From: Candidatus Omnitrophota bacterium
GTDB taxonomy: Bacteria > Omnitrophota > Gorgyraeia > JAZDFF01
DNA: 64,000 nt
Assembly: GCA_043808095.1 (NCBI GenBank)
Contig: JAZDFF010000015.1
Location: forward strand, 2,015-66,014
Direction of reading: 5' to 3'
A program made the position numbers and the translations under genes. Below are positions 1 through 64,000 of the stretch, in pieces (the stretch's first letter is position 1; the number at the start of each line of letters is the position of its first letter). Below the pieces are notes generated by a model. The model was not told the DNA's origin. It made no database searches and saw nothing but the letters and a program-made list of their open reading frames with translations.

Positions 1-161
1 CGAATATTATCTTATTAATGCCTTTTAAGTTAACTTTAAGATTAATCCTTTTAGCTAAATCCAAGGCATCGAGACATTGCCGAGGAAATCCATTTAGAGA
101 CTCGAGCATCCCTGATTTATCTAATGCGCGAATTTTCTTAATATTATCGAGGATTTTTGTG

Positions 162-1904
162 CTAAGCATGATTTAATAATTCTTTAAGCCTCTTACGCGT
201 GTATTCCTCAACTTCCGTACCGGTGGACAGGGTAAGCGCCTGTTTTGCAATTCCCTGGGCCTCTTTCATGGTTACTGATCTAACCACGTGTTTAATCTTG
301 GGAACTAAAGAAGGTGAGACGCTAAACTCATCCAGTCCTAGCCCTAAAAGCAAAAGCGCCAACTCCGGTTCACCGGCCATCTCTCCGCACATCCCTACGC
401 AAACTCCTGCCTGGTGGCCTGCATCAATAATATTTTTGATCAGTCTTAAAACTGCCGGATGGGCCGGCTCATAAAGATAGGCGATTTTTTCGTTGGTGCG
501 GTCAACCGCAAGTGAATACTGAATAAGGTCATTTGTACCGATGCTGAAAAAATTCGCCTCTTCTGCCAGGATATCACAGATCATTGCCGCCGAAGGCACC
601 TCGATCATCGCCCCGACCTGGATATCTTCATCAAAGGGTTTGCCCTCTTTTCTTAATTCTCCCTTGGCCTCATCTAATAAGGCGTTTGCCTGCTGCAATT
701 CCTCTAATCCCGAAATCATCGGATACATTATCTTTATTTCTCCGGCTGCCGAGGCACGCAGTATAGCGCGCAGTTGCGTCTTAAAGATATCCGGACGTGC
801 TAAACAGAACCTGATTGCCCGCCAGCCTAAAAACGGCAACATATCCCGCGGCACACTGAGACTTGATAAGAATTTATCCCCTCCCAAATCGATAGTGCGG
901 ATAATAACAGAATGAGGGGAAATCTTCTCGATAACTGCCTTATAGGCAGCGAAATGTTCTTCTTCGCTGGGCAGATCCTTCCTATTCATATAAAAGTATT
1001 CCGTCCGATACAGGCCGATTCCTTCGGCACCGTATTCGATAACAGAAGGGATCTCCTCGGGTAATTCGATATTAGCCGCAAGTTTCACTTTCTTGCCGTC
1101 TTTAGTTTGGGCGGCTAAATCTTTTAGATTCGAATATATTTTAGAAAGATCCTGGAATTTGTATTCTTCCAGGCGGTAGGCCTCTACAGTATTTTCATCG
1201 GGATTAATAACTACTATGCCCTGGCTCCCGTCGACTATGAGTAAATCACCGGACCTGATTCTTACTGTGGCATTCTCAACACCTACCACTGCCGGGATTT
1301 CAAGGCTCTTGGCCATAATCGCCGTATGCGAAGTCCGACCGCCGATGTCCGTAGCAAAGGCAAGAACACTTTTCTTATACATCGATGCTGTATCCGACGG
1401 AGAAAGATCATGGGCGACTATGATTATCCCCTCGCCTAAGGCCTCAAATCCCTTAGGGGCCTTTCCTAAAAGATGCTGCAGGACGCGCCTTCCTACATCG
1501 CTAATATCTGCCACCCTTTCTCTTAAGTACTCGTCTTCTATTTTAGAAAATACCTGGATATATTTTTTAAGCGCCTCGGAAAATACATACTCCACAGACA
1601 ATCTTTCTCTTTTAATGCGCGAGATTATCTCATCGATGAGCATGCGGTCTTCAATAACCAATAAATGTGCTTCAAATATCTGGGCCTCATCAACGCCCAT
1701 CTCTTGCGAAATCTTTTTCTGGATTTCTAAAATCTCGTGGCGCGTATCGATTAAGGCCTCTTCAAGCCGTGCGATCTCAAGGGGTACCTGGTCGTCGGCG
1801 ATCTCCTTTCTGGGTACAATAAATTCCTCTTTTGGCTTTAAGACAAAGGCCTTGCCAATTGCTACGCCTGGAGCCGCCGGTATCCCTTTTAATTGTTCGT
1901 TCAT
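162..1904 (-). CDS. ptsI: Phosphoenolpyruvate-protein phosphotransferase (PTS Enzyme I)
   Basis: 580 aa. Has the PEP-utilising enzyme signature GGRTSHTAIMAKSLEIPAVVGV, an N-terminal HPr-binding domain and a C-terminal PEP-binding TIM barrel (MCGEMAG). Confidence 0.9.
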   Translation of the reverse strand: MNEQLKGIPAAPGVAIGKAFVLKPKEEFIVPRKEIADDQVPLEIARLEEALIDTRHEILEIQKKISQEMGVDEAQIFEAHLLVIEDRMLIDEIISRIKRERLSVEYVFSEALKKYIQVFSKIEDEYLRERVADISDVGRRVLQHLLGKAPKGFEALGEGIIIVAHDLSPSDTASMYKKSVLAFATDIGGRTSHTAIMAKSLEIPAVVGVENATVRIRSGDLLIVDGSQGIVVINPDENTVEAYRLEEYKFQDLSKIYSNLKDLAAQTKDGKKVKLAANIELPEEIPSVIEYGAEGIGLYRTEYFYMNRKDLPSEEEHFAAYKAVIEKISPHSVIIRTIDLGGDKFLSSLSVPRDMLPFLGWRAIRFCLARPDIFKTQLRAILRASAAGEIKIMYPMISGLEELQQANALLDEAKGELRKEGKPFDEDIQVGAMIEVPSAAMICDILAEEANFFSIGTNDLIQYSLAVDRTNEKIAYLYEPAHPAVLRLIKNIIDAGHQAGVCVGMCGEMAGEPELALLLLGLGLDEFSVSPSLVPKIKHVVRSVTMKEAQGIAKQALTLSTGTEVEEYTRKRLKELLNHA

Positions 1905-1953
1905 ATCTTTATGGGTTTAAAAAACTATTTTTTAGCACAAATTCTCACGAATC

Positions 1954-1973
1954 CCTGCCTGCCGGCAGGCAGG
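1954..1973. repeat. 20-bp perfect palindrome cctgcctgccggcaggcagg (copy 1 of 3, inverted relative to the other two; flanked by cggatttt / gattcg)
   Basis: Read directly in the sequence. Lies in the ptsH-ptsI intergenic leader. Confidence 0.7.
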
Positions 1974-2074
1974 AAAATCCGAATTTACACAGATTATTCA
2001 CAGACGCAATTCGTGCAGATTCGATAAAAATTCGTGTGGATTTGTGTGAAATTATGTCTTTTCCAGAAATTTCT

Positions 2075-2341
2075 CTATAATTCCTCTTTACTGACTAAAT
2101 TCTCTAATTCTTTGACCGCCTCGTCAGCATCCTCGCCTTGGGCTATAATTTGAATGTAACTGCCTTTTTCTACAGCAAGCATCAATATGCCCATAATAGA
2201 TTTGCCATTTACTTCCTCATTGTCTTTTTTTACCGCTATGGCAGAGTCAAATTTATTGGCCAGTTGTACAAACAAGGCCGCGGGCCTGGCATGTAAACCC
2301 TGTTTATTTTTTATAATGACTTTTTTGCTAAGTGTTGGCAT
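2075..2341 (-). CDS. ptsH: Phosphocarrier protein HPr
   Basis: MPTLSKKVIIKNKQGLHARPAA... has the His15 region GLHARPA. The true start is probably the internal Met giving ~88 aa, since the ORF-track 5' extension is Cys/Ile-rich junk. Confidence 0.85.
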   Translation of the reverse strand: MPTLSKKVIIKNKQGLHARPAALFVQLANKFDSAIAVKKDNEEVNGKSIMGILMLAVEKGSYIQIIAQGEDADEAVKELENLVSKEEL

Positions 2342-2572
2342 TTTATTGATAATGGCAAAACTAATGGAACACAAATGAACACTGATTACACACAAATAAA
2401 CACGAATTTATCGTTGGAATTTATTCGTGAGAATTCGTGTGTCCCGAATGAAGCAATTGCTTATGTTTAGCTTCAGGATCCCGAAGTGATTCTTAAGAAA
2501 TCACTACATTCGGGGCAATTTGTGAGAATTCGTGCATTGGTTATGCAAAGATTAATAGTTAACTGAAAAATA

Positions 2573-3043
2573 TTAAATCTTTCTCTCGTCTTCCTGGGTG
2601 ATAATCTTAATGATAGCCTTATCGTCTTTTGCGCCTTTTAGGCTTTCCCTGAAATATCTATCCTTTAAAAGGCGGGATATGCGTGCCAACGCCTTTAAAT
2701 GAGGCCCTGCAGAATCTGTGGACGCCAACAAAAGAAAAAAGATGTATACGGGCTCTCCATCTAAGGAATCGAAGTCAACCCCCTTCTGAGATATACCGCA
2801 TGCGCCCACCAGCTTCTGGACGCAATCAGTCTTGCCGTGGGGAATGCCTACGCCTTGTCCTATGGCCGTAGAGCCTAGCGCCTCTCGCGCAAGAAGGGTA
2901 TCGACGATTTTAGCCTTATCTCTTTTTTCGATCTCACCGGCATTGATAAGAAGATCTGCGAGTTCTCTGATTATCTCTTCTTTATTTGTGCCTTTTAGAT
3001 CTGCAGATATTGCCTTTTTACTCAAGAAATCCATCATCAACAT
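2573..3043 (-). CDS. ptsN: PTS EIIA, fructose/nitrogen-regulatory type (EIIA-Ntr-like)
   Basis: 156 aa with a GQGVGIPHGK active-site His motif typical of the EIIA(Fru/Ntr) family. No EIIB/C permease is nearby, so this is a regulatory PTS. Confidence 0.75.
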   Translation of the reverse strand: MLMMDFLSKKAISADLKGTNKEEIIRELADLLINAGEIEKRDKAKIVDTLLAREALGSTAIGQGVGIPHGKTDCVQKLVGACGISQKGVDFDSLDGEPVYIFFLLLASTDSAGPHLKALARISRLLKDRYFRESLKGAKDDKAIIKIITQEDERKI

Positions 3044-3100
3044 TTGCTGCCTCCCCTTTGTTTTATGATAAACATGCTTAAATTTTATTTGATTCTAAAG

Positions 3101-3173
3101 AGCGGCGGATGGGATTTGAACCCACGCCATCCTGCTTGGCAAGCAGGCATTCTAGCCACTGAATTACCGCCGC
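3101..3173 (-). tRNA. tRNA-Gly (anticodon GCC)
   Basis: Manual fold of the reverse complement gives GCGGCGG acceptor, AUUC/GAAU D-stem, CCUGC-UUGCCAA-GCAGG anticodon arm, GUGGG-UUCAAAU-CCCAU T-arm and discriminator U. CCA is not encoded. Confidence 0.8.
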
Positions 3174-3558
3174 ATGACTTCTATTGCCATATTGCTAAAT
3201 TGTCAACGCTTCGTATACCCCGATGGCAAGCATCGGGGCTTGTTTTCTGAATATTCAGTTCTTCTTGGGCATCCTCAGTGTTGACACTGAGAGCGACAAG
3301 CCCTTGCTTTTCTTTTGTGCCTTCGGCACATCGGCTCTTAAGTCCCCAAGGTCAAGCCTTGGGACTTGTCGCCGAATGTGTCAAATTGATAACTTTAAAC
3401 AATACAGCAGTTTAACAGTTTAACAATATGAAAATTCTTTATGGGCGGAAGAGGATTTTCCCGCTACAATAAGTTATTAGCTTGTTGGCGGGATCCCGAA
3501 GATATTCTTACGAAGTTTCTGCATTCGGGAGAACCTTCTTTCGCTATTTAGTCATTCT

Positions 3559-3640
3559 TGCGGACGGAGGGAATTGAACCCCCATGAGTTTCCCCATATG
3601 GTCCTAAGCCATACGCGTCTGCCAGTTCCGCCACGTCCGC
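3559..3640 (-). tRNA. tRNA-Leu (anticodon UAG), long variable arm
   Basis: Reverse complement folds with GCGGACG acceptor, 3-bp D-stem, UAUGG-CUUAGGA-CCAUA anticodon arm, long variable arm and GGGGG-UUCAAUU-CCCUC T-arm. 82 nt. Confidence 0.75.
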
Positions 3641-3717
3641 GCTAAATCTGCTGTCCCTCGCAGACAACTTTTGCACCGTCTCTACTCGGGATTAAAATTT
3701 TATTTCTAAAATTTTAA

Positions 3718-3790
3718 TGAGCCACCCGCGGCTCGAACGCGGCACACCCACCTTAAAAGGGTGGTGCTCTACCAGATGAGCTAGTGGCCC
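3718..3790 (-). tRNA. tRNA-Lys (anticodon UUU)
   Basis: Reverse complement gives GGGCCAC acceptor (one G-U pair), CCACC-CUUUUAA-GGUGG anticodon arm and GCCGCG-UUCGAGC-CGCGG T-arm. 73 nt. Confidence 0.75.
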
Positions 3791-3885
3791 TGAAATTTTA
3801 CAAAGTAAAATTTCACCCCGAGGCTCTGCATCTTATTCATTTGAGCCGAGGGGTAAATCTTAGTTTAAAGTTTTAAGTCAAAGGT

Positions 3886-4446
3886 TTAGAATTTAATTAT
3901 CTCTTCTTCTTTTTCTTTTAAAAGAGAATCAATCTTCTCAATGTACTTATCCGTAATCTTCTGGACCTCATCCTGATATCGGAAGCGGTCATCCTCGGTG
4001 ATCGCAGAGTCCTTCTCTAGTTTTCTTATTGCTTCAATAGCGTCCCGCCGGATCGTCCTTAAAGAGACCCTGCCTTCTTCGGCCATCTTATGCACAACTT
4101 TCACTAACTCCTCGCGTCTTTCTTTAGATAAAGGCGGCACTGCTAATCTTATCACTTTTCCGTCATTAGCGGGGTTTATGCCTAGATTAGAAGCCAGAAT
4201 CTTTTTTTCTATCTCGCCTAAGACTGTAACATCCCAGGGCTGGATTACAATGAGATGGGCATCTGGGGCAGAAATTGACGCTACCTGCTTTAAAGGAAGA
4301 TGCGAGCCGTAATACTCCACATGCAGGCCTTCTACAAGAGTAGGAGATGCCCGGCCAGTACGAATCTCCGAAAATTCCCTCCGAGTCGACTCCAAGGCCT
4401 TTTTCATATTTTCTTCTGAATGACTCATCAATTCTTTTATATTCAT
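3886..4446 (-). CDS. frr: Ribosome recycling factor
   Basis: 186 aa. ...EIRTGRASPTLVEGLHVEYYGSHLPLKQVASISAPD... is the canonical RRF sequence. Confidence 0.9.
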   Translation of the reverse strand: MNIKELMSHSEENMKKALESTRREFSEIRTGRASPTLVEGLHVEYYGSHLPLKQVASISAPDAHLIVIQPWDVTVLGEIEKKILASNLGINPANDGKVIRLAVPPLSKERREELVKVVHKMAEEGRVSLRTIRRDAIEAIRKLEKDSAITEDDRFRYQDEVQKITDKYIEKIDSLLKEKEEEIIKF

Positions 4447-4498
4447 TTTGGCACCTCAATTTTTTATTCTAAAAACCTGGAAAAAAGAATGATGGTTC

Positions 4499-5218
4499 TT
4501 ATTTTACTGTTGTCCCGATATGCTCTCCCAGGATGACCCGTTTGATATTTCCAGGTAGGTTGAGATTAAAGACAATTATAGGCAGACGATTATCCATACA
4601 AAGGCTAATCGACGTAGCATCCATTACCTTGAGGCCTTTTTTAAGCACCTCTATGTATCTAAGGCTATTAAATTTCTTGGCTGACCTATATTTAAGCGGG
4701 TCTCTAGAGTATACCCCGTCTACTTTGGTTGCCTTTAAAATAACATCTGCCTTTATCTCCATAGCCCTAAGGGCTGCAGCAGTATCCGTGGTAAAATAAG
4801 GATTACCTGTCCCGGCGACAAATATAACCACACGGCCTTTTTCTAAATGCCGAAGAGCCCTTCGCCTGATATATGGCTCAGCCACCTCATGCATCTCGAT
4901 GGCCGTCAGTACTCTTGTGGGAACACCAAGTCTCTCTAGTGTATCCTGTAGGGCCAGGCCATTTATTACTGTGGCCAGCATCCCCATATAGTCCGCAACA
5001 GAGCGGTCCATGCCTTCGTCGACTTCGCCTTCTTGACCGCGGAAGATATTGCCCCCTCCCACAACCACTGCCACCTGTACGCCTAAGTGGATTATCTCTT
5101 TAATCTGGGTGGCGATAGAACGGCAGGTCTTATAATCAATGCCGTAATTTTTCTCGCCCTGCAGCGCCTCGCCGCTCAACTTTAAGACAACTCTTTTATA
5201 TCTGGGTTTTTTTGTCAT
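4499..5218 (-). CDS. pyrH: UMP kinase
   Basis: 239 aa. VLKLSGEAL... and [11 protein letters not shown] are amino-acid kinase family motifs. Sits in the conserved rpsB-tsf-pyrH-frr order. Confidence 0.9.
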
Positions 5219-5364
5219 TATTAAAAATGATTCCTGAGATTAATTTAGATTACAGTGATTAAATACCTGTAATCGGTTTTTCCGCCATAATGCTTTGGCG
5301 GACCCGCCAATCTTTGTGGCGGGAAAAATCACTGTAATCAAATCCAATATTTTTTTCAACCAGA

Positions 5365-5892
5365 CTACTCCTGGCCTAATTGAAAACGAGCAAACCTTCT
5401 GATAACAATATTTTCTCCGGTTTTAGCGATTAAGGCATGCAGCCTGTCTCTTATCTTAAGACTCTGGTCTTTGATGAAAGGCTGCTCCAGTAAACAATGC
5501 GTCTGGTAAAATCTTTCGGCATCCGTCTCTTTGCCGAGCAGATCCTTCGGGACATCTTCTTGTTTTATATACTGGGGATTCATGGCAACTATCTGCATAA
5601 CCACTTCTTTGGCAAAATTGATAAATTCGTCCGTCTTAGCCACAAAATCAGTCTGGCAGTTAATCTCAACCATGGCGCCGAGTTTTGCGCCCATATGAAT
5701 ATAGGATTCGACTCTTCCTTGTTTAGCCACGAGATCCTGTTTCTTTTTCGCAGTCTCAAGGCCCTTTTTACGCAAAACCTCTATAGCCTTCTCAATATTT
5801 CCTTTTGTTTCCTTAAGGGCGCTGCGGCAATCATTCACCCCGACGCCAGTAAGATTGCGCAGTTCTTTAATTAATTCTACAGATATCTCCAT
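5365..5892 (-). CDS. tsf: Elongation factor Ts (short form)
   Basis: MEISVELIKELRNLTGVGVNDCRSALKETKG is the classic EF-Ts N-terminal UBA-like domain. The start is moved to the internal Met to remove a 41-nt overlap with rpsB. Confidence 0.85.
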   Translation of the reverse strand: MEISVELIKELRNLTGVGVNDCRSALKETKGNIEKAIEVLRKKGLETAKKKQDLVAKQGRVESYIHMGAKLGAMVEINCQTDFVAKTDEFINFAKEVVMQIVAMNPQYIKQEDVPKDLLGKETDAERFYQTHCLLEQPFIKDQSLKIRDRLHALIAKTGENIVIRRFARFQLGQE

Positions 5893-5896
5893 AGAT

Positions 5897-6775
5897 TCAA
5901 ACCTCTTCTTTGGATTTAGGATTGACTTTCTTGACATGAGGCTTTGCCTTTGCGGGTTTCGCCTCTTCCAATACCTCTGTTTCCAATTTCTCTAACTTAA
6001 CATCCAGTTCAATGGGCTTTAACTCTACTGCCCCTTCTTTTTCTTCTTGCGCCTTCACCCGGATCTCTTCTTTCACCTGCAGGTTATCAAGAAATCTTTT
6101 TCTTCCTGCAACAAGGCTGTCGCTTACCAAAGAGGTAATAGTCTGGATGGATTTTATGGCATCATCATTGCCGGGTATGGGATAGTCAATACCTTCAGGA
6201 TTACAATTGGTATCAATTAATGCCACAACCGGAATCTTAAGGCGCCTCGCCTCAAAGATCGCCGTCTTTTCTTTATTGGGATCAACGACATAAATGGCCG
6301 AAGGTAAATTCTCCATATCCAAGATACCAGCAAAACTCCTTCTTAGGCGTTCCATCTCTTTGGTCAGGCTGGAGACCTCTTTTTTAGCAAGAACCTCAAA
6401 TAGACCGTCCGCTTGCATCTTCTTAATCTCTTTGTAGCGATTGATAGATTTTTTTATGGTCTTAAAATTGGTCATCATCCCGCCAACCCATCTCTGGTCA
6501 ATATAAAACATATTTGCTTTTTTGGCAGCCTCTCTTATTATATCCTGGGCCTGTCTCTTGGTGCCTACTAATAATACCTTGCTCCCGCTTGCAGCTAAAT
6601 CCTCTAAGAAAACTCTCGCCTTGTTTAAAGATATCACGGTCTTTTCAAGATCTATGATATAAATCCCGCTTTTTTCCCCAAAAACATAGTCCTTCATCTT
6701 GGGATTCCAGCGTTTCTTTTGGTGTCCAAAGTGAACCCCTGCCGCCAGCAGTTGTTTTAGTAATTCTGTAGCCAA
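5897..6775 (-). CDS. rpsB: 30S ribosomal protein S2
   Basis: LLAAGVHFGHQKKRWNPKM motif. The likely true start is TTG (M-ATELLKQLL...) 5 nt downstream of a GGAGGTG Shine-Dalgarno. The ORF-track N-terminal extension is probably not translated. Confidence 0.85.
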   Translation of the reverse strand: MATELLKQLLAAGVHFGHQKKRWNPKMKDYVFGEKSGIYIIDLEKTVISLNKARVFLEDLAASGSKVLLVGTKRQAQDIIREAAKKANMFYIDQRWVGGMMTNFKTIKKSINRYKEIKKMQADGLFEVLAKKEVSSLTKEMERLRRSFAGILDMENLPSAIYVVDPNKEKTAIFEARRLKIPVVALIDTNCNPEGIDYPIPGNDDAIKSIQTITSLVSDSLVAGRKRFLDNLQVKEEIRVKAQEEKEGAVELKPIELDVKLEKLETEVLEEAKPAKAKPHVKKVNPKSKEEV

Positions 6776-7079
6776 ATTTACACCTCCAATGTAAAGACTG
6801 TTGAAAAATAACCTCTGATACCGCAAAGACGCAAAAATCCGCCAAGACGCAAAAATATTATTATCAACATATTCTTTGCGCTTTTGCGGTAATTTTGCGT
6901 TTTAGCGGTGTAAATTCAATTATAAACAGCCTTATGTTGTAAGTTTTAGTTGCTTAATCCAAAATTGCCGATTTTAGTAATATACCTTATTTTATTTGGC
7001 TTGGCAAGTAATTTTTTAACGCAAAGGCGCAAAAAACCATCAAAGCGCTAAAAATACCTTACCGCAAAGACGCCCACCT

Positions 7080-7320
7080 TCGCTAAAGCTTCGGTGGGCA
7101 GTCCGCTGTAGCTGAAGGCGAAAGCACTTCAGCGAAGGCGGACGCAAAAGTACAGAAATAAATTTGCAGTTTTGCTGACTTTTGCGGTTTTGCGGTAATT
7201 TTGCGTCCTTCGATTACACTCAGGACGCAATCCTGAGCCCTTCGACTCGCTCGCCTCTGGCGAGCTCGCTCAGGGCGAATACTGAGCTTGTCGAAGTAGA
7301 GCACAGTCGAATGGATTGCG
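7080..7320. repeat. GC-rich, stem-loop-dense intergenic element (family copy 1) flanked by ACCGCAAAGACGC / TTTGCGGTAATTTTGCG inverted words
   Basis: Local GC is far above the ~35% background. Several hairpins are readable: gcccacc...ggtgggc, gctgaag...cttcagc, gcgtcc...ggacgc, gctcgcc-tct-ggcgagc. It shares cttcgc / agcttcgg / gcgaaggcgga words with 62580-62900. Confidence 0.45.
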
Positions 7321-7321
7321 A

Positions 7322-9109
7322 TTATTGCTCTAATTGCAGCTGATAAAGCCGCTGGTACAGGCCGCCTTTTTTAAGGAGCTCTTCGTGACTGCCTATTTCC
7401 TTAATCCTGCCTTTATCCATGACCACGATGCGGGTAGCGTTCCTTACCGTAGAAAGCCTATGTGCCACAATAAATACTGTGCGATTGGCGATTAAGGAAT
7501 CCAGGGCCTGTTGTACTATCTTCTCTGAGGCGCTGTCTAGTTGAGAGGTCGCTTCATCGAGGATAAGTATGGAAGGATCTTTTAAAAGGGCGCGGGCAAT
7601 GGCTATACGCTGCCTTTCTCCTCCTGATAACTTCATTCCCCTGTCACCGATAAGGGTATCATAGCCAAGCGGTAACTTAGAAATAAACTCATGGGCATAG
7701 GCCTTTTGGGCTGCCTCCATTATCTTACCGATAGAAACCTGGGGATTTCCATAGGCGATATTTGCCTTTATGGTGTCATTAAAAAGGATGGTCTCCTGAG
7801 TGACTATGCCTATCTCTCGTCTCAGGGATTTTAAGGTTACCTCTTTAAGATTAAAACCGTTGATTAAAATCTCTCCTTTTTGCGGGTCGTAAAAACGCGG
7901 TATCAGATCTACTAACGTGCTTTTTCCGACTCCGCTTGGCCCCACAATAGCAACTACCTCGCCGGCGTGTATCTCTAGGTCAATATCAGAAAGGACTTCT
8001 TCCTGTTCGTACCTGAAGGATACCCCCTTAAAGACTATGTCCTTATCAAATTTAGGCAGGGTATCCTCCGCGCCGGTTTCTACAACCTTGGGCTGAGTAT
8101 CCAATACCTCGTGGATGCGCCTTGAGGCTGCCAGGGCCTGCTGATTAATGGAATTTACCTGGCTTAATTTCTTAAACGGCCGGATTAACATTAAAAGACA
8201 GGCCAAAAAGAAAGAAAATGTCCCGAACGACATCCTGCCGGCAATAACCTCTCTACCTCCCCAGTAAAGCAGGAATACACCTATTATTGCTCCGATAAAT
8301 TCAGTGAGAGGCCCTAAAAAGAGATTGCGTTTTATCGATTTAATAGCAATTTTATAATAATCCTGGTTATTCCTGCCGAATTTCTCTATCTCGTAGTTTT
8401 CCATAGAGAATGCCTTGACGATCCTAACCCCTAAAATAGTCTCATATAAAAGAGAGCTTATATCAGCCATTTTAATCTGGGCCTTCTCAGAGAGTTTCCT
8501 TAGGATCTTGCCTACTTTTATGATCGGGAAACTTATTAAAGGTAATAAGATAAAACTAATAGCCGCTATCTTCCAATTGATATAAAATGCCCAGAAAGTA
8601 TAGAGGACCACTAAGGAGGACTGATAAACCAGGTCGGTTATGCCGTAAGAAACCGCATTCTCGACGAGCCTCACGTCGTTGGTTATCCTTGACATAATCT
8701 CTCCGCCTCTTTTATGGGTGAAATATTCCAAAGACAAGGACTGTATCTTTTTATATAGGGAATTACGGATATCCCTTACTACAAGCTGGCCGATATCAGA
8801 CATAAAATAACTATGAAAATAGGTGACAACTCCCTTAATAAGGATTAAGACGGGGATTACTATGACCATCAGCTTAATCATTTCAAGTGGGGCCAGGCCG
8901 TTTAAAAAGACTATCAAATTATTTAAAAAATCGGGTAATTTAACCGATACGACTATTGACCTATTGGAAAAGACCTTATCCAGTATGGGGATCATCATGG
9001 CTAATTGGATATTTTCCAAAAAGGCCGATAAGACCATAAAGACAATGGCCAGGTTGAATTCCGCCCGATGCGGCTTTACGAACTTAAGTAACCGGGAAAA
9101 TTCACTCAT
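7322..9109 (-). CDS. ABC transporter permease/ATP-binding protein, MsbA-like (lipid/lipid A exporter family)
   Basis: 595 aa. N-terminal 6-TM exporter domain, then Walker A GPSGVGKST, ABC signature LSGGERQRIAIARAL and Walker B ILILDEATS. Confidence 0.8.
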   Translation of the reverse strand: MSEFSRLLKFVKPHRAEFNLAIVFMVLSAFLENIQLAMMIPILDKVFSNRSIVVSVKLPDFLNNLIVFLNGLAPLEMIKLMVIVIPVLILIKGVVTYFHSYFMSDIGQLVVRDIRNSLYKKIQSLSLEYFTHKRGGEIMSRITNDVRLVENAVSYGITDLVYQSSLVVLYTFWAFYINWKIAAISFILLPLISFPIIKVGKILRKLSEKAQIKMADISSLLYETILGVRIVKAFSMENYEIEKFGRNNQDYYKIAIKSIKRNLFLGPLTEFIGAIIGVFLLYWGGREVIAGRMSFGTFSFFLACLLMLIRPFKKLSQVNSINQQALAASRRIHEVLDTQPKVVETGAEDTLPKFDKDIVFKGVSFRYEQEEVLSDIDLEIHAGEVVAIVGPSGVGKSTLVDLIPRFYDPQKGEILINGFNLKEVTLKSLRREIGIVTQETILFNDTIKANIAYGNPQVSIGKIMEAAQKAYAHEFISKLPLGYDTLIGDRGMKLSGGERQRIAIARALLKDPSILILDEATSQLDSASEKIVQQALDSLIANRTVFIVAHRLSTVRNATRIVVMDKGRIKEIGSHEELLKKGGLYQRLYQLQLEQ

Positions 9110-9287
9110 CCTCTTATAGCTCCTTTTAATATCCTAGCAATATTAAGCCTTATAATACTATCATATGCATTGACTTTTGTCTAATGTTTTGATACTATTA
9201 AACGCGAATACACGCGAATCTAACGCTAATGGTCGCGAATTTAGATATTAGCGTTAATTCGCGAAAGATCTAGCGAAAATTAGCGTT

Positions 9288-10232
9288 ATGGTAAAAAAAA
9301 TCCCAGTTGGAGTTATCGGAGTAGGCTATTTAGGGCTTCGGCATGCCCAGACTTATAAACAACTGCCCCAGGCCGAGCTTGTGGCTATCTCGGATATTGA
9401 TGAACATAGGCTTAAGGAGGCATCTTCAACTCTAAATGTAAATAGCATTAGCCAATACCGAACGCTATTTAGCAAGGTAAAGGCAGTCAGTATCGCCACC
9501 CCCACCATCACCCATTATGAAATCGCCAAAGACTGCCTTAGGCACGGAATTGACGTCCTCATTGAAAAACCCATTACCACTGGCCTTGTTGATGCTGCCT
9601 CATTAATCAAACTCGCCCAAAAAAACAAGCTCATCTTACAAGTCGGCCATGTTGAGAGATTTAACAGCGCTTTTTTGGCGGTCTCAAAAATAGCCAAACA
9701 CCCCCGTTTTATCGAATGTCACCGCTTAAGCCCGTTTCCCGGCAGGTCCCTGGATATCGGCGTGGTCGAAGACCTGATGATCCATGATATCGATATTATC
9801 CTGGGCCTGGTAAAATCCGAAATTAAAGAAATCTCTGCTGTGGGCGTAAATGTCCTGACGCCTTTTGAAGATATTGCCAATGCCCGGCTGGTCTTTAAGG
9901 ACGGCTGTGTCTGTAATCTGACCGCCAGCCGTATCAGCGACGAACCCATGCGTAAATTCAGGATTTTTTTAGAAGATACCTATATATCTTTGGATTACAA
10001 AAACCAGGCGGCGGATGTCTATAAAAAGATAGGCGGTAAAATTCATAAAACCCAGCTTCCTGTTGAAAAAGACCAGCACCCTCTGAAAAGAGAACTGCAT
10101 TCCTTTCTCGACTGTGTCGCCAGCCGTCAATGCCCCACGGTTTCCGGCATCGAGGCCTTTAAAGCGCTATCTGTAGCCTTAAAGATTAAAGAGAAGATCC
10201 GTCGGAATATCGAGAAATCTGGTAGAAAATAA
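9288..10232 (+). CDS. Gfo/Idh/MocA family NAD(P)-dependent oxidoreductase
   Basis: 314 aa with an N-terminal Rossmann fold (IPVGVIGVGYLGLRHA) and the family's EKP motif. Transcribed divergently from the MsbA-like gene and immediately upstream of lpxB. Confidence 0.75.
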   Translation: MVKKIPVGVIGVGYLGLRHAQTYKQLPQAELVAISDIDEHRLKEASSTLNVNSISQYRTLFSKVKAVSIATPTITHYEIAKDCLRHGIDVLIEKPITTGLVDAASLIKLAQKNKLILQVGHVERFNSAFLAVSKIAKHPRFIECHRLSPFPGRSLDIGVVEDLMIHDIDIILGLVKSEIKEISAVGVNVLTPFEDIANARLVFKDGCVCNLTASRISDEPMRKFRIFLEDTYISLDYKNQAADVYKKIGGKIHKTQLPVEKDQHPLKRELHSFLDCVASRQCPTVSGIEAFKALSVALKIKEKIRRNIEKSGRK

Positions 10233-10466
10233 GGATGAAATAACTGATCAAAATTTCTAATTCCTAATGCCGAATGCCTAATGAATGCTTAAATTCTTAA
10301 ATGAATAATTTCGCATTAGACATTTAGACATTAAAAAATTAATTAGAAATTAGCCTGCTTGCCCCGAGAAATTCGTAGAATTTCCGGGACTAAAGTCTTT
10401 AGGAATTTTACAAAGTAAAATTCCTAAGGTCCGTCAGGCAGGGATTTAGTAATTAGTCATTAAAAT

Positions 10467-11612
10467 ATGTCTAAGAAAATTATTATAGTGGCCGGTGAGG
10501 CCTCCGGGGATTTACACGCCAGCCTCCTGGTCAAATCCCTAAAAAGCGCTAGCAACGTCAATATGGAATTCTTTGGTCTGGGTGGGACTAAGATGCAGGA
10601 GGCAGGCGTCCATATCTATTACAACACCATCGACCTTGCGGTAGTAGGAATCTTTGAGGTCTTAAAAAATCTCGCTAAGTTCAAGGAGATCTTCCGGCAA
10701 CTGCTTTATAAGATCGATGAAATAAAACCTGACCTGGTTATCCTCGTGGACTACCCCGGATTTAACCTTCGCCTGGCCAAAGAGGTCAAAAAAAGAAATA
10801 TCCCTCTAATCTACTACATCTCTCCGCAGGTCTGGGCCTGGGGAAGGTCGCGCATAAAACAGATTAAAAAATATGTTGATAAGATGATCGTTATCCTGAG
10901 GTTTGAGGAGACCTTTTATCAGTCTTACGGGGTTGATGCCGTATTCGTCGGCCATCCGCTTCTAGATATTGTTAAAACTAATTTTAATAAAGATGAGTTA
11001 TTAAACTCACTTTTACTTGATAAAAAAAATACCACCATTTCTATGCTGCCCGGCTCAAGAGAAACAGAGGTAAGGACGCTGCTTCCGATAATGCTTGAGA
11101 CAGCCAGGCTTATCTCTAAAAAATTACCCGAAAGTCAATTTCTGATTTTAAAATCCGCCTCTTTAAAAGAAGGGTTGTTTCAGGCCATTATGGCAAGATA
11201 CCCCCAGATTAATACGAAGCTCATCAACAACCTGACCTATGAAGGGATAAATGCATCAAACCTGGCCATTGTCGCCTCGGGAACCGCCACACTTGAGACG
11301 GCAATACTGGAAAAACCTATGGTTATTGTCTATAAGGTAAATTTTTTAACCGGATTATACTTAAGGTGGGCAATTAAAATTCCCTACGTAGGATTAGTAA
11401 ATGTAATTATGGGAAGGAAATTTATCCCTGAATTTATCCAGTACCAGGCAAGGCCCGGTAAAATCGCCAGGGAAGTTTTATCCATTCTTGGGGATTCAGA
11501 AAGAATCGCGGCTTTAAAAAGGGAACTCCGTTTCTTAAAAAGCCAACTGGGTTCTTCAGGAGCTACCGAGCGCGCAGCCAAAGAAATATTAAAATTTCTC
11601 GCCAAAAATTAG
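10467..11612 (+). CDS. lpxB: Lipid-A-disaccharide synthase
   Basis: 381 aa. IIIVAGEASGDLHASLL N-terminus and overall GT19 architecture. Confidence 0.85.
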   Translation: MSKKIIIVAGEASGDLHASLLVKSLKSASNVNMEFFGLGGTKMQEAGVHIYYNTIDLAVVGIFEVLKNLAKFKEIFRQLLYKIDEIKPDLVILVDYPGFNLRLAKEVKKRNIPLIYYISPQVWAWGRSRIKQIKKYVDKMIVILRFEETFYQSYGVDAVFVGHPLLDIVKTNFNKDELLNSLLLDKKNTTISMLPGSRETEVRTLLPIMLETARLISKKLPESQFLILKSASLKEGLFQAIMARYPQINTKLINNLTYEGINASNLAIVASGTATLETAILEKPMVIVYKVNFLTGLYLRWAIKIPYVGLVNVIMGRKFIPEFIQYQARPGKIAREVLSILGDSERIAALKRELRFLKSQLGSSGATERAAKEILKFLAKN

Positions 11613-11616
11613 TCTC

Positions 11617-12771
11617 TTAAAATTTTCCGACAAACCTCTTCATCCTCTCCAAGGCCTCTTTAAGACTATCTAAACTTGAGGCATAAGAGATACGGATGTA
11701 GCCTTCTGCGCAGGCCCCGAATGCGACTCCGGGCACAACCGCAACACTCTCCTCTTTAAGAAGGCGTCTGGAAAACTCTAAAGAACTCAAGTTGGTGGAT
11801 TTCATAGAAGGGAATATATAAAAAGCACCTTGGGGCTTGGTGCACTTCAGGCCGATTTTATTTAAGCCCTGCCAGATGAATTCCCGGCGTCTCAGGTACT
11901 CCTTTTTCATTTCCTCGACGGATTTTCTTCCGCTGACCAGCGCCTCACATGCAGCCATCTGGCTGGTTATCGGAACGCACATTATGGTATATTGATGGAT
12001 CTTGGTCATTGCGCTAATTACGTCTGAGGACCCGCAGGCAAAACCAACGCGCCATCCGGTCATAGCATAACCTTTGGAAAAACCGTTAAGACAAATAGTG
12101 TTTTTCTTTGCGCCGGGTAAAACCGCAAAAGGCACATGTTCAAAATCGTAAGTAAGGTCCCCATAGATCTCATCAGAAATACAGAGTATTTTATTCTTAA
12201 GTAATATTTTATTAAGCTGGCCTAATTCTTTCCTAGTGTAAGAAACTCCTGTGGGATTTGTGGGATAATTTAAGATAATGGCCTTGGGCTTTGGGCCGAC
12301 AAATTTTTCCAATAGTCTTGGCGTAAGTTTAAAACCGGTCTTTGTGGTATCAATATAAACAGGTACGCCACCTGCGAGCTCTGTAAGCGGACCATAAGAA
12401 ACATAGCTTGGAACAGGAATCAGGATTTCATCGCCTGGATTAATTAGTGCCCTTAAAGCAAGGTCCAGACCTTCGCTTGCTCCTACGGTAATCAGGATAT
12501 CATCTTCCGGGCTATAATTAAGGCTGTATCTGTTTTTTAGATAACGACTGATGCTTAGCCTTAACTTATAAAGCCCTTTATTTGAGGTATAACTAGTGTA
12601 GCCCTGCTCCAGGGAATAAATCCCGGCCTCGCGGATCTGCCAGGGCGTGACAAAATCAGGCTCACCGACCCCCAGAGAGATAACATCCTTCATCCCCAGG
12701 ACCAAATCAAAGAATGCCCGGATACCCGAGGGTTGCATCTCTTGAACTTTTTTAGAAATAATCATTTTCAT
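11617..12771 (-). CDS. Pyridoxal-phosphate-dependent aminotransferase, class I/II (AspAT-like)
   Basis: 384 aa. Carries the SFSKGYAMTGWRVGF Schiff-base lysine motif of class I aminotransferases. Confidence 0.8.
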   Translation of the reverse strand: MKMIISKKVQEMQPSGIRAFFDLVLGMKDVISLGVGEPDFVTPWQIREAGIYSLEQGYTSYTSNKGLYKLRLSISRYLKNRYSLNYSPEDDILITVGASEGLDLALRALINPGDEILIPVPSYVSYGPLTELAGGVPVYIDTTKTGFKLTPRLLEKFVGPKPKAIILNYPTNPTGVSYTRKELGQLNKILLKNKILCISDEIYGDLTYDFEHVPFAVLPGAKKNTICLNGFSKGYAMTGWRVGFACGSSDVISAMTKIHQYTIMCVPITSQMAACEALVSGRKSVEEMKKEYLRRREFIWQGLNKIGLKCTKPQGAFYIFPSMKSTNLSSLEFSRRLLKEESVAVVPGVAFGACAEGYIRISYASSLDSLKEALERMKRFVGKF

Positions 12772-12901
12772 TTTTGTTACTATTGGTTACTATGGATTAC
12801 TAAATGCCGGCTTAAAAAAGTCTTGTTACTAAGGGTTACGTAACTTTTGGTAACAGCGAAGCGTAGTAACTTTCAGTAACCTTTAGTAACTTTTCTTAAA
12901 C

Positions 12902-13387
12902 TCAATACGATATTGCTATTCTTTTATTTTCTTCTTTTCTCTTTAGAATTACTCCGTCTTCTTTATATTTCTTTAATAAAAAGTGCGTCACGGTACCGCG
13001 TACATTTTCCATGGGCGAAAGTTTCTCGGCTACAAAACTAGCTACGGTGTGAATATCACGACCCTCAACCACTAAAAGCAGATCATAGGTCCCTGAGAGG
13101 AGATAACAACTGGTTACCTCAGGAAACTGATAAATACGCTCTGCCAAATGGTCGAACCCTAAGTCTTTCTGAGGCACGACATTTACCTCAATAAGCGCTC
13201 TAACGCCAGAATCGCGATCGCGCATCAATTCTTTATTGATTACGGTCTTATACTTTAAAATGACCCCGTCCTTCTCGTATTTCTTTATCGCCTCTCTTAC
13301 CTTATTTGTTTTTTTCTTGGTGAGTCCGGCAATCTCTTCGGGGCTAATACGCGCATCGTTTTCTAATAATTCTAATATCTTGTCCAT
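12902..13387 (-). CDS. Lrp/AsnC-family transcriptional regulator
   Basis: MDKILELLENDARISPEEIAGLTKK... is a HTH-AsnC N-terminus followed by a RAM domain. The ORF-track 25-codon hydrophobic extension was trimmed. Confidence 0.7.
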   Translation of the reverse strand: MDKILELLENDARISPEEIAGLTKKKTNKVREAIKKYEKDGVILKYKTVINKELMRDRDSGVRALIEVNVVPQKDLGFDHLAERIYQFPEVTSCYLLSGTYDLLLVVEGRDIHTVASFVAEKLSPMENVRGTVTHFLLKKYKEDGVILKRKEENKRIAISY

Positions 13388-13501
13388 CTTTCCCTCCCTT
13401 GCAACCGCAAAAAAAAAACGCAAAATAATCCCTAAAATAAGCGCTCTTTGCAAATAACGCAAAATTTTTGCGGATTTTGCGGAAAATTATTCATTTATAA
13501 C

Positions 13502-13924
13502 TTAAAGATTATTTACAATTCTTTTTATATCCAGTCTTTTCTTAGCAAAATTTAATATCAGCCCTAGCCTCTTATTTGTTGTTTTAAGATAAGATATCAT
13601 TTGCGCCTCATGTATTTCATTTATTTCCGATACAGATTTTAACTCTATCATAACTTCATTTTCTATCATAAAATCTATACGTTGATACCCCAATTCTAAG
13701 TTTTTATAATGAACTCCTATATTTGCTTCTTCTACAAAATTAATCCCATTCTTTTTTAATTCATAGACAAGGGCTTTCTGATATATCTTCTCTACAAAAC
13801 CCGGGCCTAGATTCTTATGGACTTCAATTGTCAAACCAATTATCTTTTTACTGAGAGTATTGATTTCATCCTCAGTCATCCTGGTCATCTTTGCGATCTT
13901 TGCGGTTGCAATCTTTTTATACAT
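13502..13924 (-). CDS. GxxExxY family protein (PD-(D/E)XK-like)
   Basis: 140 aa. Signature LGPGFVEKIYQKAL (G-x-x-E-x-x-Y). A paralog lies at 61028..61402. Confidence 0.7.
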   Translation of the reverse strand: MYKKIATAKIAKMTRMTEDEINTLSKKIIGLTIEVHKNLGPGFVEKIYQKALVYELKKNGINFVEEANIGVHYKNLELGYQRIDFMIENEVMIELKSVSEINEIHEAQMISYLKTTNKRLGLILNFAKKRLDIKRIVNNL

Positions 13925-14636
13925 AACATATTCCCGGCCCCTGCCTTTTGTGCTCGGAGCCTTTAATAATCCTATTTACTTTACTTACCTTTTCTCTTGA
14001 AATAACCTGTTTCTTTTTATTTTCTAGCCGACTTAGGATATCATCCAATTCACTATAACTTATCCCCATCTCTGCCTCATCAGTCTGGCCAGGCCAAAGC
14101 CCGGCTGTAGGAAGTCTGTCGATAATGCGTCTGGGTATCCCCAATTCCCTGGCTAAATTAACCACCTGGCCTTTTAACAAATCTCCTAATGGTATAATAT
14201 CCGAGGCCCCGTCTCCGTGTTTAGTAAAATAACCTGTCATAAGTTCAACCTTATTGCTCGTTCCGCAGACAAGATAATTCATCTTATTAGCGAAATAATA
14301 TAAGACTAACATGCGTAGCCGTGGCTTGAGATTGCTCTTGGCTAGTTTATTTGCCGACGGCAAAACTCGAATCAGGGCATCATAAATCTTTGATACGTTG
14401 ACTTCCTTTGTCTTTATCCTGATTTTTTTCGCCAGAAACCTTGCATCATCCAGGTCTTGCCTTTGGCTATGACAGGGCAGAATCAATCCCAGGACTTTAG
14501 TACCTGCAGCAAGTTTGCATAAAAAGGCACTAACGCTTGAATCCAGGCCTCCGCTTAAGCCCACAACAAAGCCATTTCTACCTGAATCTTTTAACTGTTT
14601 TCTTAGCCAATTAATGATTTTCTTTTTTATAACCAT
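13917..14636 (-). CDS. nadE: NH3-dependent NAD+ synthetase
   Basis: 239 aa. Has the PP-loop FVVGLSGGLDSSV. Confidence 0.85.
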   Translation of the reverse strand: MVIKKKIINWLRKQLKDSGRNGFVVGLSGGLDSSVSAFLCKLAAGTKVLGLILPCHSQRQDLDDARFLAKKIRIKTKEVNVSKIYDALIRVLPSANKLAKSNLKPRLRMLVLYYFANKMNYLVCGTSNKVELMTGYFTKHGDGASDIIPLGDLLKGQVVNLARELGIPRRIIDRLPTAGLWPGQTDEAEMGISYSELDDILSRLENKKKQVISREKVSKVNRIIKGSEHKRQGPGICYV

Positions 14637-14646
14637 ATATAAATAA

Positions 14647-14678
14647 TGATGCCCGTCTTATTAAACGGGCATCTTCGC
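14647..14678 (-). terminator. Possible hairpin terminator (gatgcccgtttaataagacgggcatc) after the small ORF at 14803..14985
   Basis: 8-bp GC-containing inverted repeat followed by an A/T-rich tract on the minus strand. The U-tract is not clean. Confidence 0.3.
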
Positions 14679-14802
14679 CCCACTTGAAAGCCTATTCATA
14701 AGGGGCGCATCTATTTACGTTGCTGCCTGACGGTGAGACAGGCATATATTCTTTTATTCTTATGTATTTAAAATATGAAATAATCTAAACCAGGATAGAC
14801 TG

Positions 14803-14985
14803 CTATTTCTTCTTCTGTCCTTCTAATAGCATCATAGTTATGCCCAACAGGAGAAAGGTATTGGTCAGAATTAAAAGCGATTGCGACGCTACCCCATAGA
14901 CCGGATTCATAGTCACGCGAGAAATCGCTGCCACTAGAAGTAAAATCATCGCTGCTACTACAAATAGATTAGAAATTCCTTTCAT
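14803..14985 (-). CDS. Small hydrophobic (2-TM) protein, hypothetical
   Basis: 60 aa, two predicted TM helices and a lysine tail. No recognisable family. Confidence 0.3.
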   Translation of the reverse strand: MKGISNLFVVAAMILLLVAAISRVTMNPVYGVASQSLLILTNTFLLLGITMMLLEGQKKK

Positions 14986-15194
14986 ATCTAATCCTCCTTT
15001 CCTTTATAAATAGGGCTTCACAAAAATCGTTCAGCCCTTGATTACAGAGATTAAGAATAGATTCCAAAGATTAGTATTCGAAGATAAATCGCTGTAATCT
15101 TTTTTAAAATCACTGGAATCATAGGCTGGAACGACTTTCATGACAGCCTATTATAAACCTACTTTAGTTATTATATAAATATATATAGCCTGTG

Positions 15195-17024
15195 TCAATT
15201 GTTTTCTTTATGGACCTTATCCTCATTTGAGGCGGTATTTAGCCTGGCCCCAGAAGCAGCGGTCGCAGATTCTATATAAAGATTGGGGTAGTCAAAAAGA
15301 TCAACTGGGCGGCCTTTTTCCAATTTACTTCCAGAAGGGCTATAAAGGATATTTAAAAAGCGCGGAAAACCGCTTTCAACATCAACTACTTCAGCAATCT
15401 CCTGGTTATTGAGCTTGACCAGACTTCCTATAGGATAAACAGAAATTTTTTCCACTAAGGCCTTTACTATATTGGGATCAAATAATCTAACTGTCTCATT
15501 TTTAATCACCTTCATTGCCTCATAAGGGCTAACCGCTTCTTTCCAAGGCCGAAGATGGGTCATCTCCTCAAAGGCGTCGCACACAGAAACAATTTTTACC
15601 GAATCCTGTAATTGGTCTGCCTTAAGCCCTTCTGGATAACCGCTGCCGTCCAGGCGCTCATGATGGGAAAAAGCAATACTCCTTACTATTTCAGGAAGAA
15701 ATTTTGCCTGCTCCAAAATTTGCTTTGAATAAACGGGATGCTTCTTAAGTTCTTCATGTTCGTGCTGGAGTAATATAGCGGACTTTAAAATAATGCCTTT
15801 AAATCTAACAAACCCGATATCATGCAGGAACGTACCCCTTCCTAAATCAGTGAGTTCCTGAAGATCAAACCCCAGCTTTATTCCAACTATAAGGGAAAGT
15901 ATAGTCACATTTAATATATGGCAATATAAATACGCCTGTTCGTTATCCTTGTTGGCCAATTTTATTAAATTGCGATCGTCTTTTTTTAGCGCCTCGATTA
16001 ATTGCTCGATAAAAAGATCAACGGCCTTATAATCCAATAACTCATCTTTTTCTGCGCGATTAAATATGTTTTCTGCCAAAACAAGGCCATTGTGATAAAA
16101 CTGCTCAGCCTCCTTTTCATTTCCTTGCGCCTTAAGAGGTTGTTTTGCTATCTCCTCCTGCCTGGGGGTAGATATCTTTTTATCTTGGCCGTGCCTGGTA
16201 ATTTCAACGCCTAAAGTCGAGGTCTGGGCCTGGATAATGCCAACATCGATTATCGTGGCTTTGTGAGTGAATCCTGTCAGGAGGCTTAACTCACAAATAC
16301 GATTTATGCGCCGAGGAATCCCGCCGCTAGATTCATAAATAACAGAGACAGCCTCGGGTGTAAAAATAGGCTCTTTTCTTCCAGCAACAGCCAAGCGGTG
16401 ATCAATGTAATTTTTTGTCTCATCATAATTTAAGGCATCGAGATGGCTTTTTACGGCAATCCTCTGTTCAAATTGTTTTATGCCATCGATCTTTTGTCTT
16501 AAATCGGATTGACCAACCAATATCAACGTTAGCAGGAATTTATCCATAAGTTGAAAATTTAAAAGCATGCGTAACTGTTCAAAAATCTTAGGATCATCTA
16601 TGATATGGGCCTCATCAATAATTACAATGGTATTTTTACCATCATCATGGTTGTTGTATAAAATATTCTTGATGCTCTCAAGGGCCAGGGATTCCGCAAA
16701 AGAGGATGCCCCGGACTTATGAATCAGGTCTTTATCGCCAAGGCTCATTCCAATATTAACTAAATTTTCTGCAGAGGTTGAGCGGGGATGGGTAATAAAG
16801 GCAACCCTGAATTTCTCGGGGTTCAATTCCTTTAAAAGGGCATTGGCAATAACCGTCTTACCGCAACCAAATATCCCGGTAAGCATGGCCGCGCCCAACA
16901 TCTCCTGCGCGCAATAGGTCAATTTTAATAAGGCATCCTTGTGCTGGGGAGAGTAATAAAGAAACTTGGGATCCGGGCTGTTACGGAAAGGTTTCTCGGT
17001 TAGGCCCCAATATGCTTCATACAT
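15195..17024 (-). CDS. ExeA/GspA-like AAA ATPase (PEP-CTERM/EPS-locus type) fused to a C-terminal HD-GYP c-di-GMP phosphodiesterase domain
   Basis: 609 aa. The N-terminus MYEAYWGLTEKPF...GIFGCGKTV (Walker A) matches the three shorter paralogs in the window. The C-terminus carries FLHDIGF ... HHERLDGSGYPEGL ... VCDAFEEMTHLRPWK, i.e. the HD and GYP motifs. Confidence 0.8.
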   Translation of the reverse strand: MYEAYWGLTEKPFRNSPDPKFLYYSPQHKDALLKLTYCAQEMLGAAMLTGIFGCGKTVIANALLKELNPEKFRVAFITHPRSTSAENLVNIGMSLGDKDLIHKSGASSFAESLALESIKNILYNNHDDGKNTIVIIDEAHIIDDPKIFEQLRMLLNFQLMDKFLLTLILVGQSDLRQKIDGIKQFEQRIAVKSHLDALNYDETKNYIDHRLAVAGRKEPIFTPEAVSVIYESSGGIPRRINRICELSLLTGFTHKATIIDVGIIQAQTSTLGVEITRHGQDKKISTPRQEEIAKQPLKAQGNEKEAEQFYHNGLVLAENIFNRAEKDELLDYKAVDLFIEQLIEALKKDDRNLIKLANKDNEQAYLYCHILNVTILSLIVGIKLGFDLQELTDLGRGTFLHDIGFVRFKGIILKSAILLQHEHEELKKHPVYSKQILEQAKFLPEIVRSIAFSHHERLDGSGYPEGLKADQLQDSVKIVSVCDAFEEMTHLRPWKEAVSPYEAMKVIKNETVRLFDPNIVKALVEKISVYPIGSLVKLNNQEIAEVVDVESGFPRFLNILYSPSGSKLEKGRPVDLFDYPNLYIESATAASGARLNTASNEDKVHKENN

Positions 17025-17240
17025 TTGTAAATTCCTTTATCCAACTAATTTTTAGTATCGGATGCATACGGATTTTAGCGCCTGCCTGCCGGCAGGCAGG
17101 GATTCGGGCGGATAAATTCTTATCCGCGACATCCGTAACCATCCGTTTGAATCCGTGATAAAACATTTGAGTTATTAACTGGTCTGATGTATTTTCATAA
17201 GGTTGTTCGGTTAACCCCCAATATGCTTCATACATATTTA
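17025..17240. repeat. ~215-bp leader repeat (copy A): RBS + palindrome cctgcctgccggcaggcagg (17081..17100) + duplicated first ~20 codons of the ATPase gene (MYEAYWGLTEQPYENTSDQ)
   Basis: Near-identical to 19958..20172. The fragment ATG sits 2 nt after the Wzc stop codon. Confidence 0.7.
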
Positions 17241-19133
17241 TTTTTTGCCCTCTTTTTCTTTGCCATAATAGCGGTATTGATAATAGTAATAATGAGAATG
17301 GACCATCTCGGACTGCGGAGTAATACAATTTAAGACAACGCCTTTAACCTGGGCACCGGTAGATTCTAATTGTACCTTTGACCTTAGTAATGCACTCCTT
17401 GGAGTCCTGCCCACATGATAAACCAATATCACCATATCCGCCTTTTGCCCGATAATGGATGCATCAGTAACCGATAGAACAGGAGGAGAATCAAATAAGA
17501 TAATATCATAATTTGTCTTTAGTTCTTCAATTAAGTTATTCATTTGATTTGAGCTCAATAAAGTCGGCGGATGACCGTGTAATTGACCGGCTGTTAAGAT
17601 ATGTAATTTATTCAGGCCAGGAACTTTTAACGCCTTATCCCATTCCACAGAGCCCATAAGGATATCGGTAAAATTATTTACAGACTCGTTAAATTTTGCC
17701 TTTCCGCTTAAGATGTCGGTTAGGCCGGATCCGACTTTTAAACCAAAAAGATTATGTAAAATAGGCCGTCTTAAATCAGCATCTATGAGGATCACCCTCT
17801 TGCCTCTTTGGGCGATAGCCATGGCAAGATTAGCGACAGTCAGAGATTTTCCTTCTCGCGGAGCTGTCGAGGTAATAAGTATTGATTTTGCATTTTCTTT
17901 ATTTTGAAAAGTTGACCAGACATTAGTCTCTAAAATATTGTAGGCCTCGGCAAGGGTAGATTCTCTCGAAGTATTCATTAGCAATTTGTCCTTCATCTCT
18001 TTAACCTCTTGCGAATAGCTGATACGGCCATGGGGCCAAAACATTACCCGCGGCCTCTTAATATGCTCCAAAAAGGGGATTATTCCCAGTACAGGCAATT
18101 TTATAATATTTTCCACGTCCTCAATAGTGCCGATAGAGGTATCCAAGTTCTCAACTACGAAGGCAAGGATAAAACCAAGCATTAATCCCATTAACGAGCC
18201 TGCAGTAAGATTCAGGCGTTTGTTTGGACTGATAGGATGCTTGGGTTCAGTGGCCTGGCTTACCAGCGTAACATCTGAAGCCTTTTCTGCCTCAGCAATT
18301 CTGGCAGCTTCAAACTTTTCTCGCAGCATCCGGTAGGTCTGCTCACTTATCTGGGCATCTCGCTTCAGGCGGGCATATTCCAGTTCACTGGCGGGAAGAG
18401 TCTTGGTCTGTTCTTCTAACTGGCTAATCTCTTCTTTCAGGCGAATTATCTGAGGATGTTTCTCAGTAGCTTTGGTAATGAGTTCGCTAATCTGGCCTTT
18501 TAATTCGGCAATTCTTTTTTCAAGTTCGACGGCCACTCCTGTAACAGCCTCTTTTTCTTTAAAGACCTTTAACCTTTCTTCTGCCTGATTTAATTCCTTC
18601 TCTACTGCGGCGAGTCTTTCTTGAATGAACTGACGGGTTTCGCTTAACTCTTTGCGTTTTTGGTTTAAATTTTCCTCCATATAGACCTGGATAGTCATAT
18701 TGGCAATACGGGTTATCAGGCGAGGGTCGCTGCCCGTTACAGATATCCGGATAATATTGGTGTCTTTCATCTTATCGGCAGAAACACTCCTCTGAATATC
18801 TCCAATAATTGTCTCTTTATCCTTATCAGGCGTCTTTTCGCCAATCAAGCCGAGTTTTTTAGCCACATCTTCAGCCATCTTACGGCCTTCAATAACCTTT
18901 ATTTCAGTGTCTAAGGGGTCACCCCGTGTCCAGGAAACCCTTTCTAAAATAGTGCTAATAACTGTCTTTCGTTGCTCATACCTTACAGCTGCGGAAGTCT
19001 GAAATACAGTTGGCTGCGTCTTCGTATAAAACGCCGCTAATAAAAACGAGATAAGAAAAGCAGAGATAATAACGACCTTTCTTTTACGCAATATCCTTAG
19101 ATAATCCTGAAAATTTAATTCGTATTGGGGCAT
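17238..19133 (-). CDS. Polysaccharide co-polymerase / BY-kinase (Wzc-like chain-length determinant with C-terminal tyrosine autokinase)
   Basis: 631 aa. N-terminal Wzz domain with a coiled coil, P-loop ITSTAPREGKSLTVANLA, a DxD motif and a C-terminal tyrosine cluster HSHYYYYQYRYYG. Confidence 0.8.
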   Translation of the reverse strand: MPQYELNFQDYLRILRKRKVVIISAFLISFLLAAFYTKTQPTVFQTSAAVRYEQRKTVISTILERVSWTRGDPLDTEIKVIEGRKMAEDVAKKLGLIGEKTPDKDKETIIGDIQRSVSADKMKDTNIIRISVTGSDPRLITRIANMTIQVYMEENLNQKRKELSETRQFIQERLAAVEKELNQAEERLKVFKEKEAVTGVAVELEKRIAELKGQISELITKATEKHPQIIRLKEEISQLEEQTKTLPASELEYARLKRDAQISEQTYRMLREKFEAARIAEAEKASDVTLVSQATEPKHPISPNKRLNLTAGSLMGLMLGFILAFVVENLDTSIGTIEDVENIIKLPVLGIIPFLEHIKRPRVMFWPHGRISYSQEVKEMKDKLLMNTSRESTLAEAYNILETNVWSTFQNKENAKSILITSTAPREGKSLTVANLAMAIAQRGKRVILIDADLRRPILHNLFGLKVGSGLTDILSGKAKFNESVNNFTDILMGSVEWDKALKVPGLNKLHILTAGQLHGHPPTLLSSNQMNNLIEELKTNYDIILFDSPPVLSVTDASIIGQKADMVILVYHVGRTPRSALLRSKVQLESTGAQVKGVVLNCITPQSEMVHSHYYYYQYRYYGKEKEGKK

Positions 19134-19141
19134 ATCTTATC

Positions 19142-19957
19142 TTAGGCCTCTAAATCTGCAGCTGCCTCTTCAATAATAGGAGAATCGATTAGCGCCAGCT
19201 TCCTGCCAAATCCAGTAAGTAAAGCTAAATCACAGATATTGTTTATCCTGCGAGGTATTCCGCCTGATTTTTCATATATTGTATTAAGCGCTGAATCATT
19301 AAATAAAGGGGCGTGTCTTCCGGTAATCAATATACGGTGTAATATGTATTTGACTGTATCTTCGCGATTCAACTTATCTAAATAACAACGGATAGCGATC
19401 CTCTGGGCTAAGGGCTTATTGGCCTCAACAATCTCTTTTAATTCCGGTTGACCCAAAAGTAAAAGGGTAAGCAAAAACTTATCCTCCAGCTGGAAATTTA
19501 AAAGTAATCTCAGCGCTTCCCATACTTGTTCGTCACGGATAATATGCGCTTCATCAACAATAACTACCGTCCGCCTGCCGTCCTTGGCGTTATTGACCAA
19601 TATATTATTTAATGTATCTACTACTACGTTCGCCAGGACTTCAGTCTTTTTTGTAGGCAGGTCCTTTGCCCCAAGACCAGCAGCTATAGCCATCAGAAGT
19701 TCTATATAATCAAATTGGGGGTTAGCCACAAATGCAATCCTGTATACGTCCCTGCCCAGTTCTTTTAATAAGGTCCTGCCTAAAAGGGTCTTGCCGCAAC
19801 CAAAAACCCCGGTCATAATCGCCGACCCCTTTTGTTCTCTTACCGCATAAAGTAAACGCGATAGCCCTTCTTCATGTTGCTGCGAATGATACAAGAACCT
19901 GGGATCAGGCGTATTCTCAAAAGGTTTTTCTGTTAATCCCCAATACGATTCGTACAT
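19142..19957 (-). CDS. ExeA/GspA-like AAA ATPase (EPS-locus secretion ATPase family)
   Basis: 271 aa. MYESYWGLTEKPF... Walker A GVFGCGKT and Walker B VVIVDEAH. Confidence 0.75.
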   Translation of the reverse strand: MYESYWGLTEKPFENTPDPRFLYHSQQHEEGLSRLLYAVREQKGSAIMTGVFGCGKTLLGRTLLKELGRDVYRIAFVANPQFDYIELLMAIAAGLGAKDLPTKKTEVLANVVVDTLNNILVNNAKDGRRTVVIVDEAHIIRDEQVWEALRLLLNFQLEDKFLLTLLLLGQPELKEIVEANKPLAQRIAIRCYLDKLNREDTVKYILHRILITGRHAPLFNDSALNTIYEKSGGIPRRINNICDLALLTGFGRKLALIDSPIIEEAAADLEA

Positions 19958-20172
19958 CTACAAATTCCTTTATTCAACTTATTTTTAGTATCGGATGCAT
20001 ACGGATTTTAGCGCCTGCCTGCCGGCAGGCAGGGATTCAAGCGGATAAAATAACTTAATCGCGACATCCGTAGCCATCCGTTTGCATCCGTGATAAATAA
20101 CCCTTTAGTTATTAACTGGTGAGAGGTATTCTCAAAAGGCTTCTCAGTCAGGCCCCAATATTGTTCATACAT
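19958..20172. repeat. ~215-bp leader repeat (copy B) with palindrome at 20014..20033 and duplicated gene-start fragment (MYEQYWGLTEKPFENTSHQ)
   Basis: Aligns with 17025..17240 along its whole length. Differences in the coding-like part are mostly synonymous. Confidence 0.7.
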
Positions 20173-20232
20173 CTTTTAATACACGAATTCCACGAATTGC
20201 CACACTAATATTCACTTCCCCCATTCAGTGGA

Positions 20233-21087
20233 CTAATTGTTTAGAGAGAATAAAACATTGGTGGTCTTTTCCAGTTTAGTAATATCAATTCTTTTATTTG
20301 AATTATCCAATTCAAATGCAGCATAGTTAAATTTCTTCATGTATTCTGATAATTGGCTTAATTGATACCCAAGCAGGGGATAAGCAGTTGGAGCAATTTC
20401 ACAAATTATCGCTGGCAAGTTATCACAACATTCAAAATAGTTACTAAGACCTTTTAATACAGGAAACTCGAAACCCTCAGTGTCAATTTTTATCAATGTA
20501 ATGTTATCTAACGCTTTTTCTTTTATATAACTATCTAGCCTGTGAATAGGCACCTCCTTAATTTCCCTTATTGTATCATTAGACATAAAACCTGGAACAA
20601 TTGTATTCCAACCAATATTTTGAAGATTTGTAACAGCTATTTTTTCTATACCCTCCCTTTCGCCTAAAGCGCACTGGTTTACAATAAAGTTATATCCTGG
20701 ATTCAAGAAGGTAACATCTCTAAGTTTTGAAAAATATTCCTGAACAGGTTCAAAGCTATGCACATGACCAGACTTCCCAACAAGCCCCAAAGCAACCGTA
20801 GAAAGATAGCCGATATTTGCACCGACATCTATAAACGTATCCCCCTTCTTCAATATTTTATTCATAGCTTCGACAATCTCTATTTCATAAATTCCCAAAT
20901 ACATATTTTTAACAGCTGAATCGTAATTAAAATCAAATCTGAATACACTCCCACTTTTCAAAGCTTTATTAAAAGATGTTTTTCGAAAAATAAATAAAGA
21001 TCTTACTTTAGCATGGAAGCGTAAAAAGAATTCTTTGGGGTTACTTACTAGCATACAAACAATCCTTTGTAATCGATAAACATTCAT
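20233..21087 (-). CDS. FkbM-family SAM-dependent methyltransferase
   Basis: 284 aa. FIDVGANIGYLS motif of the FkbM methyltransferase domain. Confidence 0.7.
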   Translation of the reverse strand: MNVYRLQRIVCMLVSNPKEFFLRFHAKVRSLFIFRKTSFNKALKSGSVFRFDFNYDSAVKNMYLGIYEIEIVEAMNKILKKGDTFIDVGANIGYLSTVALGLVGKSGHVHSFEPVQEYFSKLRDVTFLNPGYNFIVNQCALGEREGIEKIAVTNLQNIGWNTIVPGFMSNDTIREIKEVPIHRLDSYIKEKALDNITLIKIDTEGFEFPVLKGLSNYFECCDNLPAIICEIAPTAYPLLGYQLSQLSEYMKKFNYAAFELDNSNKRIDITKLEKTTNVLFSLNN

Positions 21088-21138
21088 AATTTAAACCACG
21101 AATTTATCATCGTAAAATTAGTGTAAATTTGTGTGCAA

Positions 21139-22206
21139 TTAGTGTCTATTCGTGCCTCTATCTTCTATATCCCAAACGCTTTTTCTACGCTTTCCGATAA
21201 CCATTAAGACCGAGATAACCGCAAAAACTAGGCCCGCCTGGATAAGAAGCATTATTGCATCAAATCCAGGATCTTGCCAGAGCACAACTGCGCTTAAACC
21301 AAGTATCAAGGAAATGGAATAGATAAATAATACCGCTCCCCTAAAGTGCAACCCGAGCTCTACCAGGCGATGATGGAAGTGATCAAGCGCCGCGTACTCA
21401 AACCATTCTATAATATTCTTGATTTTTTTGGTATATACCCGCGCAATGGTAGTAAAAGTCATATCAAAAATCGGTACCCCCAAAATCAAAATGGGGACAG
21501 TTATGGCCACTACATTATCCTGGGCCCAGTTGCCCATTATAGCTATGCAGGCAAGGATAAAACCTAAGAAAGTACTGCCGCTATTTCCTAAGAAAATCTT
21601 CGCCGGGTGAAAATTATACCTTAATAACCCGAGACAACCGCCAGCTAAGGCAAGACAGATGGCCGCTAATTGTAATTGGCTGGTCAGATAACAAACGACA
21701 AAAAAACAAATACTGGTAATAACGGCAAGGCCGGTAGCCAAACCATCCAGACCATCCAGGCAATTCAAGGCATTGGTAATACCAATAATCCATATAATAG
21801 TCAAGATCCATTCACCCGATAGCCCCAGCCAGTTATTAGGGAGAAAAGTCAATACAATACCGAATTTAATAACCAAAATAGAGGCCAATAGCTGAATCAA
21901 TAACCTTAAAGTAGCTGATAACCCCTTTTTGTCGTCGATTAAACCAGTTATGAGAATAATAAGGCTACCAAGGAGTAACCCTTTTGCCGGTAACCTGAAA
22001 TCTCTGTCTTTAATCAATAATATCACACTTAAAAAGAAGGCAATCGATATAACCAAGCCACCTAAAATAGGCATGGGTCGCTTATGGATGCTGCGTTCCT
22101 TGGTTGGATAATCTAAGAAATTAAACCAGCCGGCAACCCTTATGAAGAGAGGGGTGGCAAGATACGATACTAAAAATGAAAAAAGAAATATTTTAAAAGA
22201 TGTCAT
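21139..22206 (-). CDS. Polyprenyl-phosphate N-acetylhexosamine-1-phosphate transferase (WecA/MraY family, priming enzyme)
   Basis: 355 aa, ~10 TM. Has GLIDDKKGL (DDxxG) and NALNCLDGLDGLA motifs. Confidence 0.8.
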   Translation of the reverse strand: MTSFKIFLFSFLVSYLATPLFIRVAGWFNFLDYPTKERSIHKRPMPILGGLVISIAFFLSVILLIKDRDFRLPAKGLLLGSLIILITGLIDDKKGLSATLRLLIQLLASILVIKFGIVLTFLPNNWLGLSGEWILTIIWIIGITNALNCLDGLDGLATGLAVITSICFFVVCYLTSQLQLAAICLALAGGCLGLLRYNFHPAKIFLGNSGSTFLGFILACIAIMGNWAQDNVVAITVPILILGVPIFDMTFTTIARVYTKKIKNIIEWFEYAALDHFHHRLVELGLHFRGAVLFIYSISLILGLSAVVLWQDPGFDAIMLLIQAGLVFAVISVLMVIGKRRKSVWDIEDRGTNRH

Positions 22207-22817
22207 ATTTGTAACATAAATCTCAAACTCTTGAAGCCTTCGGCATACTTGACTCTTCCCTGAAACCCTCTAAAATTTGCGCAAGAGGTGGCACTCTCTA
22301 TGATGCTTAAGCCAGGCACGCGCGTTTTATCTACTTGTGAATGATGGATCTTCAAAAGCTCCAATTTTTCTTCTAAAACATCCCCAATATCTGCAAATAC
22401 GTCTGGCTGAAAATCTTGTGTTGTCGGGACCTCATAAAATAAAACATTTTTAATATAGCGCGATGCTGAGATTGCTGCCTGGGCAAGTGCACGATGGTCC
22501 TGGTGGATATCATTAGAATAATTAAATAAAATCAAGTCTGGGTTTGTTTGGTTCATCACACCTTCTATTATTTGGATTAGGTCTCTACTTACAGTAATTT
22601 TGGTGTCTGGGAAACCTCCCCAGAATAGTCTCTTGACCTTTAAAAATCCGCAAGAAGCCTCCTGCTCTTTTCTTCTAAATTGTGCATCTGAACCCACTTC
22701 TCCTTCAGTCAAAACCAGCATATAAATGCTACAATTTTTCTTTGCATATTTTAGTAAAGTACCGCCGCAGCCGAATTCTATATCATCCGGATGCGCACCA
22801 ATGGCTAATATGTTCAT
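22203..22817 (-). CDS. PIG-L/LmbE-family N-acetylglucosaminyl deacetylase
   Basis: 204 aa. AIGAHPDDIEFGCGGTL (HPDDxE zinc-binding motif). Confidence 0.75.
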   Translation of the reverse strand: MNILAIGAHPDDIEFGCGGTLLKYAKKNCSIYMLVLTEGEVGSDAQFRRKEQEASCGFLKVKRLFWGGFPDTKITVSRDLIQIIEGVMNQTNPDLILFNYSNDIHQDHRALAQAAISASRYIKNVLFYEVPTTQDFQPDVFADIGDVLEEKLELLKIHHSQVDKTRVPGLSIIESATSCANFRGFQGRVKYAEGFKSLRFMLQI

Positions 22818-22981
22818 TTTTTCTCCTTATTTAGGGCTTTACAAAATTCGTTTCGCCCTTGATTACGGAGATTAGAAATTGATTCCAGAGATTAAAGCTC
22901 CACGAGAAATCGCTGTAATCATTCTAAAATCACTGTAATCAACAGCCCTCAGGTTAATTTCGTGAAGGGCTGATTATAATA

Positions 22982-24022
22982 TTAACATATCTTTTTAATT
23001 ACCTCAATAACTCTTTTTTGTTCATTGGGTTTAAGGGACGGATATATCGGTATAGAGACTGCCGAATTCCAGGCAGCCTCTGCTCGGGGGTAGCTGCGTT
23101 GGCCTAAATATTTATGCAAAAGTTTGTATACAGGTCTTTCGCAGATAACATTGTTTCTTTTTAGAAAATTTAATGCCTTCCTCAGGTCTTTTTTAATCCT
23201 AATTACATAACGGAAATAGATATGTCCTTTCGTAGATTTCGGTGAATCGAAATCACAATTAGAAAACGCCTTATTATACCTTCTAGCTAAATATCTTCTT
23301 TGGTTAATAAATTTATCTAATTTTTTAAGTTGGCTCATACCGAGTGCCGCCTGAATATCAGTCATCTTATAGTTGAACCTTAGCTTGAATGATTTTTTCT
23401 TATCGTAATCCCTGAGATCTCGGACTTTGTCTAATAAGCTTAAGTTGTTAGAAAATACCATCCCGCCTTCTCCTGTTGTAAGTAATTTGGTGGTATAGAA
23501 TGATGTCATGCTTAGATCCCCAAAGGTCCCAACCTTTCTACCAGAATATTCAGCTCCAATTGCCTGGGCACAATCTTCAATTACAGGTATTCCTAACTTT
23601 CTAAAAGGCAATATATCTACGGGTGAACCAAACATATGGCTGACGATTATCGCTTTAGTTTTTCTAGTCAGCTTCTTCTTGGTATCAATAAATGAAATAT
23701 TAAAATCGTCGGCGTCAATATCTGCAAATTTAGGTCTGGAACCTACATACAAAATAGCGTTTAAGACAGCGCTACATTGATAGGTAGACAAAATCACCTC
23801 ATCTTTTTCCTTTATACCAAGTGCGAGAAAGCAAAGATGTAAAGCGGATGTTCCAGAGTTAACTACCAACGCACCTTTAACATCCAGATATTTAGCAAAA
23901 CGCTTCTCAAACTCAAATACAAATTTCCCTTGACTTATATGTCCAGATTCTAAAACTGCTAAAACGCAATCAATATCATCTTTAGAAAGCGTAGGCCTAG
24001 AATGAGGAATCATTCTCTGCAT
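22982..24022 (-). CDS. DegT/DnrJ/EryC1/StrS-family sugar aminotransferase (PLP)
   Basis: 346 aa. Family-typical layout with SFYTTKLLTTGEGG (active-site Lys region). Confidence 0.8.
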   Translation of the reverse strand: MQRMIPHSRPTLSKDDIDCVLAVLESGHISQGKFVFEFEKRFAKYLDVKGALVVNSGTSALHLCFLALGIKEKDEVILSTYQCSAVLNAILYVGSRPKFADIDADDFNISFIDTKKKLTRKTKAIIVSHMFGSPVDILPFRKLGIPVIEDCAQAIGAEYSGRKVGTFGDLSMTSFYTTKLLTTGEGGMVFSNNLSLLDKVRDLRDYDKKKSFKLRFNYKMTDIQAALGMSQLKKLDKFINQRRYLARRYNKAFSNCDFDSPKSTKGHIYFRYVIRIKKDLRKALNFLKRNNVICERPVYKLLHKYLGQRSYPRAEAAWNSAVSIPIYPSLKPNEQKRVIEVIKKIC

Positions 24023-24708
24023 CTGGATTTCCTTAAAATAGAAAGGCTTTCTTTACCCTGATTAAACAACAGATCTACAATTGACAGGTTTTCTATGAAT
24101 GGCTGTTTTTTCTCATAAAGTTGTTTATATCTGGGGTGTCGGAAATCCTGGAAAATAAGCTCTATGCCTTGTTTCTTAAATTTCTCTGTCTCAAGATAGA
24201 GGCGGCCTCCTTCGCCAGAAAGATAGGTATCGGCACCCAAGTTCTTACAGATATTTATTAGATGTTCAGTTGCCAAGCCTGGTTGTTTTAGGTCGCAAGA
24301 TCTTACCAATTTAGTCTTTATCCCCAATATTTTGACAATACTTTTGATTATGCTGATATTTAATTCAGATAAATAAGTCCATCTTTCGCTATAGACCGTT
24401 TTAAAAAAATCAATGTAATCGCCAAAGTATGGCGCCTTATTATAATTTATAATAAGTGCATTGAGGTGCTGCCTTGGCCAATCAATATCGTTGTTTATTG
24501 TGACTGCTCTTATCTGTTGGGGAAATTTGTGCATTACGGGAACGCTGACCCATTGCCAATCCTTAGATGTCTTTATTTTATTGCGATTCTGCCATTCGTT
24601 TTTTTTGAATTGAACGTCATCCAGAAATACAAACATGTCCGACCTATCTATCTTGTCAAAATATCCTAACCAAGGAAGGTATTGGGGTTGATGAATAGAA
24701 ATAATCAT
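24010..24708 (-). CDS. WbqC-like family protein
   Basis: 232 aa. IHQPQYLPWLGYFDKI...FLDDVQF is characteristic of the WbqC-like family found in O-antigen clusters. Confidence 0.65.
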   Translation of the reverse strand: MIISIHQPQYLPWLGYFDKIDRSDMFVFLDDVQFKKNEWQNRNKIKTSKDWQWVSVPVMHKFPQQIRAVTINNDIDWPRQHLNALIINYNKAPYFGDYIDFFKTVYSERWTYLSELNISIIKSIVKILGIKTKLVRSCDLKQPGLATEHLINICKNLGADTYLSGEGGRLYLETEKFKKQGIELIFQDFRHPRYKQLYEKKQPFIENLSIVDLLFNQGKESLSILRKSRCRE

Positions 24709-26246
24709 TTTCTCTTAACAAAAATGGGGTTGGAAACTATCTCCGAGGGACTGTCTATCAATAATCTATAAAAACTTTTAATTCTATCTCTTGGCACATC
24801 ATCCCGAATCTGGAATTCAAATTTTTCCTCTCCAGTCTCGAATATCTTGAATAGCTGTCCGTTTTTAATCAACCTTATTTTAACCGGTGATCGATCAATA
24901 TTCGGTCGATAACCTTTTATATTGATATTAATATCGTTAAAAAGTTGATCGCTATTTATCAGGGAATTTTCCGCCGAATCTCTTGCCTTAACATCAACAT
25001 GTAATTCTCCGCCCATATATGCGATTTGGTTAGTTTTGTTATTTTTTATAGAGAATTCTGTTAATATAACTTCGTTTTTGTTGCCCCAGATGGCATATAG
25101 CCTGCCTTTTTTTAGCGCATCAAGAACTTCATTTTTATTAAATTCTTTTAGAAATAAAACATTATGGATATAATCTATTTCCCCTTCACCTTGGAAACCT
25201 GTCTCGCCGATTCCCCAAACGGCCCTATCTCGCTGGCCCAGACAATATTCATTTAGCAATTCATCCCATTCAGCACCCGCCTTATGCATTGTTCTAGAAT
25301 CTCCGTAAATAACGCTAAATCCCGTATAGCCAGAACTATCAAAAAGGTCTTCTTTATGGGAAAGCGTAGAAAAATGTATGCCTGCGATATTATTTTGAAC
25401 ACAAGATTCAACAGACAACCAGAAACTTAAGGCGTTATGAAGATTAGCATAATCGATTAGCCTTTGATAAGGCAAAATTTTCTTATCACCGTGGTAAGGA
25501 TCAAACTCAGCAGGAACCGTAAAAGGAAAATTATTTATTAAAGACATTGTGCTGATAATAATTACAATTATACTTGTACCCCTTGCCAGAAAATTTATAC
25601 AGGAAAAATCTCTTCCTAGGTCATCCACATATTCAAATTTCTTCTTGCGAAAAAGATAAATTCCTAAAAAAAGAGTAAATATCGGCCACAGCTGCACCAA
25701 ACTCTTAAAACCATACTTTAGTTTTTTATACTTATTGGATATTGTGGGTAAATTCCGGTAATCACTTGCATTATCTAGGCCTATAACGATTAATTGTTTA
25801 CTCCAATCATGTACTGTCAACTCTCCTTTTAAAAAAGAACATTTCCACCAATAGAAAGGCGCTACCTCGCATCCGGGTATAATCAGAACCTGAGGATTTT
25901 CTTTATTTGCCTTACCTATTAAATCTAAATATCTCTGTGCACCAAATTTAAGGATACTATCTTTCTCTCGGACTTTCCGTATAAGCATGCGAAACGGCCA
26001 AATACCAAATTCACCACGGGCTAAAGCCTGGTCTGTCAAAATTAAGACACTCACATTAGATTCTTTGGCATATTTAGCTAATTGGTCAATAGAACACGTA
26101 CCTGCGCTGACATTGGAGTTAACCCCAATAACTGCCTTTACCCTGATAAATTCTTCTGCAGAGGCATCATTGATTAGACAAAATAGAAAACAAAATAAAT
26201 AAGATAAAATTATGAGGCTATCTTTCTTGGGAAAGTAAGTCATCAT
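24705..26246 (-). CDS. Hypothetical exported/membrane-anchored protein
   Basis: 513 aa with an N-terminal signal-like segment and one internal hydrophobic segment. No confident family; possibly a metal-dependent (PHP-like) hydrolase. Confidence 0.35.
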   Translation of the reverse strand: MMTYFPKKDSLIILSYLFCFLFCLINDASAEEFIRVKAVIGVNSNVSAGTCSIDQLAKYAKESNVSVLILTDQALARGEFGIWPFRMLIRKVREKDSILKFGAQRYLDLIGKANKENPQVLIIPGCEVAPFYWWKCSFLKGELTVHDWSKQLIVIGLDNASDYRNLPTISNKYKKLKYGFKSLVQLWPIFTLFLGIYLFRKKKFEYVDDLGRDFSCINFLARGTSIIVIIISTMSLINNFPFTVPAEFDPYHGDKKILPYQRLIDYANLHNALSFWLSVESCVQNNIAGIHFSTLSHKEDLFDSSGYTGFSVIYGDSRTMHKAGAEWDELLNEYCLGQRDRAVWGIGETGFQGEGEIDYIHNVLFLKEFNKNEVLDALKKGRLYAIWGNKNEVILTEFSIKNNKTNQIAYMGGELHVDVKARDSAENSLINSDQLFNDININIKGYRPNIDRSPVKIRLIKNGQLFKIFETGEEKFEFQIRDDVPRDRIKSFYRLLIDSPSEIVSNPIFVKRK

Positions 26247-27390
26247 ACAGGTTTTTAAATTTACTTAACATTAAATCGGATGAAAAGTTTTCAAGAACCC
26301 ATTTTTTTGCTTCCTTTGCCATATCATTATATAATTCTCTATCTTTTAATAACCCGATTATCGCTTCGGCTAAGGCATAACTATCTTTTGGCGGCACTAA
26401 AATTCCTGTAATTTTATCTAAAACGACTTCTGGAATACCTCCTACCTTAGTAGCTACAACCGGCTTTCCTAAAATTCCTGCCTCAAGTAATACTAAGCCA
26501 AAACCCTCATTTAAAGATGGTAATGCAATTAAATCAGAAATAGAGATTATTTCTATGACATCCTCTCTTTCACCTAAAAAGTTAACTACATTAAAAATAT
26601 TTAATTTTCTGGCTGCATTCTCTAACTCTTTTTTTAACGACCCATCTCCCACAATTAATGCTTTAGCTTGCGGGAATTGTCTTATTATTTCTTTCATTGC
26701 TTCCCAAAAATAAATATGGCCTTTTACCGGCTCCAGTCGCCCTACCATAGTGACTAAATAATCTTCTTCCAAAAAATGTAGTTCTTCCCTCTTAGCTGAT
26801 TTATCTACTTTAATATTAAGGTTTTTATCCAATTCTATGCCATTATGGATGCTGATAAACTTATTATCTTTTGCTATACCGAATTTTATATGTTCGTTCT
26901 TGCCGATTTCTGTAAGGGTGACTATTTTATCTGTTATGTAAGCTGTCAACTTCTCCAAAAAGATAAAGAGATCCGTTTTTAATCTGCCGAAGTATCCGTA
27001 GAAAATATGTCCGTGCGGCATATGAACGACTATATGAACGCCGGCCAATCTTGCTGCCCATCGGCCAAGGATGCCTGCCTTTGAGGTGTGGGTATGCACA
27101 ATTTGAGGTCTTTCTTTTTTTAAAACAGAATATAATCTAAAAAAACTAATCAAATCCAAAAAAGGATTAGGATTGCGTCTAAGTTGATTTATAAAAATAA
27201 TCTGGATGCCTGTCTGACTTGAAAATCTATCCAAATCTTCTTGGGGATCTTTAGTAAGACCGCTGATAATCTTTACAAGGTAATCTTGCCTATTCAAGAA
27301 TTTAGCCAGCTCTAAAACAATCTTAGAAGATCCGCCTTTATCCAGGCGGGTGATAATCTGAATTATATTTATTTTTTCCATTTGACACAA
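26218..27390 (-). CDS. Glycosyltransferase family 4 (GT-B)
   Basis: 390 aa with the EGFGLVLLEAGILGKPVVAT motif (E-x7-E region). Confidence 0.75.
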   Translation of the reverse strand: MCQMEKINIIQIITRLDKGGSSKIVLELAKFLNRQDYLVKIISGLTKDPQEDLDRFSSQTGIQIIFINQLRRNPNPFLDLISFFRLYSVLKKERPQIVHTHTSKAGILGRWAARLAGVHIVVHMPHGHIFYGYFGRLKTDLFIFLEKLTAYITDKIVTLTEIGKNEHIKFGIAKDNKFISIHNGIELDKNLNIKVDKSAKREELHFLEEDYLVTMVGRLEPVKGHIYFWEAMKEIIRQFPQAKALIVGDGSLKKELENAARKLNIFNVVNFLGEREDVIEIISISDLIALPSLNEGFGLVLLEAGILGKPVVATKVGGIPEVVLDKITGILVPPKDSYALAEAIIGLLKDRELYNDMAKEAKKWVLENFSSDLMLSKFKNLYDDLLSQER

Positions 27391-27392
27391 AT

Positions 27393-28568
27393 CTACCTTG
27401 CTATAAAGTGATGCTTAAATAAGAATTCTTCAATGAGCCCTGCTAATGCCTTGTTGCCTTCCGGATTCAGATGTCTATCTATAGTAAAATATAGCCTCTT
27501 ATCTCTGAACTTTAGAGAGGTAAATTCCTCCAGAAGATTTATACAGGGTATTCTTTCTGATTCTAATTCTTTAGTTAACCAAAATATTGGTTCATATGTT
27601 CTATCTTTATAGTCAATAAAATTTTTCTTGATGGCTGTATCCACATGATATGTGTCCGGAATGAGAATAACAATGAAGTCTGAGTTATTGCTTTTGGCTT
27701 CTGTCTGAAATTTTTTGAGGATTTTTACCGTTATAAAAACATCTTCTTTAGTAGTTTTATGCATTCGTTGCTCAACTATAAATGCCCCACCCATTTTCCT
27801 CAAAAATGGTATAAATTGAGGGAAATTACTTAATCGTTCAAACAATAAATTCGATAATGCTGAGTGTGTCTGGATAATAAATCTTATATCATTAAGAAAA
27901 CCCCTTCGTCTTCCAAAATGTTCAAATTCCTCTTCAGTAAGAAGTGAGAATTCCCTTGGCTGAAAGTACAGTTCATCATTCTTCAATATGAAGTACGGTC
28001 CGTTTATATTATTTATATCTTCATCTGTGAGGTCAGGATATATATCATCTCCAATATAAAATAACAGAATGATTATATCAGGGGCATATTTAATGCCTTC
28101 GGTTTTATACATAAGGTATTCTTTAAGCAAATCGTAACCCGATACACTCAAATTAACCACTTCTAAAATTTTATCATGCTTGGATTGCAGTATAGATGAA
28201 TACATCTTGAGGTTGTCTACGCCAAATCCCCAACCAAAAGAATCCCCTAAAAATAGTATTCTCTTTTTGTTATTAGTTCTTTGGTAGGGAATTTCTTTAC
28301 CGCGAAAACCTTTGGAATTTGTCTGCCAGCGCATCTTGAATTCTCCCTGCCATTTCTGGAGTATTAGATCTAAGTTTGGTTTCGGCCGAAGTTTAAACGT
28401 CTTATCCTGATTAAAGAACCTCGCGAGATCATCATTATAGTAACCCCTCTTTACCCCTTCCCAGAGAGGGGATAACTTAAATATTCTAACAACCTCCTCC
28501 GCAAGAAGTATTGCAAATATAATACCCAAAAATGACAAGGAAAGATTAATGATTATTTTTTTCATCAT
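27393..28568 (-). CDS. SGNH/GDSL hydrolase-family protein (possible polysaccharide O-acyl esterase/acyltransferase, AlgX/AlgJ-like)
   Basis: 391 aa, N-terminal TM/signal. Block I ILFLGDSFGWG and block V DRHLNPEG. Confidence 0.6.
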   Translation of the reverse strand: MMKKIIINLSLSFLGIIFAILLAEEVVRIFKLSPLWEGVKRGYYNDDLARFFNQDKTFKLRPKPNLDLILQKWQGEFKMRWQTNSKGFRGKEIPYQRTNNKKRILFLGDSFGWGFGVDNLKMYSSILQSKHDKILEVVNLSVSGYDLLKEYLMYKTEGIKYAPDIIILLFYIGDDIYPDLTDEDINNINGPYFILKNDELYFQPREFSLLTEEEFEHFGRRRGFLNDIRFIIQTHSALSNLLFERLSNFPQFIPFLRKMGGAFIVEQRMHKTTKEDVFITVKILKKFQTEAKSNNSDFIVILIPDTYHVDTAIKKNFIDYKDRTYEPIFWLTKELESERIPCINLLEEFTSLKFRDKRLYFTIDRHLNPEGNKALAGLIEEFLFKHHFIAR

Positions 28569-28785
28569 AACTCCTTATAAAATTATTTAATCTTAAGATA
28601 AAAATCCTCACCATAAATTGCTACAGAGGACTAAAGTAATTTCTACATGAAAATAGTAAATACCCGAACTTTACGATAGAGTTAATTATTGAATTTAATA
28701 AGACTAAATACAGACAACGAAAAAAATTGATATGTTAAAGAACGGGTTAAAATTTAATTTTTAGCAATACTTTTTAAGGATGTCG

Positions 28786-30333
28786 TTAAAAATAACTAAC
28801 TTTTATTAAAACGAAGTTGTTATCGGAATATACGACATTTCCAAAGCGTTTAAATAAATCTATTTTAGTTCGCAAAATTTGACTTCTCTTTATATTTAAT
28901 AGCAAAAACCCAACTTTATATTTTCTAATTATATTTAATTGAGTATTGTAATAGGCATTATCTTTAAAGAAACGTTCCAAGTCTTCTATTCGTTCCTCGG
29001 CATCATTAACACCATAAAGCGTGGGTGGAGCTGCGACTACCTTGCCTCCAAAGACAGGTATTAATGCGCTAGTTTCTATATCTGATAATATTACGTCGTA
29101 TTGTTTAGTATACTTGGAAAGGAATAAATATGTTCCATAATCATTTTGACCTCCCAAAAAACAACGAATAAGTACTGGTAAAACTCTAATAACACAAATC
29201 AAAATTAAGATAATCATACCTCGATATGCTAATAATGAGACAGAATTACCTAACGTCAATTCAGATTCTATCCTGACAAACCAAACTGCAATAACTATAT
29301 CTAACATTAGCACAATGTAAAAAATTACACGTCCATAACTCCAATTTCGTGATATAGCACCATAAAAATAAATAAGGCATAGTCCGAAAAACATCAACGC
29401 TAAGGGATCCCGCCAATTTAACCTAATTCTAAGCATGAGCAACGGAAGACCGATGATAACAGGGAATATGCGCGTAAATGCACCGCTATAGAATGTATAA
29501 CTGTGCTCGAGAAATGTAGACGGCTGCGATAAGATGACATTCTGCCAAAAAGGATAACATGGCCAAGCAGCGGCGAACAAGAAAGACAGGAAAAAGACAC
29601 CCATAAGTAATGCGTAATTACGCCATCGACGAATTCCGCCTAAACTTATAGATAGCATTATCAAACATATACACATTACAACTGCAGTTGGTGGATGCGT
29701 CAGCAATACTAAAACTATCGCTATAAAAAGAGCAAAAAAACTTAATTGGCTTTTTCCTTTCAGAATCTGAATATAAATAGAAAATGATAAAAACATTAGA
29801 GCCGCTGCAAATGTAGATGGATAAGGTAAAACATAGCCTAAAGTCCATAGATGGAGAAATCCGCTCCAGGTCCATGGATTACGGCCCCATAAAATTAGCA
29901 TAAAAAGTAATGAATAGAATGAAATATTTTCACTATTTTTACCATCAAATAATAAAAAAATAAACAATCTAAACCATATTAAAAAAAGTATCAGATTAAT
30001 TATACCTACAATAGAAAGTGTCGCTATAGGAGTTAAGTTCGTAAGTCGCGAAATCCAAGCAACACCCAAAGCATATGGTGAGTAGAATGTATGTGGTGCA
30101 TCTAACAATACTTGAGGATGCTGAGGAAAAATGGGATGCGTAGCAAGCTCACGGATAACAGCACTGTGGATCCAGAAATCACCCCCCCACTGTCCATTTA
30201 CTGTATGGAAAACCATGAGCACTAAAACAAAAATAGATAAAATTAAATAACGGTATCTAGACAAATCACGCAAATTGTGTATTCTGTCAGTATAATTTTT
30301 GAACATCTCGGAATAAATTAAGTTTTCCTTCAT
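28786..30333 (-). CDS. Polytopic integral membrane protein (GT-C-like / polymerase-like), hypothetical
   Basis: 515 aa, >10 predicted TM helices. No soluble catalytic motif recognised. Confidence 0.45.
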   Translation of the reverse strand: MKENLIYSEMFKNYTDRIHNLRDLSRYRYLILSIFVLVLMVFHTVNGQWGGDFWIHSAVIRELATHPIFPQHPQVLLDAPHTFYSPYALGVAWISRLTNLTPIATLSIVGIINLILFLIWFRLFIFLLFDGKNSENISFYSLLFMLILWGRNPWTWSGFLHLWTLGYVLPYPSTFAAALMFLSFSIYIQILKGKSQLSFFALFIAIVLVLLTHPPTAVVMCICLIMLSISLGGIRRWRNYALLMGVFFLSFLFAAAWPCYPFWQNVILSQPSTFLEHSYTFYSGAFTRIFPVIIGLPLLMLRIRLNWRDPLALMFFGLCLIYFYGAISRNWSYGRVIFYIVLMLDIVIAVWFVRIESELTLGNSVSLLAYRGMIILILICVIRVLPVLIRCFLGGQNDYGTYLFLSKYTKQYDVILSDIETSALIPVFGGKVVAAPPTLYGVNDAEERIEDLERFFKDNAYYNTQLNIIRKYKVGFLLLNIKRSQILRTKIDLFKRFGNVVYSDNNFVLIKVSYF

Positions 30334-30356
30334 TCTTTAAGTTAATAATTTATTAA

Positions 30357-31511
30357 TTAAAACCTATATAGTTCGGTGCACTTCGAACACACAGGAAAAA
30401 CCTTTATTTTTTTAACAATTTTACGAAAATTTCTGTATGTGGCATTATTCCAGATCTGTCGAAAACTTTGTTCTTTCACATTACCACAGGAAAAATCTAA
30501 TTCCTCGCAAGGACGAACTGTTCCATCGGGAAATATATATGCTGTCATCCAAGGACTTAGACAGCGATTTTTATAACTGGAAGGGGTAAATTCAAAATCA
30601 GAATAATACCTCTTAATTTCATCATCACTAAAATTCGGATAGAAAAATACCCCAATAGGAAATTTTGATTTATCTATCCTTTTTATCTCTTCAATAAAAT
30701 ATTCTATGTCTATATTGGGCAGTTGGCCCCGCACAAATCCTGACCAGTCAGAAGATTTTATGTTAAAGTATTCCTTAAATATTTGGTTGTGCCTAGCTAA
30801 AATATCATTGTTAATAAAACAAAGGTGATGAAATGTTATGGAATCTGCTCCAATAGATGCTGCTATCTCTATAATCTCGTTAAGAAGCCTAAAATTATCT
30901 TCCGAGATAGTACAAGCTATATTTATGCGAGGCGATTTTATTGACCGCCTTTTCTTTTCTACATTAATCTGCCTCAAGCCCTCAATTGCCATGTCGAATG
31001 AACCGCTTACCTGGGTTATTTCATCATGGATATGCCGAGGTCCCTCTAAGGAAAAGATAATTTCATCAAGTCCCGAATTAATAACTTCAAGGGCTTTATC
31101 TTTTAGGATTGTGCCGTTGGTCACGACATTGCAACGTAGCCATTTTCCCTTGATATAACTAACCAAATCCGGCCAATGCCTATACAAAAGCGGCTCTCCT
31201 CCGAATAAAGTTATATTTGGCTTAAAGGCAGAAACCTCGGCTATAAGCTTCTCTAGTTCTGCCATACTTAATTCTTCTCTAAGAAATTCGGGGGATTCCT
31301 GCTTCATAGACCCGCACTTACCCCAATAGCCGCACATCCTACATCTTAGGTTACAATTATAAGTTAAAAATAAAGATAAGGTCTCGGGGTAGTTACTATA
31401 GCCATTAAAAAAATGATAACTGAGCTGAGAAAAAATTCTTTTTTTAAAAACGCTTATGGCATAAGCTGGCTCTTTCAATGATTTTTTTATAGTTCTTTTG
31501 GAAATAATCAT
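30357..31511 (-). CDS. Radical SAM protein with C-terminal SPASM/twitch Cys cluster
   Basis: 384 aa. CNLRCRMCGY (CxxxCxxC) near the N-terminus and C-terminal Cys motifs (CEELDFSCGN...CSKC). Confidence 0.75.
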   Translation of the reverse strand: MIISKRTIKKSLKEPAYAISVFKKRIFSQLSYHFFNGYSNYPETLSLFLTYNCNLRCRMCGYWGKCGSMKQESPEFLREELSMAELEKLIAEVSAFKPNITLFGGEPLLYRHWPDLVSYIKGKWLRCNVVTNGTILKDKALEVINSGLDEIIFSLEGPRHIHDEITQVSGSFDMAIEGLRQINVEKKRRSIKSPRINIACTISEDNFRLLNEIIEIAASIGADSITFHHLCFINNDILARHNQIFKEYFNIKSSDWSGFVRGQLPNIDIEYFIEEIKRIDKSKFPIGVFFYPNFSDDEIKRYYSDFEFTPSSYKNRCLSPWMTAYIFPDGTVRPCEELDFSCGNVKEQSFRQIWNNATYRNFRKIVKKIKVFPVCSKCTELYRF

Positions 31512-32692
31512 AGGGTTCTAAAGATACCAATGATCCTGTCTAGGGTGTCTAGACTTACTAAGGGATGAGCAGGCAAAAGCAAAAGTCTATGCGCCAAATA
31601 AGTGGCGTTAGGGAAAGGATCGGGAACAAGGCTATATCCTAAATTATGAATATGGTGTATGGGCTCTCGATATAAGGTAGTCGCTTCGATACCTACCCGT
31701 AGCAATTTATTTAGTATATTATCCCTCAAGTTACTGTCTCTGAATAACACTGGAAATTGATTATAAACTGGCAAACTGCCCGGAGGAAGTTGCGGCAGAA
31801 TTATCGCATCAATATCTTTTAGTACCTCATATAATCTTGAGCCGATATTATGTCGCTTTTCAACGATTAAATTCAGTCTCTTGAGCAAAGATAACCCCAC
31901 AGCTGCCTGAAAATCGGTGTAGCGCTTAACTTCAAAACTACTGTGAAGTGCCGTATCTTTAAACTTAGCTATTAGAGGATAGCATAAAGTATAAACCAAA
32001 GGCCTAACTGCTAAAGCCAGGGCTATAGTTTTAATTGGCATAAAAGCAATGTCTAAATTATTGGGCCTCCTTACCACTCCTGCTTCTTGCTCTATTGCTC
32101 GAGCAATATCCTGTGCATCCGTAGTTATGCAGCCTCCCGAAAACGTGCTCATATTCTTGCCGCGATTAAAACTAAAAATACTCACATCTCCTATGGAACC
32201 CACCTTTTTGCCAGAGAGCATCGCACCTAAGGCTGAGGCGCTATCTTCAAATACGAATATTCCTTTTTTTCTACCAATCTCCGTAATCTTATCCATCTGG
32301 CAGGGAATGCCGAACATATGCACAGGTACGATACAGAGAGTTTTATCAGTAATAACTTCGTATAATTTATCTATATCCAGATTAAACGTTGAACCAGATA
32401 TGTCACAAAGAATGGGCTTCAGGCCTGCCTGCCAAATAGGTAGAACCAAATGAGGAGCTGTATAAGCCGGCAGAATCACCTCTTCCTTTTCAGAGAGGCG
32501 CCTTAATGCTTTAAGTACGATATAGAAAGCAGCGGTTCCTGAACTAAAGGCAAAACAGTATTTTGTCCCAAAAATATTACAGATTTCCTGTTCAAACTGG
32601 GCAATATAGGATTTCTTTAAAAAAAATGAGCCAAACCCTATTTGTATATCCGTCCAACTAATCGGTGTTCCGGCCGAAGGTACTCTCATCAT
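31508..32692 (-). CDS. DegT/DnrJ/EryC1-family sugar aminotransferase (PLP)
   Basis: 394 aa. Layout and SFNRGKNMSTFSGG motif. Overlaps the rSAM/SPASM gene by 4 nt, suggesting translational coupling. Confidence 0.75.
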   Translation of the reverse strand: MMRVPSAGTPISWTDIQIGFGSFFLKKSYIAQFEQEICNIFGTKYCFAFSSGTAAFYIVLKALRRLSEKEEVILPAYTAPHLVLPIWQAGLKPILCDISGSTFNLDIDKLYEVITDKTLCIVPVHMFGIPCQMDKITEIGRKKGIFVFEDSASALGAMLSGKKVGSIGDVSIFSFNRGKNMSTFSGGCITTDAQDIARAIEQEAGVVRRPNNLDIAFMPIKTIALALAVRPLVYTLCYPLIAKFKDTALHSSFEVKRYTDFQAAVGLSLLKRLNLIVEKRHNIGSRLYEVLKDIDAIILPQLPPGSLPVYNQFPVLFRDSNLRDNILNKLLRVGIEATTLYREPIHHIHNLGYSLVPDPFPNATYLAHRLLLLPAHPLVSLDTLDRIIGIFRTL

Positions 32693-33354
32693 TCTTTAAC
32701 TACCTCAAAAAGGACAACCGGGGCAAGCCACTTCAAAGGGAACCCAATAGGTATCTTTCTGGCAACACGAAGGCTTAACTTCTTCAAAATCTCATCTATC
32801 TCTTTAAGCCGATATGTCTTCAAAGGCCAAGGACAAGAGGGATTATAATACTTTACCCATTTATATCCAAAGTAAAGCAGGGGATTGCATTTGTTGCGCA
32901 CATCAAAGATGATACTACCTTTCTGATTACACAAACGGACCATTTCTTTAATAATATCAACCATTTCTTTTTCGGAAGAAAGATTATAAAGCATATTAAT
33001 ACATATAACTATATCAAAATAATTATCTCTAAAAGGAGTAATTTTAGCCTCTGAACGAATTATTTTTATATTCTCCGGATTCCTGTTTTTAATATCTTTA
33101 GCCAATTCTTTCAGAACCATATTATCATAGTCTATTCCTATGAGTTGCGAATGAAAGATTTTGGGTCCCAAGGCTGTAAGAAATAGCCCTTCTCCACATC
33201 CAATTTCAAGCAAAAATCCTCTCTTATCTTCACATATTGTTAAAGCTGCCTGTCTCACTCTAGAAGGAAAATATCCCGATGAAGGCGTAACCTTTTTTTT
33301 GTTCCCTAAGATGAAATTACGAAACCAGATATATAACTTTTCTAAAAAATTCAT
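32689..33354 (-). CDS. Class I SAM-dependent methyltransferase
   Basis: 221 aa with motif I LEIGCGEGLF. Confidence 0.65.
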   Translation of the reverse strand: MNFLEKLYIWFRNFILGNKKKVTPSSGYFPSRVRQAALTICEDKRGFLLEIGCGEGLFLTALGPKIFHSQLIGIDYDNMVLKELAKDIKNRNPENIKIIRSEAKITPFRDNYFDIVICINMLYNLSSEKEMVDIIKEMVRLCNQKGSIIFDVRNKCNPLLYFGYKWVKYYNPSCPWPLKTYRLKEIDEILKKLSLRVARKIPIGFPLKWLAPVVLFEVVKE

Positions 33355-33363
33355 TGTTTGGTA

Positions 33364-34215
33364 TTATTTCTTTAATACAACAATAAATTCATCAAACCAT
33401 TCCTGGGGAATGATCCTGGAGAACATCTTATTATCTAATATATTTAATATACTAATTATTTTATTTATAAATAAATGGATAAGCTTATTGGTTGTTCTTT
33501 GTGCAATCGGATCTGTAAGCCAGTAAAATATTCGAGAACTAAAACCTGAAAATCTTTCAATTCTTACAGAGCTGAATCCTGCGTCATGACATTTTTCTTC
33601 CATCTCTCTAAAACCAAAGGTGCGGATATCAATTAATTTTTCTGATTCAGACTTTGAAAGTCTCTTATATAAGAGAAATACGGACCAGGTTATCCATCTT
33701 AAGATAGCTATAATCTTATTAGCTTTTAAACTTGGCTCAATAATTAGACAAAAGCCACCTATTTTTAATGACCTATAGCAATCACAAATACATTTTTCAT
33801 AGTTTGGCAGATGATGTAAAATGCCATGAACAATTATAAAGCCAAAGCTATTATCTTTATAGGGTAAATTTTCGGCATCACCTTTCACAAACCTCATATT
33901 TATTCCCAATCGTATGGCATTTTCTCTGCATTTTTCCAACATCCCTAAAGATATGTCTATTCCATACGGTTCTTTTATATCTCTATTTAAAACTAAATTA
34001 AGAACGACGCTGCCGGTACCACAACCAACTGATAAGAATCTCTGATTGTTTTGGTATTTATTTGTAAATAGAGAGCCGATCTTTGATAACTCCGATTTAA
34101 ATACATCTGTACTAAAGGTAACCCTGCGCAACCTATCATACTTACTGCACATTTCATCGAAGATGACTATATTTGCTTTCTTAACTTTATCAGCATCAAA
34201 TTTTTTCATAAACAT
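33364..34215 (-). CDS. Class I SAM-dependent methyltransferase
   Basis: 283 aa with motif I LSVGCGTGSV. Confidence 0.65.
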   Translation of the reverse strand: MFMKKFDADKVKKANIVIFDEMCSKYDRLRRVTFSTDVFKSELSKIGSLFTNKYQNNQRFLSVGCGTGSVVLNLVLNRDIKEPYGIDISLGMLEKCRENAIRLGINMRFVKGDAENLPYKDNSFGFIIVHGILHHLPNYEKCICDCYRSLKIGGFCLIIEPSLKANKIIAILRWITWSVFLLYKRLSKSESEKLIDIRTFGFREMEEKCHDAGFSSVRIERFSGFSSRIFYWLTDPIAQRTTNKLIHLFINKIISILNILDNKMFSRIIPQEWFDEFIVVLKK

Positions 34216-35354
34216 AGTAATTGTCTAAATTGATCAGCAACCCTTTGCCATGAAAAGTATCTTTCTACCCTATCCCTTCCATTTTTACCTAATCGCTGGG
34301 CATAATCGGTATCTGTAAAAAGCCCTATTATTGCATTGGCTATTTCATCGCAGCTATTAGGATTAACCAGAATTCCAGTTACGCCTTCTATAACCGCATC
34401 TCCCACTCCACCTGACCTACCTCCTATAACGGGTTTACCGCAGGCACTTGCTTCAATAAAAGAAATTCCAAAACCTTCGACTATCTCACTGCCACTAGTC
34501 TCCCTATTAGGCATAACATAAATATCGCATGCATTATAGAATGATTTAACCTCCCGATGGTCTATTTCGCCAATGAAGATTACATAATCCTCGAGATTAT
34601 ATTGTCTAACCAAACAATTTAGACTATCCTTCAAAGGGCCGTCACCAACAATAAGATAGACGACGTTAGGAATCTCAGATTTAACTTTGGCAAGACTTCT
34701 GATAACCATGTCCTGGCCCTTTCTTTCTACTAATCTTGCCACTGTCAATAAAACTTTCTTGCCCATAAGATTATACCTTTCCTTGATCTTGGTAGAATCT
34801 GATTGAGGATTGAAGGTTTCTAAATCTACGCCCGGGGGTATCTTAACAATATTATTTTTTTGATTATTCAAATTCAAATACTCTCGATAAGTATATTCAC
34901 TATCCACTATTATTAATTCGGCATTCCTAACAATCAATTTTAAAATTTTGCTAATCAATAACGAATACTTATATTTTTTTGATTCACCTCCCCAGCCATA
35001 AATAAGGTATCTCAGGCCAAATAATTTCCTAAATACCAGGCCAGAAAAACCGGAAGAGACAGGATGTGCACATATAAGAAGACTTATATTCTCTTTCTTT
35101 ATTAGCCGAAGAGCGTAAAATAAGAAAAAGATGGTCTTTCTAATCTGGGATAAGCGGCTACCTCCTGAGAGAAAGGGCAATCTGTATACCTTGTTTTTTT
35201 GTTCTCTATCAAAATCCCAGGCCCCCTTAACTTGTGGCGCCAGTATGATTATATGTTCTTCTGGTAAATTTCTGCAAATATTATAAAAAAATGTGGATAT
35301 GCCACTAACTATGGGAGGATAGTCACCTGTAATCAATAATATCTTTTTATCCAT
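34206..35354 (-). CDS. Glycosyltransferase family 4
   Basis: 382 aa with EGFGISFIEASACGKPVIG. Confidence 0.75.
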   Translation of the reverse strand: MDKKILLITGDYPPIVSGISTFFYNICRNLPEEHIIILAPQVKGAWDFDREQKNKVYRLPFLSGGSRLSQIRKTIFFLFYALRLIKKENISLLICAHPVSSGFSGLVFRKLFGLRYLIYGWGGESKKYKYSLLISKILKLIVRNAELIIVDSEYTYREYLNLNNQKNNIVKIPPGVDLETFNPQSDSTKIKERYNLMGKKVLLTVARLVERKGQDMVIRSLAKVKSEIPNVVYLIVGDGPLKDSLNCLVRQYNLEDYVIFIGEIDHREVKSFYNACDIYVMPNRETSGSEIVEGFGISFIEASACGKPVIGGRSGGVGDAVIEGVTGILVNPNSCDEIANAIIGLFTDTDYAQRLGKNGRDRVERYFSWQRVADQFRQLLCL

Positions 35355-35356
35355 TG

Positions 35357-36481
35357 TTAAACTTCGTTTAAAACCTCTTCCATAACCCCCAATATTCTTG
35401 AGGCAGATTTTTCAACTAAAAATTCTTTAGCCCTATTTAATCCAAGTTCTCTCATTTGAAGTCTGAGCTCACTATCATTAAGTAAATTATTTAATTCCGC
35501 AATTAATTCATCATTATTATTGGGATTTATCTTAATAGCTGCATTTCCGATTAACTCTGGAATAGCGGTTGTATTAGAGGCAATTACAGCTGTCCCACAG
35601 GCCATAGCTTCTAAAACTGGTAAACCAAAACCTTCATAGAATGAGGGTAATGCCAATAGCTCGGCAGCACTGTATAAAGCAGGAAGATCCTGCTCGTCTA
35701 CAAAATTAATAAATAAAACTTTTTGGGTAAGTTTTAATTTCTCAACTAAATTATGAATCTCTTTAAATAGACGGTTCTTATTTGCTACGATTACTAATTG
35801 AGTCTCATTTCTAAGCCTAACCGAAATTCTGGAATAAGCAGTTATTAATCCTTTTACATTTTTGTGCGGCAGGAAATTACCCAAGAAAAGAATATATTTT
35901 TTAATAATTCCGTATTTTTGCTTCATCGCCTCAAGGGCAATTGTATCGGTTATGGGTCTAAATTGCTTCTCTACACCATTTGGGATAACACTTATTTTTT
36001 CTTCAATAACATTAAATGTATTAATAATATCTCTTTTGGAGTAATTAGAAACGGCGATAATCCTATCTGACTTTTTGGTTAATATTTTCCCGAGTGTGGT
36101 AAAAAAAATAAATTTATTAATCTTATCGATACCTTTATAGAAAGGGAACTTAAGGAATAAAAGGTCATGTATAGTAATTACAAACTTGCAAGGACAATAA
36201 ATGGGCGCCTTCAGGTAAGGAGAAAAAAACAGGTCTATTTTCTGCTTCTTTAAAAAACGTGGTAACTGGATTTGGTCCCAGAAAAAGGAAGATTCAGAAG
36301 GAATAAATTCTTTTTTAAGATTTATATTAAATTCGGATATTTCATTTGTATCTGTTACGATTATAAATTCCCAATCCTTTTTAGAAAAGGTAGTGATATG
36401 TCTAAGAAAATTTAGCAGAAATCTTCCTATGCCGGTTATTCTATTGTAACGTAATTCTCGGACATCTACTGCTATCTTCAT
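35357..36481 (-). CDS. Glycosyltransferase family 4
   Basis: 374 aa with EGFGLPVLEAMACGTAVIAS. Confidence 0.75.
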   Translation of the reverse strand: MKIAVDVRELRYNRITGIGRFLLNFLRHITTFSKKDWEFIIVTDTNEISEFNINLKKEFIPSESSFFWDQIQLPRFLKKQKIDLFFSPYLKAPIYCPCKFVITIHDLLFLKFPFYKGIDKINKFIFFTTLGKILTKKSDRIIAVSNYSKRDIINTFNVIEEKISVIPNGVEKQFRPITDTIALEAMKQKYGIIKKYILFLGNFLPHKNVKGLITAYSRISVRLRNETQLVIVANKNRLFKEIHNLVEKLKLTQKVLFINFVDEQDLPALYSAAELLALPSFYEGFGLPVLEAMACGTAVIASNTTAIPELIGNAAIKINPNNNDELIAELNNLLNDSELRLQMRELGLNRAKEFLVEKSASRILGVMEEVLNEV

Positions 36482-37308
36482 TTAATTTTTTTAGCATAAA
36501 CCTCAAATGCTATACCAAAATTGACTTTCAAAATCTTATATAAAGCCCAGGCTGAAATATCGAGAATTCGTTCCCATAAAAAAGCTCTTTCTTTGTCTAT
36601 ATCGAATTTTATAGGAATAAGGCCGGCCTTTTCTAACATCTTCTTTAGAGTATCAGTAGAAAAATGATAAAGATGGATTTCTCTATCATTTAAAGATGTA
36701 AAAATTCTTGGTCTCCTTAATTTGACAATCATATAGGCAATTTTATAGATATAATTTTTAACATTTGGCACTGCAATAACCATTATTCCGCTTCGTCTTA
36801 AAATCCTTCTTGCTTCAATTAAATTACCCAAGGGATCTGTGGTATGTTCCAAGACATGCCAGAAAGTAACTACATCAAAAAAATTTTCTGGAAAATTGGC
36901 ATTTTCAAGCTTTCCTTTAAATACCTCTATACAAAATTCATCTTTAGCATAATTTAATGCATATTCAGATACTTCTGTTCCCCAAACTCGCCAGCCGTTA
37001 TTTTTTGCTTCATTTAAAAATTGGCCAGTGCCACACCCTACATCTAATAACCTTCCCGTATTTTTAAAAGGTTGAATCTTTTTTAACCTTCTTTTCCACA
37101 TCTTTCTTCTGACAGAAATCTGTTTTGTCAACCATGGAGTAAAATAACCTTGATCATAATTTGCTGCCAAACTACTCTCTTCAGGCTGCGGATTAATATA
37201 AATTAATCCGCATTTTTTACACTTAACCAATTTATAGGGATCACTATTCTGTAAAATATCAAAATTATTTTCTCCACATAAATTACAATCTACATATTTA
37301 AATTCCAT
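36478..37308 (-). CDS. Class I SAM-dependent methyltransferase with N-terminal Zn-ribbon
   Basis: 276 aa. CNLCGEN...CKKCGLIYINPQP then LDVGCGTGQF. Confidence 0.65.
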   Translation of the reverse strand: MEFKYVDCNLCGENNFDILQNSDPYKLVKCKKCGLIYINPQPEESSLAANYDQGYFTPWLTKQISVRRKMWKRRLKKIQPFKNTGRLLDVGCGTGQFLNEAKNNGWRVWGTEVSEYALNYAKDEFCIEVFKGKLENANFPENFFDVVTFWHVLEHTTDPLGNLIEARRILRRSGIMVIAVPNVKNYIYKIAYMIVKLRRPRIFTSLNDREIHLYHFSTDTLKKMLEKAGLIPIKFDIDKERAFLWERILDISAWALYKILKVNFGIAFEVYAKKIK

Positions 37309-38428
37309 TTCTTATTAAGCCTGAATATAAATCTTCTACTTTTTTAACATGGATCTTTATGTCAAATAATCCCTCTGCGCGTTTTCTCCCATTCTTACCA
37401 AATGTCTCTGCAACGACTCCATTTTCAAGAAGGTATTCTATCTTCTCAGCCATCCCCTTAAAATCCCTCGGAGTGAGTAAAAAACCCGTGATACCATCCT
37501 CTACTATCTCCGCTACCCCACCACCCCTAAAGGCAACTATAGCTCTTGCGCAAGCCATTGCTTCAATTAATACTCTCCCGAAAGGCTCACCTATAGAAGG
37601 AAGTACGAATAAATCTAAAGATGACATTATCTGAGGGGTATCCTCTCTATTTCCTAAAAATACAACTTTTTTTTCTATATTCAAATCTTTTGTTAATCTC
37701 CTTAGGTAATTCAAATATTTATTATCGTTAAAATAATCAATGCCTACGATTAAAAATTTCGTATTAGATATCTTTTGCGAAACTATCTTGGCCGATTTTA
37801 TAAAATATTCATAACCTTTCCAAGAAACAAATCTACCTACTGTACCTATTAAAAAATTATCTCCTCTATATCCTATCTCATTCCTAAAAGCCATTCTATC
37901 AATTTTCGTATTAAATCTATCTAAGTCTACGCCATTGTATATGAGAATAATCTTGTCCTTTGGAAATAACCACAAAAATCTATTTCTTACAGCCTTAGAT
38001 ATAATTATAATCCTGCTTGCTAATAGCCCAAGCATCAAATCTAGAATTCCTCCGGATTCGATATTCCTTACATGCCAAAAAAATGGAATTTTTGTAAACT
38101 TAGAACTAATGCCTCCTAAAAGAGTAATACCTGCTGTATAATTACAATGAATCAAATGTATATTATTCTGCCGTACAAATTCAATCAGGATTTTTATAGT
38201 TTTGATGGAATGGTAAATATTTAGCGGATTCTTTACTTTCTTTAAATTTATAATATTAATAGGGATGTTGAGGTTTTTAATCTTTTCTGTAAAATTTCCT
38301 TCAGAAGGTGCAACTACATAAGGTTTAAATTTAGTCCTATCCAAATTTTCTAAGAGATTAAGAAAACTTATTTCCCCACCGCCGATAATATTACCTGTGG
38401 TAACCAGATATAAAATATTCATAAACAT
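37298..38428 (-). CDS. Glycosyltransferase family 4
   Basis: 376 aa with EPFGRVLIEAMACARAIVA. Confidence 0.75.
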   Translation of the reverse strand: MFMNILYLVTTGNIIGGGEISFLNLLENLDRTKFKPYVVAPSEGNFTEKIKNLNIPINIINLKKVKNPLNIYHSIKTIKILIEFVRQNNIHLIHCNYTAGITLLGGISSKFTKIPFFWHVRNIESGGILDLMLGLLASRIIIISKAVRNRFLWLFPKDKIILIYNGVDLDRFNTKIDRMAFRNEIGYRGDNFLIGTVGRFVSWKGYEYFIKSAKIVSQKISNTKFLIVGIDYFNDNKYLNYLRRLTKDLNIEKKVVFLGNREDTPQIMSSLDLFVLPSIGEPFGRVLIEAMACARAIVAFRGGGVAEIVEDGITGFLLTPRDFKGMAEKIEYLLENGVVAETFGKNGRKRAEGLFDIKIHVKKVEDLYSGLIRNGI

Positions 38429-38451
38429 ATTTGATTTTTATTTTATAACAT

Positions 38452-39306
38452 TCATACTTTTCTTAAACTTATAATCACGTCCTCTGATAGATTCTTTAAA
38501 AAAAATAACTTATCTAATAAGATTTCTATCAAAAGGACTAATGCGAAAATGGTTCTTCTTTTATCCTGTTGTGGAGTACCAAATAGCAAAGCACCTCTTT
38601 TAATTTCCTCTACTTTGAATTTGCAATCACGAAAAATTCTTATCCATTCATTAAGGCTCCTTACGGAGATATGCCCATAGGCAATTTCTGAATGACTGTT
38701 ACCTAACAAACCAAAATTCGGATTTTCTATCTCTTTAGGGTAATCAGAATTTATTTTCCATGATTTCAGAAATAGAGGCCTTAATAACTTTTTCAGCCTT
38801 AAAATTAAAGTAGACTGATTAGGGGTAGTAATAATAGCCAACCCCTCCGGTTTAAGAATCCGATAAAACTCGTTTATTGCTCGCTCGGGGTTTCTTAAAT
38901 GCTCCAAAACTTCTATTGAAAGTAGAATATCAAAGTTGTTATTGGGAAAATTTAAACATTCTGCATTATCGATATTAAATATGGTATTTTTTGTTTGATA
39001 TTCTTCTTTTTTAAGATTACAGTAATATACCCTTGAGGGATCTAGATCAACTCCGTAAAATTCTAAATTATTTTCTTTGCCAAAATCTTGATTCAAATGA
39101 AAGATATTTGAGCCCAACCCACAGCCTATATCTATAATCCTGAGTGGCTCCTTTTTAATTTTAACCTCTTTTTGAAAGAGAGACGAGATCTTTTGAAATT
39201 TCTTCCACCAGAAATATGTTCTAGTATAGCTGATTGGCTTTTGAGCCTCTTTTATAAAATGCTTATTAATTGCTTCCAATGATAAACTTTCTTCTAATTT
39301 AGACAT
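38452..39306 (-). CDS. Class I SAM-dependent methyltransferase
   Basis: 284 aa with motif I IDIGCGLGSN. Confidence 0.65.
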   Translation of the reverse strand: MSKLEESLSLEAINKHFIKEAQKPISYTRTYFWWKKFQKISSLFQKEVKIKKEPLRIIDIGCGLGSNIFHLNQDFGKENNLEFYGVDLDPSRVYYCNLKKEEYQTKNTIFNIDNAECLNFPNNNFDILLSIEVLEHLRNPERAINEFYRILKPEGLAIITTPNQSTLILRLKKLLRPLFLKSWKINSDYPKEIENPNFGLLGNSHSEIAYGHISVRSLNEWIRIFRDCKFKVEEIKRGALLFGTPQQDKRRTIFALVLLIEILLDKLFFLKNLSEDVIISLRKV

Positions 39307-39341
39307 CTTAAAACTTTCAAAATAAGTTTTGGTTTTATGTT

Positions 39342-40430
39342 TTATTTAATGCTTCCAAGCAAATTGATATTCCTTTTATTGATAATATCTTCTAATACTA
39401 TTTTGAGTTGTTTACCAATAACCTCGGGAGTAAAATTTTGGATATATAATTGATAGCCAGCATCAGCTATGTTTTCAGCCAAACTTCTGTTATCTCTTAA
39501 AAGAAGTATAGCCCCTGCTAAGGCCTTAGAATCTGCTAAGGGGCAAAGAAGGGCATTCTGTCGGTCTGAAATTATCTCTCTGATAGCAAGGGTATCCCCA
39601 GTAATTAATGGCTTGCTCATCGCTAAAATCGAAATTACTCTATTAGAAATAATGCTATTGGCTTTTCTGGTATTTCCAAAGATACCTAAACAAATATCTG
39701 ATGCTGCAATATAATCGGGGACTTTGTTAAGCGGTACTTGATCTTCAAAAGAGATATTTTTAAATTCAGAACCCAGTTTTATAATCTCTTCGGGAATCTT
39801 ACCAACCAACTTGAATTTAATCTCAGGGTATGGTTGTAATAACTTAGCCGCCTCAATTACATACTCTAGGCCTACTTGCGGAGAGTAAGATCCAATACTC
39901 AAGACTAGAAAATCTTTATCGTTTCTATTGATTGCTTTAGGATAAAATAAGGAATTATCCGATCCTAAACGAACAACTTTAAACTTCTCTTCTCTTATTC
40001 CAAATTCTTGCTGAAAAAAGACTTTCTGGGCATAAGTATGTATAAATATAAAGTCGGCCAAAAAACAGCTAAATTTATCTAAAAAATGTAAATACTTTGC
40101 ATAGAAAGAACCTTCTTTTAGGGATTTTCTATCAAAGACTTCGGTATCATAGAAAGAAATAAAAGGATCAAAGATTAATGGTTTTCCTTGTATTAGCGTA
40201 AACAATCTCGCCAATGGAACGTTAGTTGCCCCAAACTCTGGAACAATAATAACATCGTAGTCTTTTCTAAACCTTAGATATTTGAAAATTAAACGTAAAT
40301 ACCTAATCCAAATCCTGCGTGAATTATCGTAACATTCGATAACTTCAACTCCATTTTCTCTAAGCCCTTTCCTTATAACTAAATTCCTTGGGTAATCTTC
40401 AGTATATGGCCCAAAATAACAAACCTTCAT
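39342..40430 (-). CDS. Glycosyltransferase (GT-B fold, GT1/GT4-like)
   Basis: 362 aa. Two-Rossmann layout but a weaker EX7E region. Confidence 0.5.
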   Translation of the reverse strand: MKVCYFGPYTEDYPRNLVIRKGLRENGVEVIECYDNSRRIWIRYLRLIFKYLRFRKDYDVIIVPEFGATNVPLARLFTLIQGKPLIFDPFISFYDTEVFDRKSLKEGSFYAKYLHFLDKFSCFLADFIFIHTYAQKVFFQQEFGIREEKFKVVRLGSDNSLFYPKAINRNDKDFLVLSIGSYSPQVGLEYVIEAAKLLQPYPEIKFKLVGKIPEEIIKLGSEFKNISFEDQVPLNKVPDYIAASDICLGIFGNTRKANSIISNRVISILAMSKPLITGDTLAIREIISDRQNALLCPLADSKALAGAILLLRDNRSLAENIADAGYQLYIQNFTPEVIGKQLKIVLEDIINKRNINLLGSIK

Positions 40431-40444
40431 AGTTTAACTTTAAA

Positions 40445-41509
40445 TTATAAGAAATTCTTATGCAACGCTTCCTTTTGTCCAAGAAAATGGATTAGTTCAT
40501 TATATTTGTTTAATCTACAAGGTGGGCATTTATGTAAATTAATCCGATTTATAATCTTTTCTCTTTTTTGACTATTCCATATCTGACTAAATGATTTTTC
40601 TTTCAGACTTCCAAAACTAAATCGAGGATCCCCCTTTAACTGACAGCACAAATATACTAGACAATCCGCGCCCACCGCGGCTATTAGATTGTGAGCCACG
40701 CAGCTACTATAGTTTCGTTCGAAAGCGCTCATCTCATCAAATCGATGCAACATAGGAATAACAGAAAAATTTTTATCTGAAAGCTTAAGTGATTTGAGTA
40801 CCAATCCTTCTATTTTAGGCATCATCCTCTCTAAGATTTTCTTGCCCGGTATATATACCGGCCTAATCTGAATATAATCTACCCCTACATCTTTGGCTAG
40901 TTTAGTTGCCTGATAGATTTGTGAATAATTCAAAGGGTGGACTAAAAAAGCTATGCCTATGGTAGGAGATTTCTTATCTTTTCTTAAACGGACTAGATAT
41001 TTTAAATTTTCGATGATTTTATCAAAATTATCTTGACTAAGATCTTTTGGTCTATGTAAAGAGGCATGACTCCTTCTATCTGTTGCATCTAAACTTATTC
41101 TTACAAAAGTACAATTTTTTATAATCTCTCTGCAGCATCCCTCTGTCATAAGTCCACCATTAGTTACTAGGCCAACTTCCATTTTCAATTCCTTTGCATA
41201 GCGTATAGCCCCTAAAGTTGCAGGATTCATTAAGGGCTCTCCACCTCCTGTAAAGATTATTGACTTTACATGCATCTGCCCTAACTCCCTAATTAGGTTA
41301 AACATAATTTTCCGAGGCATAAGTTTAGGTTTTTCCTTTTTAAAATTAGCATACATACACCAAATACAATTATGGTTACAGAGATTACTCGGGTCGAGCT
41401 CACAGGTTACAGGATAAATTTTTTTCCCCTTAGCTAATTTATTTAGAATAACTCGATGACTCAATATCTTTGCAGGATTAAATTGGTTAATATTCGTATT
41501 AGGTTTCAT
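40445..41509 (-). CDS. Radical SAM / SPASM-domain protein
   Basis: 354 aa. CNHNCIWCMY (CxxxCxxC) and C-terminal Cys-rich region (CLVYLCCQ...CPPCR). Confidence 0.75.
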   Translation of the reverse strand: MKPNTNINQFNPAKILSHRVILNKLAKGKKIYPVTCELDPSNLCNHNCIWCMYANFKKEKPKLMPRKIMFNLIRELGQMHVKSIIFTGGGEPLMNPATLGAIRYAKELKMEVGLVTNGGLMTEGCCREIIKNCTFVRISLDATDRRSHASLHRPKDLSQDNFDKIIENLKYLVRLRKDKKSPTIGIAFLVHPLNYSQIYQATKLAKDVGVDYIQIRPVYIPGKKILERMMPKIEGLVLKSLKLSDKNFSVIPMLHRFDEMSAFERNYSSCVAHNLIAAVGADCLVYLCCQLKGDPRFSFGSLKEKSFSQIWNSQKREKIINRINLHKCPPCRLNKYNELIHFLGQKEALHKNFL

Positions 41510-41513
41510 TAAA

Positions 41514-42947
41514 TTACTTTTTGAAAATTTTTCCCAACAATCTAATATCTCTAAAAGTAAGGGTTTTCAATAATATCAAAATAAAGAAATATACAAAAAT
41601 AGCAAGAATGATTAACAAAAATAAATTTATATTTTTAAATAACTGGATGAAACCTGCCATCAACAATGTCGCTAAAACTGGTCGAATACCAATCTTTATT
41701 AAGTTTAAGCGATGAATATTTTTAGATATTATATAGAAATACACTATAAAAAGTAAAATTATGGTTATTAATCTAGCTAAACTTGCCCCTAAGTAACTAA
41801 ACCGTGGTATCAATATAAGATTTAGGATAATATTTAAAATCAGCCCCCAGAAGATTACTATGGTGGCAGTTTTTTGTCTATTAGTAGTAGGTAAAAGTAT
41901 GGAGACTAAAGAAATTAGAAACATAAGCGCAAAACTCCAAGCCAAAATCTGTACACTGCCTGAAGATGCCAGGTACTTGTGGCCATACACTAAAAGAATT
42001 ATTCTGTCTGCGAGAAGACTCATGCCCATACCTAAAGGTAGTGCTAGAATCAAGAGGAATTGAAAAGACTTTTCATAATATTTGGCTAAAGACTCTCTGG
42101 AAGATTGATAAAGCCGGGAAAAAACTGGAAAAAGGGCAGTCGTTAAATTAACCGGGATAAATAAGAACACCGAAGTCAATGCTAAAGCAACTCCATAATA
42201 TGCAGTAGGAATGTCTCCTTTTATTGTTTTAAGTAAGGTTACGTCGATATTAAGAGCAAGGTTGGAAAATAAACCAAAAAAAGCAAAAGGAAGACTATCC
42301 TTCATCAGATTCTTCCAAAATACCAAATCAATCTCAAATTTGGGTCTGGCAAATTTTTTAATAATCAAACCAAAACTCAAAATAATATAGATTAGTGCCC
42401 CAACTAAGTAAGACAAAAGCACTTCTTTCAATCCGCCCTTTAAAATAATTGCTACAACGACTCCTATTAGGATACTAAGCGTTAATAAAAAATTTAATAA
42501 AGCAACAAATCCCATTTTTTCATATGCCATAAAGATAGAAATAAAATAACTCCCGAATGATTTTAATATAATATATAATGCCAAAATATAAACTGCTATT
42601 TTAACTATCTGGGCATAATTAATAATATTTACCATCATAAAGATTAAGATAAACGTAAATACCGATAAAGCAGCTTTAATAATGACCGCGCTGCTTAGAT
42701 ATTTACTTGTTATTTTTTTATCTCGGGCTACTTCTCTTACTACCAAATTACTTAAACCTAGATCAGGAAGTACTAAGAATAGACATGTAAAATAAATGGC
42801 AAAGGTATATTGACCAAACTCTACCTTTCCTAAATATTTAGCAAGGGTTACGGAGAGAATAAAAGCTAAAATACTGGAGGCGATGGTGGAAATATTTAAG
42901 AAAAGGGTATTTCTGGTTATTTTAGACGCATCATCTATTTCTATCAT
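41514..42947 (-). CDS. Wzx-like oligosaccharide flippase (MOP/polysaccharide biosynthesis protein family)
   Basis: 477 aa, ~12-14 TM helices. Typical of the polysaccharide-biosynthesis flippase family. Confidence 0.7.
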   Translation of the reverse strand: MIEIDDASKITRNTLFLNISTIASSILAFILSVTLAKYLGKVEFGQYTFAIYFTCLFLVLPDLGLSNLVVREVARDKKITSKYLSSAVIIKAALSVFTFILIFMMVNIINYAQIVKIAVYILALYIILKSFGSYFISIFMAYEKMGFVALLNFLLTLSILIGVVVAIILKGGLKEVLLSYLVGALIYIILSFGLIIKKFARPKFEIDLVFWKNLMKDSLPFAFFGLFSNLALNIDVTLLKTIKGDIPTAYYGVALALTSVFLFIPVNLTTALFPVFSRLYQSSRESLAKYYEKSFQFLLILALPLGMGMSLLADRIILLVYGHKYLASSGSVQILAWSFALMFLISLVSILLPTTNRQKTATIVIFWGLILNIILNLILIPRFSYLGASLARLITIILLFIVYFYIISKNIHRLNLIKIGIRPVLATLLMAGFIQLFKNINLFLLIILAIFVYFFILILLKTLTFRDIRLLGKIFKK

Positions 42948-43014
42948 TTAGGTCTCTATTTTGAGAAAAGTCATCGATAACAGATAATACATTCTTAATA
43001 CTTTCTGTTTTGCT

Positions 43015-43842
43015 TCATTTATATCTCTTAAACAGTCCGATACTAAATCCGATTGCATAACTGAGATTTGCCAAAAAGCCGATTAATTGAAAAGTCAACA
43101 GTAGTCGTATCAGCCTAACAATAAACCGAATAATTCTAAATGGCAAACTTCTTCTTGGTACAAAGTCTGTAACGTCCGGGGGAGGAACCTCAAAGATCAA
43201 ATTAGGGAAGTATCTACTATCGTGGGCTGCCCCTACCCCATGTTGAAACCTAGCCTTTAATAACTCACCTAAATTTCTATACATAGGATGGAAAACCCAG
43301 GTGTTGGGAACTACAACTATCCTGTGTCCAGACTGCCGCACCCTATATCGAAACTCTGGGTCATCTCCTCTAATCAAATTTCCGTTTTCTCCGCCTAATT
43401 CTAAATAAAGTTTCTTTAAAATAGCCATCCCTGCATGAGTGACCATATCCGTTTCAGTGATCTTATTTACTATCGGGAATTGAGAACGATATAGTATCTT
43501 AACACAATGCTTTTGAAATTCATTAGAATCAGGCGGTATTAATTGGGAGGCGCCGGTTATGCCTATAGTTTTATCTTCAATCAATGGCTTAATTAAGTTC
43601 TCGACTACCTTCTCTGTCCCCAGGCGTACATCATCATCAAAAAAGACTAAAATTTCGCCCTTTGCTAGTTTGGCTCCCACATTATGCGCCTTGCTACATG
43701 GACTTATGCCCTTTACCACATGAACCTCAAAGTCCTGAAAGCTCTGTTTTGAGAGGTCTTCTAATAACTTCGGAACATTTCCCTGGCGATACCCATCTAA
43801 TGAAGGTATTATAACGGAAACTAAAGGATTACGGACTGACAA
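43015..43842 (-). CDS. Glycosyltransferase family 2
   Basis: 275 aa. VSVIIPSLDG...FFDDD (DxD) in a GT-A fold. Confidence 0.75.
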   Translation of the reverse strand: MSVRNPLVSVIIPSLDGYRQGNVPKLLEDLSKQSFQDFEVHVVKGISPCSKAHNVGAKLAKGEILVFFDDDVRLGTEKVVENLIKPLIEDKTIGITGASQLIPPDSNEFQKHCVKILYRSQFPIVNKITETDMVTHAGMAILKKLYLELGGENGNLIRGDDPEFRYRVRQSGHRIVVVPNTWVFHPMYRNLGELLKARFQHGVGAAHDSRYFPNLIFEVPPPDVTDFVPRRSLPFRIIRFIVRLIRLLLTFQLIGFLANLSYAIGFSIGLFKRYK

Positions 43843-45238
43843 TATGTATCCCCTTTCTGGTTATGCGTAAGCGCGTTTTATCCTCTATTGACCAACGCAG
43901 ATACCTAATAAGATTCTCCCACTTAGGTGCCCCCACCTGCATCAATTCATCGGCCCATCGCCGGAGTTGACTCCGGCTCCTTTCGGCAGTATAGTAGGGC
44001 TGGGGTAAATCCGTCAGCCAATATTCGTCATTAATCATTCTTTTGGTCTTAGCTAATTCATATAAGGCGGTCCCTGGAAAAACCATGGTTAGTTGAACTG
44101 CGCGAAAATCTGGCTTCAACCTTTCCAAAAGCCGAACCGTCTCGGAAATAGTCTCCTCAGATTCGTTAGGATTTCCAACCATCAAAAGGATTTTAGTCTT
44201 TATACCAGCTTCCCTAGTCAACTCGAAGGCATTTAAGATTTGGCCCACTGTTGTCTTTTTGTTTATAGTATCTAAGATAGTGGCAGAAGCAGATTCTACG
44301 CCGTAGGCAATAGAAAAACATCCAGCTTGCTTCATCCATCCTAACATCTCCGCAGATACAAAATCGACATGGGTCTCGCAGTCCCAAATAAGGTCTAACT
44401 TCCTTGATAATATTCCTTTGCAAATTTCAATTACCCTGTTTTGATCAACGGTGAAGGTATCATCTCCAAAATTGATATAGCCGCAACTGTATTTTTTAGA
44501 TAAAATCTCTAAATCGTCGATGACTTTTCGAGCCGATTGTTTTCGCCATTTACAACCCCAGAAAATATTGGTCGAACAGAATTGGCATCTATTAATGCAG
44601 CCTCGTGAAGTGACTACCGTAGCAAACCTTAACTTTTCAAGTCTTTTACCCCGGTAGTTGATTCCTCTAAGAATGCCATATCTTTGATATCTATCTAAAT
44701 CAAATAAATGATAGGCTGCGGGAGGAAGTAAATCTAAATCTTCTATCAACTCCACATCTTCATTCTTTATAACCTCTTGATCTTCTTTAAAAGCTATGCC
44801 TTTAATTTCTGCAAGCGAAATTCCCTTCTCCCAAGCGCGAATTAAATTTAAAAAAGTCCTCTCTCCTTCACCTAATACTACTACGTCTACAGGTAAATTT
44901 TTTAATATTTGCTTATACATAAAGAAAGGGTGTACTCCCCCTAAAACAACCTTGATAGCAGGATTTATCTCTTTTATAATACGGCTCAAGCGATAAACAC
45001 TAGCCCTCCGTTCGGTCAAACAGGTGATACCTACAACCTGAGGACTCTTTTCTTCAATAATTCTTCTTACCTTGTTCCATTGGCAGAATAGAAGATCTGC
45101 TACCTCAATGTCAAAACCTTCTCGTAATAAGACCGCAGCCAGAGAGGCAATACCAAGGGGCGGAGTATAGGAAGGCATAGAAGGCTTATCGTACCTACTC
45201 GTATTAAATTCAGGAGGATTAACTAATAATATTTTCAC
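43829..45238 (-). CDS. B12-binding-domain radical SAM protein (class B rSAM, probable methyltransferase or rearrangement enzyme)
   Basis: 469 aa. N-terminal cobalamin-binding Rossmann-like domain and an rSAM core with RGCINRCQFCS (CxxxCxxC). Confidence 0.75.
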   Translation of the reverse strand: MKILLVNPPEFNTSRYDKPSMPSYTPPLGIASLAAVLLREGFDIEVADLLFCQWNKVRRIIEEKSPQVVGITCLTERRASVYRLSRIIKEINPAIKVVLGGVHPFFMYKQILKNLPVDVVVLGEGERTFLNLIRAWEKGISLAEIKGIAFKEDQEVIKNEDVELIEDLDLLPPAAYHLFDLDRYQRYGILRGINYRGKRLEKLRFATVVTSRGCINRCQFCSTNIFWGCKWRKQSARKVIDDLEILSKKYSCGYINFGDDTFTVDQNRVIEICKGILSRKLDLIWDCETHVDFVSAEMLGWMKQAGCFSIAYGVESASATILDTINKKTTVGQILNAFELTREAGIKTKILLMVGNPNESEETISETVRLLERLKPDFRAVQLTMVFPGTALYELAKTKRMINDEYWLTDLPQPYYTAERSRSQLRRWADELMQVGAPKWENLIRYLRWSIEDKTRLRITRKGIHIVSP

Positions 45239-45262
45239 TACACAATGCCTTTTTGGTGGGTT

Positions 45263-46423
45263 TTAACTTTTAGTAAGTTCTCTCAAAATTGCTTCAACCT
45301 TCCTTGCGGATATTATCCAGGTACGTTGTTCTAATATTGCCTCTCTGCCATGCTTACCTATTTTTTCTCTAAGTCCTTCATCTTTAAGCAATCTAACAAT
45401 CGCCCCTGTTAACTTCTGCGCATCACTTGCTTCTGTCCAAACTACACCATCGACTCTGTCTAAAAAATCTTTACACCATTCTAAACCGCTGACTACTACT
45501 GGCTTAGCACAGGCCAAATATTCATAGAGCTTAATTGGATCTGCTGTATAGGGTATAACCGGTTTAAAGAAAACTGCGCAGATATCAAATGCATTTATGT
45601 ATTTAGGAACATCCTCATAGGGAATCTCTCCAGAAAAAAATATCTTATCGTCTAAACCCAAATCTGTAACCAGCTTAATTAACTCTTTTTTCATAATACC
45701 TTCACCCACAATGATAAACTTAGTATTAGGCAGTTCCTTAAGAATAAAGGGTGTGCTATTTATTAGATAATCCACCCCTTGATGGGGATAGAGTGAACCA
45801 ACCATCCCAACGTAATAACAATCTTGCCTGAGATTTAATTGCGTTCTGACCTCTTTAGTATTCATAGGACGAAATAATTCTGCATCTGCACCGCAGGGCA
45901 CCACGATTATCTTATGGGAAGGTAAATTCAGGAATTTGCTTAGGCGTTGTTTAGTGAGGTTAGTTGTGGTTACTACCCTATCCGAAAAAATTAGAGAAAC
46001 TGCTGAAATGAAATAAAGTATCTTATACTTGATAAGCTCGAATCCTCTTTTTTTTATCTCTGGAATCGAGATAAAAATTTGCACTTCTATAACCAGGGGA
46101 CGGCTTACTAATTTAGCAAACAAAAAACTCGTCAGCGACCAACCGTCTCGAGAATATATGATATTCGGCCTTTTTCTAAGGCTATGAAACATAAGATAAA
46201 CCAATAATAACAAACTGTAGCTTATGATATTCAATATAGGTACTTCTATTAAAGGCACATAGACAACCTGGGCTTGCGTTTTCTGCTTATACTTGCCCCG
46301 ACGGGGAGCAAAAACTAATATGTCGTGTCCTAACTCTTTTAGATTCTGAGCTATCTCCATAATATGTCTTACATCCCCGGCCTGTCTGCTCAGGTCATTA
46401 TAACAGGTATAAAATATTCTCAT
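45263..46423 (-). CDS. Glycosyltransferase family 4
   Basis: 386 aa, GT-B fold, with a C-terminal EYLACAKPVVVS region. Confidence 0.7.
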   Translation of the reverse strand: MRIFYTCYNDLSRQAGDVRHIMEIAQNLKELGHDILVFAPRRGKYKQKTQAQVVYVPLIEVPILNIISYSLLLLVYLMFHSLRKRPNIIYSRDGWSLTSFLFAKLVSRPLVIEVQIFISIPEIKKRGFELIKYKILYFISAVSLIFSDRVVTTTNLTKQRLSKFLNLPSHKIIVVPCGADAELFRPMNTKEVRTQLNLRQDCYYVGMVGSLYPHQGVDYLINSTPFILKELPNTKFIIVGEGIMKKELIKLVTDLGLDDKIFFSGEIPYEDVPKYINAFDICAVFFKPVIPYTADPIKLYEYLACAKPVVVSGLEWCKDFLDRVDGVVWTEASDAQKLTGAIVRLLKDEGLREKIGKHGREAILEQRTWIISARKVEAILRELTKS

Positions 46424-46508
46424 AACTATGGCATGGCTCCTAAAAAGATAGGAATAAATATAGAAATATTGAAGGAATCAAAAAAATGTTGGGTAATTCT
46501 CATTCTAA

Positions 46509-47282
46509 TTATTTTGTGCAAACTGCTATCAAGTTTGTGCTATTTTTAAAATTAAATTTTGATATTTCAAAGTCTGCCTCGGTTATATCATCTCGGGAAA
46601 CAGCACCTGTAAAAGGAGCAATTTTAGCCTGAACTCTTCCAAGAACCCAATCCCTTGTCTTAATAGGAACTAGATATCTAAGACCCAAAAAATCCATCTT
46701 GGCAGCAAATCGCTTCACCTGTTCAAATTTACCAACTACATCGACCTTTAAGCTCTGGCCATAAATATCTACCTGGGTAAAATAACTACTCAACAACTGA
46801 CGATACTCTTCAATGGTTAATTCATTAATATGATTGGGGTTAAAGATTTGACCCCGTCTCAATGATGGGGGTTTTTTGTTTGGCGTAGAACCAATATAAA
46901 GACCACCTGGCTTTAAGACTCTGAGCATCTCGGATAGATATTTCTTTTGGTCTTGGATATGTTCAATGACCTCAAGAGAAACTACCGTATCAAAAGTATT
47001 ATCCGAAAGGCCCAAGTTACAACAATCCATAACTTTATATTCTACGTTAACCTTGGAAAAATGCCTCCTAACATAATCTATTGCTTTAACTGAATAATCC
47101 ACGCCTATTACTTTCTCTGCTGTCTGTGCCAGGAGCCATGGCCCTCTTCTGGCGCCGCAACCGGCATCCAGAACTAATTTACCAGAAACAAATTGCTGGA
47201 CAAGCTCATATCTAGCTAAACTTGTCCTAAGATTCAGATTATCCCTTGAATCATAAAATGCCTTTTTAGCAATGCGGCTCAT
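46509..47282 (-). CDS. Class I SAM-dependent methyltransferase
   Basis: 257 aa with motif I LDAGCGARRG. Confidence 0.7.
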   Translation of the reverse strand: MSRIAKKAFYDSRDNLNLRTSLARYELVQQFVSGKLVLDAGCGARRGPWLLAQTAEKVIGVDYSVKAIDYVRRHFSKVNVEYKVMDCCNLGLSDNTFDTVVSLEVIEHIQDQKKYLSEMLRVLKPGGLYIGSTPNKKPPSLRRGQIFNPNHINELTIEEYRQLLSSYFTQVDIYGQSLKVDVVGKFEQVKRFAAKMDFLGLRYLVPIKTRDWVLGRVQAKIAPFTGAVSRDDITEADFEISKFNFKNSTNLIAVCTK

Positions 47283-48790
47283 CTTATAACTTTTTCCCTT
47301 AAGACCGCCCGCTTTACCATATCCAGTTCATCCATTCTCAAAATTAAGGCGGCAACCAAAAATACAGCTGCCCCTATAAGTATGGTAATTAATACGGGCA
47401 AGCGAATAATACACAGGATAATAACCATTATAGAAGAGGCCACGGCGGTTTTAGCAAAGGTTATAAAAATAGGCCTTTTTTCTTTTATTCCCATTTTCTT
47501 CGCCAGGGACCCTGCCAACAGCAAACAGATAACCGTTCCGTAAATGGAAAAAGCCAAAGCCAGGCCCCCTACTCCTAAGATATCTTTTAAGATTAGCCCT
47601 AAGATTATATTAATTATTATCCCGATTAGGCCTATTTTAAGCGGAGTAACCATATCCTGGAGAGAATAGAATGCGCGTATCAAAATTACATTAGCGCAAA
47701 ATCCAAGTAGTCCCCAGGAATAATAAAAAAGGGCATCTGCCGTCATCCCAACAGCCTGCGGGCCAAATTCTCCCCGCGCAAATAGTAGTTCAATGATTGG
47801 CCTGGCTAATATCATCAGTGCAGCTGATAAAGGAATTCCGATAAAAATTATTATCCTCAAAGAAGCGAAAAAAGTCTCTTTTAGATTAATCCAATCTCTG
47901 TCGACTTTCTGCTGCGCCATTACGGGAAAGGCAACTGTTCCTATAGTGGCACCTATAAAATCTACTACCAGATTTATCGGGTAGCGCGCGAAATTTAGCG
48001 CAGCGATGCTTCCTTCTGTGAGCGTAGAGGCAAAAATCCGTATGAAGACGTAGTTAATCTGAAATAGAATATTAACCGCCAAGACGGGAAGCGCCAGTCT
48101 GATTACTTTCTTAAGGGCCGGGTGATTGGCGTTAAAATAAAAAATGTTTCCGGTTTTAATTTTCCTGATAGCTATCCACTGTATAAAAAGCTGAAGCCCG
48201 CCGCCTGCTATTGCTCCAAAAGCTAATGAATAAATGCCTATCTGTTTCGATAAAAGCAAAATCACTGTAATTACACCTAAAGGAAAGACGAAAGATGCAA
48301 TTGCCGGAGTTACAAAACGCCGGTGAGCATTAAGCACGGCATTGGAAATGATTACGAGGCTCAAGATAATCACTAAGGGAGAGGTTATGCGGCTAAGTTT
48401 TGTTGACAACTGCGCTGTAGAAATAGGAAATCCGGGGGCTAAGAGTTTAATTAAACCGGGTGAGAAAACAAAATAAAAAAAGGTAACTACGGCAAGGCTT
48501 ATTACTGAAATGCCAATCAAACTGCTGACCAAATTCCAGGCCTGCCTCTTGTCTTCAATAGTCAATAATTCCGTTAATATGGGAATTAAAACAAAAAATA
48601 TTACGCCTCCGAACATAAAATCGCTGACAAAGGCAGGGATGGTTAAAGCAACGAGATAGGCATCCACTCCGGTAGTTGCTCCAAACTTTGCAGCAATGAG
48701 CATCTGAGTTGCTAAACCAAGAAAGGAGCGTATAAGATTGGCAGCTAATAAAATACTGATTGCTTGAGATAGTTTTTGCGTAAAGGACAT
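47279..48790 (-). CDS. MurJ/MviN-family flippase (MOP superfamily)
   Basis: 503 aa, 14 TM helices, with a MurJ-like N-terminus (ISILLAANLIRSFLGLATQMLIAAKFGA). Confidence 0.7.
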   Translation of the reverse strand: MSFTQKLSQAISILLAANLIRSFLGLATQMLIAAKFGATTGVDAYLVALTIPAFVSDFMFGGVIFFVLIPILTELLTIEDKRQAWNLVSSLIGISVISLAVVTFFYFVFSPGLIKLLAPGFPISTAQLSTKLSRITSPLVIILSLVIISNAVLNAHRRFVTPAIASFVFPLGVITVILLLSKQIGIYSLAFGAIAGGGLQLFIQWIAIRKIKTGNIFYFNANHPALKKVIRLALPVLAVNILFQINYVFIRIFASTLTEGSIAALNFARYPINLVVDFIGATIGTVAFPVMAQQKVDRDWINLKETFFASLRIIIFIGIPLSAALMILARPIIELLFARGEFGPQAVGMTADALFYYSWGLLGFCANVILIRAFYSLQDMVTPLKIGLIGIIINIILGLILKDILGVGGLALAFSIYGTVICLLLAGSLAKKMGIKEKRPIFITFAKTAVASSIMVIILCIIRLPVLITILIGAAVFLVAALILRMDELDMVKRAVLREKVIR

Positions 48791-48836
48791 CTCTGTTCTC
48801 TGTATAGGGCTTTGTCTCTATATAGAGATTTATCAA

Positions 48837-50102
48837 TTATTCCAAAAACTTCAATAGTCTGGATTCCGGATAATATTTTTTGATTAAACTTATTAATCCG
48901 TAGGCCACGAATATACTCAAAAATGGCTCCAAAGGCACTCGATATCGTGTGCCACTCGAACCATCGGACCCAAAAAAAATGAGACTAACAATAGTAAAAT
49001 AGATGGCTAATAGATGGATAATCCAAGTTTGCCTTGAATGTTTCAAAGAAAGAAAAAATCCTAAGACCATAAACGGAAAAAATAATATTCCATAAAGAAA
49101 AGTTATTATTGTATTCCTTAATGTGCTTGAATACCCCCATTGCCAGAATTTCAGGAATTTAAAATAGAGCAGTATTAAAAATTGTTTTGGATTTTCTTTG
49201 ATGAATTCCAAGGCCAACTTAGTATATCTTCGGTCTAAATCTATTTCAGATAAATTAGTTTTTATCCTGATACTATCAGGCATATACCATGTCCCACGCT
49301 TATCTACTTTCTTGAAGACCTCAGGATTATTACCCCCCCACAGGTTACGTCCTAAACCAATGTAAACAGGGATAAACTTGTGAAATACTCTGTAATTTCT
49401 ATAGGCCCAAGGGGTAATCACTAATGACATAAAAGAAATAATTAATAAAGTCATCCTAAGGACATCTTTTTTTGTGCGTAAATTTAACCAAAACCAAAGA
49501 AATATAAAAAATGGAAAGGCCAGTGCAATGGGTCTGGTAAGATTAGCCACACCCAGCCAAAGTCCGGCTCCCAAACACTGCTTCCAAGACGGCTTATCAA
49601 TAAATTTAACGACCCAGAGGACCGCTAAGAGAAGCAACAAGGTAAACAACGTCTCAGTTAACAAATATCCTGTAAGCAAGCAAAGATAGGGATGACCTGC
49701 CATAATTAATGCTGATAATAATCCTACGGCCTTACTAAATAGCCTGGCCCCAATAAGGTATCCTACAAGACAACTTAGAGAACCAATAAATATTTGTATC
49801 AGTTGAGCAATCCAATGCCTATAACCAAAAACCTTATATATTGCCGCTAAAAATAAAGGATAAAAAGGTCCGCGGTAGGCAAGGGCTGTCCCATCGATGG
49901 TAAAACCCTTTCCTTCGATTAAACTGTAGGCAATCTTATCATCTCCGCTGGCGTCGGCAGTATAAATCCCATCCCATCCCACAACTAAATATATGGTGGC
50001 TAATCTTGCCAGAAGAGCAACTACAAATATTATGCCCAATATACATCTAATTTTACTCTCAAAAAAATGATAAAAAAATTTATGTAGTTTCACGGCGGTC
50101 AA
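48837..50102 (-). CDS. GT-C membrane glycosyltransferase (ArnT/PMT, GT39/GT83-like), putative
   Basis: 421 aa polytopic protein. A DG-containing first periplasmic loop follows the first TM helix, as in the ArnT/PMT family. Confidence 0.5.
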   Translation of the reverse strand: MTAVKLHKFFYHFFESKIRCILGIIFVVALLARLATIYLVVGWDGIYTADASGDDKIAYSLIEGKGFTIDGTALAYRGPFYPLFLAAIYKVFGYRHWIAQLIQIFIGSLSCLVGYLIGARLFSKAVGLLSALIMAGHPYLCLLTGYLLTETLFTLLLLLAVLWVVKFIDKPSWKQCLGAGLWLGVANLTRPIALAFPFFIFLWFWLNLRTKKDVLRMTLLIISFMSLVITPWAYRNYRVFHKFIPVYIGLGRNLWGGNNPEVFKKVDKRGTWYMPDSIRIKTNLSEIDLDRRYTKLALEFIKENPKQFLILLYFKFLKFWQWGYSSTLRNTIITFLYGILFFPFMVLGFFLSLKHSRQTWIIHLLAIYFTIVSLIFFGSDGSSGTRYRVPLEPFLSIFVAYGLISLIKKYYPESRLLKFLE

Positions 50103-50173
50103 ATAGCATAAAACTTATAATCTTACTTTCTTTGTTCATTTCATAATGGAGAAACAAAAAGAAGAACTGCGCA

Positions 50174-51481
50174 TTATGCAAGGGCTTGCCTCTCTGTCCC
50201 CTCTTCAGCGGAAGAAGAGAGCTGTGGTATCATCACTATGATAGCAGTCAAAAACCAGAAAGGCTCCATAATCCGAACAACAATAAATGTCTGAGAGGAA
50301 AAGGAATGGAAAAATAGGCCAATAAAACCAGCCAAAAATCCTAAAGCCAATCCCTGGCTCCAATCATCTCTTATATTCCTGAGGGTCCATAAACCATTTC
50401 GAAAAATATTTATCAAAAGCCAGATAAATACCCAAAGCCCGATGATTCCTGTCTCTGCGAGTACGTAAGGCAATTGTGTATCCAAGACCGGCACACCGCC
50501 TACTCCGAAACCTAAAATTGGGCTTTCTTTTAACACCTTAAATATAAATTTCCAACTTTCAACTCGATGGGCTGCAGATTCATCTAATACGATACGTGCT
50601 CCTAATGCTTCATATTCCACCCCCGGAATAAATGTTGACTTTATCCGCTCAATTACGCTATTTGGTAAAAGAAATGGAGCGAGCATTACAAATAATAATA
50701 ATATAATAATGAGCGGCCATCTCATTCTATTGGTTAAAATTATAAAAGCCAAATACATAAAAATAAATCCCAAGTAACTACCTCTGGATAGGGTGAACAA
50801 AAAAGAGGGGAAGATAAAAAGACAAAGCCAACCTGCAAAAAACTTCCAGATGCCGGATTTGCTATATAAAAAAACCCCTAAGCTGACCGCAAATAGTAAT
50901 AGTAAATATCCGCCTAAGGTGTTCGGCTCACCACCGATTTCCTTTTCAAAGGGCGCACTAAGTCTTCCCTCTATTCCCAATTCGCCGATCTTAGTTGAAG
51001 TATAGACACAGACGAGAAAACATGTAATCAATAAAAAAGCTATAAATCTTTTTGCTTGTTTCATATTATCAAGATTGTTAATTACAAGAAAATAAATCAT
51101 AAAGTACTCAATATATTTCAAGACATGAAATAAACCAGAAAAAGGCGTAACCGCCCCCTTTATAATACCAAAGAGCGTAGAAAGAATACTTATAGATATA
51201 AAGACCGTGATTGGTAAATTCAAAGGAGATTTCTTTAATAGACCAAATTCCTTATTAACAGCCATCTTTACTAGCCAAGTAAAGAAAACTACCAAAACTA
51301 AAATATCATCTATTCTTACTACTACTGCCCTTTCCCCAAGCTGAGCAACTGATAACTCCGGAGAAAATAACATTGAGAAGATTAATACAATAATCCCAAA
51401 GTCAGTTTTTACTAATGTAATGAGACAAACAAACAGTCCGCTTAGTAAAATAATTGGTAAAAACTCATGCAAACCAATCAT
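50174..51481 (-). CDS. O-antigen ligase / Wzy-like polymerase family membrane protein
   Basis: 435 aa, ~10-12 TM, with the Wzy_C-type loop motif FTLSRGSYLGF. Confidence 0.7.
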   Translation of the reverse strand: MIGLHEFLPIILLSGLFVCLITLVKTDFGIIVLIFSMLFSPELSVAQLGERAVVVRIDDILVLVVFFTWLVKMAVNKEFGLLKKSPLNLPITVFISISILSTLFGIIKGAVTPFSGLFHVLKYIEYFMIYFLVINNLDNMKQAKRFIAFLLITCFLVCVYTSTKIGELGIEGRLSAPFEKEIGGEPNTLGGYLLLLFAVSLGVFLYSKSGIWKFFAGWLCLFIFPSFLFTLSRGSYLGFIFMYLAFIILTNRMRWPLIIILLLFVMLAPFLLPNSVIERIKSTFIPGVEYEALGARIVLDESAAHRVESWKFIFKVLKESPILGFGVGGVPVLDTQLPYVLAETGIIGLWVFIWLLINIFRNGLWTLRNIRDDWSQGLALGFLAGFIGLFFHSFSSQTFIVVRIMEPFWFLTAIIVMIPQLSSSAEEGTERQALA

Positions 51482-51663
51482 TTGATTCTCCGCATTCTAA
51501 GAGTAAAGACTATTACTAAAATAAATATTAAGATTAAAAAAATGGTAGGGCTATATTCTTGATAAATATTAACAAAGAGGCAAAGCAGACTGACTAATAA
51601 AATACAAATAACAACACATAACATAAATAGTTTCCCTTTGGATATCGGCTTTATGACAGCCAA
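51478..51663 (-). CDS. Small membrane protein, hypothetical (4-nt overlap with the Wzy-like gene)
   Basis: 61 aa, two hydrophobic helices. ATGA overlap with the downstream gene. Confidence 0.3.
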   Translation of the reverse strand: MAVIKPISKGKLFMLCVVICILLVSLLCLFVNIYQEYSPTIFLILIFILVIVFTLRMRRIK

Positions 51664-51788
51664 GCCTACAAAGGTAATTAAAACTGATAAGAGAATAAAG
51701 AATAGTATATCCGTTAGATTACCTCTCTAATAAAAAAGGGCTATTTAGCCCTTTTCCTATTCCTAGAGATTAAATATGATTATTATCA

Positions 51789-53726
51789 TTAAGTATCGGT
51801 GAGTCTCTTACCCGAATCTTCAGAGTCTTCACTGGAATAATAGTATTTATATTTATAATGATAATATGGATAATAGCTGCTTTGGATTTCTGTCTCGGGC
51901 TGGGTATGATTTAAGACCACGCCTAACATCTTTGCACCCGCCGACTCTAGTTGTACCTTTGTGCGTAAAAGTGCTGCCCTGGCAGTACGGCCAACCTCAT
52001 AGACTAAAACCACCCCGTCTAACTTTGGCGAAAGAATTACTGCATCGCTGATAGATAGGGCAGGAGGAGAGTCAAAAAGCACCAGATCAAAATCGCTTTT
52101 TAGTTCCCTAATTATATCGGACATTACAGTAGAACCTAATAGTTCGGCCGGGTTAAGAGGAATATGGCCCGAACTTAAAATCTTCAGATTATCCAATCCG
52201 GGCGTCTTTAGCGCCTCGCTAATGTCAACCTTGCCAACTAAGATATCAGATAGGCCCCTTAGCGCCTCCTTTAATTTTAATGTTCCCGAGATGACTTCCG
52301 ATAAACCGGGATCGCGCTCTACTCCAAATACCCTTGCTATCGTAGGTCTCCTTAAGTCCGTATCTACGATAACTACCTTTGTGCCCATTTGAGCAAAGAT
52401 AAGACCTAGACTCACCAAGACAGTGGTTTTTCCTTCCCTAGGACCGGTGGAGGAAAAAAGTATTGTCTTTTGACTAGGGTTTATCTTAAGATTAGTTCTT
52501 AAGATACGGTAGGCCTCAGAAACCGGAAGATGAGGATGGTATTGAACAGTTAAACAAGTGGCAGAGAAATCTAATGTCTGGCTTGTTTCTTTTTTCCTAA
52601 ATCTTAAACTAAAAAAATGCCCTTTCTGTCTCTTTTTTAAATTCTCCCTCTCTTGTAATCTTACGGAAGGAATAATTCCCAATACAGGCAAGTTTATAAG
52701 TTTTTCTACATCTTCGATTGTGCCGATAGAGGTATCTAAACTTTCTGTCACAAAGGTAAAAATTAGTCCAAGCATAATTCCCATCAAAGAACCCACAATT
52801 AAATTTAGGCCTTTATTTGGCTTAATAGGATAAGATGGTTCGATAGCCTGATTTATAGGCGTAACATCCGGGGTTTTTTCAGCCTCAGCAATACGGGAGG
52901 CTTCAAATTTTTCTCTGAGCATCCTGTATGTCTGTTCATTTATTTCCTTATCTCGATTTAGACGTGCATATTCAAGTTCACTGGCAGGCAAAGTCTTGTT
53001 CTGTTCTTCTAATTGACTAATCTCTTCTCTAAGCCGGATTATCTGAGGATGTTTTTCGGTAGCCTTGGTAAGGAGTTCGCTGGCCCGGCCTTTTAATTCT
53101 ACCAATCTTCTTTCGAGTTCAATGGCTACTCCTGTAACGGACTCTCTCTCTTTAAAGGCCTTTAATTTCTCTTCTGCCTGATTCAGCTCCTTCTCTACTG
53201 CAGCAAGCCTCTCTTGGACAAATTGGCGGGTCTCTGTTGCCTCTCTGCGTTTCTGGTTCAAATTTTCATCTATATAGACCTGCACAGCCATATTGGCAAT
53301 ACGGGTTATCTTTTTCGGGTCACTACCAGTTACAGATATATTAATTATATTGGTATCCTTTAGCTTCTCAGCAAAGATGCTTCCCTGAATATCGCTAATA
53401 ACTGCCTTTTTTTCATTATCAGACATTTTCTCATCAACAAAACCCAGCCTTTTAGCCGCCTTTTCTGCAACTTTACGGCTCTGAATGACATTTATCTCGG
53501 TATCTAAAGGGTTTCCCGGTCGAAAGTACATCTCCTCCACAAGGGCACCAATTACGGTCTTTTTTTGTTCATACCTTACGGTTGCAGAGGTCTGAAATAC
53601 GACGGGCTGCATCTTTGTATAAAATACTGTCAATACAAGCGAAATAAGAAAAGCGGAGCCAATGAGAATCCTTCTTTTTCGAAATATCCTAAGATAATCC
53701 TGGAAATTTAATTCGTATTGGGGCAT
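51789..53726 (-). CDS. Polysaccharide co-polymerase / BY-kinase (Wzc-like), paralog of 17238..19133
   Basis: 645 aa. Identical N-terminus MPQYELNFQDYLRI, P-loop FSSTGPREGKTTVL and C-terminal Tyr cluster YYPYYHYKYKYYY. Confidence 0.8.
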   Translation of the reverse strand: MPQYELNFQDYLRIFRKRRILIGSAFLISLVLTVFYTKMQPVVFQTSATVRYEQKKTVIGALVEEMYFRPGNPLDTEINVIQSRKVAEKAAKRLGFVDEKMSDNEKKAVISDIQGSIFAEKLKDTNIINISVTGSDPKKITRIANMAVQVYIDENLNQKRREATETRQFVQERLAAVEKELNQAEEKLKAFKERESVTGVAIELERRLVELKGRASELLTKATEKHPQIIRLREEISQLEEQNKTLPASELEYARLNRDKEINEQTYRMLREKFEASRIAEAEKTPDVTPINQAIEPSYPIKPNKGLNLIVGSLMGIMLGLIFTFVTESLDTSIGTIEDVEKLINLPVLGIIPSVRLQERENLKKRQKGHFFSLRFRKKETSQTLDFSATCLTVQYHPHLPVSEAYRILRTNLKINPSQKTILFSSTGPREGKTTVLVSLGLIFAQMGTKVVIVDTDLRRPTIARVFGVERDPGLSEVISGTLKLKEALRGLSDILVGKVDISEALKTPGLDNLKILSSGHIPLNPAELLGSTVMSDIIRELKSDFDLVLFDSPPALSISDAVILSPKLDGVVLVYEVGRTARAALLRTKVQLESAGAKMLGVVLNHTQPETEIQSSYYPYYHYKYKYYYSSEDSEDSGKRLTDT

Positions 53727-53738
53727 ATTGGAATGGTA

Positions 53739-54773
53739 TTAAAATCCCAAAGTCTGAAGCTGGGTCGCAACAGAGGAGGCTTTGTATATAGGATCGATTA
53801 GTTGTGTAAGGAAGTAATTTAGATTAGCAATAAATTTTTTAGGCACATAGATTATGTCTTCGGGCTGGGTTAAAAGGTCACTACTCACCTGGCCTTTATC
53901 AATGGCCCTGGTTAGATTAACACGTCGTATCTCTGGATTAAATGGGGCCCCTCGGATAATAATTACGCTATTTAAAACTGCATGCTCAGAAAAACCGCCG
54001 GCTAAGGCAATCGCCTCTAAGATATTGGCTATACCTGTTGGCTTGTATACACCGGGATTTTTTACTTCACCCAAGACAATGATCTTTTTGCCTCCTATCT
54101 GTTTTAATGATATGGAAACTTTGGGGGATGAGAGCAAATCTTTTAATTTTTCTGTTAAAGTACCGGAAAGTTCATTAAGGCTGAGGCCCTCGGCTTGAAC
54201 ATCGCCTAATAGGGGAAGGCTTATTTTACCATCGGGACGCACCATTAATTCTTTGGATAAATCCTCAACTTTTTCAAATCCCACCCTTCTTTTACCAAAT
54301 TCCTGTACCATTACCGAAACCTCAGGCGACTTAATAAACTCCTTAAGTTTTTCTGTTAAAATCCCGTCTAATTCGGTTAAGGTAAGGCCCTCTGCATAGA
54401 TATCATCTACGAGAGGAAAAGAAATCTTGCCGTCTGGCCGGACAATCACAATCTTGGCTAAATCTGGCCACTGCCAGACAGATATATCTAAGACATCTCC
54501 GGTTGAAATAGTATATTCATTTTCAGGCCCCTTTTCTTTTGCCTTCTCCAATCGACCAAACCCCTGCCAGACACCAACCTCTAAAATATCCTCCGGGCCA
54601 ATTTTATATTCGAAAGGTTTAGGCTGTTCTTCCTGAGACTGAGACAATTCTGTTTCTATCTTCTTAATCTCGGATTCAATCTCGGACTCTAAGACGGGAT
54701 TAGCAGTAACGCAGCCTAAAAATGATAGGGCAAAAATTATTAAAAGACAGGATTTATATTTATTTTTATACAT
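53739..54773 (-). CDS. Polysaccharide export outer-membrane lipoprotein (Wza/Poly_export + SLBB family)
   Basis: 344 aa. Lipobox LSFLGC, Poly_export motif YKIGPEDILEVGVWQ and two SLBB-like repeats (VRPDGKISFPL / VRPDGKISLPL). Confidence 0.75.
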   Translation of the reverse strand: MYKNKYKSCLLIIFALSFLGCVTANPVLESEIESEIKKIETELSQSQEEQPKPFEYKIGPEDILEVGVWQGFGRLEKAKEKGPENEYTISTGDVLDISVWQWPDLAKIVIVRPDGKISFPLVDDIYAEGLTLTELDGILTEKLKEFIKSPEVSVMVQEFGKRRVGFEKVEDLSKELMVRPDGKISLPLLGDVQAEGLSLNELSGTLTEKLKDLLSSPKVSISLKQIGGKKIIVLGEVKNPGVYKPTGIANILEAIALAGGFSEHAVLNSVIIIRGAPFNPEIRRVNLTRAIDKGQVSSDLLTQPEDIIYVPKKFIANLNYFLTQLIDPIYKASSVATQLQTLGF

Positions 54774-54857
54774 TATTTATTTAACTATAATATACACAAT
54801 CACTTAGGCCCTGTCAAGCAAAATGAAATTCAAAATACGACGAGCCTTAGTGAGCAA

Positions 54858-55670
54858 TTAGGTAAAGCTTTCTATCTCATCTTTTATGATTATTTCATCA
54901 ACAACAGAGGCCTTTTCTATAAATCCGGTTAAAAGACCAAGATCGCAGATACGGTTAATCCTGCGCGGTATACCTCCAGAGAAATCAAAAATAGTTTTTA
55001 ATGCTTCTTCTGTAAAAATTGGAGCGTCTCTTCTACTTACTTTAAGTCGATGAAGAACGTAGTTCTTTGTCTCTTCTTGGTTTAAGGCGTTTAAATAACA
55101 TTTTATCGCTATCCTTTGTTCAAAAGGTTTATTGTCTTCGATCTTTTGCCTCAATTCTGGCTGGCCGAATAACAACAGGGTTAAAAGAAATCTATTCTGT
55201 TGGTGAAAGTTTAAAAGAAGCCTCAATTCATTAAAAACCTGGTCATCCTGAATGATATGCGCCTCATCAACAATAATCACGGTATCTTTACCTTCCCGGT
55301 AATTTGCCATGAGGATATTTTCTAAAACCTCGTGTAGATAATCCGTAGAGATTTCTGTTTTTTTAGTGGGCAGTTCTATCTCTTTTAAGTTCCTTACAAT
55401 TGCCCTAAGTAGATCGACATACTCCAATTGGGGATTGGTAATGGATGCTACTTGGTAATGCTCTTTCTTGAGTTCATCAAAGATAGCCTCGGCCAAAACA
55501 GTCTTTCCGCAACCAAAAATTCCGGTTAGCATAGCTGCCCCCACTCGTTCCTTAATAGCATAAAGCATGCGCGATAAGGCCTCTTGGTGCTGATTAGAAT
55601 AGTAAAGAAAACGCGGGTCAGGGGTATTTTGAAATGGCTTCTGATTTAGGCCCCAATATTCTTCGTACAT
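54858..55670 (-). CDS. ExeA/GspA-like AAA ATPase (EPS-locus type)
   Basis: 270 aa. MYEEYWGLNQKPFQNTPDPRFLYY, GIFGCGKT and IIVDEAH. Confidence 0.75.
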   Translation of the reverse strand: MYEEYWGLNQKPFQNTPDPRFLYYSNQHQEALSRMLYAIKERVGAAMLTGIFGCGKTVLAEAIFDELKKEHYQVASITNPQLEYVDLLRAIVRNLKEIELPTKKTEISTDYLHEVLENILMANYREGKDTVIIVDEAHIIQDDQVFNELRLLLNFHQQNRFLLTLLLFGQPELRQKIEDNKPFEQRIAIKCYLNALNQEETKNYVLHRLKVSRRDAPIFTEEALKTIFDFSGGIPRRINRICDLGLLTGFIEKASVVDEIIIKDEIESFT

Positions 55671-55744
55671 ATTATTTTAACTTACTCACTTACTCATTAT
55701 AATAAAGATTAACGAAATTGTCGAATAAAACAATCATTTAGATT

Positions 55745-56539
55745 CTATTCAAAACCTTTTATCTCTTCTTGAACAATATCATCGTCTATAAGGTCAAACT
55801 TTTTGATAAATCCTGCCAAGAGGCACATATCGCATAGACGGTTAATTCTACGTGGTATACCGCCAGAATAATTGTAGATTGAACGAAGGGCTCTTTCAGA
55901 AAAAATCGCGGCTGTGCGATTGGCAACCTGCAAGCGGTGAACAATATATTTTATGGAATCTTCCGGGGTTAAGCCGTCTAAATGGGCCTTTACATTAATC
56001 CTCTGCTCTAATTGTATATTCTCTTCAATTTTCTGCTTTAATTCTGGCTGGCCCAAAAGCAATAATGTTAAAAGAAATCTGTCTTGCAGTTGAAAATTTA
56101 AAAGCAGCCTTATTTCTTCAAAGACATTCTCGTCATTTATGGCGTGTGCCTCATCAATAATAACTACGGTTTGTTTACCGTTTCGCATATTGTTTAATAA
56201 CGCGTCATTAAGAATGTTCAAAACATCTGCTTTTCTTAGGGGGGCAGGATTGCCTAATTGATAAAGAATCATCCTTAAAAGCTCGATATCATCGAGCTTG
56301 GGATTAGCTATAAAGGCAGTTTTATACTGCTCGCTGCTGAGTTCCTTTAATACTGCTTGAGCAAGCATAGTCTTACCACAGCCAAATACACCCGTAAGCA
56401 TAGCTGCGCCCATCTTCTCTCTTACGGTATAGATAAGACGCATTAATGATTCCTCGTGTTGACTTGAACGATAAAGAAAACGCGGGTCAGGGGTATTTTG
56501 AAATGGCTTCTGATTTAGGCCCCAATATGCTTCGTACAT
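55745..56539 (-). CDS. ExeA/GspA-like AAA ATPase (EPS-locus type)
   Basis: 264 aa. MYEAYWGLNQKPFQNTPDPRFLY, GVFGCGKT and VIIDEAH. Confidence 0.75.
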   Translation of the reverse strand: MYEAYWGLNQKPFQNTPDPRFLYRSSQHEESLMRLIYTVREKMGAAMLTGVFGCGKTMLAQAVLKELSSEQYKTAFIANPKLDDIELLRMILYQLGNPAPLRKADVLNILNDALLNNMRNGKQTVVIIDEAHAINDENVFEEIRLLLNFQLQDRFLLTLLLLGQPELKQKIEENIQLEQRINVKAHLDGLTPEDSIKYIVHRLQVANRTAAIFSERALRSIYNYSGGIPRRINRLCDMCLLAGFIKKFDLIDDDIVQEEIKGFE

Positions 56540-56675
56540 AGTTTAAAAGACTGCTGAAAAATACTTTTTAACGCGAATAATCGCTAATCTAACGCGAATT
56601 CTCGCTAATTCTATTTGCGAAAACTAGCGTTTGATTCGCGTAAATTAGCATTTAAACCATTATTCAACACTCCCT

Positions 56676-57581
56676 TTGACAATAAACCCTAACCCTGCTA
56701 TTATAAGCTCAATGATGGATTTATCTATTATCATCGTCAATTATAATGCCAAAGATGTTTTAAGTCAATGTCTAAATTCAATTTACGACAATACCAAAGA
56801 CGTTGATTTCCAGATAACTGTTATTGACAATGCTTCAGGAGATGGCAGTCCGCAAATAATAAGGCAAAGATTCCCTCGCGTAAAATTAATCCAAAATAAT
56901 GTAAATTCGGGCCTGACCCAAGCGCAAAACCAGGGTTTAAAGCTGGCACAAGGTAAATATCTTCTGCTCCTGAATAACGACACCTACTTACAACCTCAAG
57001 CCATAAATAAACTGATAGAATTTATGGACCAAAACCCCGACGGAGGGATTGCCGGGCCAAGAATTTATACTAATGCAAATATACAAATTTCATTTGCCTG
57101 GATGCCGAAAAATCCCCATTTATTTCTGCCCTATATTTTGTTCAAGAAGCTGTTTCTAAATTACGAATTGAGAAGGCATAACTACAATCTAAATAACAAC
57201 CTAGAGGTAGACTATGTTTCAGGCGCTTGTCTAATGATACGCAAGACAATTATGGAAAATATTGGCTATATGGACGAGGGCTATTTTGTCTATAACGAAG
57301 ATGATGACTTATGCCTGCGCGTAAGACAAAAAGGTTATAAGATTTATTACCTACCTGAAGCAAAAGTGATTCATCTGCGAGGAAAAGGCGGCGGTGGGTT
57401 ACACCCCTACAGGATGATCCTTGAAATTCATAAGGGGATATTTAGACTGTATAGAAAATTTTATCCTAAGCCAAATTTTCTTCTGGACACTCTTATTTTG
57501 GGGATGTTAACACTTAGGCTGGGGTTAGCGATTATTATTCAATCCGTACGCTCTCTCAAGAGACTGTTTTTCCGTTCCTAG
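56676..57581 (+). CDS. Glycosyltransferase family 2
   Basis: 301 aa. LSIIIVNYNAKDVL...LLNNDT (DxD-like) in a GT-A fold. The only plus-strand gene in the right half. Confidence 0.75.
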   Translation: MTINPNPAIISSMMDLSIIIVNYNAKDVLSQCLNSIYDNTKDVDFQITVIDNASGDGSPQIIRQRFPRVKLIQNNVNSGLTQAQNQGLKLAQGKYLLLLNNDTYLQPQAINKLIEFMDQNPDGGIAGPRIYTNANIQISFAWMPKNPHLFLPYILFKKLFLNYELRRHNYNLNNNLEVDYVSGACLMIRKTIMENIGYMDEGYFVYNEDDDLCLRVRQKGYKIYYLPEAKVIHLRGKGGGGLHPYRMILEIHKGIFRLYRKFYPKPNFLLDTLILGMLTLRLGLAIIIQSVRSLKRLFFRS

Positions 57582-58710
57582 ATAAATTCAAAAAAATTTT
57601 AAAAGGCCGCAGGATATAACTGATATATGCCTTTAAATAAGATTTCGCAGGATAACGATATCTGAGTAATCCCTTATCCGGAAAAATATTGCTAATGAGC
57701 AATTTAATCAGGCTACCTGTTGTATCAAACATCAGGAATTGAACAAGATAGCTGACCTTGCCTAAATCTTCTTCCTGCCAGATATAGTCTTTTTTTAGAA
57801 TGCGGGAAATGACTTTCTTTTTTAACTTAGAGGGTGAGAATTTTTGTATAATTTCACCCTCTATCGGCGCACCTAAGATATCTTTACAATAACTCAGGCA
57901 ATAATAAATCATATTCTTTGTTCCCGATTCATTGGCGGTCTTTAATAATTTATCCCACGAAATGCTCTCTTTATAGACCTCAAGTATTCTTTTGATATCA
58001 TACAGCCAGATAATATTTTCGAAAAAATGAATCATGGTTAAATGCAAGGACAAATACAGGATATTATCTTCGACTGATAAACCCAGACAATCTAGACCTT
58101 CAATCTTAAAATTTACTGCTCGTCTGTAAAACATAATTTCGTCGATATTCAAAACTCTATTAAATTTATTATGTAGAACTTGCCAATGTATTTCTATAAG
58201 CAACTTGGCCGATAAAGTAAGACTGTCATCCCCATTTCGGCTATAAATGATAGAACCGAAGTCCCGTGTACTTATTTTATAACCCAGCCCTTCAAGACAT
58301 TTTTCAGTAATATCCAATTGCCCCGGCAATATCAGTATATCAATATCAATCATTGGCCTTAAACCGGGATTGTCCCCGTATACGCTATTTATAAGAGCTG
58401 TCCCTTTTAGAATAATTGACCTTATGCCTAATTTGTCTAGCGCCTTGAGTATTTTTGCCAATTCTCTAAGCGCAAGGGTATTTTGGGTTAGGACGCAATA
58501 ATAGTTGTTTTCGAGATCTTTCCTGATTAAATCAGGGACCGAAAGAAGCAAATTTGCCTTTTTTAAATTATAAAAGATAACAGTAGCTATGCCTTTCTTC
58601 TTAGCCAATCCCACAAGATAAGACCAATCTTCGTCTTTAACATTAGCTAAGGTATCTGGGTTTATTTTGCCGTTTAAAAGTTCTAAGATGATTTTTTTGG
58701 GAAGGTCCAT
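57556..58710 (-). CDS. Nucleotidyltransferase-family protein (PF14907-like)
   Basis: 384 aa. Helical N-terminal region followed by a GTALINSVYGDNPGLRPMIDIDILI (G...D.D) nucleotidyltransferase-fold motif. Assigned by pattern memory only. Confidence 0.45.
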   Translation of the reverse strand: MDLPKKIILELLNGKINPDTLANVKDEDWSYLVGLAKKKGIATVIFYNLKKANLLLSVPDLIRKDLENNYYCVLTQNTLALRELAKILKALDKLGIRSIILKGTALINSVYGDNPGLRPMIDIDILILPGQLDITEKCLEGLGYKISTRDFGSIIYSRNGDDSLTLSAKLLIEIHWQVLHNKFNRVLNIDEIMFYRRAVNFKIEGLDCLGLSVEDNILYLSLHLTMIHFFENIIWLYDIKRILEVYKESISWDKLLKTANESGTKNMIYYCLSYCKDILGAPIEGEIIQKFSPSKLKKKVISRILKKDYIWQEEDLGKVSYLVQFLMFDTTGSLIKLLISNIFPDKGLLRYRYPAKSYLKAYISYILRPFKIFLNLSRNGKTVS

Positions 58711-58765
58711 TTATGGGATGATTTTAATAAACCTGAAAAGGCATTTTAAACGCTAATTTTCGCGA

Positions 58766-58781
58766 ATCTAACGCTAATATT
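58766..58781. promoter_or_regulatory. 16-bp perfect palindrome AATATTCGCGAATATT within a CGCGAAT-word promoter-region repeat
   Basis: Read directly. Lies upstream of the nucleotidyltransferase-like gene start (58710). The same region carries GAATCTAACGCTAAT, which is also present at 9216..9230. Confidence 0.5.
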
Positions 58782-58851
58782 CGCGAATATTCACTCTATT
58801 ATTAGCGTAAATTCGCGTTTGATTAGCGAGAATTCGCGTTCAAGAAGGTTT

Positions 58852-60600
58852 TTAGAGATCTCTTTGTAATTTTGCAAATTCTAAGTTTTTATATTCTAAC
58901 GAGTCGAGGAATTCTTTAGTGCTACTTATTATAATTTCATTCTGGCTTTTTAAGAAATAAACCCGATCAACAAAATTTAACATACTTAACCGATGCGAAA
59001 TAATTATGCAGGTAAGATTTTTTCTTTTGCCTAACAACTCTTCCAGTATCCTTGTCTCTGAGCTGACATCTAATGAAGAAAGTGCTTCATCAAGGATAAG
59101 TATGGCCGGCTTTTTGATGACCGCCCTGGCAATAGCAATACGTTGCTTCTGGCCTTCAGAAAGTAGAGTAGCATTCTCTCCTATCTTAGTATCATATTTC
59201 TGAGGCAATTCATTAATAAAACTATCGATACCGGTTAATTGTGCCACGCTCATTATTTCATCTTGCGTTGCATTCGGTTTTCCATATTTAATATTGTTTT
59301 CAACTGTATCGTTCCACAAAAATGGCTCCTGGAGGGCAATTCCAATCTGCTCGTAGAGCGCCTCAAACTTTATTTTTTCTAGATTATTGCCGTCAATAAA
59401 AATCTCGCCATTCTGTGGCTCAAATAACCTTAAAATTAGATTTATGATAGTGGTCTTACCGCATCCAGATGGCCCGATAAGGGCAATATGAGTCCCTGGC
59501 TCTATCCTAAAATTCATATTTTCCAGGATAGGCTTTTTATCGCCGTAGGCAAATCTAACCTCTTTAAAGACAATCTCGCCTTTAGTAAACTTAACCAGCG
59601 AGGCATCGGGACTTGCCTTTATCTGCGGCTCTTGACTTAAGATCTCATCTATCCTTGAACAAGAAAGTGTCCCCATAGCTACTTGCTGGAAAAAGTTGGC
59701 AAATCGTGATTGCAGGCCAAATAGTTGGTTGATATAAAGCATTATGGCGGTCAGGCTGCCGAAAGTTAGCCGGCCTTTAATCACCCAGTATCCTCCATAG
59801 AAAAAGATTATTCCGCTAACCAGGCGGGACATAACATTACCGCTAAAACTACTCATCGCCCCTAACTTCGTAGTCTTTTTGGATAATTTTAGATTAATGA
59901 TTAGTTGTCTTAAATAGGCCCTGAATTCATTTATCTCTTTTCCAAAAGCCTTGACTAACTGGATATGCGAAAAGACCTCAGCCAGGCGTTCGTATATGTC
60001 TTGAGAATTTTTAAAGAGTTCCTCATAGAGGGTTTTTAGCCTCTGCATAAAATAATAAGGCACAAAATATAAAAATGGAATCAAAAATAAAGATAATAGA
60101 GCGAGTTGCCTGTCCAGATAAAAGATAATTGCGAAGATAAACAAGGTGCGCGGCAAGATGGTTAAAATCTCTGAGAGCGATGAAGTAATAAAACTAATTA
60201 CCCTGTCTATATCATAACTAATCCTGTAGATATGCCCTCCGGTAGATTTTTCCTGGAAGAAGGAAAAGGAAAGTTTAGTTAAATGACCAAAGACCTTTTT
60301 ATGTAAGTCGAATCTTAACTTTAAATTCAGATAACTGCTAAGGTAGGTGGTTGCGGCATTGAGCAGTCCCGTCAATATAAACAATCCGCCCATGGATAAG
60401 CCGATAATGATAAAAAAGGTCGGGTCTTTGGCTAAGAGACCTTTATCAATAAGCAATTTGCTTAAATACGGGTTCGCCAGGCCAAAGACAACAGCTACTT
60501 CCCCTAAGACAATTACCAGAAGTTCTGTCTTCCAGTAAGGTAAGAGGAACTTGGCAAATTTTAGAAAAAGCCTGAGATCTTCTTTTTTAAGTTGCTGCAT
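58852..60600 (-). CDS. ABC exporter, fused permease/ATP-binding protein
   Basis: 582 aa. 6-TM exporter domain, Walker A GPSGCGKTT, signature LSEGQKQRIAIARA and Walker B ILILDEALS. No C39 peptidase domain. Confidence 0.8.
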   Translation of the reverse strand: MQQLKKEDLRLFLKFAKFLLPYWKTELLVIVLGEVAVVFGLANPYLSKLLIDKGLLAKDPTFFIIIGLSMGGLFILTGLLNAATTYLSSYLNLKLRFDLHKKVFGHLTKLSFSFFQEKSTGGHIYRISYDIDRVISFITSSLSEILTILPRTLFIFAIIFYLDRQLALLSLFLIPFLYFVPYYFMQRLKTLYEELFKNSQDIYERLAEVFSHIQLVKAFGKEINEFRAYLRQLIINLKLSKKTTKLGAMSSFSGNVMSRLVSGIIFFYGGYWVIKGRLTFGSLTAIMLYINQLFGLQSRFANFFQQVAMGTLSCSRIDEILSQEPQIKASPDASLVKFTKGEIVFKEVRFAYGDKKPILENMNFRIEPGTHIALIGPSGCGKTTIINLILRLFEPQNGEIFIDGNNLEKIKFEALYEQIGIALQEPFLWNDTVENNIKYGKPNATQDEIMSVAQLTGIDSFINELPQKYDTKIGENATLLSEGQKQRIAIARAVIKKPAILILDEALSSLDVSSETRILEELLGKRKNLTCIIISHRLSMLNFVDRVYFLKSQNEIIISSTKEFLDSLEYKNLEFAKLQRDL

Positions 60601-60697
60601 TTCGTCTATTTTATTAACGGATGCATACGCCTACCAACAAGGCAGACAGGGATTTCTGCGAATTCGCTTGTTTGACTATCTGATAAAGTTAAAGGGC

Positions 60698-60937
60698 TTA
60701 AGAAGATGCAAAGCCTGAGAACGTGGACTCGCCGTAATCACCGCGTGCCGCAGTGTCTACTCCGTACTTCCCCTTGATCAGTAAATCGCCCTGACACAAC
60801 GTCCTCAGCGAACTTAGCGCGAACACGCCTTCGACTATGAATCCGACCCCTGTATAGCACTGGCAGCTCAACACTGCCTGCTCAGGGTTAAGTTTTACCC
60901 GGGTGATTTCGGGTCTGAATTTAGGTCGTCTGGACAT
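60698..60937 (-). CDS. Small GC-rich ORF (79 aa, Cys-containing) of unknown function; candidate precursor peptide or small protein
   Basis: Strong SD GGAGGTGA 4 nt upstream of ATG (MSRRPKFRPEITRVKLNPEQAVLSCQCYTGVG...). Local GC ~50% versus ~35% in neighbours. Sits between the GxxExxY/rSAM-SPASM genes and the ABC exporter. Confidence 0.4.
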   Translation of the reverse strand: MSRRPKFRPEITRVKLNPEQAVLSCQCYTGVGFIVEGVFALSSLRTLCQGDLLIKGKYGVDTAARGDYGESTFSGFASS

Positions 60938-61027
60938 TGGTTCACCTCCATTTTTGAACACAAATTTTCACGAATTAATATACGAAAATTCTAAGATTTA
61001 TCGAATTTACACGAATAATTTTTGTTT

Positions 61028-61402
61028 TCAAAAGATGTGTCGTTTTATTTCTATTTTGTCTGACCCAAGGTTAACTAAGTAACCTAACTTATATTCAGAA
61101 CCCTTTAGATAATGATAAAGTTGTAACTCAAAAACTTTAGGCATATGCAAAACCGATTTCAACTCGACAACAATCTTATCCTCTATAATAAAATCGGGTT
61201 CATAAAAGCCAACTTCTTTACCTTCGTATTCAACCTTTAACCTTCTCTTTGAATTATATCTTATCTTTTGCTTATCAAACTCTATTTTTAACGCTTTATG
61301 ATAAATCTCTTCTTTATGTCCCGGTCCGAGTGTATTATAAACTTTATAAAAACAACCAACTAACTTGTACGATAATTCCTTATATAGTATTTTCTCGGGC
61401 AT
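61028..61402 (-). CDS. GxxExxY family protein (PD-(D/E)XK-like), paralog of 13502..13924
   Basis: 124 aa with signature LGPGHKEEIYHKAL. Confidence 0.7.
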   Translation of the reverse strand: MPEKILYKELSYKLVGCFYKVYNTLGPGHKEEIYHKALKIEFDKQKIRYNSKRRLKVEYEGKEVGFYEPDFIIEDKIVVELKSVLHMPKVFELQLYHYLKGSEYKLGYLVNLGSDKIEIKRHIF

Positions 61403-61469
61403 ATATTCGTGTTAATTCGGCTTTTTATTCGTGTTAATTCGTGTCCAGATTCGTATTCATTCGAAAAAA

Positions 61470-62543
61470 TTAGTGAATATTCGTGCTTAAATGCGCCAAC
61501 TCGCAAAACCACTCCACCGGTTTCTCTAAACTGCCGGTTTCAAGATACGCTCTTCCAGGACAACTGAAACACATCTTTCTCAGGGAACAACTGCTACACC
61601 TTCCATTACTAGATGATCTCTGTATCCATACCCAGTCTAAAATCTGTTTTTGGGCCTCCTTGACTTCTTCTTTTAGCAAATTTATCTTCGGTTTTCTGAT
61701 ACAACTGCAAGGAAAGATATTGCCATAGGGATCGATGCTGATGCCATCGCCTCCTCCTATGGCACAACGGAACAACTTGGTATTTGGCCTGGGGTTTTTA
61801 TCATAAAGCCTGCGACCTGTTCCATCAGTTAATTTTTCACAATCCTCATCTCGTAACTTTTTTCTTCCATCCAAACTAAAAACCTCTTCTGGCTTTATGC
61901 GCAAATCACAGGGTGTTAACTCCTGGTTTAAACGGGCATGGATATAAGGACTGGGACGAAATTTTATCCCCAAATTCCTTATGAATCTTTTTACCTTTGG
62001 CATCTGGCCCAAATTCTCATTTATCACCATGGTCTTAATCTTGAGAGGAATATTTCGCTTCTTTATCATCTTTATACCTTCAATCGCCTTTTTAAATGAG
62101 CCTCTAACCTGTGTAATCTGCTCATAGACATTTTTTGTTATCGCATTTAGAGTAATTTCAATGACAAAGGGAGGCGATTTTGCTAAATAGTCGGCTATTT
62201 CTCTAGTCATAGAAAAGCCATTAGTAAAGATAGTGATGATAAAACCCTTATCTTTTGCGTAAGAGTAGATTTCTAAAAAGTCTTTTCTGGTCAAAGGGTC
62301 GCCTCCGGTAAAACAAAGCCAGATAATCCCATAATCTCTTACCTTATCCAACAAAGATTTTACCTGGCCAGTGGTCAGCTCCTTTTTTAAATATCGGGGT
62401 TTATTGTAACAATCACAGTAGCAATAGTTACAATGGAGCCCGCAGCCGAAGGTCAATTCAAACTGGCAGACATTGATGCGCTTTATGCGCCAATTAATCT
62501 TATGCGTCTTGAGACTAAAGTTCTTATACCGGATTTCTCTCAT
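61470..62543 (-). CDS. Radical SAM / SPASM-domain maturase-like protein
   Basis: 357 aa. CGLHCNYCYCDC (CxxxCxxC) and C-terminal SPASM Cys cluster CSSCSLRKMCFSCPGRAY. Confidence 0.75.
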   Translation of the reverse strand: MREIRYKNFSLKTHKINWRIKRINVCQFELTFGCGLHCNYCYCDCYNKPRYLKKELTTGQVKSLLDKVRDYGIIWLCFTGGDPLTRKDFLEIYSYAKDKGFIITIFTNGFSMTREIADYLAKSPPFVIEITLNAITKNVYEQITQVRGSFKKAIEGIKMIKKRNIPLKIKTMVINENLGQMPKVKRFIRNLGIKFRPSPYIHARLNQELTPCDLRIKPEEVFSLDGRKKLRDEDCEKLTDGTGRRLYDKNPRPNTKLFRCAIGGGDGISIDPYGNIFPCSCIRKPKINLLKEEVKEAQKQILDWVWIQRSSSNGRCSSCSLRKMCFSCPGRAYLETGSLEKPVEWFCELAHLSTNIH

Positions 62544-62579
62544 TTTGTATCGCTATAAATCATAGGTTAAGAATTTACC

Positions 62580-62900
62580 CTTAGCATTTTAAATTTACCC
62601 GCCTTCGCAGAAAGCTACGACCGTAAGGCCATAGATGAATGCCAAGCGGGTAATCCGCCGAAGTCCGTCTTCGCTCAATTGCTTTCGCATTGAGCTTCGC
62701 CGAGATCCCGCCGAAGTCAAACACGTTAAGCGTTTGACGTAGGCGGACCAAAAACGAAAGTATTTTGGCGAAGGCGGATACTGCTTCGGCGGGTTTCGCC
62801 GAAGTTCTCCTTCGCTCTTTGAGCTTCGGAGAAATCTTGCCGAAGCCTTGGCGTAGGCAGACATGTGAAGATGCTATGGCCGTTAGGCCATAGAGCTTCA
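62580..62900. repeat. GC-rich degenerate tandem-repeat / stem-loop element (family copy 2) bounded by inverted ggccatag words
   Basis: Internal ~40-50-bp degenerate repeats (ccgccgaagtc...cttcgctc...agcttcg..gagat). Hairpin gtcaaac-acgttaagc-gtttgac. Shares cttcgc / agcttcgg / gcgaaggcgga words with 7080..7320. The ORFs called inside it (106 and 89 aa) look spurious. Confidence 0.45.
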
Positions 62901-64000
62901 CTAAATATCTTTAATCTCTAAAGCATGTTTTTTAAATAATTTTTCTCTATCTTCTTTTATGAGAGATAAAATACTGCCGGGAACGATGGAATGATCATAT
63001 TTTTTATATAGATATTGGGCAAGACTTAACCAAGAATTAGCGAGTTTTGCCAAAATTACCATAATTTTAATGCTACCATTCTCTATCTTTTTTATTTTAT
63101 CAAAAGATAGCCCTTGTTCCTCTGTCACTTTTAACCAACTTTCTAATATTCCTGTGGGGGATATATCCAAATCTTTGACTATGCCATAAAACGATTCCTT
63201 AAATAACCCGCGGTTTATGAGGATGCTGACGGTCTGTTCTAATTTCATAGTCTTTTTTAAATCTTTAGCTGAATAAGTATCACTTTTATACGCATAATAA
63301 GGAGGATTTCTATCGTATCTGATTTTAAACCGTGCTGCTAATGGACGCAGATTTGTTCCCGGTAACATCATAAGCCTTTCTATCTGAAAATTCGGCGGAC
63401 GCAACCTAAATAAAAAGTCTAAAGAGGTAGAGAATGTACGGTAATTATCCTGCGGTAGGCTCGCTATGAGCTGGATCTGATAAAATAGACGCTTTTTATT
63501 TAAGAGTAAAATATTATTTCTAAATAAACTGGGGCTGAAACTTCTGTTCATCAATTTTAATGCCTCTTTGTTAGTGGACTGGACCCCTATTTCGATAAAA
63601 TTTGCCCTGGCTTTATGCAATAGCTCTACCATTTGTCTATCCAATAATTCTGCCCTCAGTTCAACGTGTAACCTTGAATTTTTATTATGCCTTATGAAGA
63701 TTTTAAGAATCTCTTTTGCCCTTTTCCTATCAAAATTAAAGGTCGGGTCCATCAGATAAATAGTGCCAGGGTCTTTTTTAAGTATAAATTCAAATTCTTC
63801 CTCTATTCTTTCTAAGGAAAAATAACGTAAATTTTTAAAACCTTTATGATAATAGCAATAATTACATTTAAAGGCGCATCCTCTCATTGTCTCAACGGGA
63901 TATTCATCTTTTGGCACTATGTCTATTAACCTTTCTAAATACGGGGAAGGGATAATATTTAAATTAGATAAATCCTGCCCTTGTTTATTAAAAATTATTC
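62901..64000 (-). CDS. Radical SAM protein, probably B12-binding class (5'-truncated by the window edge)
   Basis: CAFKCNYC (CxxxCxxC) lies ~15 aa from the listed GTG start. The reading frame stays open upstream to position 64000 (…NKQGQDLSNLNIIPSPYLERLIDIVPKDEY…), so the N-terminal (B12-binding) domain is expected beyond the window. Confidence 0.6.
   Translation of the reverse strand, partial: IIFNKQGQDLSNLNIIPSPYLERLIDIVPKDEYPVETMRGCAFKCNYCYYHKGFKNLRYFSLERIEEEFEFILKKDPGTIYLMDPTFNFDRKRAKEILKIFIRHNKNSRLHVELRAELLDRQMVELLHKARANFIEIGVQSTNKEALKLMNRSFSPSLFRNNILLLNKKRLFYQIQLIASLPQDNYRTFSTSLDFLFRLRPPNFQIERLMMLPGTNLRPLAARFKIRYDRNPPYYAYKSDTYSAKDLKKTMKLEQTVSILINRGLFKESFYGIVKDLDISPTGILESWLKVTEEQGLSFDKIKKIENGSIKIMVILAKLANSWLSLAQYLYKKYDHSIVPGSILSLIKEDREKLFKKHALEIKDI

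Follow-up and report, generated by a model that had tools for sequence, protein, structure and literature searches.

A cobalamin-domain radical SAM gene in a Wzx/Wzy-type polysaccharide locus of an uncultured Omnitrophota bacterium and its possible part in glycan tailoring

Class B radical SAM enzymes bring about alkylations and rearrangements that are chemically demanding, and most members of the family are uncharacterised. To our knowledge, the members known to act on sugars all come from antibiotic, nucleoside-analogue or hopanoid pathways. What, then, might a gene of this class be doing among the glycosyltransferase (GT) genes of a cell-surface polysaccharide locus? The question is raised by a 64 000 nt stretch of a Candidatus Omnitrophota contig (JAZDFF010000015.1), referred to here as the window, in which a sequence-only reading had placed a class B enzyme at 43829..45238, embedded between GT genes, and had predicted C-methylated or otherwise unusual sugars.

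The target gene is an intact ORF of 469 aa on the minus strand (43829..45238), with a GTG start and an N-terminus, VKILLVNPP, that agrees with the MKILLxNPP of its homologs. At E≤0.01, Pfam finds a B12-binding domain and a Radical_SAM domain in the protein and nothing else: the predicted cobalamin-binding Rossmann domain is PF02310 at residues 23-132 (44843..45172, minus strand; 85.4 bits, the cutoff being 32.1), and the radical SAM core is PF04055 at residues 208-371 (44126..44617, minus strand; 70.6 bits against 29.5). Within the core, the CxxxCxxC motif of the [4Fe-4S]/SAM cluster reads C214-I-N-R-C218-Q-F-C221 (44576..44599, minus strand), and residues R212, G213, C214, C218, C221, G313, E315 and G355 do not vary across 108 sequences. 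The target keeps the family consensus at 72 of the 77 positions with a conservation of 85% or more, deviating at P174A, R234Q, E242D, R290H and G358N, and its AF2 model (pLDDT 95.2, pTM 0.92) has a beta-alpha Rossmann-type pattern in the N-terminal region. The HMM check proposed with the sequence-only reading therefore returned both of its domains above cutoff, and the target is almost certainly a class B (cobalamin-domain) radical SAM enzyme.

The presence of a Rossmann-like domain alone is no proof of cobalamin binding, as AprD4 and ArsL illustrate (PMC12931638). The domain of the target carries the motifs G70-I-T72-C-L74, G100-G101-V-H103 and G123-E-G-E126; across the 108 sequences, G70 is conserved in 106, T/S72 in 101, G101 in 107, and both G100 and H103 in every one. 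The cobalamin-pocket motifs are spaced by 43 and 26 residues, compared with 42 and 27 in MetH (MetH residue numbers from PMC9204698), and P26-P-L-G29 occupies the place of the His loop (DxHxxG). The absence of DxHxxG had been named beforehand as a sign against the assignment, and the target does lack it, but the other cobalamin-pocket motifs are kept. Nor is that absence valid as a refutation, because cobalamin is base-off and His-off in all the solved cobalamin-dependent radical SAM enzymes (PMC9204698, PMC12931638). A G-x-S/T-x-L motif and a G-G motif without the His ligand is the pattern of this base-off/His-off mode. As well as retaining these motifs, the family profile aligns through its N-terminal domain with the cobalamin domains of OxsB, TsrM, CysS and TokK, which are four proven cobalamin binders, and its G-G motif matches those of TsrM, TokK and MgmA. 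Taken together, these sequence features suggest that the target binds cobalamin. No cobalamin uptake or synthesis genes were found among the window ORFs scanned with Pfam, which counts against cobalamin dependence.

The target lies within a Wzx/Wzy/Wza/Wzc polysaccharide locus of ~40 kb (~17.2-57.6 kb of the window), which contains an initiating phosphoglycosyl transferase, at least six GT4 and two GT2 enzymes, at least six class I methyltransferases, two MOP flippases, Wzy, a GT-C, two copies of Wzc, and Wza. The parts of a Wzx/Wzy-dependent locus (initiating transferase, GTs, flippase, polymerase, co-polymerase and exporter) are all in one cluster, and were recognised in Pfam as Glycos_transf_4, GT4, GT2, Wzx/MurJ-type flippases, Wzy_C, GNVR/AAA_31 and Poly_export. 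The Pfam-annotated genes, all on the minus strand, include the initiating polyprenyl-phosphate phosphoglycosyl transferase (21139..22206; Glycos_transf_4, 136 bits), a Wzx-type flippase (41514..42947; Polysacc_synt, 118 bits), a class I SAM methyltransferase (46509..47282; Methyltransf_11, 82.6 bits), a MurJ-family MOP flippase (47279..48790; MurJ 272 bits, and TIGR01695 286.4 against 235.55), a GT-C fold glycosyltransferase of the PMT_2 type with nine hydrophobic segments by hydropathy (48837..50102), a Wzy-like polymerase (50174..51481), a Wzc co-polymerase/tyrosine kinase (51789..53726) and a Wza exporter (53739..54773). Among models for XrtA/PEP-CTERM exopolysaccharide systems, the exporter model TIGR03027 is just over its cutoff (183.1 against 180), the ATPase model TIGR03015 reaches 215-224 against 324.5 and the chain-length determinant model TIGR03007 reaches 154 against 279; the window ORFs scanned contained no exosortase.

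The immediate flanks of the target are a GT4 and a GT2, so that its placement between GT genes of a polysaccharide locus was correctly read from the sequence. Directly upstream, and separated by a 24-nt gap, is GT4a (45263..46423, minus strand; Pfam Glycos_transf_1/Glyco_transf_4). On the other side is GT2a, a 275-aa GT-A glycosyltransferase (43015..43842, minus strand; Pfam), the start of which overlaps the 3′ end of the radical SAM gene by 14 nt, with the Shine–Dalgarno-like AAAGGGGA preceding its TTG start codon. GT2a matches generic GT2 models weakly (35.8 bits, Pfam) and belongs to a small family of 135 proteins in which D69-D70-D71 is invariant.

Part of this arrangement recurs elsewhere. 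Glycan loci surround seven of the nine close homologs that were looked up (41-53% identical to the target), often in the GT4-rSAM-GT2 order, which loci L085 and L090 have in common (with overlapping stop and start codons in L085) and which thus recurs in independent lineages. Over its full length, GT2a is 47-54% identical to the GT2 of loci L085, L086, L087 and L001; GT4a shares 34% identity with the GT4 that immediately precedes the radical SAM gene in L085 and L086; and the MurJ-family flippase is 34-37% identical to MurJ-type genes near the radical SAM gene in L087 and L001. In a neighbour-joining tree bootstrapped on Kimura distances, the target groups with glycan-locus proteins, with weak bootstrap values of 27-47%.

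A glycan context for the whole family was considered and rejected. It is not transferable that far because only 17 of the 61 more distant loci (those of at least 10 kb) have two or more glycan genes, in a count made from six-frame ORFs and a labelled seed set, which is conservative for divergent GT and methyltransferase genes; the profile for the locus scan was built from a 27-sequence alignment, as the 108-sequence one was too diverse. A tight Planctomycetota clade, 48-50% identical to the target, also stands against it, adjoining PabB/PabC-like genes with no glycan genes (L005, L006), and most of the 30-40% identical relatives in Desulfobacterota and Geobacterales are without glycan neighbours. 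An obligate pairing of the radical SAM gene with GT2a was likewise rejected: any B12-radical SAM gene lies within 10 kb in only 8 of 80 GT2a-family loci (6 of the 22 that extend at least 5 kb on both sides), and an ortholog of the target in just one. The gene is therefore better seen as an optional tailoring gene. Polysaccharide cassettes in Omnitrophota have been reported to be hypervariable (bioRxiv 10.64898/2026.06.07.730766). Arrays of three to four class B paralogs are present in glycan-type loci L004, L022, L035, L049, L050 and L083, as expected for site-specific decoration. We also considered a three-component module, in which a polyprenyl-phosphate-sugar synthase GT2, a flippase and a GT-C would act together and the radical SAM enzyme would modify an Und-P-sugar; it was not supported, given the weak scores of GT2a on generic GT2 models, the mere 20% identity between the PMT_2 proteins of the window and L004, and the lack of any PMT_2 gene within 10 kb in L001 and L087.

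Whilst the enzyme class is known, by the curated family models the target falls in no characterised family. As proxies for its relation to the characterised class B methylases, we used NCBIfam scores together with profile and fold matches to the PDB, and no curated NCBIfam family reaches its cutoff. The best-scoring is BchE (TIGR02026), at 229.7 bits against a cutoff of 481.35, with a match that spans positions 2-396 of the 497 in the model and leaves the C-terminal ~100 unmatched; ApyD, a RiPP enzyme, is second (156 bits) and HpnJ (TIGR03471) third, at 152 bits against 577.6. Curated class B families other than BchE score 53-156 bits against cutoffs of 251-750, and HpnJ, HpnR, PhpK, Sden_1168, ApyD, ladderane, BzaD, RiPP C-MT, MgmA/MJ_0865, TsrM-type, KedN5, AprD4 and ArsL are each below cutoff. 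The top Foldseek match is MgmA/QCMT (PDB 9ccb; E 4.4e-26, TM 0.69/0.77, 22% identity), followed by TsrM, AprD4, OxsB, CysS and TokK, and the nearest solved structures are a mixture of methylases (MgmA, TsrM, CysS, TokK) and non-methylases (AprD4, OxsB). No biochemical data on close relatives of the target were found in the literature searched. We counted against methylation that no curated methylase family was matched and that BchE and HpnJ, the first and third HMMs, are non-methylases.

The analysis shows the domain architecture, the retained motifs, the fold, the type of locus and, within the closest clade, a conserved gene context, and these are consistent with a model where the target is a functional, soluble, cobalamin-dependent class B enzyme that provides an optional tailoring step in a Wzx/Wzy-dependent exopolysaccharide pathway; we give this model a probability of about 0.45. 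The cytoplasmic [4Fe-4S] cluster held by C214, C218 and C221 would reductively cleave SAM to a 5′-deoxyadenosyl radical, which would remove a hydrogen atom from an unactivated carbon, either in a sugar or in one of its substituents. The substrate could be a nucleotide-sugar donor or, more likely, an undecaprenyl-diphosphate-linked repeat unit before flipping, the latter being favoured because of the GT4a-rSAM-GT2a order and the overlapping reading frames. Methylcobalamin, bound base-off/His-off in the N-terminal Rossmann domain, would give a methyl radical to the substrate radical, a second SAM would re-methylate the cobalamin, and the polysaccharide of some strains would thereby gain a C-methyl (branched) sugar. 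We infer both the glycan substrate and the methyl transfer. A role in glycan tailoring is probable, and C-methylation of a sugar, which we propose more tentatively, is the most likely chemistry. Of the predicted link to C-methylated or unusual sugars, the class of the enzyme and its setting in a polysaccharide locus have stood, whereas methylation and a C-methyl sugar product are not established, the top curated family being a non-methylase that is itself far below cutoff and the nearest structures being of both kinds.

The same cobalamin-dependent radical chemistry might act on the glycan without methylating it. An enzyme of this sort would catalyse a rearrangement, ring contraction, cyclisation or oxidation to give a contracted-ring, carbocyclic or otherwise rearranged sugar unit, with HpnJ (hopanoid glucosamine) and OxsB (a deoxynucleotide sugar) as models, together with BchE and GrsA/B, which act on other substrates. 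The first and third places of BchE and HpnJ in NCBIfam point this way, as does the standing of OxsB among the best structural and profile matches; BchE, HpnJ and the ladderane enzyme fall together in the main class B sequence cluster (PMC9204698), and GrsA/B are B12-binding radical SAM ring synthases (bioRxiv 10.1101/2023.10.20.563219). However, these HMM scores are all far below cutoff, the C-terminal ~100 positions of BchE find no counterpart, most characterised class B enzymes are methylases (PMC9204698, PMC12931638), and multi-paralog arrays in glycan loci better fit site-specific decoration, all of which makes a non-methylating enzyme unlikely. We think it rather unlikely, too, that the substrate is something other than the polysaccharide, such as a lipid (the polyprenyl carrier, a membrane lipid as for Hgm/Grs, or a lipid anchor), a peptide or a small metabolite, with the position in the glycan locus incidental or reflecting co-regulation of envelope functions. 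The PabB/PabC-linked Planctomycetota clade and the Desulfobacterota and Geobacterales relatives without glycan neighbours would accord with such a substrate, B12-radical SAM lipid methylases and ring synthases exist, related radical SAM lipid enzymes occur in Omnitrophota (bioRxiv 10.1101/2023.10.20.563219), and the RiPP enzyme ApyD is the second-best HMM. Set against this, GT genes bracket the target and one of them overlaps its 3′ end, the GT4-rSAM-GT2 order is repeated in independent lineages, the target branches with glycan-locus proteins, and its neighbours in the window include neither a precursor-peptide-like ORF nor a gene for lipid synthesis.

A further explanation, which we consider very unlikely, is that the N-terminal Rossmann domain no longer binds cobalamin and that the target is, like AprD4, a radical SAM 1,2-diol dehydratase or deoxygenase with a sugar as its substrate. 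AprD4 (PDB 6fd2) has the highest TM-scores (0.75 and 0.77) and the highest PDB profile score (138 bits), its alignment runs through the C-terminal subdomain, with the WxCETR and AGC..GVES motifs in common, and its substrate is an aminosugar (the title of the 6fd2 entry names paromamine). Yet the N-terminal domain of the target is well over the PF02310 cutoff and has its G-x-T-x-L and G-G motifs at MetH spacing; the family N-domain aligns to real cobalamin domains and not to that of AprD4, of which the radical SAM core alone aligns; the NCBIfam AprD4 model reaches 76 bits against a cutoff of 500, in the core only; and no AprD3-like reductase gene adjoins the target. Lastly, the target could be a genuine BchE (bacteriochlorophyll cyclase) or, as the sequence-only reading had itself raised, a paralog of the MiaB/RimO-type methylthiotransferases. 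Although BchE is the top HMM, and JGI labels several homologs 'anaerobic magnesium-protoporphyrin IX monomethyl ester cyclase', its score is less than half the cutoff and the window holds no pigment genes. The methylthiotransferase model TIGR00089 scores 35 against 251 bits, neither flanking domain of those enzymes (N-terminal MTTase, C-terminal TRAM) is detected by Pfam at E≤0.01, and the Foldseek TM-scores to MiaB and RimO (0.60 and 0.54, at 14-16% identity) are below those of every class B match. The sub-threshold scores and domain content effectively refute both identities.

For the preferred reading, glycan tailoring by methyl transfer, the closest known parallels are enzymes of antibiotic biosynthesis. 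GenK-type enzymes modify molecules that contain sugars while these are being assembled, and their genes lie among those for glycosyltransferases; the substrate carbons of GenK, GenD1/GntE, Fms7 and MoeK5 are sugar carbons, and MoeK5 acts on a lipid-phospho-linked glycan. These four, from the gentamicin (GenK, GenD1/GntE), fortimicin (Fms7) and moenomycin phosphoglycolipid (MoeK5) pathways, are listed as carbon methylases of aminoglycoside and moenomycin biosynthesis (PMC9204698, PMC12931638). They have the same predicted architecture of B12 domain and radical SAM core as the target, which is likened to them by architecture and proposed role, and the MoeK5 substrate is the nearest chemical analogy to the Und-PP-linked repeat unit proposed here. 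Their genes belong to actinomycete secondary-metabolite clusters, whereas the target comes from an uncultured anaerobe, in a Wzx/Wzy/Wza/Wzc locus for cell-surface polysaccharide. MgmA, the methyl-coenzyme M reductase glutamine C-methyltransferase, is a true cobalamin-dependent Csp3 methylase that aligns in its G-G motif and radical SAM core, but its substrate is a protein and its N-terminal 95 residues are unaligned by sequence. BchE resembles the target in that its model covers both the B12 domain and the radical SAM core, but it is a non-methylase whose pigment genes are missing around the target. AprD4, an enzyme of apramycin biosynthesis, has homology through the C-terminal subdomain and a sugar substrate, but does not bind cobalamin (PMC12931638). 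HpnJ, which is associated with hopanoids and for which contraction of a glucosamine ring has been proposed (PMC9204698), offers the case of a class B enzyme on a lipid-linked sugar; it is a non-methylase, the target is far below its cutoff, and no hopanoid genes accompany the target.

A broader and more doubtful reading is that uncultured anaerobes modify lipid-linked repeat units by cobalamin-dependent radical chemistry and so make surface-polysaccharide sugars with new carbon skeletons. The lineages concerned would be Omnitrophota, Planctomycetota and Armatimonadota, and possibly also DPANN archaea and CPR bacteria with three to four paralogs per locus, and the sugars could be C-methyl branched or, more radically, ring-contracted or carbocyclic through an HpnJ/OxsB-like rearrangement. 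If so, this would be a strain-variable class of glycan tailoring without a characterised example, predicting sugars not yet seen in polysaccharides and linking the variation of surface glycans to the supply of corrinoids in organisms that are believed to depend on hosts. Should the clade prove to be repeatedly in surface-polysaccharide loci, and present or absent between otherwise similar loci, B12-dependent radical chemistry would be a means by which uncultured anaerobic lineages diversify their surface glycans. Being compact, the GT4-rSAM-GT2 module would suit a glyco-engineering host. Our literature search found nothing relevant on B12-radical SAM enzymes in EPS, CPS, O-antigen or LPS loci, which is weak evidence of absence, as most subscription journals were outside its scope.

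The target is not the only radical SAM gene in the window. A second class B gene, cut by the right edge (62901..64000, minus strand), has a reading frame open to the edge that encodes the C-terminal 365 of 519 aa. Its earlier description as a truncated B12-type enzyme is borne out by PF02310 and PF04055 in the full-length protein of 519 aa (P0121), which belongs to this contig of 87,630 bp and was recovered, 100% identical, by a homolog search. With the target it shares only 25% identity. An exact-sequence look-up with four proteins of the contig (three window ORFs and P0121) found no record. The second radical enzyme of the polysaccharide locus is a radical SAM/SPASM enzyme (40445..41509, minus strand; Pfam PF04055 and PF13186), which the sequence-only reading had overlooked, along with a further SPASM-domain radical SAM gene at 30357..31511 and an AhbD/PqqE-like, SPASM-related radical SAM gene at 61470..62543.

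The open reading frame at 43829..45238 on the minus strand is intact and encodes a soluble protein of 469 aa with zero hydrophobic segments. Its GTG codon is the real start, as the encoded N-terminus, VKILLVNPP, agrees with the MKILLxNPP with which its homologs begin. Pfam places a B12-binding domain (PF02310) at residues 23-132 (85.4 bits, cutoff 32.1) and a radical SAM core (PF04055) at residues 208-371 (70.6 bits, cutoff 29.5), the latter with the cluster motif C214-INR-C218-QF-C221. The sequence-only reading, a class B radical SAM enzyme between glycosyltransferase genes of a polysaccharide locus, is thus borne out on both counts, the flanking genes being GT2a (43015..43842) downstream and GT4a (45263..46423) upstream, both on the minus strand. 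The protein agrees with the family consensus at 72 of the 77 positions conserved at 85% or more, and its five departures (P174A, R234Q, E242D, R290H and G358N) leave the cofactor motifs unaffected. Cysteines beyond CxxxCxxC recur in a family alignment of 108 sequences, namely C73 (94/108), C273 (102/108), C307 (107/108) and C287 (75/108); the last three are common to AprD4 (ELCQ, WWCETR, AGCVG), while MgmA has none of these three and OxsB keeps only the C273 equivalent.

From approximately 17.2 to 56.5 kb every gene lies on the minus strand, and a plus-strand GT2 gene (56676..57581) closes the locus at approximately 57.6 kb; together, these genes form a Wzx/Wzy-type polysaccharide assembly line. 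The left end carries a second Wzc-like gene (17238..19133), an AAA_22 ATPase (19142), an FkbM methyltransferase (20233), the initiating Glycos_transf_4 phosphoglycosyl transferase (21139), followed by a PIG-L deacetylase, a DegT aminotransferase and WbqC, and a GT4 gene (26218). In the middle are a SPASM radical SAM gene (30357..31511) overlapping by 4 nt a second DegT aminotransferase (31508..32692; best NCBIfam models PseC, LegC, RfbH and DesI, all below cutoff), four class I methyltransferases alternating with four GT4 genes, a second SPASM radical SAM gene (40445..41509) and Wzx (41514). Near GT4a follow a methyltransferase (46509), a MurJ-family flippase (47279) and a PMT_2 GT-C protein (48837), and the right end holds Wzy (50174), a Wzc-like gene (51789..53726), Wza (53739) and two further AAA_22 ATPases (54858 and 55745). 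Three minus-strand frames of 391-515 aa (28786..30333, 27393..28568 and 24705..26246) had no Pfam or NCBIfam match; with its approximately ten hydrophobic segments, the 515-aa product may be a second polymerase, a ligase or an acyltransferase-like membrane protein.

The TTG start of GT2a (43842) sits 14 nt within the 3′ end of the radical SAM gene and is preceded by AAAGGGGA, an arrangement that suggests translational coupling of the two genes. The SPASM/DegT pair (30357..32692) is reminiscent of the DesI/DesII pathway, in which deoxysugars arise through aminotransfer and radical deamination; the DesII model was absent from the top matches of the 30357..31511 protein and gave only 39 bits on the 40445..41509 protein. 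Regulation and export parts are doubled, at 15195..19957 and 51789..56539, with two Wzc-like proteins, three AAA_22 ATPases of approximately 265-270 aa (19142, 54858 and 55745) and a 609-aa AAA_22 and HD-domain fusion (15195..17024). The locus exporter scored 183.1 bits, barely above the cutoff of 180, with the XrtA/PEP-CTERM exporter model. A PEP-CTERM label is nevertheless unproven, because the two ATPases scanned (54858 and 55745) reached 215-224 bits against a TIGR03015 cutoff of 324.5, the chain-length determinant resembles PEP-CTERM-locus proteins at a score below cutoff, and no exosortase was found among the frames scanned in the window. Housekeeping genes (LpxB, NadE, ribosomal protein S2 and PtsI) occupy the region left of 17 kb. 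The G+C content is 0.32-0.38 across the central glycan cassette (20001..42000) versus 0.42-0.45 at the housekeeping end; such dips typically accompany horizontal exchange or hypervariability of polysaccharide cassettes.

The closest database proteins, though numerous, are just ~50% identical to the target. Precomputed gene calls showed glycan loci for seven of nine proteins 41-53% identical to it: P0027 (locus L001; Wza, Wzc, Wzy, methyltransferase, AsnB, radical SAM, MurJ, GT4, GT2), P0034 (L003; divergent from a block of deacetylase, Wzx, FemAB, methyltransferase, DegT and GT4), P0068 (L004; four class B paralogs, and consecutive GT2, radical SAM, MurJ and PMT_2), P0003 (L085; GT4, radical SAM and GT2, their stop and start codons overlapping), P0007 (L090; GT4, SPASM radical SAM, GT4, radical SAM, GT2, FemAB, methyltransferase, deacetylase), P0005 (L086) and P0031 (L087). 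Along its entire length, GT2a shares 47-54% identity with the GT2 proteins of L085, L086, L087 and L001; GT4a is 34% identical to the upstream GT4 of L085 and L086, and the MurJ-type flippase 34-37% identical to its L087 and L001 counterparts. L085 is an ABC-transporter-type (Wzm/Wzt) glycan locus, and also encodes a 751-aa protein (4263..6518) combining B12-binding, radical SAM and FkbM-type methyltransferase (Methyltransf_21) domains.

The remaining two of the nine proteins, P0021 and P0020, come from one Planctomycetota lineage, in which the gene adjoins PabB-like and PabC-like genes. They belong to a tight Planctomycetota/Brocadiaceae clade (L002, L088, L089, L005 and L006; 48-50% identical to the target) with chorismate-binding (PabB/TrpE-like), class IV aminotransferase (PabC-like) and sigma-54 response regulator neighbours. 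As no glycan genes lie beside the gene at these five loci, the function of this clade may differ from that of the target. In a neighbour-joining tree the non-glycan proteins formed a separate tight clade, and the target clustered with the glycan-locus proteins P0003, P0004 and P0024, then P0005 and P0007, at weak bootstrap values of 47% and 27%.

The glycan association is not general. In a set of 80 loci from species-representative genomes, whose proteins share 29-48% identity with the target, only 17 of the 61 loci of at least 10 kb had two or more glycan-type genes, in a scan that is conservative for divergent glycosyltransferase and methyltransferase genes; Desulfovibrio, Geobacter and most archaeal loci had fewer than two. 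Thirteen loci hold two to four class B paralogs, several in glycan-type settings. Arrays of three or four paralogs within 10-20 kb (L004, L022, L028, L035, L049, L050 and L083) occur in Bathyarchaeia, Woesearchaeota, Omnitrophota and a further bacterium, several among glycosyltransferase, methyltransferase and DegT genes, and a GT-rich Patescibacteria locus (L069) has two copies. Such arrays suggest site-specific decoration.

A reciprocal metagenome scan used the GT2a family, which is small, its 135 members all being 39% or more identical and sharing an invariant DDD motif. It returned 80 loci, only eight of which had a B12-radical SAM gene within 10 kb (6 of the 22 loci flanked by 5 kb or more on each side), and the single ortholog-level score came from the L001 contig again. 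GT2a is therefore a general component of such loci and the radical SAM gene an accessory in a minority, which fits an optional decoration step and the reported hypervariability of polysaccharide cassettes in Omnitrophota genomes (bioRxiv 10.64898/2026.06.07.730766). At L115 and L118 a different, lower-scoring class B lineage lies directly 46-73 nt downstream of the GT2a ortholog, which suggests that B12-radical SAM genes were recruited independently beside this glycosyltransferase.

The AlphaFold model of the target is confident (mean pLDDT 95.2, pTM 0.92), and its top Foldseek match in the PDB was MgmA, the MCR glutamine C-methyltransferase (9ccb; E 4.4e-26), followed by TsrM, AprD4, OxsB, CysS and TokK. 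No curated NCBIfam family was reached, every score being far under cutoff: BchE was best (229.7 bits, cutoff 481.35, model positions 2-396 of 497), followed by ApyD (156), HpnJ (152), a ladderane enzyme (141), two P-methyltransferase families (141 and 138), a RiPP C-methyltransferase family (124) and BzaD (122). Given these scores, the name ‘anaerobic Mg-protoporphyrin IX monomethyl ester cyclase’ borne by some homologs in JGI looks like over-annotation. The possibility of a methylthiotransferase-like paralog, raised from the sequence, falls away, since that model gave 35 bits against a cutoff of 251, and MiaB and RimO ranked behind the class B matches (TM 0.60 and 0.54, 14-16% identity). A true BchE or methylthiotransferase is effectively excluded.

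The sequence-only reading would have abandoned the assignment had a DxHxxG-like region been missing; that test is not valid, because all solved cobalamin-dependent radical SAM enzymes bind the cofactor base-off, His-off (PMC9204698, PMC12931638). In the target the His loop is replaced by P26-P-L-G29. The remaining MetH pocket motifs, G802-x-S804-x-L806 and G833-G834 (PMC9204698, PMC12931638), correspond to G70-I-T72-C-L74 and G100-G101, with spacings of 43 and 26 residues versus 42 and 27 in MetH, and between 101 and 108 of the 108 family sequences retain G70, T/S72, G100 and G101. A Rossmann-like domain can exist without cobalamin binding, as in AprD4 and ArsL (PMC9204698, PMC12931638), and AprD4 has both the best TM-score and the best profile score; however, the N-terminal domain of the family profile aligns with OxsB (from position 28), TsrM (21), CysS (25) and TokK (65), and TsrM, TokK and MgmA share its G-G motif, whereas AprD4 aligns only over positions 199-429. 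Cobalamin binding by the target is accordingly predicted as likely, and an AprD4-like dehydratase acting without cobalamin is very improbable.

The gene lies between two glycosyltransferases of a lipid-linked assembly pathway, a context conserved within its own clade. The enzyme would be cytoplasmic, its substrate being a nucleotide sugar or, more probably, the Und-PP-linked repeat unit at the stage between GT4a and GT2a; a 5′-deoxyadenosyl radical would take a hydrogen atom from the substrate, and methylcobalamin would then hand a methyl group to the unactivated carbon. We put the probability of methylation at roughly 0.45, mostly because of base rates, as the majority of characterised class B enzymes are methylases, among them the aminoglycoside and moenomycin enzymes GenK, GenD1, Fms7 and MoeK5 (PMC9204698, PMC12931638). 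A cobalamin-dependent rearrangement or oxidation after the manner of BchE, HpnJ, OxsB or Grs seems unlikely set against those base rates; in its favour, BchE and HpnJ are among the top HMM matches. That the substrate is not a glycan at all is improbable for a gene so placed; the sister clade outside glycan loci, and the existence of B12-radical SAM lipid methylases and ring synthases (bioRxiv 10.1101/2023.10.20.563219), speak for it. With methylation as the tentative preference, the C-methyl sugars earlier predicted for this polysaccharide are plausible.

The target is an uncharacterised member of a well-known enzyme class, and its gene already carries a generic annotation (NCBI record P0001, from a contig of 87,630 bp: ‘MAG: radical SAM protein [Candidatus Omnitrophota bacterium]’). 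Its clade, and the recurrent, optional placement in Wzx/Wzy loci of uncultured anaerobes, appear undescribed: a full-text search found no papers dealing with B12-radical SAM enzymes of EPS, CPS, O-antigen or LPS loci, which is weak evidence of absence as subscription journals were mostly outside its coverage.

A second, truncated B12-radical SAM gene had also been proposed at the right edge, and rightly so: read by hand, the minus-strand frame 62901..64000 stays open up to the window edge, and its full-length product, recorded from the same contig as P0121 (519 aa), carries PF02310 and PF04055. P0121 and the target are distant paralogs, with 25% identity. The right end (57556..64000) looks like a separate module, which includes the P0121 gene together with an NTP_transf_5 gene (57556..58710), an ABC exporter with fused ATPase (58852..60600), an AhbD/PqqE-like radical SAM gene (61470..62543) and a 106-aa Arg/Lys-rich frame matching no family (62581..62901). 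This module may serve peptide or cofactor maturation and stand apart from the glycan locus. Within it, a minus-strand frame of 124 aa (61028..61402) appears PD-(D/E)XK-like by eye, and a minus-strand frame of 140 aa flanking the glycan locus (13502..13924) matches the PD-(D/E)XK family PF13366.

Follow-up and report, generated by a model that had tools for sequence, protein, structure and literature searches.

The window, the whole 64,000-nt stretch of DNA analysed from a Candidatus Omnitrophota MAG, carries at its far end genes for a B12-binding radical SAM (rSAM) enzyme, an rSAM/SPASM enzyme (rSAM-C), a 79-aa peptide, an ABC half-transporter and an NTP_transf_5 nucleotidyltransferase-fold protein. 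Family and ORF searches of the window placed every gene of this module on the minus strand (Table 1), in agreement with a preliminary description of this DNA, in which the rSAM/SPASM gene, a small ORF and an ABC exporter gene were noted to share one orientation. Next to the module lie genes of an exopolysaccharide (EPS) locus.

Table 1. Genes and sequence elements of the module and its neighbourhood, with the evidence for each
Feature	Coordinates	Strand	Evidence
Wzz/tyrosine-kinase	51789-53726	-	TIGR03007/TIGR01007
Wza-type exporter	53739-54773	-	TIGR03027, 183.1 bits vs cut-off 180
Two XrtA/PEP-CTERM-type ATPases	55745-56539, 54858-55670	-	NCBIfam TIGR03015
NTP_transf_5 nucleotidyltransferase-fold protein, 384 aa	57556-58710	-	PF14907, E 2.8e-51, 174.9 bits vs cut-off 31.2
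Palindromic intergenic element with CGC(G/T)AAT words at 11-nt spacing, between ABC and NTP_transf_5	58746-58840	.	word count
ABC half-transporter, exporter type, 582 aa	58852-60600	-	PF00664 + PF00005
Precursor peptide gene, 79 aa	60698-60937	-	family, coding signature, RBS
GxxExxY / PD-(D/E)XK_3 gene	61028-61402	-	TIGR04256, 118.5 bits vs cut-off 35; PF13366
Radical SAM/SPASM enzyme, type C paralogue, 357 aa	61470-62543	-	PF04055, SPASM Cys, orthology
GC-rich, hairpin-rich non-coding spacer between B12-rSAM and rSAM-C genes	62560-62900	-	folding energy
B12-binding radical SAM enzyme, C-terminal 365 of 519 residues	62901-64000 (window end)	-	PF02310 + PF04055

The small ORF starts with an ATG at 60937, and the sequence GGAGGTGA at 60949-60942, 4 nt upstream, bears out the strong RBS previously claimed for this Cys-containing ORF. 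The ORF is GC-rich (core 54.8%, flanks 36.9%) and is without annotation in the source GenBank record. The entropy at the three codon positions, determined for 53 genes encoding the identical motif VKLNPEQAVL, was 0.11, 0.00 and 1.22 bits, and because of this pattern the small ORF is a real coding gene under protein-level selection. In the encoded peptide, a leader of about residues 1-23 (MSRRPKFRPEITRVKLNPEQAVL) precedes a core that begins near SCQCY, includes Cys25, Cys27 and Cys48, and terminates with ...GFASS. No Pfam or NCBIfam family matched the peptide at E <= 0.01, in line with its reported lack of resemblance to known precursor families, and the motif NPEQAVL was not found in the collection of papers searched.

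More than 120 homologues were detected by a word-indexed search, and a full HMM scan of cluster representatives (50% identity) placed at least 862 clusters in the family. The leader is common to all members (...KPKFxPxITRVKLNPEQAVLSCxC), LNPEQAVL..C.C being invariant in 206 distinct sequences. Outside the leader, the sequences are hypervariable except for a framework of three to four Cys and the C-terminal Ser, which is present in 197 of the 206 sequences (96%); among the peptides of the mapped loci, 59 of 60 end with Ser or Thr. The long cores comprise about 55-60 aa, the leader is without a double-glycine motif, and several precursor paralogues are present per locus or genome. In the 'SCC' subfamily, many precursor genes are dispersed over the genome, away from the enzymes. 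The 79-aa ORF is the gene of a new, large peptide-precursor family. The hypervariable cores and multiple paralogues together suggest peptides that act outside the cell and diversify, for example in antagonism, signalling or surface interaction, rather than a cofactor.

The rSAM-C protein matched PF04055 with 87.5 bits, and the Pfam SPASM model gave no match at E <= 0.01. Its CxxxCxxC motif (C34/C38/C41) and the SPASM residues C260, C279, C316, C319, C325, C328 and C347 were invariant in 26 of 26 orthologues, the former being the radical SAM cluster motif and the latter matching the seven-Cys pattern by which SPASM domains hold two auxiliary 4Fe-4S clusters. The best relative in PDB was the peptide thioether synthase SkfB (E 2.6e-14); by sequence, rSAM-C also resembles SPASM/twitch enzymes acting on sugars or cofactors, namely AhbD/NirJ (NCBIfam) and cytosylglucuronate decarboxylase (PDB). 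The B12-rSAM gene is partial as described, the window carrying residues 155-519 (the rSAM core with CAFKCNYC and the C-terminal part only) and the gene running about 460 nt beyond the window end. The encoded part is identical to P0332/MFH1201779.1, and the full-length protein carries both PF02310 and PF04055. Since orthologues with 43-49% identity are located inside cassettes L006, L083 and L084, it is an accessory member of the cassette, with a predicted role as a methyltransferase.

For the ABC protein, only PF00664 and PF00005 were detected in Pfam and NCBIfam searches, with no C39 peptidase domain. The peptidase-containing NHLM, bacteriocin and HlyB models align to it only from about profile position 140-170 onwards, past the peptidase region, and the relationship to HlyB, MsbA and NHLP exporters stays below the cut-off of each. 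The NTP_transf_5 protein exceeded the PF14907 cut-off (Table 1), confirming its proposed family, and contains the KG...DIDIL catalytic motif, KGTAL...MIDIDIL being aligned with KGPVL...SKDVDLL of a lasso-cluster homologue. This homologue, encoded in a paeninodin-type lasso cluster, also belongs to PF14907 and shows 26% identity to the protein of the window (E 5e-15).

Synteny was analysed using the Pfam-annotated contigs L001-L004, L083 and L084 and 77 GTDB loci mapped with tblastn. One shared cassette, in the order PqqD, precursor, rSAM-A, rSAM-B, ScmC-like, rSAM-C, optional second precursor, ABC and NTP_transf_5, was found in about 40 species-level loci, mostly of Omnitrophota, and is often followed by Wza-Wzz-ExeA. 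NTP_transf_5 directly follows ABC in L001, L020, L027, L039, L042, L051 and L077, and is located further downstream in L008, L035 and L037. Each cassette encodes three paralogous maturase-type rSAM/SPASM enzymes, and the enzyme of the window is orthologous to one of them: its identity to the enzymes of other cassettes is 50-57% for type C, 33-41% for type A and 29-31% for type B. Flanking genes were counted for 48 species-level loci carrying the same peptide subtype: PqqD was present within the flanks of 38 loci and the ScmC-like gene within those of 30; cassette-type rSAM/SPASM genes flanked the peptide in 37 loci, with three or more of them in 27. The ABC gene was present in 25, following rSAM-C or one of the precursor copies. 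PqqD and the rSAMs are the closest partners of the peptide, with ABC associated less tightly. The PqqD/RRE partner is a discrete protein, encoded directly 5' of the precursor in most mapped loci; in L024, L031 and L033, three loci of a single marine MAG, RRE and leader are connected through in-frame PqqD-precursor fusions.

Two observations had been named in advance as evidence against a RiPP (ribosomally synthesised, modified peptide) system, loss of the small ORF from relatives that retain the rSAM genes and affinity of the rSAM/SPASM enzyme to sugar- or cofactor-modifying enzymes. The small ORF was instead found to be conserved and syntenic, and rSAM-C to be an orthologue of the maturase-type paralogue, so that the RiPP reading is not refuted; together with the PqqD/RRE partner of the related cassettes, these comparative data support it. 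The GxxExxY gene, which had been counted among the module components, does not belong to the pathway. It occurs in few cassettes (the window, L002 and L083), at differing positions, and other cassettes have 23S_rRNA_IVP or PemK genes in its place, indicating a sporadic guest inserted in the cassette.

Among the cassette genes, B12-rSAM, rSAM-C, precursor, ABC and NTP_transf_5 lie in the window, and an HMM search did not detect PqqD, ScmC or rSAM-A/B within the 64 kb. The proteins MFH1201775 to MFH1201780 are consecutive on one 87,630-bp contig, the last being the ScmC-like protein P0288. From this accession order, the ScmC-like gene is indirectly placed as the probable next gene, just beyond coordinate 64000. 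With a probability of roughly 75%, we consider the module to be the distal half of a cassette for radical-SAM RiPPs, the products of which would undergo cross-linking and Ser tailoring.

The ScmC-like proteins matched the NCBIfam models HprK_rel_B, ScmC and hpr-ser, and PF27840.1 is assigned in precomputed Pfam data to P0288 as well as to almost every one of the 120 homologues listed. In their P-loop region (GKSGAGKST...NDD), the P-loop and DD are invariant. An AlphaFold model (pLDDT 79.7) matched PEPCK and HprK/P with low TM-scores of 0.2-0.47, and hhalign against a lasso-cluster kinase gave 90% probability for the catalytic core, the region to which the HprK similarity of ScmC is confined. 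The predicted fold of these proteins is of the HPr-kinase/PEPCK type.

Among known systems, the cassette resembles SynChlorMet (SCM) in having a PqqD-like chaperone, several PqqE-like SPASM enzymes and an ScmC protein. SCM is defined by models for ScmC, ScmD (PqqD-like) and the rSAM/SPASM enzymes ScmE and ScmF (NCBIfam TIGR04248-TIGR04251, Pfam PF27840). ScmD is the best NCBIfam match of the cassette PqqD, and the ScmC-like proteins including P0288 carry PF27840. The NCBIfam cut-offs were missed by a wide margin, however, by rSAM-C (ScmF 83.7 and ScmE 63.4, cut-off 400), by the ScmC-like proteins (20-26 against 125; P0288, 26.4) or by the cassette PqqD (ScmD 39-50.5 against 100). The Omnitrophota cassette encodes three rSAMs, against two in SCM, adds ABC, PF14907 and sometimes B12-rSAM or GT1, and has an identified precursor family; no precursor is known to have been assigned to SCM.

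A second likeness is to the paeninodin and pseudomycoidin clusters, in which the HprK-type kinase PadeK/PsmK and the nucleotidyltransferase PsmN act on a C-terminal Ser. Lasso precursors receive a phosphate on their C-terminal Ser from an HprK homologue, and PsmN is needed for hexose addition to that Ser phosphate (PMC6993621, PMC8498205). Both kinds of cluster combine precursors that have a terminal Ser with an HprK-related P-loop protein, PqqD, an ABC exporter and a nucleotidyltransferase of the PF14907 type, to which PsmN may belong; in a Paenibacillus lasso cluster, a precursor with terminal Ser likewise occurs together with PF14907, PqqD and an HprK-like kinase. At the present locus the peptide ends with ...ASS, PF14907 is encoded in the window, and the ScmC-like gene is adjacent as judged from accession order. 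Identity as a lasso peptide cluster was nevertheless rejected, the cyclase and leader protease families being missing: neither an Asn_synthase cyclase nor a B2 transglutaminase protease was found by Pfam among the cassette genes of L001-L004, L083, L084 and the window module, whereas the Paenibacillus locus used for comparison has both a lasso cyclase and a transglutaminase-like protease. The cassette also differs in its core chemistry, which derives from SPASM rSAM enzymes, and in its kinase, only distantly related and matching over the catalytic core only.

Sactipeptide and ranthipeptide maturases (SkfB, AlbA, StsB and PapB) share with the cassette the SPASM enzymes, Cys-containing cores and, as predicted for the cassette, RRE-mediated leader recognition, and StsB, PapB and AlbA were among the NCBIfam matches of the cassette rSAMs, all below family cut-offs. 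They differ in that the cassette RRE is a separate protein instead of an N-terminal domain, three paralogous enzymes are encoded per cassette, and the cores are long, as given above. Prochlorosins are comparable in their invariant leader and hypervariable cores, and in the dispersal of precursor genes as in the 'SCC' subfamily, but depend on a lanthipeptide synthetase rather than rSAM enzymology, and their leader family is also unrelated.

Based on these comparisons, the following pathway can be proposed. The discrete PqqD would bind the leader and present the core to the three SPASM enzymes, which would install cross-links, most likely Cys-derived thioethers in view of the conserved Cys framework, and the B12-rSAM may add a C-methyl group. 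The ScmC-like protein with the HPr-kinase/PEPCK fold would phosphorylate the C-terminal Ser of the precursor, and the PF14907 enzyme would then elaborate the Ser phosphate with a hexose or nucleotidyl group, as for paeninodin and pseudomycoidin. By this analogy, we infer that the terminal Ser may be phosphorylated and then glycosylated on top of rSAM cross-linking, although its conservation could reflect another role, for instance in export or proteolysis. The ABC half-transporter, without a peptidase domain to cleave the leader, would export the product. The recurrent location of the cassette beside Wza/Wzz/ExeA suggests co-regulation or functional coupling with EPS export.

The alternative that survives best, still an unlikely one, is a coupling between peptide and polysaccharide, the phosphorylated or glycosylated C-terminal Ser attaching or priming the Wza/Wzz EPS, or the peptide regulating the Wza/Wzz system; the module would then belong functionally to the EPS locus rather than form a natural-product cluster of its own. 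In the window and seven other loci (L001, L020, L027, L035, L039, L042 and L077), NTP_transf_5 directly precedes Wza/Wzz, frequently accompanied by an ExeA-type ATPase, although the species are divergent (34-51% ABC identity). A GT1 glycosyltransferase gene adjoins ScmC within cassettes L083 and L084, and PsmN-type enzymes lead to a sugar-phosphate-Ser linkage. However, no Wza/Wzz was detected within the 10-kb flanks of many cassettes, e.g., L003, L008, L013, L017 and L023, the cassette has its own ABC exporter, and hypervariable cores are unexpected for a mere primer. Somewhat less probable again is the full scheme in which ScmC phosphorylates the Ser, PF14907 activates or glycosylates it, and the peptide is joined to or primes the Wza/Wzz/ExeA exopolysaccharide, with NPEQAVL peptides as SynChlorMet-type substrates. 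If true, Omnitrophota nanobacteria would display a hypervariable peptide-capped polysaccharide on their surface, and SynChlorMet-type cassettes would gain, in the NPEQAVL peptides, the substrates they have long lacked.

We consider it improbable that the product is an unmodified secreted mini-protein or bacteriocin, with the conserved N-terminus as ABC export signal and disulfides in place of rSAM cross-links. The precursor gene adjoins that of the exporter and the Cys framework could form disulfides, but the exporter without C39 peptidase, the leader without double-glycine motif and the closer association of the peptide with PqqD and the rSAMs than with ABC argue against it. Very improbable is the polysaccharide-tailoring alternative of the preliminary description, in which rSAM, B12-rSAM and nucleotidyltransferase act on EPS sugars and the small ORF is incidental. 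It can refer to the other rSAM and B12-rSAM genes of the EPS locus in the window (30357-31511, 40445-41509 and 43829-45238) and to the moderate match of rSAM-C to cytosylglucuronate decarboxylase; selection acts, however, on the peptide encoded by the small ORF, dozens of species combine this ORF with these enzymes and PqqD/RRE, PqqD-precursor fusions exist, and cassettes occur without EPS genes. This alternative thus fails as the main explanation, and what stands of it is the repeated location of Wza/Wzz/ExeA directly after the cassette in divergent species. A redox cofactor derived from a sacrificial peptide scaffold by PqqD and a PqqE-like rSAM, as for PQQ or mycofactocin, is the least credible reading: the enzyme families are the same (PqqD, SPASM rSAM), with MftC and PqqE among the NCBIfam matches, but cofactor precursors have invariant cores, and the present peptides differ in their hypervariable cores, in the several paralogues found per locus or genome, and in having an exporter dedicated to them.

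Two non-coding elements lie between the genes of the module. The spacer between B12-rSAM and rSAM-C folds with an MFE of -145.5 kcal/mol against -102.1 +/- 5.2 for shuffled sequences (z = -8.35). It gave no match in Rfam, its ORFs matched no Pfam or NCBIfam family, and no similar sequence was found among 81 loci; it was rejected as a gene. A weak Rfam MIR403 match on both strands is accounted for by the hairpin of the CGC(G/T)AAT element. This element shows five matches against 0.03 expected, and further copies are located at 56567-56650 and about 9198-9240.

The window carries the distal half of a radical-SAM cassette that is conserved in Candidatus Omnitrophota. All of the module genes named in the preliminary description were confirmed on the minus strand, and its interpretation of them as a RiPP system is supported by the conserved cassette, the precursor family and the orthology of the radical SAM enzymes. 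Synteny was determined from contigs with precomputed Pfam annotation and from 77 species-representative loci fetched by the leader pattern, with the cassette proteins as queries. The recurrent order is PqqD, precursor, rSAM/SPASM-A, rSAM/SPASM-B, ScmC-like protein, rSAM/SPASM-C, in some loci a second precursor, ABC and NTP_transf_5, and a comparison of relatives, the check suggested earlier, placed this conserved cassette around the small ORF in dozens of loci. Among 48 unique loci with CxC-type peptides, many of them cut by contig ends, PqqD was present in 38, at least one cassette radical SAM enzyme in 37 and at least three in 27, the ScmC-like protein in 30, ABC in 25 and NTP_transf_5 in 16. 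HMM searches of the whole 64 kb detected no PqqD, ScmC-like protein or second precursor ORF. In NCBI, identical counterparts of the window proteins are encoded on a single Omnitrophota contig of 87,630 bp; accessions there run consecutively from MFH1201775 to MFH1201780, indicating that the ScmC-like gene lies directly past coordinate 64000. From the synteny, rSAM-A, rSAM-B and PqqD are expected further along the source contig. Gene content, orthology and the conserved features of the peptide are established, and from these we infer every step of the chemistry.

Positions of the features in the window and in comparison loci (handles beginning with L)
Feature	Sequence	Position	Strand	Remark
B12-binding radical SAM protein, C-terminal 365 residues	window	64000-62901	-	MFH1201779, 519 aa, PF02310 + PF04055
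GC-rich spacer, 340 nt	window	62900-62560	-	
Radical SAM/SPASM enzyme, 357 aa	window	62543-61470	-	MFH1201778, rSAM-C
GxxExxY / PD-(D/E)XK_3 gene	window	61402-61028	-	MFH1201777; guest-gene insertion
79-codon ORF (precursor)	window	60937-60698	-	GGAGGTGA upstream
ABC half-transporter, 582 aa	window	60600-58852	-	MFH1201776
PF14907 (NTP_transf_5) protein, 384 aa	window	58710-57556	-	MFH1201775
GT2 glycosyltransferase	window	56676-57581	+	converges with NTP_transf_5; 3' ends overlap by 26 nt
ScmC-family protein	source contig			MFH1201780, V1674_02690
Guest-gene insertion	L001	8510-8956		
Guest-gene insertion	L001	11425-11625		
Guest-gene insertion	L002	3878-4297		
Guest-gene insertion	L002	6228-6739		
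Guest-gene insertion	L083	20003-20419		
Second GxxExxY gene	window	near 13520-13855		
Polysaccharide-export module	window	15195-19957		
Polysaccharide-export module	window	51789-56539		
Upstream element	window	1941-1973		CCTGCCTGCCGGCAGGCAGG and TTTTAGTATCGGATGCATACG
Upstream element	window	17081-17113		
Upstream element	window	20014-20038		
Upstream element	window	60609-60660		
CGC(G/T)AAT element	window	9198-9240		
CGC(G/T)AAT element	window	56567-56650		
CGC(G/T)AAT element	window	58746-58840		
PqqD-precursor fusion	L024	from 7151	+	
PqqD-precursor fusion	L031	from 9509	+	
PqqD-precursor fusion	L033	from 8847	+	
Precursor under 54-aa ORF	L084	2010-2264		
NPEQAVLSCC subfamily	L054	8225-10280		
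NPEQAVLSCC subfamily	L065	36-5190		
NPEQAVLSCC subfamily	L070	1718-4760		
GT1 glycosyltransferase, 558 aa	L083	17333-19009		
GT1 glycosyltransferase, 558 aa	L084	7445-9121		
Lasso-type locus L086	NZ_CP054613.1	1032024-1044692		reverse complement

The 79-aa ORF gave no match in Pfam or NCBIfam, bearing out the initial impression that it resembles no known precursor family. The family to which it belongs is large and new to curated libraries. A word-indexed search returned more than 120 homologues of 60-135 aa, chiefly from Candidatus Omnitrophota MAGs, and 1.84 billion cluster representatives, scanned in full with an HMM, included 862 matches at E <= 1e-3, of which 654 reached E <= 1e-10. The consensus reads M-x-(R/K)-K-P-K-F-(K/R)-P-x-I-T-R-(V/I)-K-L-N-P-E-Q-A-V-L-(S/T/A)-C-x-C-(Y/F/W), in which L-N-P-E-Q-A-V-L and both Cys of the next CxC are 100% conserved in 206 distinct sequences. 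Downstream of it the peptides are hypervariable, with column identity averaging 21%, and the only conserved core residues are 3-4 Cys in a constant framework (C2-C3 spacing mostly 22-24, C3-C4 mostly 12-14). Small, polar residues make up the tail, whose last residue is Ser in 197 of the 206 sequences (96%); in the GTDB loci, Ser or Thr forms the C-terminus of 59 of 60 complete CxC-subtype peptides. For genes encoding an identical VKLNPEQAVL, nucleotide entropy was 0.11 bits at the first codon position, 0.00 at the second and 1.22 at the third, showing that selection acts on the protein and not on RNA, and on this pattern a spurious ORF is rejected. The reading as a cofactor precursor is rejected on the hypervariable cores. 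Core GC exceeded flank GC in 102 of 109 precursor genes, by 10 points on average; the GC-richness is a family trait and stems from cores rich in Ser, Gly, Thr, Cys and Ala.

The precursor has no accession in the source GenBank record, where the ABC and GxxExxY proteins on either side are numbered consecutively (MFH1201776 and MFH1201777) and the gene between them is thus unannotated. At another locus (L084), the gene caller placed a 54-aa ORF in a different frame over the precursor gene. Gene callers often miss this family of at least 862 clusters, which is absent from curated libraries. A second subfamily (L053-L081) has a leader with KLNPEQAVLSCC, of NPEQAVLSCC type, and shorter cores of about 36 residues, usually 4 Cys, and a C-terminal Ser in 45 of 47. 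The genomes concerned (MAGs STF1_137 and STB_176 and a Saganbacteria bin) each carry many copies, in tandem or dispersed, and mostly no cassette lies within 10 kb of them. The pairing of an invariant leader with hypervariable cores, and the dispersal of these copies often far from any cassette, resemble the prochlorosins; this pairing is a natural combinatorial library with an easy search handle. Bins labelled Elusimicrobia, Planctomycetales, Chloroflexota, Saganbacteria, WOR-3 and others likewise encode NPEQAVL peptides beside ScmC-like and radical SAM genes. The searched literature, coverage of which is incomplete, held no paper on the NPEQAVL family and nothing specific on SynChlorMet, PF14907/NTP_transf_5, Omnitrophota with SPASM/RiPP, or SPASM with HPr kinase.

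The radical SAM/SPASM enzyme of the window is the type-C paralogue, sharing 50-57% identity with type C of other cassettes, 33-41% with type A and 29-31% with type B. Its CxxxCxxC motif and all seven SPASM cysteines are invariant in 26 of 26 orthologues. SkfB, StsB, PapB and AlbA are among the nearest characterised relatives, all far under family cut-offs, and cofactor- and sugar-modifying SPASM/twitch enzymes gave similar scores. Cross-linking of the core is the probable task of the three SPASM enzymes; thioethers formed from Cys would be the most economical guess, given that 3-4 Cys are the sole conserved core residues and that the relatives include these four enzymes. The B12-binding radical SAM protein is a recurrent accessory of the cassette, with orthologues of 43-49% identity within the cassettes of L006, L083 and L084; a metagenome scan with it gave one distant match. 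PqqD-family proteins are established RiPP recognition elements (RREs), and the discrete PqqD of the cassette most likely binds the leader. In three loci of one marine Omnitrophota MAG (JAHJHM01), PqqD is fused in frame to an NPEQAVL precursor through Lys/Arg/Glu-rich low-complexity linkers, which connects the RRE with the leader. Fusion of a recognition element to the very peptide that is its substrate is uncommon. No radical SAM genes were found near these fusions. The ABC half-transporter, which has no peptidase domain, most likely exports the product, and the precursor leader has no double-glycine site. Candidates for the protease that removes the leader are a conserved 282-aa protein and the Peptidase_U32 of some cassettes.

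Among described architectures, the SynChlorMet cassette (ScmC/D/E/F) comes closest. The best match of the cassette PqqD is ScmD, and the HprK-like proteins carry Pfam PF27840. Every NCBIfam SCM score is far under cut-off, and the present cassette adds a third radical SAM enzyme, an ABC exporter and PF14907. It is a distant variant of SynChlorMet and not a member, and the NPEQAVL precursor family would provide SynChlorMet-like cassettes with a concrete substrate.

The ScmC-like proteins share an invariant GKSGxGKST...LNDDR core. They weakly match the HprK-related kinase B, ScmC and HPr(Ser) kinase models, and a sequence-profile search of the PDB gave HprK at E ~0.3. An AlphaFold model (pLDDT 79.7, pTM 0.81) had its best fold matches among ATP-dependent PEP carboxykinases and HPr kinase/phosphatases (E 6e-7 to 1e-4, with low TM-scores). 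Lasso clusters of the paeninodin type use an HprK homologue to phosphorylate the C-terminal Ser of the precursor on its side chain, and in pseudomycoidin the 'uncharacterized nucleotidyltransferase' PsmN is needed for placing 1-2 hexoses on the Ser phosphate (PMC6993621, PMC8498205). An unannotated locus of Paenibacillus cellulosilyticus (L086) encodes a PF14907 protein (E 1.7e-61), an Asn-synthase-type cyclase, a 64-aa ORF ending ...TVTIS, PqqD, a transglutaminase-like protease and an HprK-like protein with GESGAGKST...TDD; from this gene content it looks like a paeninodin/pseudomycoidin-type lasso cluster. Between the PF14907 protein of L086 and that of the window, identity is 26% over an alignment of 235 residues (E 5e-15) that takes in the catalytic KG...DxD region, and the L086 kinase matches the ScmC profile across the 40 columns of the catalytic core (hhalign probability 90%). 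Sugar-nucleotide genes lie upstream in L086. A PF14907 homologue on a Bacillus plasmid (H6) was discarded as a comparison, its genomic context being neither lasso nor RiPP.

Because of the lasso precedent, the homologies to L086 and the 96% conserved terminal Ser, phosphorylation of the C-terminal Ser followed by PF14907-dependent elaboration is the best-supported prediction for the ScmC-like and PF14907 genes. By gene content, a kinase/nucleotidyltransferase/terminal-Ser tailoring logic is common to the cassette, paeninodin and pseudomycoidin. The cassette has neither a cyclase nor a B2 protease and is not a lasso cluster. The predicted combination of multiple SPASM cross-links, B12-dependent methylation and C-terminal Ser phosphorylation or phosphoglycosylation on one peptide would be unusual, and to our knowledge the last of these is so far known solely from lasso peptides. 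In L083 and L084, two relatives that also have the B12-binding enzyme, the cassette gene just ahead of the ScmC-like one encodes a GT1 glycosyltransferase; its presence there fits a glycosylated end product.

The main alternative is a coupled peptide-EPS function of the cassette. Beyond the GT2 gene lie two XrtA/PEP-CTERM-type ATPases, a Wza-type exporter (above the TIGR03027 cut-off), a Wzz/tyrosine-kinase and a Wzy_C protein, and the order NTP_transf_5 then Wza/Wzz, with or without an ExeA-type ATPase, is found in the window and in L001, L020, L027, L035, L039, L042 and L077. Since the ABC proteins of these loci are only 34-51% identical, the recurrent linkage exceeds inertia among close relatives; it is missing in L003, L008, L013, L017 and L023. 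The link to EPS export is recurrent, not universal, and that it returns repeatedly in Omnitrophota may point to a role at the cell surface or in interactions. Bacteria of this phylum are ultra-small and possibly host-dependent, and no cultured model for such chemistry is known to us. The other possibility raised earlier, that the module is a mere sugar-tailoring extension of the polysaccharide locus, is rejected.

The GT2 gene looks like a local insertion, because NTP_transf_5 directly precedes Wza/Wzz in several other loci. The window has two polysaccharide-export modules, with four ExeA-like XrtA-type ATPase paralogues and two Wzz genes. The GxxExxY gene, counted as a module component in the preliminary description, is sporadic and variably placed across cassettes and is a guest gene. 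Small genes of this kind (GxxExxY/PDDEXK_3, 23S_rRNA_IVP, a DUF2281-PemK pair) lie between cassette genes at positions that differ by species and are probably selfish.

The minus-strand GC-rich spacer, 340-345 nt from 62560 to 62900 or 62905, folds as a series of stable hairpins (-145.5 kcal/mol; z = -8.35 relative to shuffled sequences) with repeated CTTCGGCG and CGCCGAAG words. It had no Rfam match and nothing similar in 81 loci; as a degenerate precursor or gene it was discarded, having no family match, precursor-HMM match or similar sequence elsewhere. Searched against Rfam, the module (at E <= 1) and the entire window (at the gathering threshold) gave only three tRNAs and a spurious MIR403 match on a palindrome, and neither GC-rich stretch of the module is a known RNA. 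An upstream element with the CCTGCCTGCCGGCAGGCAGG palindrome and TTTTAGTATCGGATGCATACG is repeated in the window, and a degenerate copy lies between the precursor and ABC genes. In three palindromic intergenic elements, CGC(G/T)AAT words are set at 11-nt spacing, several direct and then several inverted (5 pattern matches observed against 0.03 expected). These could be bidirectional terminators or protein-binding arrays; two of them flank the convergent GT2 / NTP_transf_5 pair.

Follow-up and report, generated by a model that had tools for sequence, protein, structure and literature searches.

The peptide gene and its neighbors in the window

The window analyzed here is a stretch of 64,000 nt, and the feature under study lies on its minus strand near the right end. 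It is a 79-codon ORF at 60698..60937 (-), with its ATG at 60935-60937 and its stop codon at 60698-60700. A mechanically delimited ORF at 60698..60961 (-) opens at a GTG and spans 87 aa, compared with 79 aa for the ATG form; alignment with the family (M-[SP]-R-K-P-K-F...) indicates that the ATG at 60937 is the true start of the peptide gene. Directly readable 4 nt 5' of this ATG is the Shine-Dalgarno GGAGGTGA at 60942..60949 (-), followed by an ACCA spacer at 60938-60941 (-). This arrangement, a near-consensus Shine-Dalgarno leading into ACCA-ATG, is as the first-pass annotation had described it, here placed on the minus strand, and the product sequence is exactly the one it quoted.

The coding sequence of this putative 79-aa precursor peptide, supported by the homologs and the codon-position entropy described below, falls into two parts. 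Residues 1 to 27 (60857..60937 (-); MSRRPKFRPEITRVKLNPEQAVLSCQC) form a conserved N-terminal part that comprises a putative leader and a CxC motif, and DNA similarity between the peptide gene and other loci is confined to this part. Residues 28 to 79 (60701..60856 (-)) are hypervariable and include Cys48 (60794-60796) and the terminal Ser78-Ser79 (60701-60706). Upstream of the gene are two overlapping sigma-70-like promoter matches at 60977..61031 (-) (TTGAAA-16-TAAATT and TCGATA-16-TATATT), which agree with the consensus at 9 of 12 positions each, are matches to consensus only, and fall within the left repeat arm of the neighboring GxxExxY cassette. A short hairpin (GCAGA-loop-TCTGC; 60642..60659 (-)), 39 nt 3' of the peptide stop and ahead of the ABC gene, is a weak candidate for a partial terminator, with five pairs and a poor T tract.

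Base composition sets the gene apart from its surroundings. GC content reaches 0.535 over positions 60700-60899 with flanks of 0.30 to 0.40, the ORF as a whole has 0.525 versus 0.380 across the window, and only 58 of 3188 240-nt windows have a GC content of at least 0.50. When the same peptide was recoded according to codon frequencies in the long ORFs of the window, the expected GC was 0.458 (sd 0.020) and the expected GC3 0.390 (sd 0.053), compared with observed values of 0.532 and 0.595 (z = 3.8 in each case). GC2 is likewise raised (0.49 versus 0.33), and the third-position bias is present in both the leader (GC3 of 0.59) and the remainder (0.60). Since GC3 in the neighboring genes of the window ranges from 0.30 to 0.44, the earlier observations that the ORF is GC rich against its context and differs in codon usage from every flanking gene hold, the latter beyond chance. 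Roughly half of the GC excess is due to amino acid composition and half to a true synonymous bias toward G/C-ending codons.

On the minus strand, the gene order is a class-B-like radical SAM gene, a repeat island, a SPASM gene, the GxxExxY cassette, the peptide gene, an ABC exporter, a repeat hairpin, and an NTP_transf_5 gene. The first of these, a second radical SAM gene with a class-B / PhpK-like core (62901..64000 (-)), is cut by the window end and has a frame open to 63998; a GC-rich repeat island of 320 bp separates it from the SPASM gene. The latter encodes a 357-aa radical SAM/SPASM enzyme, a candidate maturase (61470..62543 (-); PF04055, 1.5e-24), in which SPASM-type C-terminal Cys motifs can be read. 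It aligns over its full length with the NCBIfam models for PqqE, PapB, and GeoRSP radical SAM proteins, all below their cutoffs, and is 38.6% identical (E 1e-65) to the peptide-adjoining radical SAM protein of one related locus (L003) and 30% identical to that of another (L002). The GxxExxY / PD-(D/E)XK cassette (60955..61485 (-), with its gene at 61028-61402) is an interloper: the gene is flanked by inverted arrays of a unit of about 22 nt containing ATTCGTG, and the inserted cassette separates the SPASM gene from the peptide gene.

Downstream, the ABC exporter (58852..60600 (-); 582 aa, TMD plus NBD) begins 98 bp after the peptide gene and has no C39 peptidase domain. The repeat hairpin lies between it and the gene for an NTP_transf_5 'uncharacterised nucleotidyltransferase' (57556..58710 (-); PF14907, 2.8e-51), a candidate tailoring enzyme for which a sequence-only PDB search gave no informative match; in full-text literature, PF14907 appeared only in a phosphonate paper. 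A polysaccharide export locus follows, with Poly_export, Wzz/GNVR, Wzy_C, PMT_2, a MurJ-like flippase, and glycosyltransferases. L002 shares this order after the peptide gene (radical SAM genes, ABC, NTP_transf_5, Poly_export, Wzz, Wzy), but the peptide gene itself sits differently, upstream of two radical SAM genes in L002 and just before the ABC gene in the window. A search of the window for PqqD and ScmC-like genes found neither, even at E < 1. Presumably the cluster loses its upstream half at 64000, and these two genes, if present, lie beyond it; an exact-protein look-up of the SPASM enzyme and an exact 50-mer scan of metagenome contigs gave no continuation past this point.

A coding sequence in a large peptide family

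A word-index search with the peptide identified 123 small homologous proteins of 53 to 136 aa, nearly all metagenomic, with the named ones from Candidatus Omnitrophota. A profile search of 1.84 billion cluster representatives returned 852 matches at E <= 1e-3 and 663 at E <= 1e-10, counted as 50%-cluster representatives. Among GTDB species genomes, 75 loci were found, most of them in Omnitrophota and a few labeled Elusimicrobia, Planctomycetales, Saganbacteria, WOR-3, or Chloroflexota. No Pfam or NCBIfam model (June 2026) matches the window peptide or eight other members, and a full-text literature search gave no paper on the peptide family or on the SCM cassettes considered below.

The GC richness of the region, and the scarcity of stop codons in GC-rich sequence generally, leave room for a structured noncoding RNA or a chance ORF within a GC-rich patch. 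The first-pass annotation had raised the former, which homologs carrying indels or frameshifts but a conserved secondary structure would have supported. The homologs point the other way. A motif search of 82 fetched loci gave 91 distinct homologous ORFs, all 91 of which are intact despite in-frame differences in length. Over a 15-codon conserved block in these 91 genes, entropy at codon positions 1, 2, and 3 is 0.455, 0.263, and 1.378, and the invariant Asn-Pro-Glu-Gln-Ala-Val varies at the third base only. Because the conserved block varies almost exclusively at third codon positions, the peptide ORF is, on its pattern of substitution, a protein-coding sequence under purifying selection.

Searches for RNA structure agree with this reading. 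Fold stability compared with shuffled sequence showed no excess on either strand (MFE z of -0.19 and -0.05). Rfam gave no match at the peptide ORF, either at E <= 1 in a scan of the 58-64 kb region with permissive thresholds or across the whole window with gathering thresholds; the two scans yielded only three tRNAs and a palindrome artifact. The pattern of substitution refutes an RNA or a chance ORF, the 852 relatives at the protein level and the strong, correctly spaced Shine-Dalgarno also count against both, and the covariance-model and folding checks proposed in the first-pass annotation both speak against its structured-RNA suggestion.

The N-terminus of the family is nearly invariant, KPKF.P.ITRVKLNPEQAVLSC.C, with the consensus M-x-R-K-P-K-F-[KR]-P-x-I-T-R-V-K-L-N-P-E-Q-A-V-L-S-C-x-C-[YFW]. 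Alignment columns F7, P9, L16, N17, P18, E19, Q20, A21, V22, L23, C25, and C27 are invariant, as is C48 in alignment A1. Behind this segment, the body is hypervariable in both sequence and length (mean 53 residues) and rich in Gly, Ser, Thr, and Ala. Across 260 members, the next Cys follows the CxC at a median distance of 22 residues (Cys48 in the window peptide); a further Cys about 13 residues later is present in roughly two-thirds of members and absent from the window peptide. The C-terminal residue is Ser in 242 of 260 members (93%) and Thr in 13, with 140 of the 260 ending in 'SS'. A shorter sister subtype, termed 'CC' (...LNPEQAVLSCC-D), is Ser terminated in 37 of 38 cases. An AlphaFold2 model of the peptide built on the family alignment has no confident fold (pLDDT 52.7, pTM 0.15).

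Several different copies per genome are common, with three in L001, three in L008, and many in two Omnitrophota MAGs. Between paralogs within one locus, leader DNA is 0.6 to 0.97 identical, and core DNA is about 0.5 identical, the level of unrelated sequences. A diversity-generating retroelement was considered and rejected, as the variable region has no second copy anywhere in the 64 kb. The 'AVLSC' segment was likewise considered as part of a lipoprotein or signal peptide and rejected on inspection, as it has no hydrophobic h-region and has charged residues directly upstream.

With the family in hand, the GC anomaly can be weighed against the suggestion that the gene, irrespective of function, is a recent horizontal import from a donor of higher GC. 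The synonymous bias described above, with a GC3 beyond that of every neighboring gene, speaks for such a transfer, and the GC3 excess is toward the high end of that seen in the family (mean +0.038, sd 0.089). Against a foreign origin, the anomaly is limited to 240 bp and adjoins cognate enzymes of native composition, and leader DNA is most similar in loci that also have a GC content of 37 to 39%. In addition, GC2 exceeds that of neighboring genes in 77 of 77 members (by +0.145), GC3 does so in 51 of 77 (Wilcoxon p = 7e-4), and GC3 in the leader block is 0.50, compared with 0.40 in neighbors. Because GC2 and leader-block GC3 are raised across members, the bias travels with the family, and we consider recent acquisition, an idea of the first-pass annotation, to be unsupported and highly improbable.

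The GC signal is thus largely a property of the gene family: the high GC is in part the Gly/Ala/Ser/Thr/Pro/Arg/Cys-rich composition common to its members, the remainder being a gene-specific preference for G/C-ending codons. A precursor model leaves this codon excess unaccounted for. Candidate causes include expression-linked codon choice, mRNA properties, and gene conversion among paralogs.

Clusters in relatives and comparison with named systems

In annotated contigs of relatives, the peptide gene lies among genes for PqqD, two to four radical SAM proteins, a ScmC-family protein (PF27840), an ABC exporter, and NTP_transf_5, with Peptidase_U32, class-B radical SAM genes, and methyltransferases as occasional extras. 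Among 41 CxC-type loci of at least 10 kb each, radical SAM genes occur in 38 (usually three genes), ScmC-like genes in 33, PqqD in 32, ABC exporters in 29, NTP_transf_5 in 17, and Peptidase_U32 in 12. The nearest radical SAM/SPASM gene lies at a median of 77 bp from the peptide gene and is on the same strand in all 48 cases; for the nearest PqqD gene, the median is 142 bp, with the same strand in 37 of 37. Members of the 'CC' subtype are often dispersed from the enzymes, with radical SAM genes in only 6 of 14 long loci. An RVT_1 fragment adjoins the peptide gene in one locus (L005).

The window, L002, and about one in three of the long loci have polysaccharide export genes (Poly_export/Wzz/Wzy) next to the cluster. 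One reading of this juxtaposition is that the peptide is a small, unmodified Cys-rich protein with a functional N-terminus, such as a regulator, a chaperone-like partner, or an envelope peptide of the export locus. The N-terminus is indeed conserved far beyond typical leaders, and dispersed 'CC' copies often have no enzymes nearby. Yet nearly all CxC-type loci place the peptide gene close to SPASM and PqqD genes and on the same strand, a hallmark of enzymes and their substrate; the peptide has no signal peptide, hydrophobic segment, or confident fold, and hypervariability behind a conserved N-terminus is the pattern of a RiPP. We therefore give the unmodified-protein explanation little chance, and take the peptide to be, more probably, a substrate of the enzymes beside it.

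The closest named system is the SynChlorMet (SCM) cassette, for which the reference models are ScmC, ScmD (PqqD-like), and the SPASM proteins ScmE and ScmF (NCBIfam TIGR04248-TIGR04251, Pfam PF27840). This cassette was, to our knowledge, defined in TIGRFAMs without an identified precursor peptide, its target being described as unknown. As in SCM, loci of relatives combine a PqqD-like protein with at least two SPASM enzymes and a protein of the ScmC family; neither ScmC nor ScmD is visible in the window, where the cluster runs off the end. ScmC reaches 3.5e-9 at best (cutoff of 125 bits), ScmD 28.5 versus 100 bits, and ScmE/F about 65 to 84 versus 400 bits, so that no component reaches an SCM equivalog cutoff and scores are 3- to 6-fold below. 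Unlike SCM cassettes, the peptide clusters usually have three SPASM enzymes, together with an ABC exporter, NTP_transf_5, and sometimes U32 or a class-B radical SAM protein, and they come with the precursor family identified here. By its architecture and remote homology, the peptide cluster is a distant relative of SCM and not a member.

Lasso peptide systems with tailored C-termini (paeninodin PadeK, ThcoK, pseudomycoidin PsmK/PsmN) resemble the cluster in that both have an 'uncharacterised nucleotidyltransferase' alongside a PqqD-type protein and an ABC exporter, the conserved feature of the precursor is a C-terminal Ser, and the kinase is of the HPr-kinase type, a predicted one in the cluster (PMC9266682, PMC6993621). 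The best NCBIfam match of the cluster PqqD is the Bacillus lasso PqqD model; His-Lys-Asp-Asp is invariant in the ScmC-like proteins, the precursor ends in Ser or Thr in 255 of 260 members, and HPrK sequence matches are subthreshold. Unlike in lasso systems, SPASM enzymes are present, the precursors are much longer and contain Cys, and phosphorylation is here a prediction. Neither a lasso cyclase (Asn-synthase-like) nor a B2 protease was found among the Pfam-annotated called genes of L001-L007. Because both are absent from every annotated locus, the peptide cluster is not a lasso system.

Sactipeptide and ranthipeptide systems (SCIFF / PapA-PapB) likewise have Cys-containing precursors, and the cluster's maturases align over their full length, below threshold, with the PapB, StsB, AlbA, and SkfB models. 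Unlike in those systems, the peptide has no known precursor or acceptor motifs, and each cluster has three maturases that are paralogs of one another; the leader resembles none of the leader families modeled in Pfam and NCBIfam. Assignment to either class cannot be made without chemistry. Prochlorosins and other Nif11 or NHLP leader peptides resemble the family in a near-invariant N-terminus (at the DNA level too among paralogs), unrelated cores, and multiple copies per genome. They differ in that the leader is unrelated, that the enzymes are radical SAM proteins and not lanthionine synthetases or cyclodehydratases, and that the exporter comes with no C39 domain or GG cleavage signal. Across these comparisons, the cluster enzymes score far below the curated cutoffs of all named families, and for this reason a reaction type cannot be assigned.

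A candidate RiPP precursor and its proposed tailoring

In the PQQ, mycofactocin, sactipeptide, and ranthipeptide pathways, leader peptides are recognized by PqqD-type domains, which hand them on to radical SAM/SPASM maturases, and radical SAM RiPP precursors are to be expected in uncultivated phyla. The general features of a RiPP precursor are found at this locus and its relatives. The ORF is short, coding, and under selection, as indicated by codon entropy, 91 intact ORFs, and a strong Shine-Dalgarno; its conserved leader precedes a variable core, with residues 1 to 27 nearly invariant and the rest hypervariable; and it is linked to modifying enzymes and PqqD family-wide, the window itself containing the SPASM enzyme, the second radical SAM protein, the ABC exporter, and NTP_transf_5. 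We conclude that the ORF is a genuine gene and that it probably encodes a RiPP precursor, one belonging to a large family so far without annotation. This is the option of a precursor peptide under different constraints that the first-pass annotation had listed, and it is now favored by the family architecture, the tight PqqD and radical SAM/SPASM linkage in relatives, and the hypervariable body behind a conserved leader.

We infer the chemistry of the proposed pathway from the enzymes present. Because PqqD and SPASM proteins act in this way in RiPP pathways, residues 1 to about 24 would constitute the leader, and the conserved Cys residues would be the likely sites of radical chemistry. The leader would be bound by a PqqD-like recognition protein and presented to the SPASM enzymes, which might install cross-links or other radical modifications at Cys25, Cys27, and Cys48. 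A ScmC-like kinase would phosphorylate the conserved C-terminal Ser, NTP_transf_5 would decorate the resulting phosphate, and the ABC transporter directly downstream would, judging from its position, export the product. Nothing in the cluster stands out as a leader peptidase: the exporter lacks a C39 domain, and Peptidase_U32, found in 12 of the 41 long loci, is absent from the window.

The same type of cluster, with a PqqD-like protein and SPASM enzymes, makes PQQ and mycofactocin, and this raises the question as to whether the peptide is instead consumed to make a cofactor or other small molecule, in the manner of PqqA (for PQQ) and MftA (for mycofactocin), with the variable body as a disposable spacer. 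The product might then keep only a short motif, for example C-x-C-[Y/F/W] at residues 25 to 28 or the C-terminal Ser. Consistent with this possibility, Tyr, Phe, or Trp directly follows the CxC in 227 of 260 members, the window SPASM enzyme matches the mycofactocin maturase (1.1e-27) and PqqE (3.9e-27) models, and a nearby GT2 has a weak match to the MftF model. These mycofactocin and PQQ matches, however, are far below cutoff; several copies per genome with wholly different cores would be unexpected for a single cofactor, and a dedicated ABC exporter adjoins the gene. Because the body retains its length (mean 53), its Gly/Ser/Thr richness, one or two spaced Cys residues, and the terminal Ser, it appears to be constrained and not a free spacer. 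On balance, a cofactor precursor is improbable, and we retain the RiPP precursor as the best explanation.

The proposed tailoring of the C-terminus draws on the ScmC-like proteins. All of them carry a precomputed PF27840 assignment. Against NCBIfam, 28 of 28 match TIGR04249 ScmC, 27 of 28 HprK-related kinase B, and 21 of 28 HPr(Ser) kinase, and 22 of 28 match Pfam Hpr_kinase_C, in each case below cutoff. H156, K178 (in a GxGKST P-loop), D196, and D197 are invariant. Sequence-only PDB searches, with a single sequence or a profile, gave a weak HPrK match at E 0.8. When an AlphaFold2 model of a ScmC-like protein (pLDDT 81, pTM 0.82) was used for a PDB fold search, the only matches were PEPCK (3e-8) and HPrK/P (2e-5 to 2e-4; 1knx at 2.4e-5, 1kkl, 3tqf). 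On this model, the ScmC-like protein has a PEPCK/HPr-kinase fold.

We take PsmN, the nucleotidyltransferase of pseudomycoidin, to be a member of PF14907, and the Pfam description agrees. Lasso peptide kinases with a His-Lys-Asp-Asp motif phosphorylate the conserved C-terminal Ser of their precursor, and PsmN, itself described as an 'uncharacterised nucleotidyltransferase', adds hexoses to the phosphate on that Ser (PMC9266682, PMC6993621). Because the peptide clusters combine the same pair of enzyme types with the same conserved substrate feature, we tentatively suggest, by analogy, that Ser79 may be phosphorylated and then decorated by NTP_transf_5.

A broader and more doubtful proposal is that the family might both supply the substrates that are missing for SCM-type cassettes and constitute a new class of RiPP, one that is widespread among Omnitrophota and some neighboring candidate phyla. 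Its members would have hypervariable cores of 50 to 60 residues on a CxC...C scaffold cross-linked by up to three paralogous SPASM enzymes. [quoted passage not shown] Were this the case, SCM-type cassettes would gain a substrate, and their chemistry would become directly testable.

Omnitrophota are uncultivated, often ultrasmall bacteria, and little is understood of how they interact with other cells. If the proposal is correct, at least 850 distinct precursor peptides with dedicated radical SAM machinery would make up a main set of secreted or surface molecules in this phylum, and the peptide cluster may be linked to the polysaccharide export machinery beside it. What makes the family a worthwhile and directly testable target is its size, its connection with cassettes of the SCM type, and its pair of lasso-like tailoring enzymes. 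The family also shows that short GC-rich ORFs in these low-GC genomes, now annotated as 'hypothetical' or left uncalled, are real genes.

A GxxExxY gene and its repeat arms

Beside the peptide gene lies a GxxExxY / PD-(D/E)XK gene on the minus strand (61028-61402), which is enclosed in a region spanning 60955-61485. Inverted arrays of a unit of ~22 nt that contains ATTCGTG(TTAATTCG) are found on both sides of this gene, with four copies in direct orientation at 61395-61485 and inverted ones at 60955-61018. Across the whole window, the ATTCGTG heptamer occurs 18 times versus 4.8 expected, and its occurrences cluster at 1946-2534, at 20182-21154, and in the GxxExxY cassette itself. Together, the gene and its repeat arms resemble a small element of mobile or cassette type, from which the promoter of the peptide gene may come. 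Related clusters at three loci that carry homologues of the peptide gene (L001, L002, and L005) are also interspersed with PDDEXK_3 or 23S_rRNA_IVP genes. A second GxxExxY gene, at 37% identity, is located at 13520-13855 of the window.

Intergenic repeats within the peptide cluster

The intergenic region between the ABC exporter and NTP_transf_5 genes (58711-58851) is made up of ACGCGAAT / ATTCGCG units in an inverted arrangement, which is predicted to fold into a long hairpin (minimum free energy, -40.4 kcal/mol; z, -5.1). Rfam reported MIR403 here on both strands, a match that we consider spurious. This array resembles an "empty" form of the repeat arms flanking the GxxExxY gene.

Between the two radical SAM genes lies a second GC-rich island (62581-62901; 0.54 GC), non-coding by appearance and composed of short palindromic motifs of the "ttcgccgaag" type. 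Its two ends are alike (62612-62635 and 62870-62893), a single partial copy is present at 7089-7143, and a search of the island against Rfam returned no match. Probably a repetitive extragenic element, the island gives rise to spurious ORFs on both strands.

Polysaccharide genes and U32 proteins

The peptide cluster adjoins a polysaccharide export or O-antigen-type locus (39342-56539) that encodes Poly_export, a Wzz/GNVR protein of the tyrosine-kinase type, Wzy_C, PMT_2, a MurJ-like flippase, GT1, and a methyltransferase. Two paired AAA_22 genes are located at 54858-56539. The same adjacency is seen in L002 (16058-20258) and in about one-third of 22 long related loci. A functional tie between the two is possible, for example, through a peptide that would be glycosylated or attached to the envelope.

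Peptidase_U32 genes occur in 12 of the 41 related loci, each forming a pair with an unannotated gene of 280 to 295 aa (e.g., L001 2564-5155 and L007 13414-15334). U32 proteins are known as O2-independent hydroxylases (UbiU/UbiV, TrhP, and RlhA) rather than proteases; hence, those in the related loci might hydroxylate rather than cleave the peptide.

A sister subtype and additional genes

The peptide family has a shorter sister subtype (…LNPEQAVLSCC-D…; 54 to 72 aa; L056-L082, e.g., L057 8224-12119 and L068 35-5189) that likewise ends in a C-terminal Ser. A few MAGs from Omnitrophota and Saganbacteria each carry many scattered copies of this subtype, often in tandem and distant from any radical SAM gene.

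Elsewhere, the window holds further radical SAM-like genes (30846-31427, 40874-41452, and 44051-44617), a second ABC exporter paralogue with 33% identity (7373-8842), and three tRNA genes (3101-3790). One related contig carries an RVT_1 (reverse transcriptase) fragment of 121 aa immediately 3' of a peptide-family member (L005 10338-10703).
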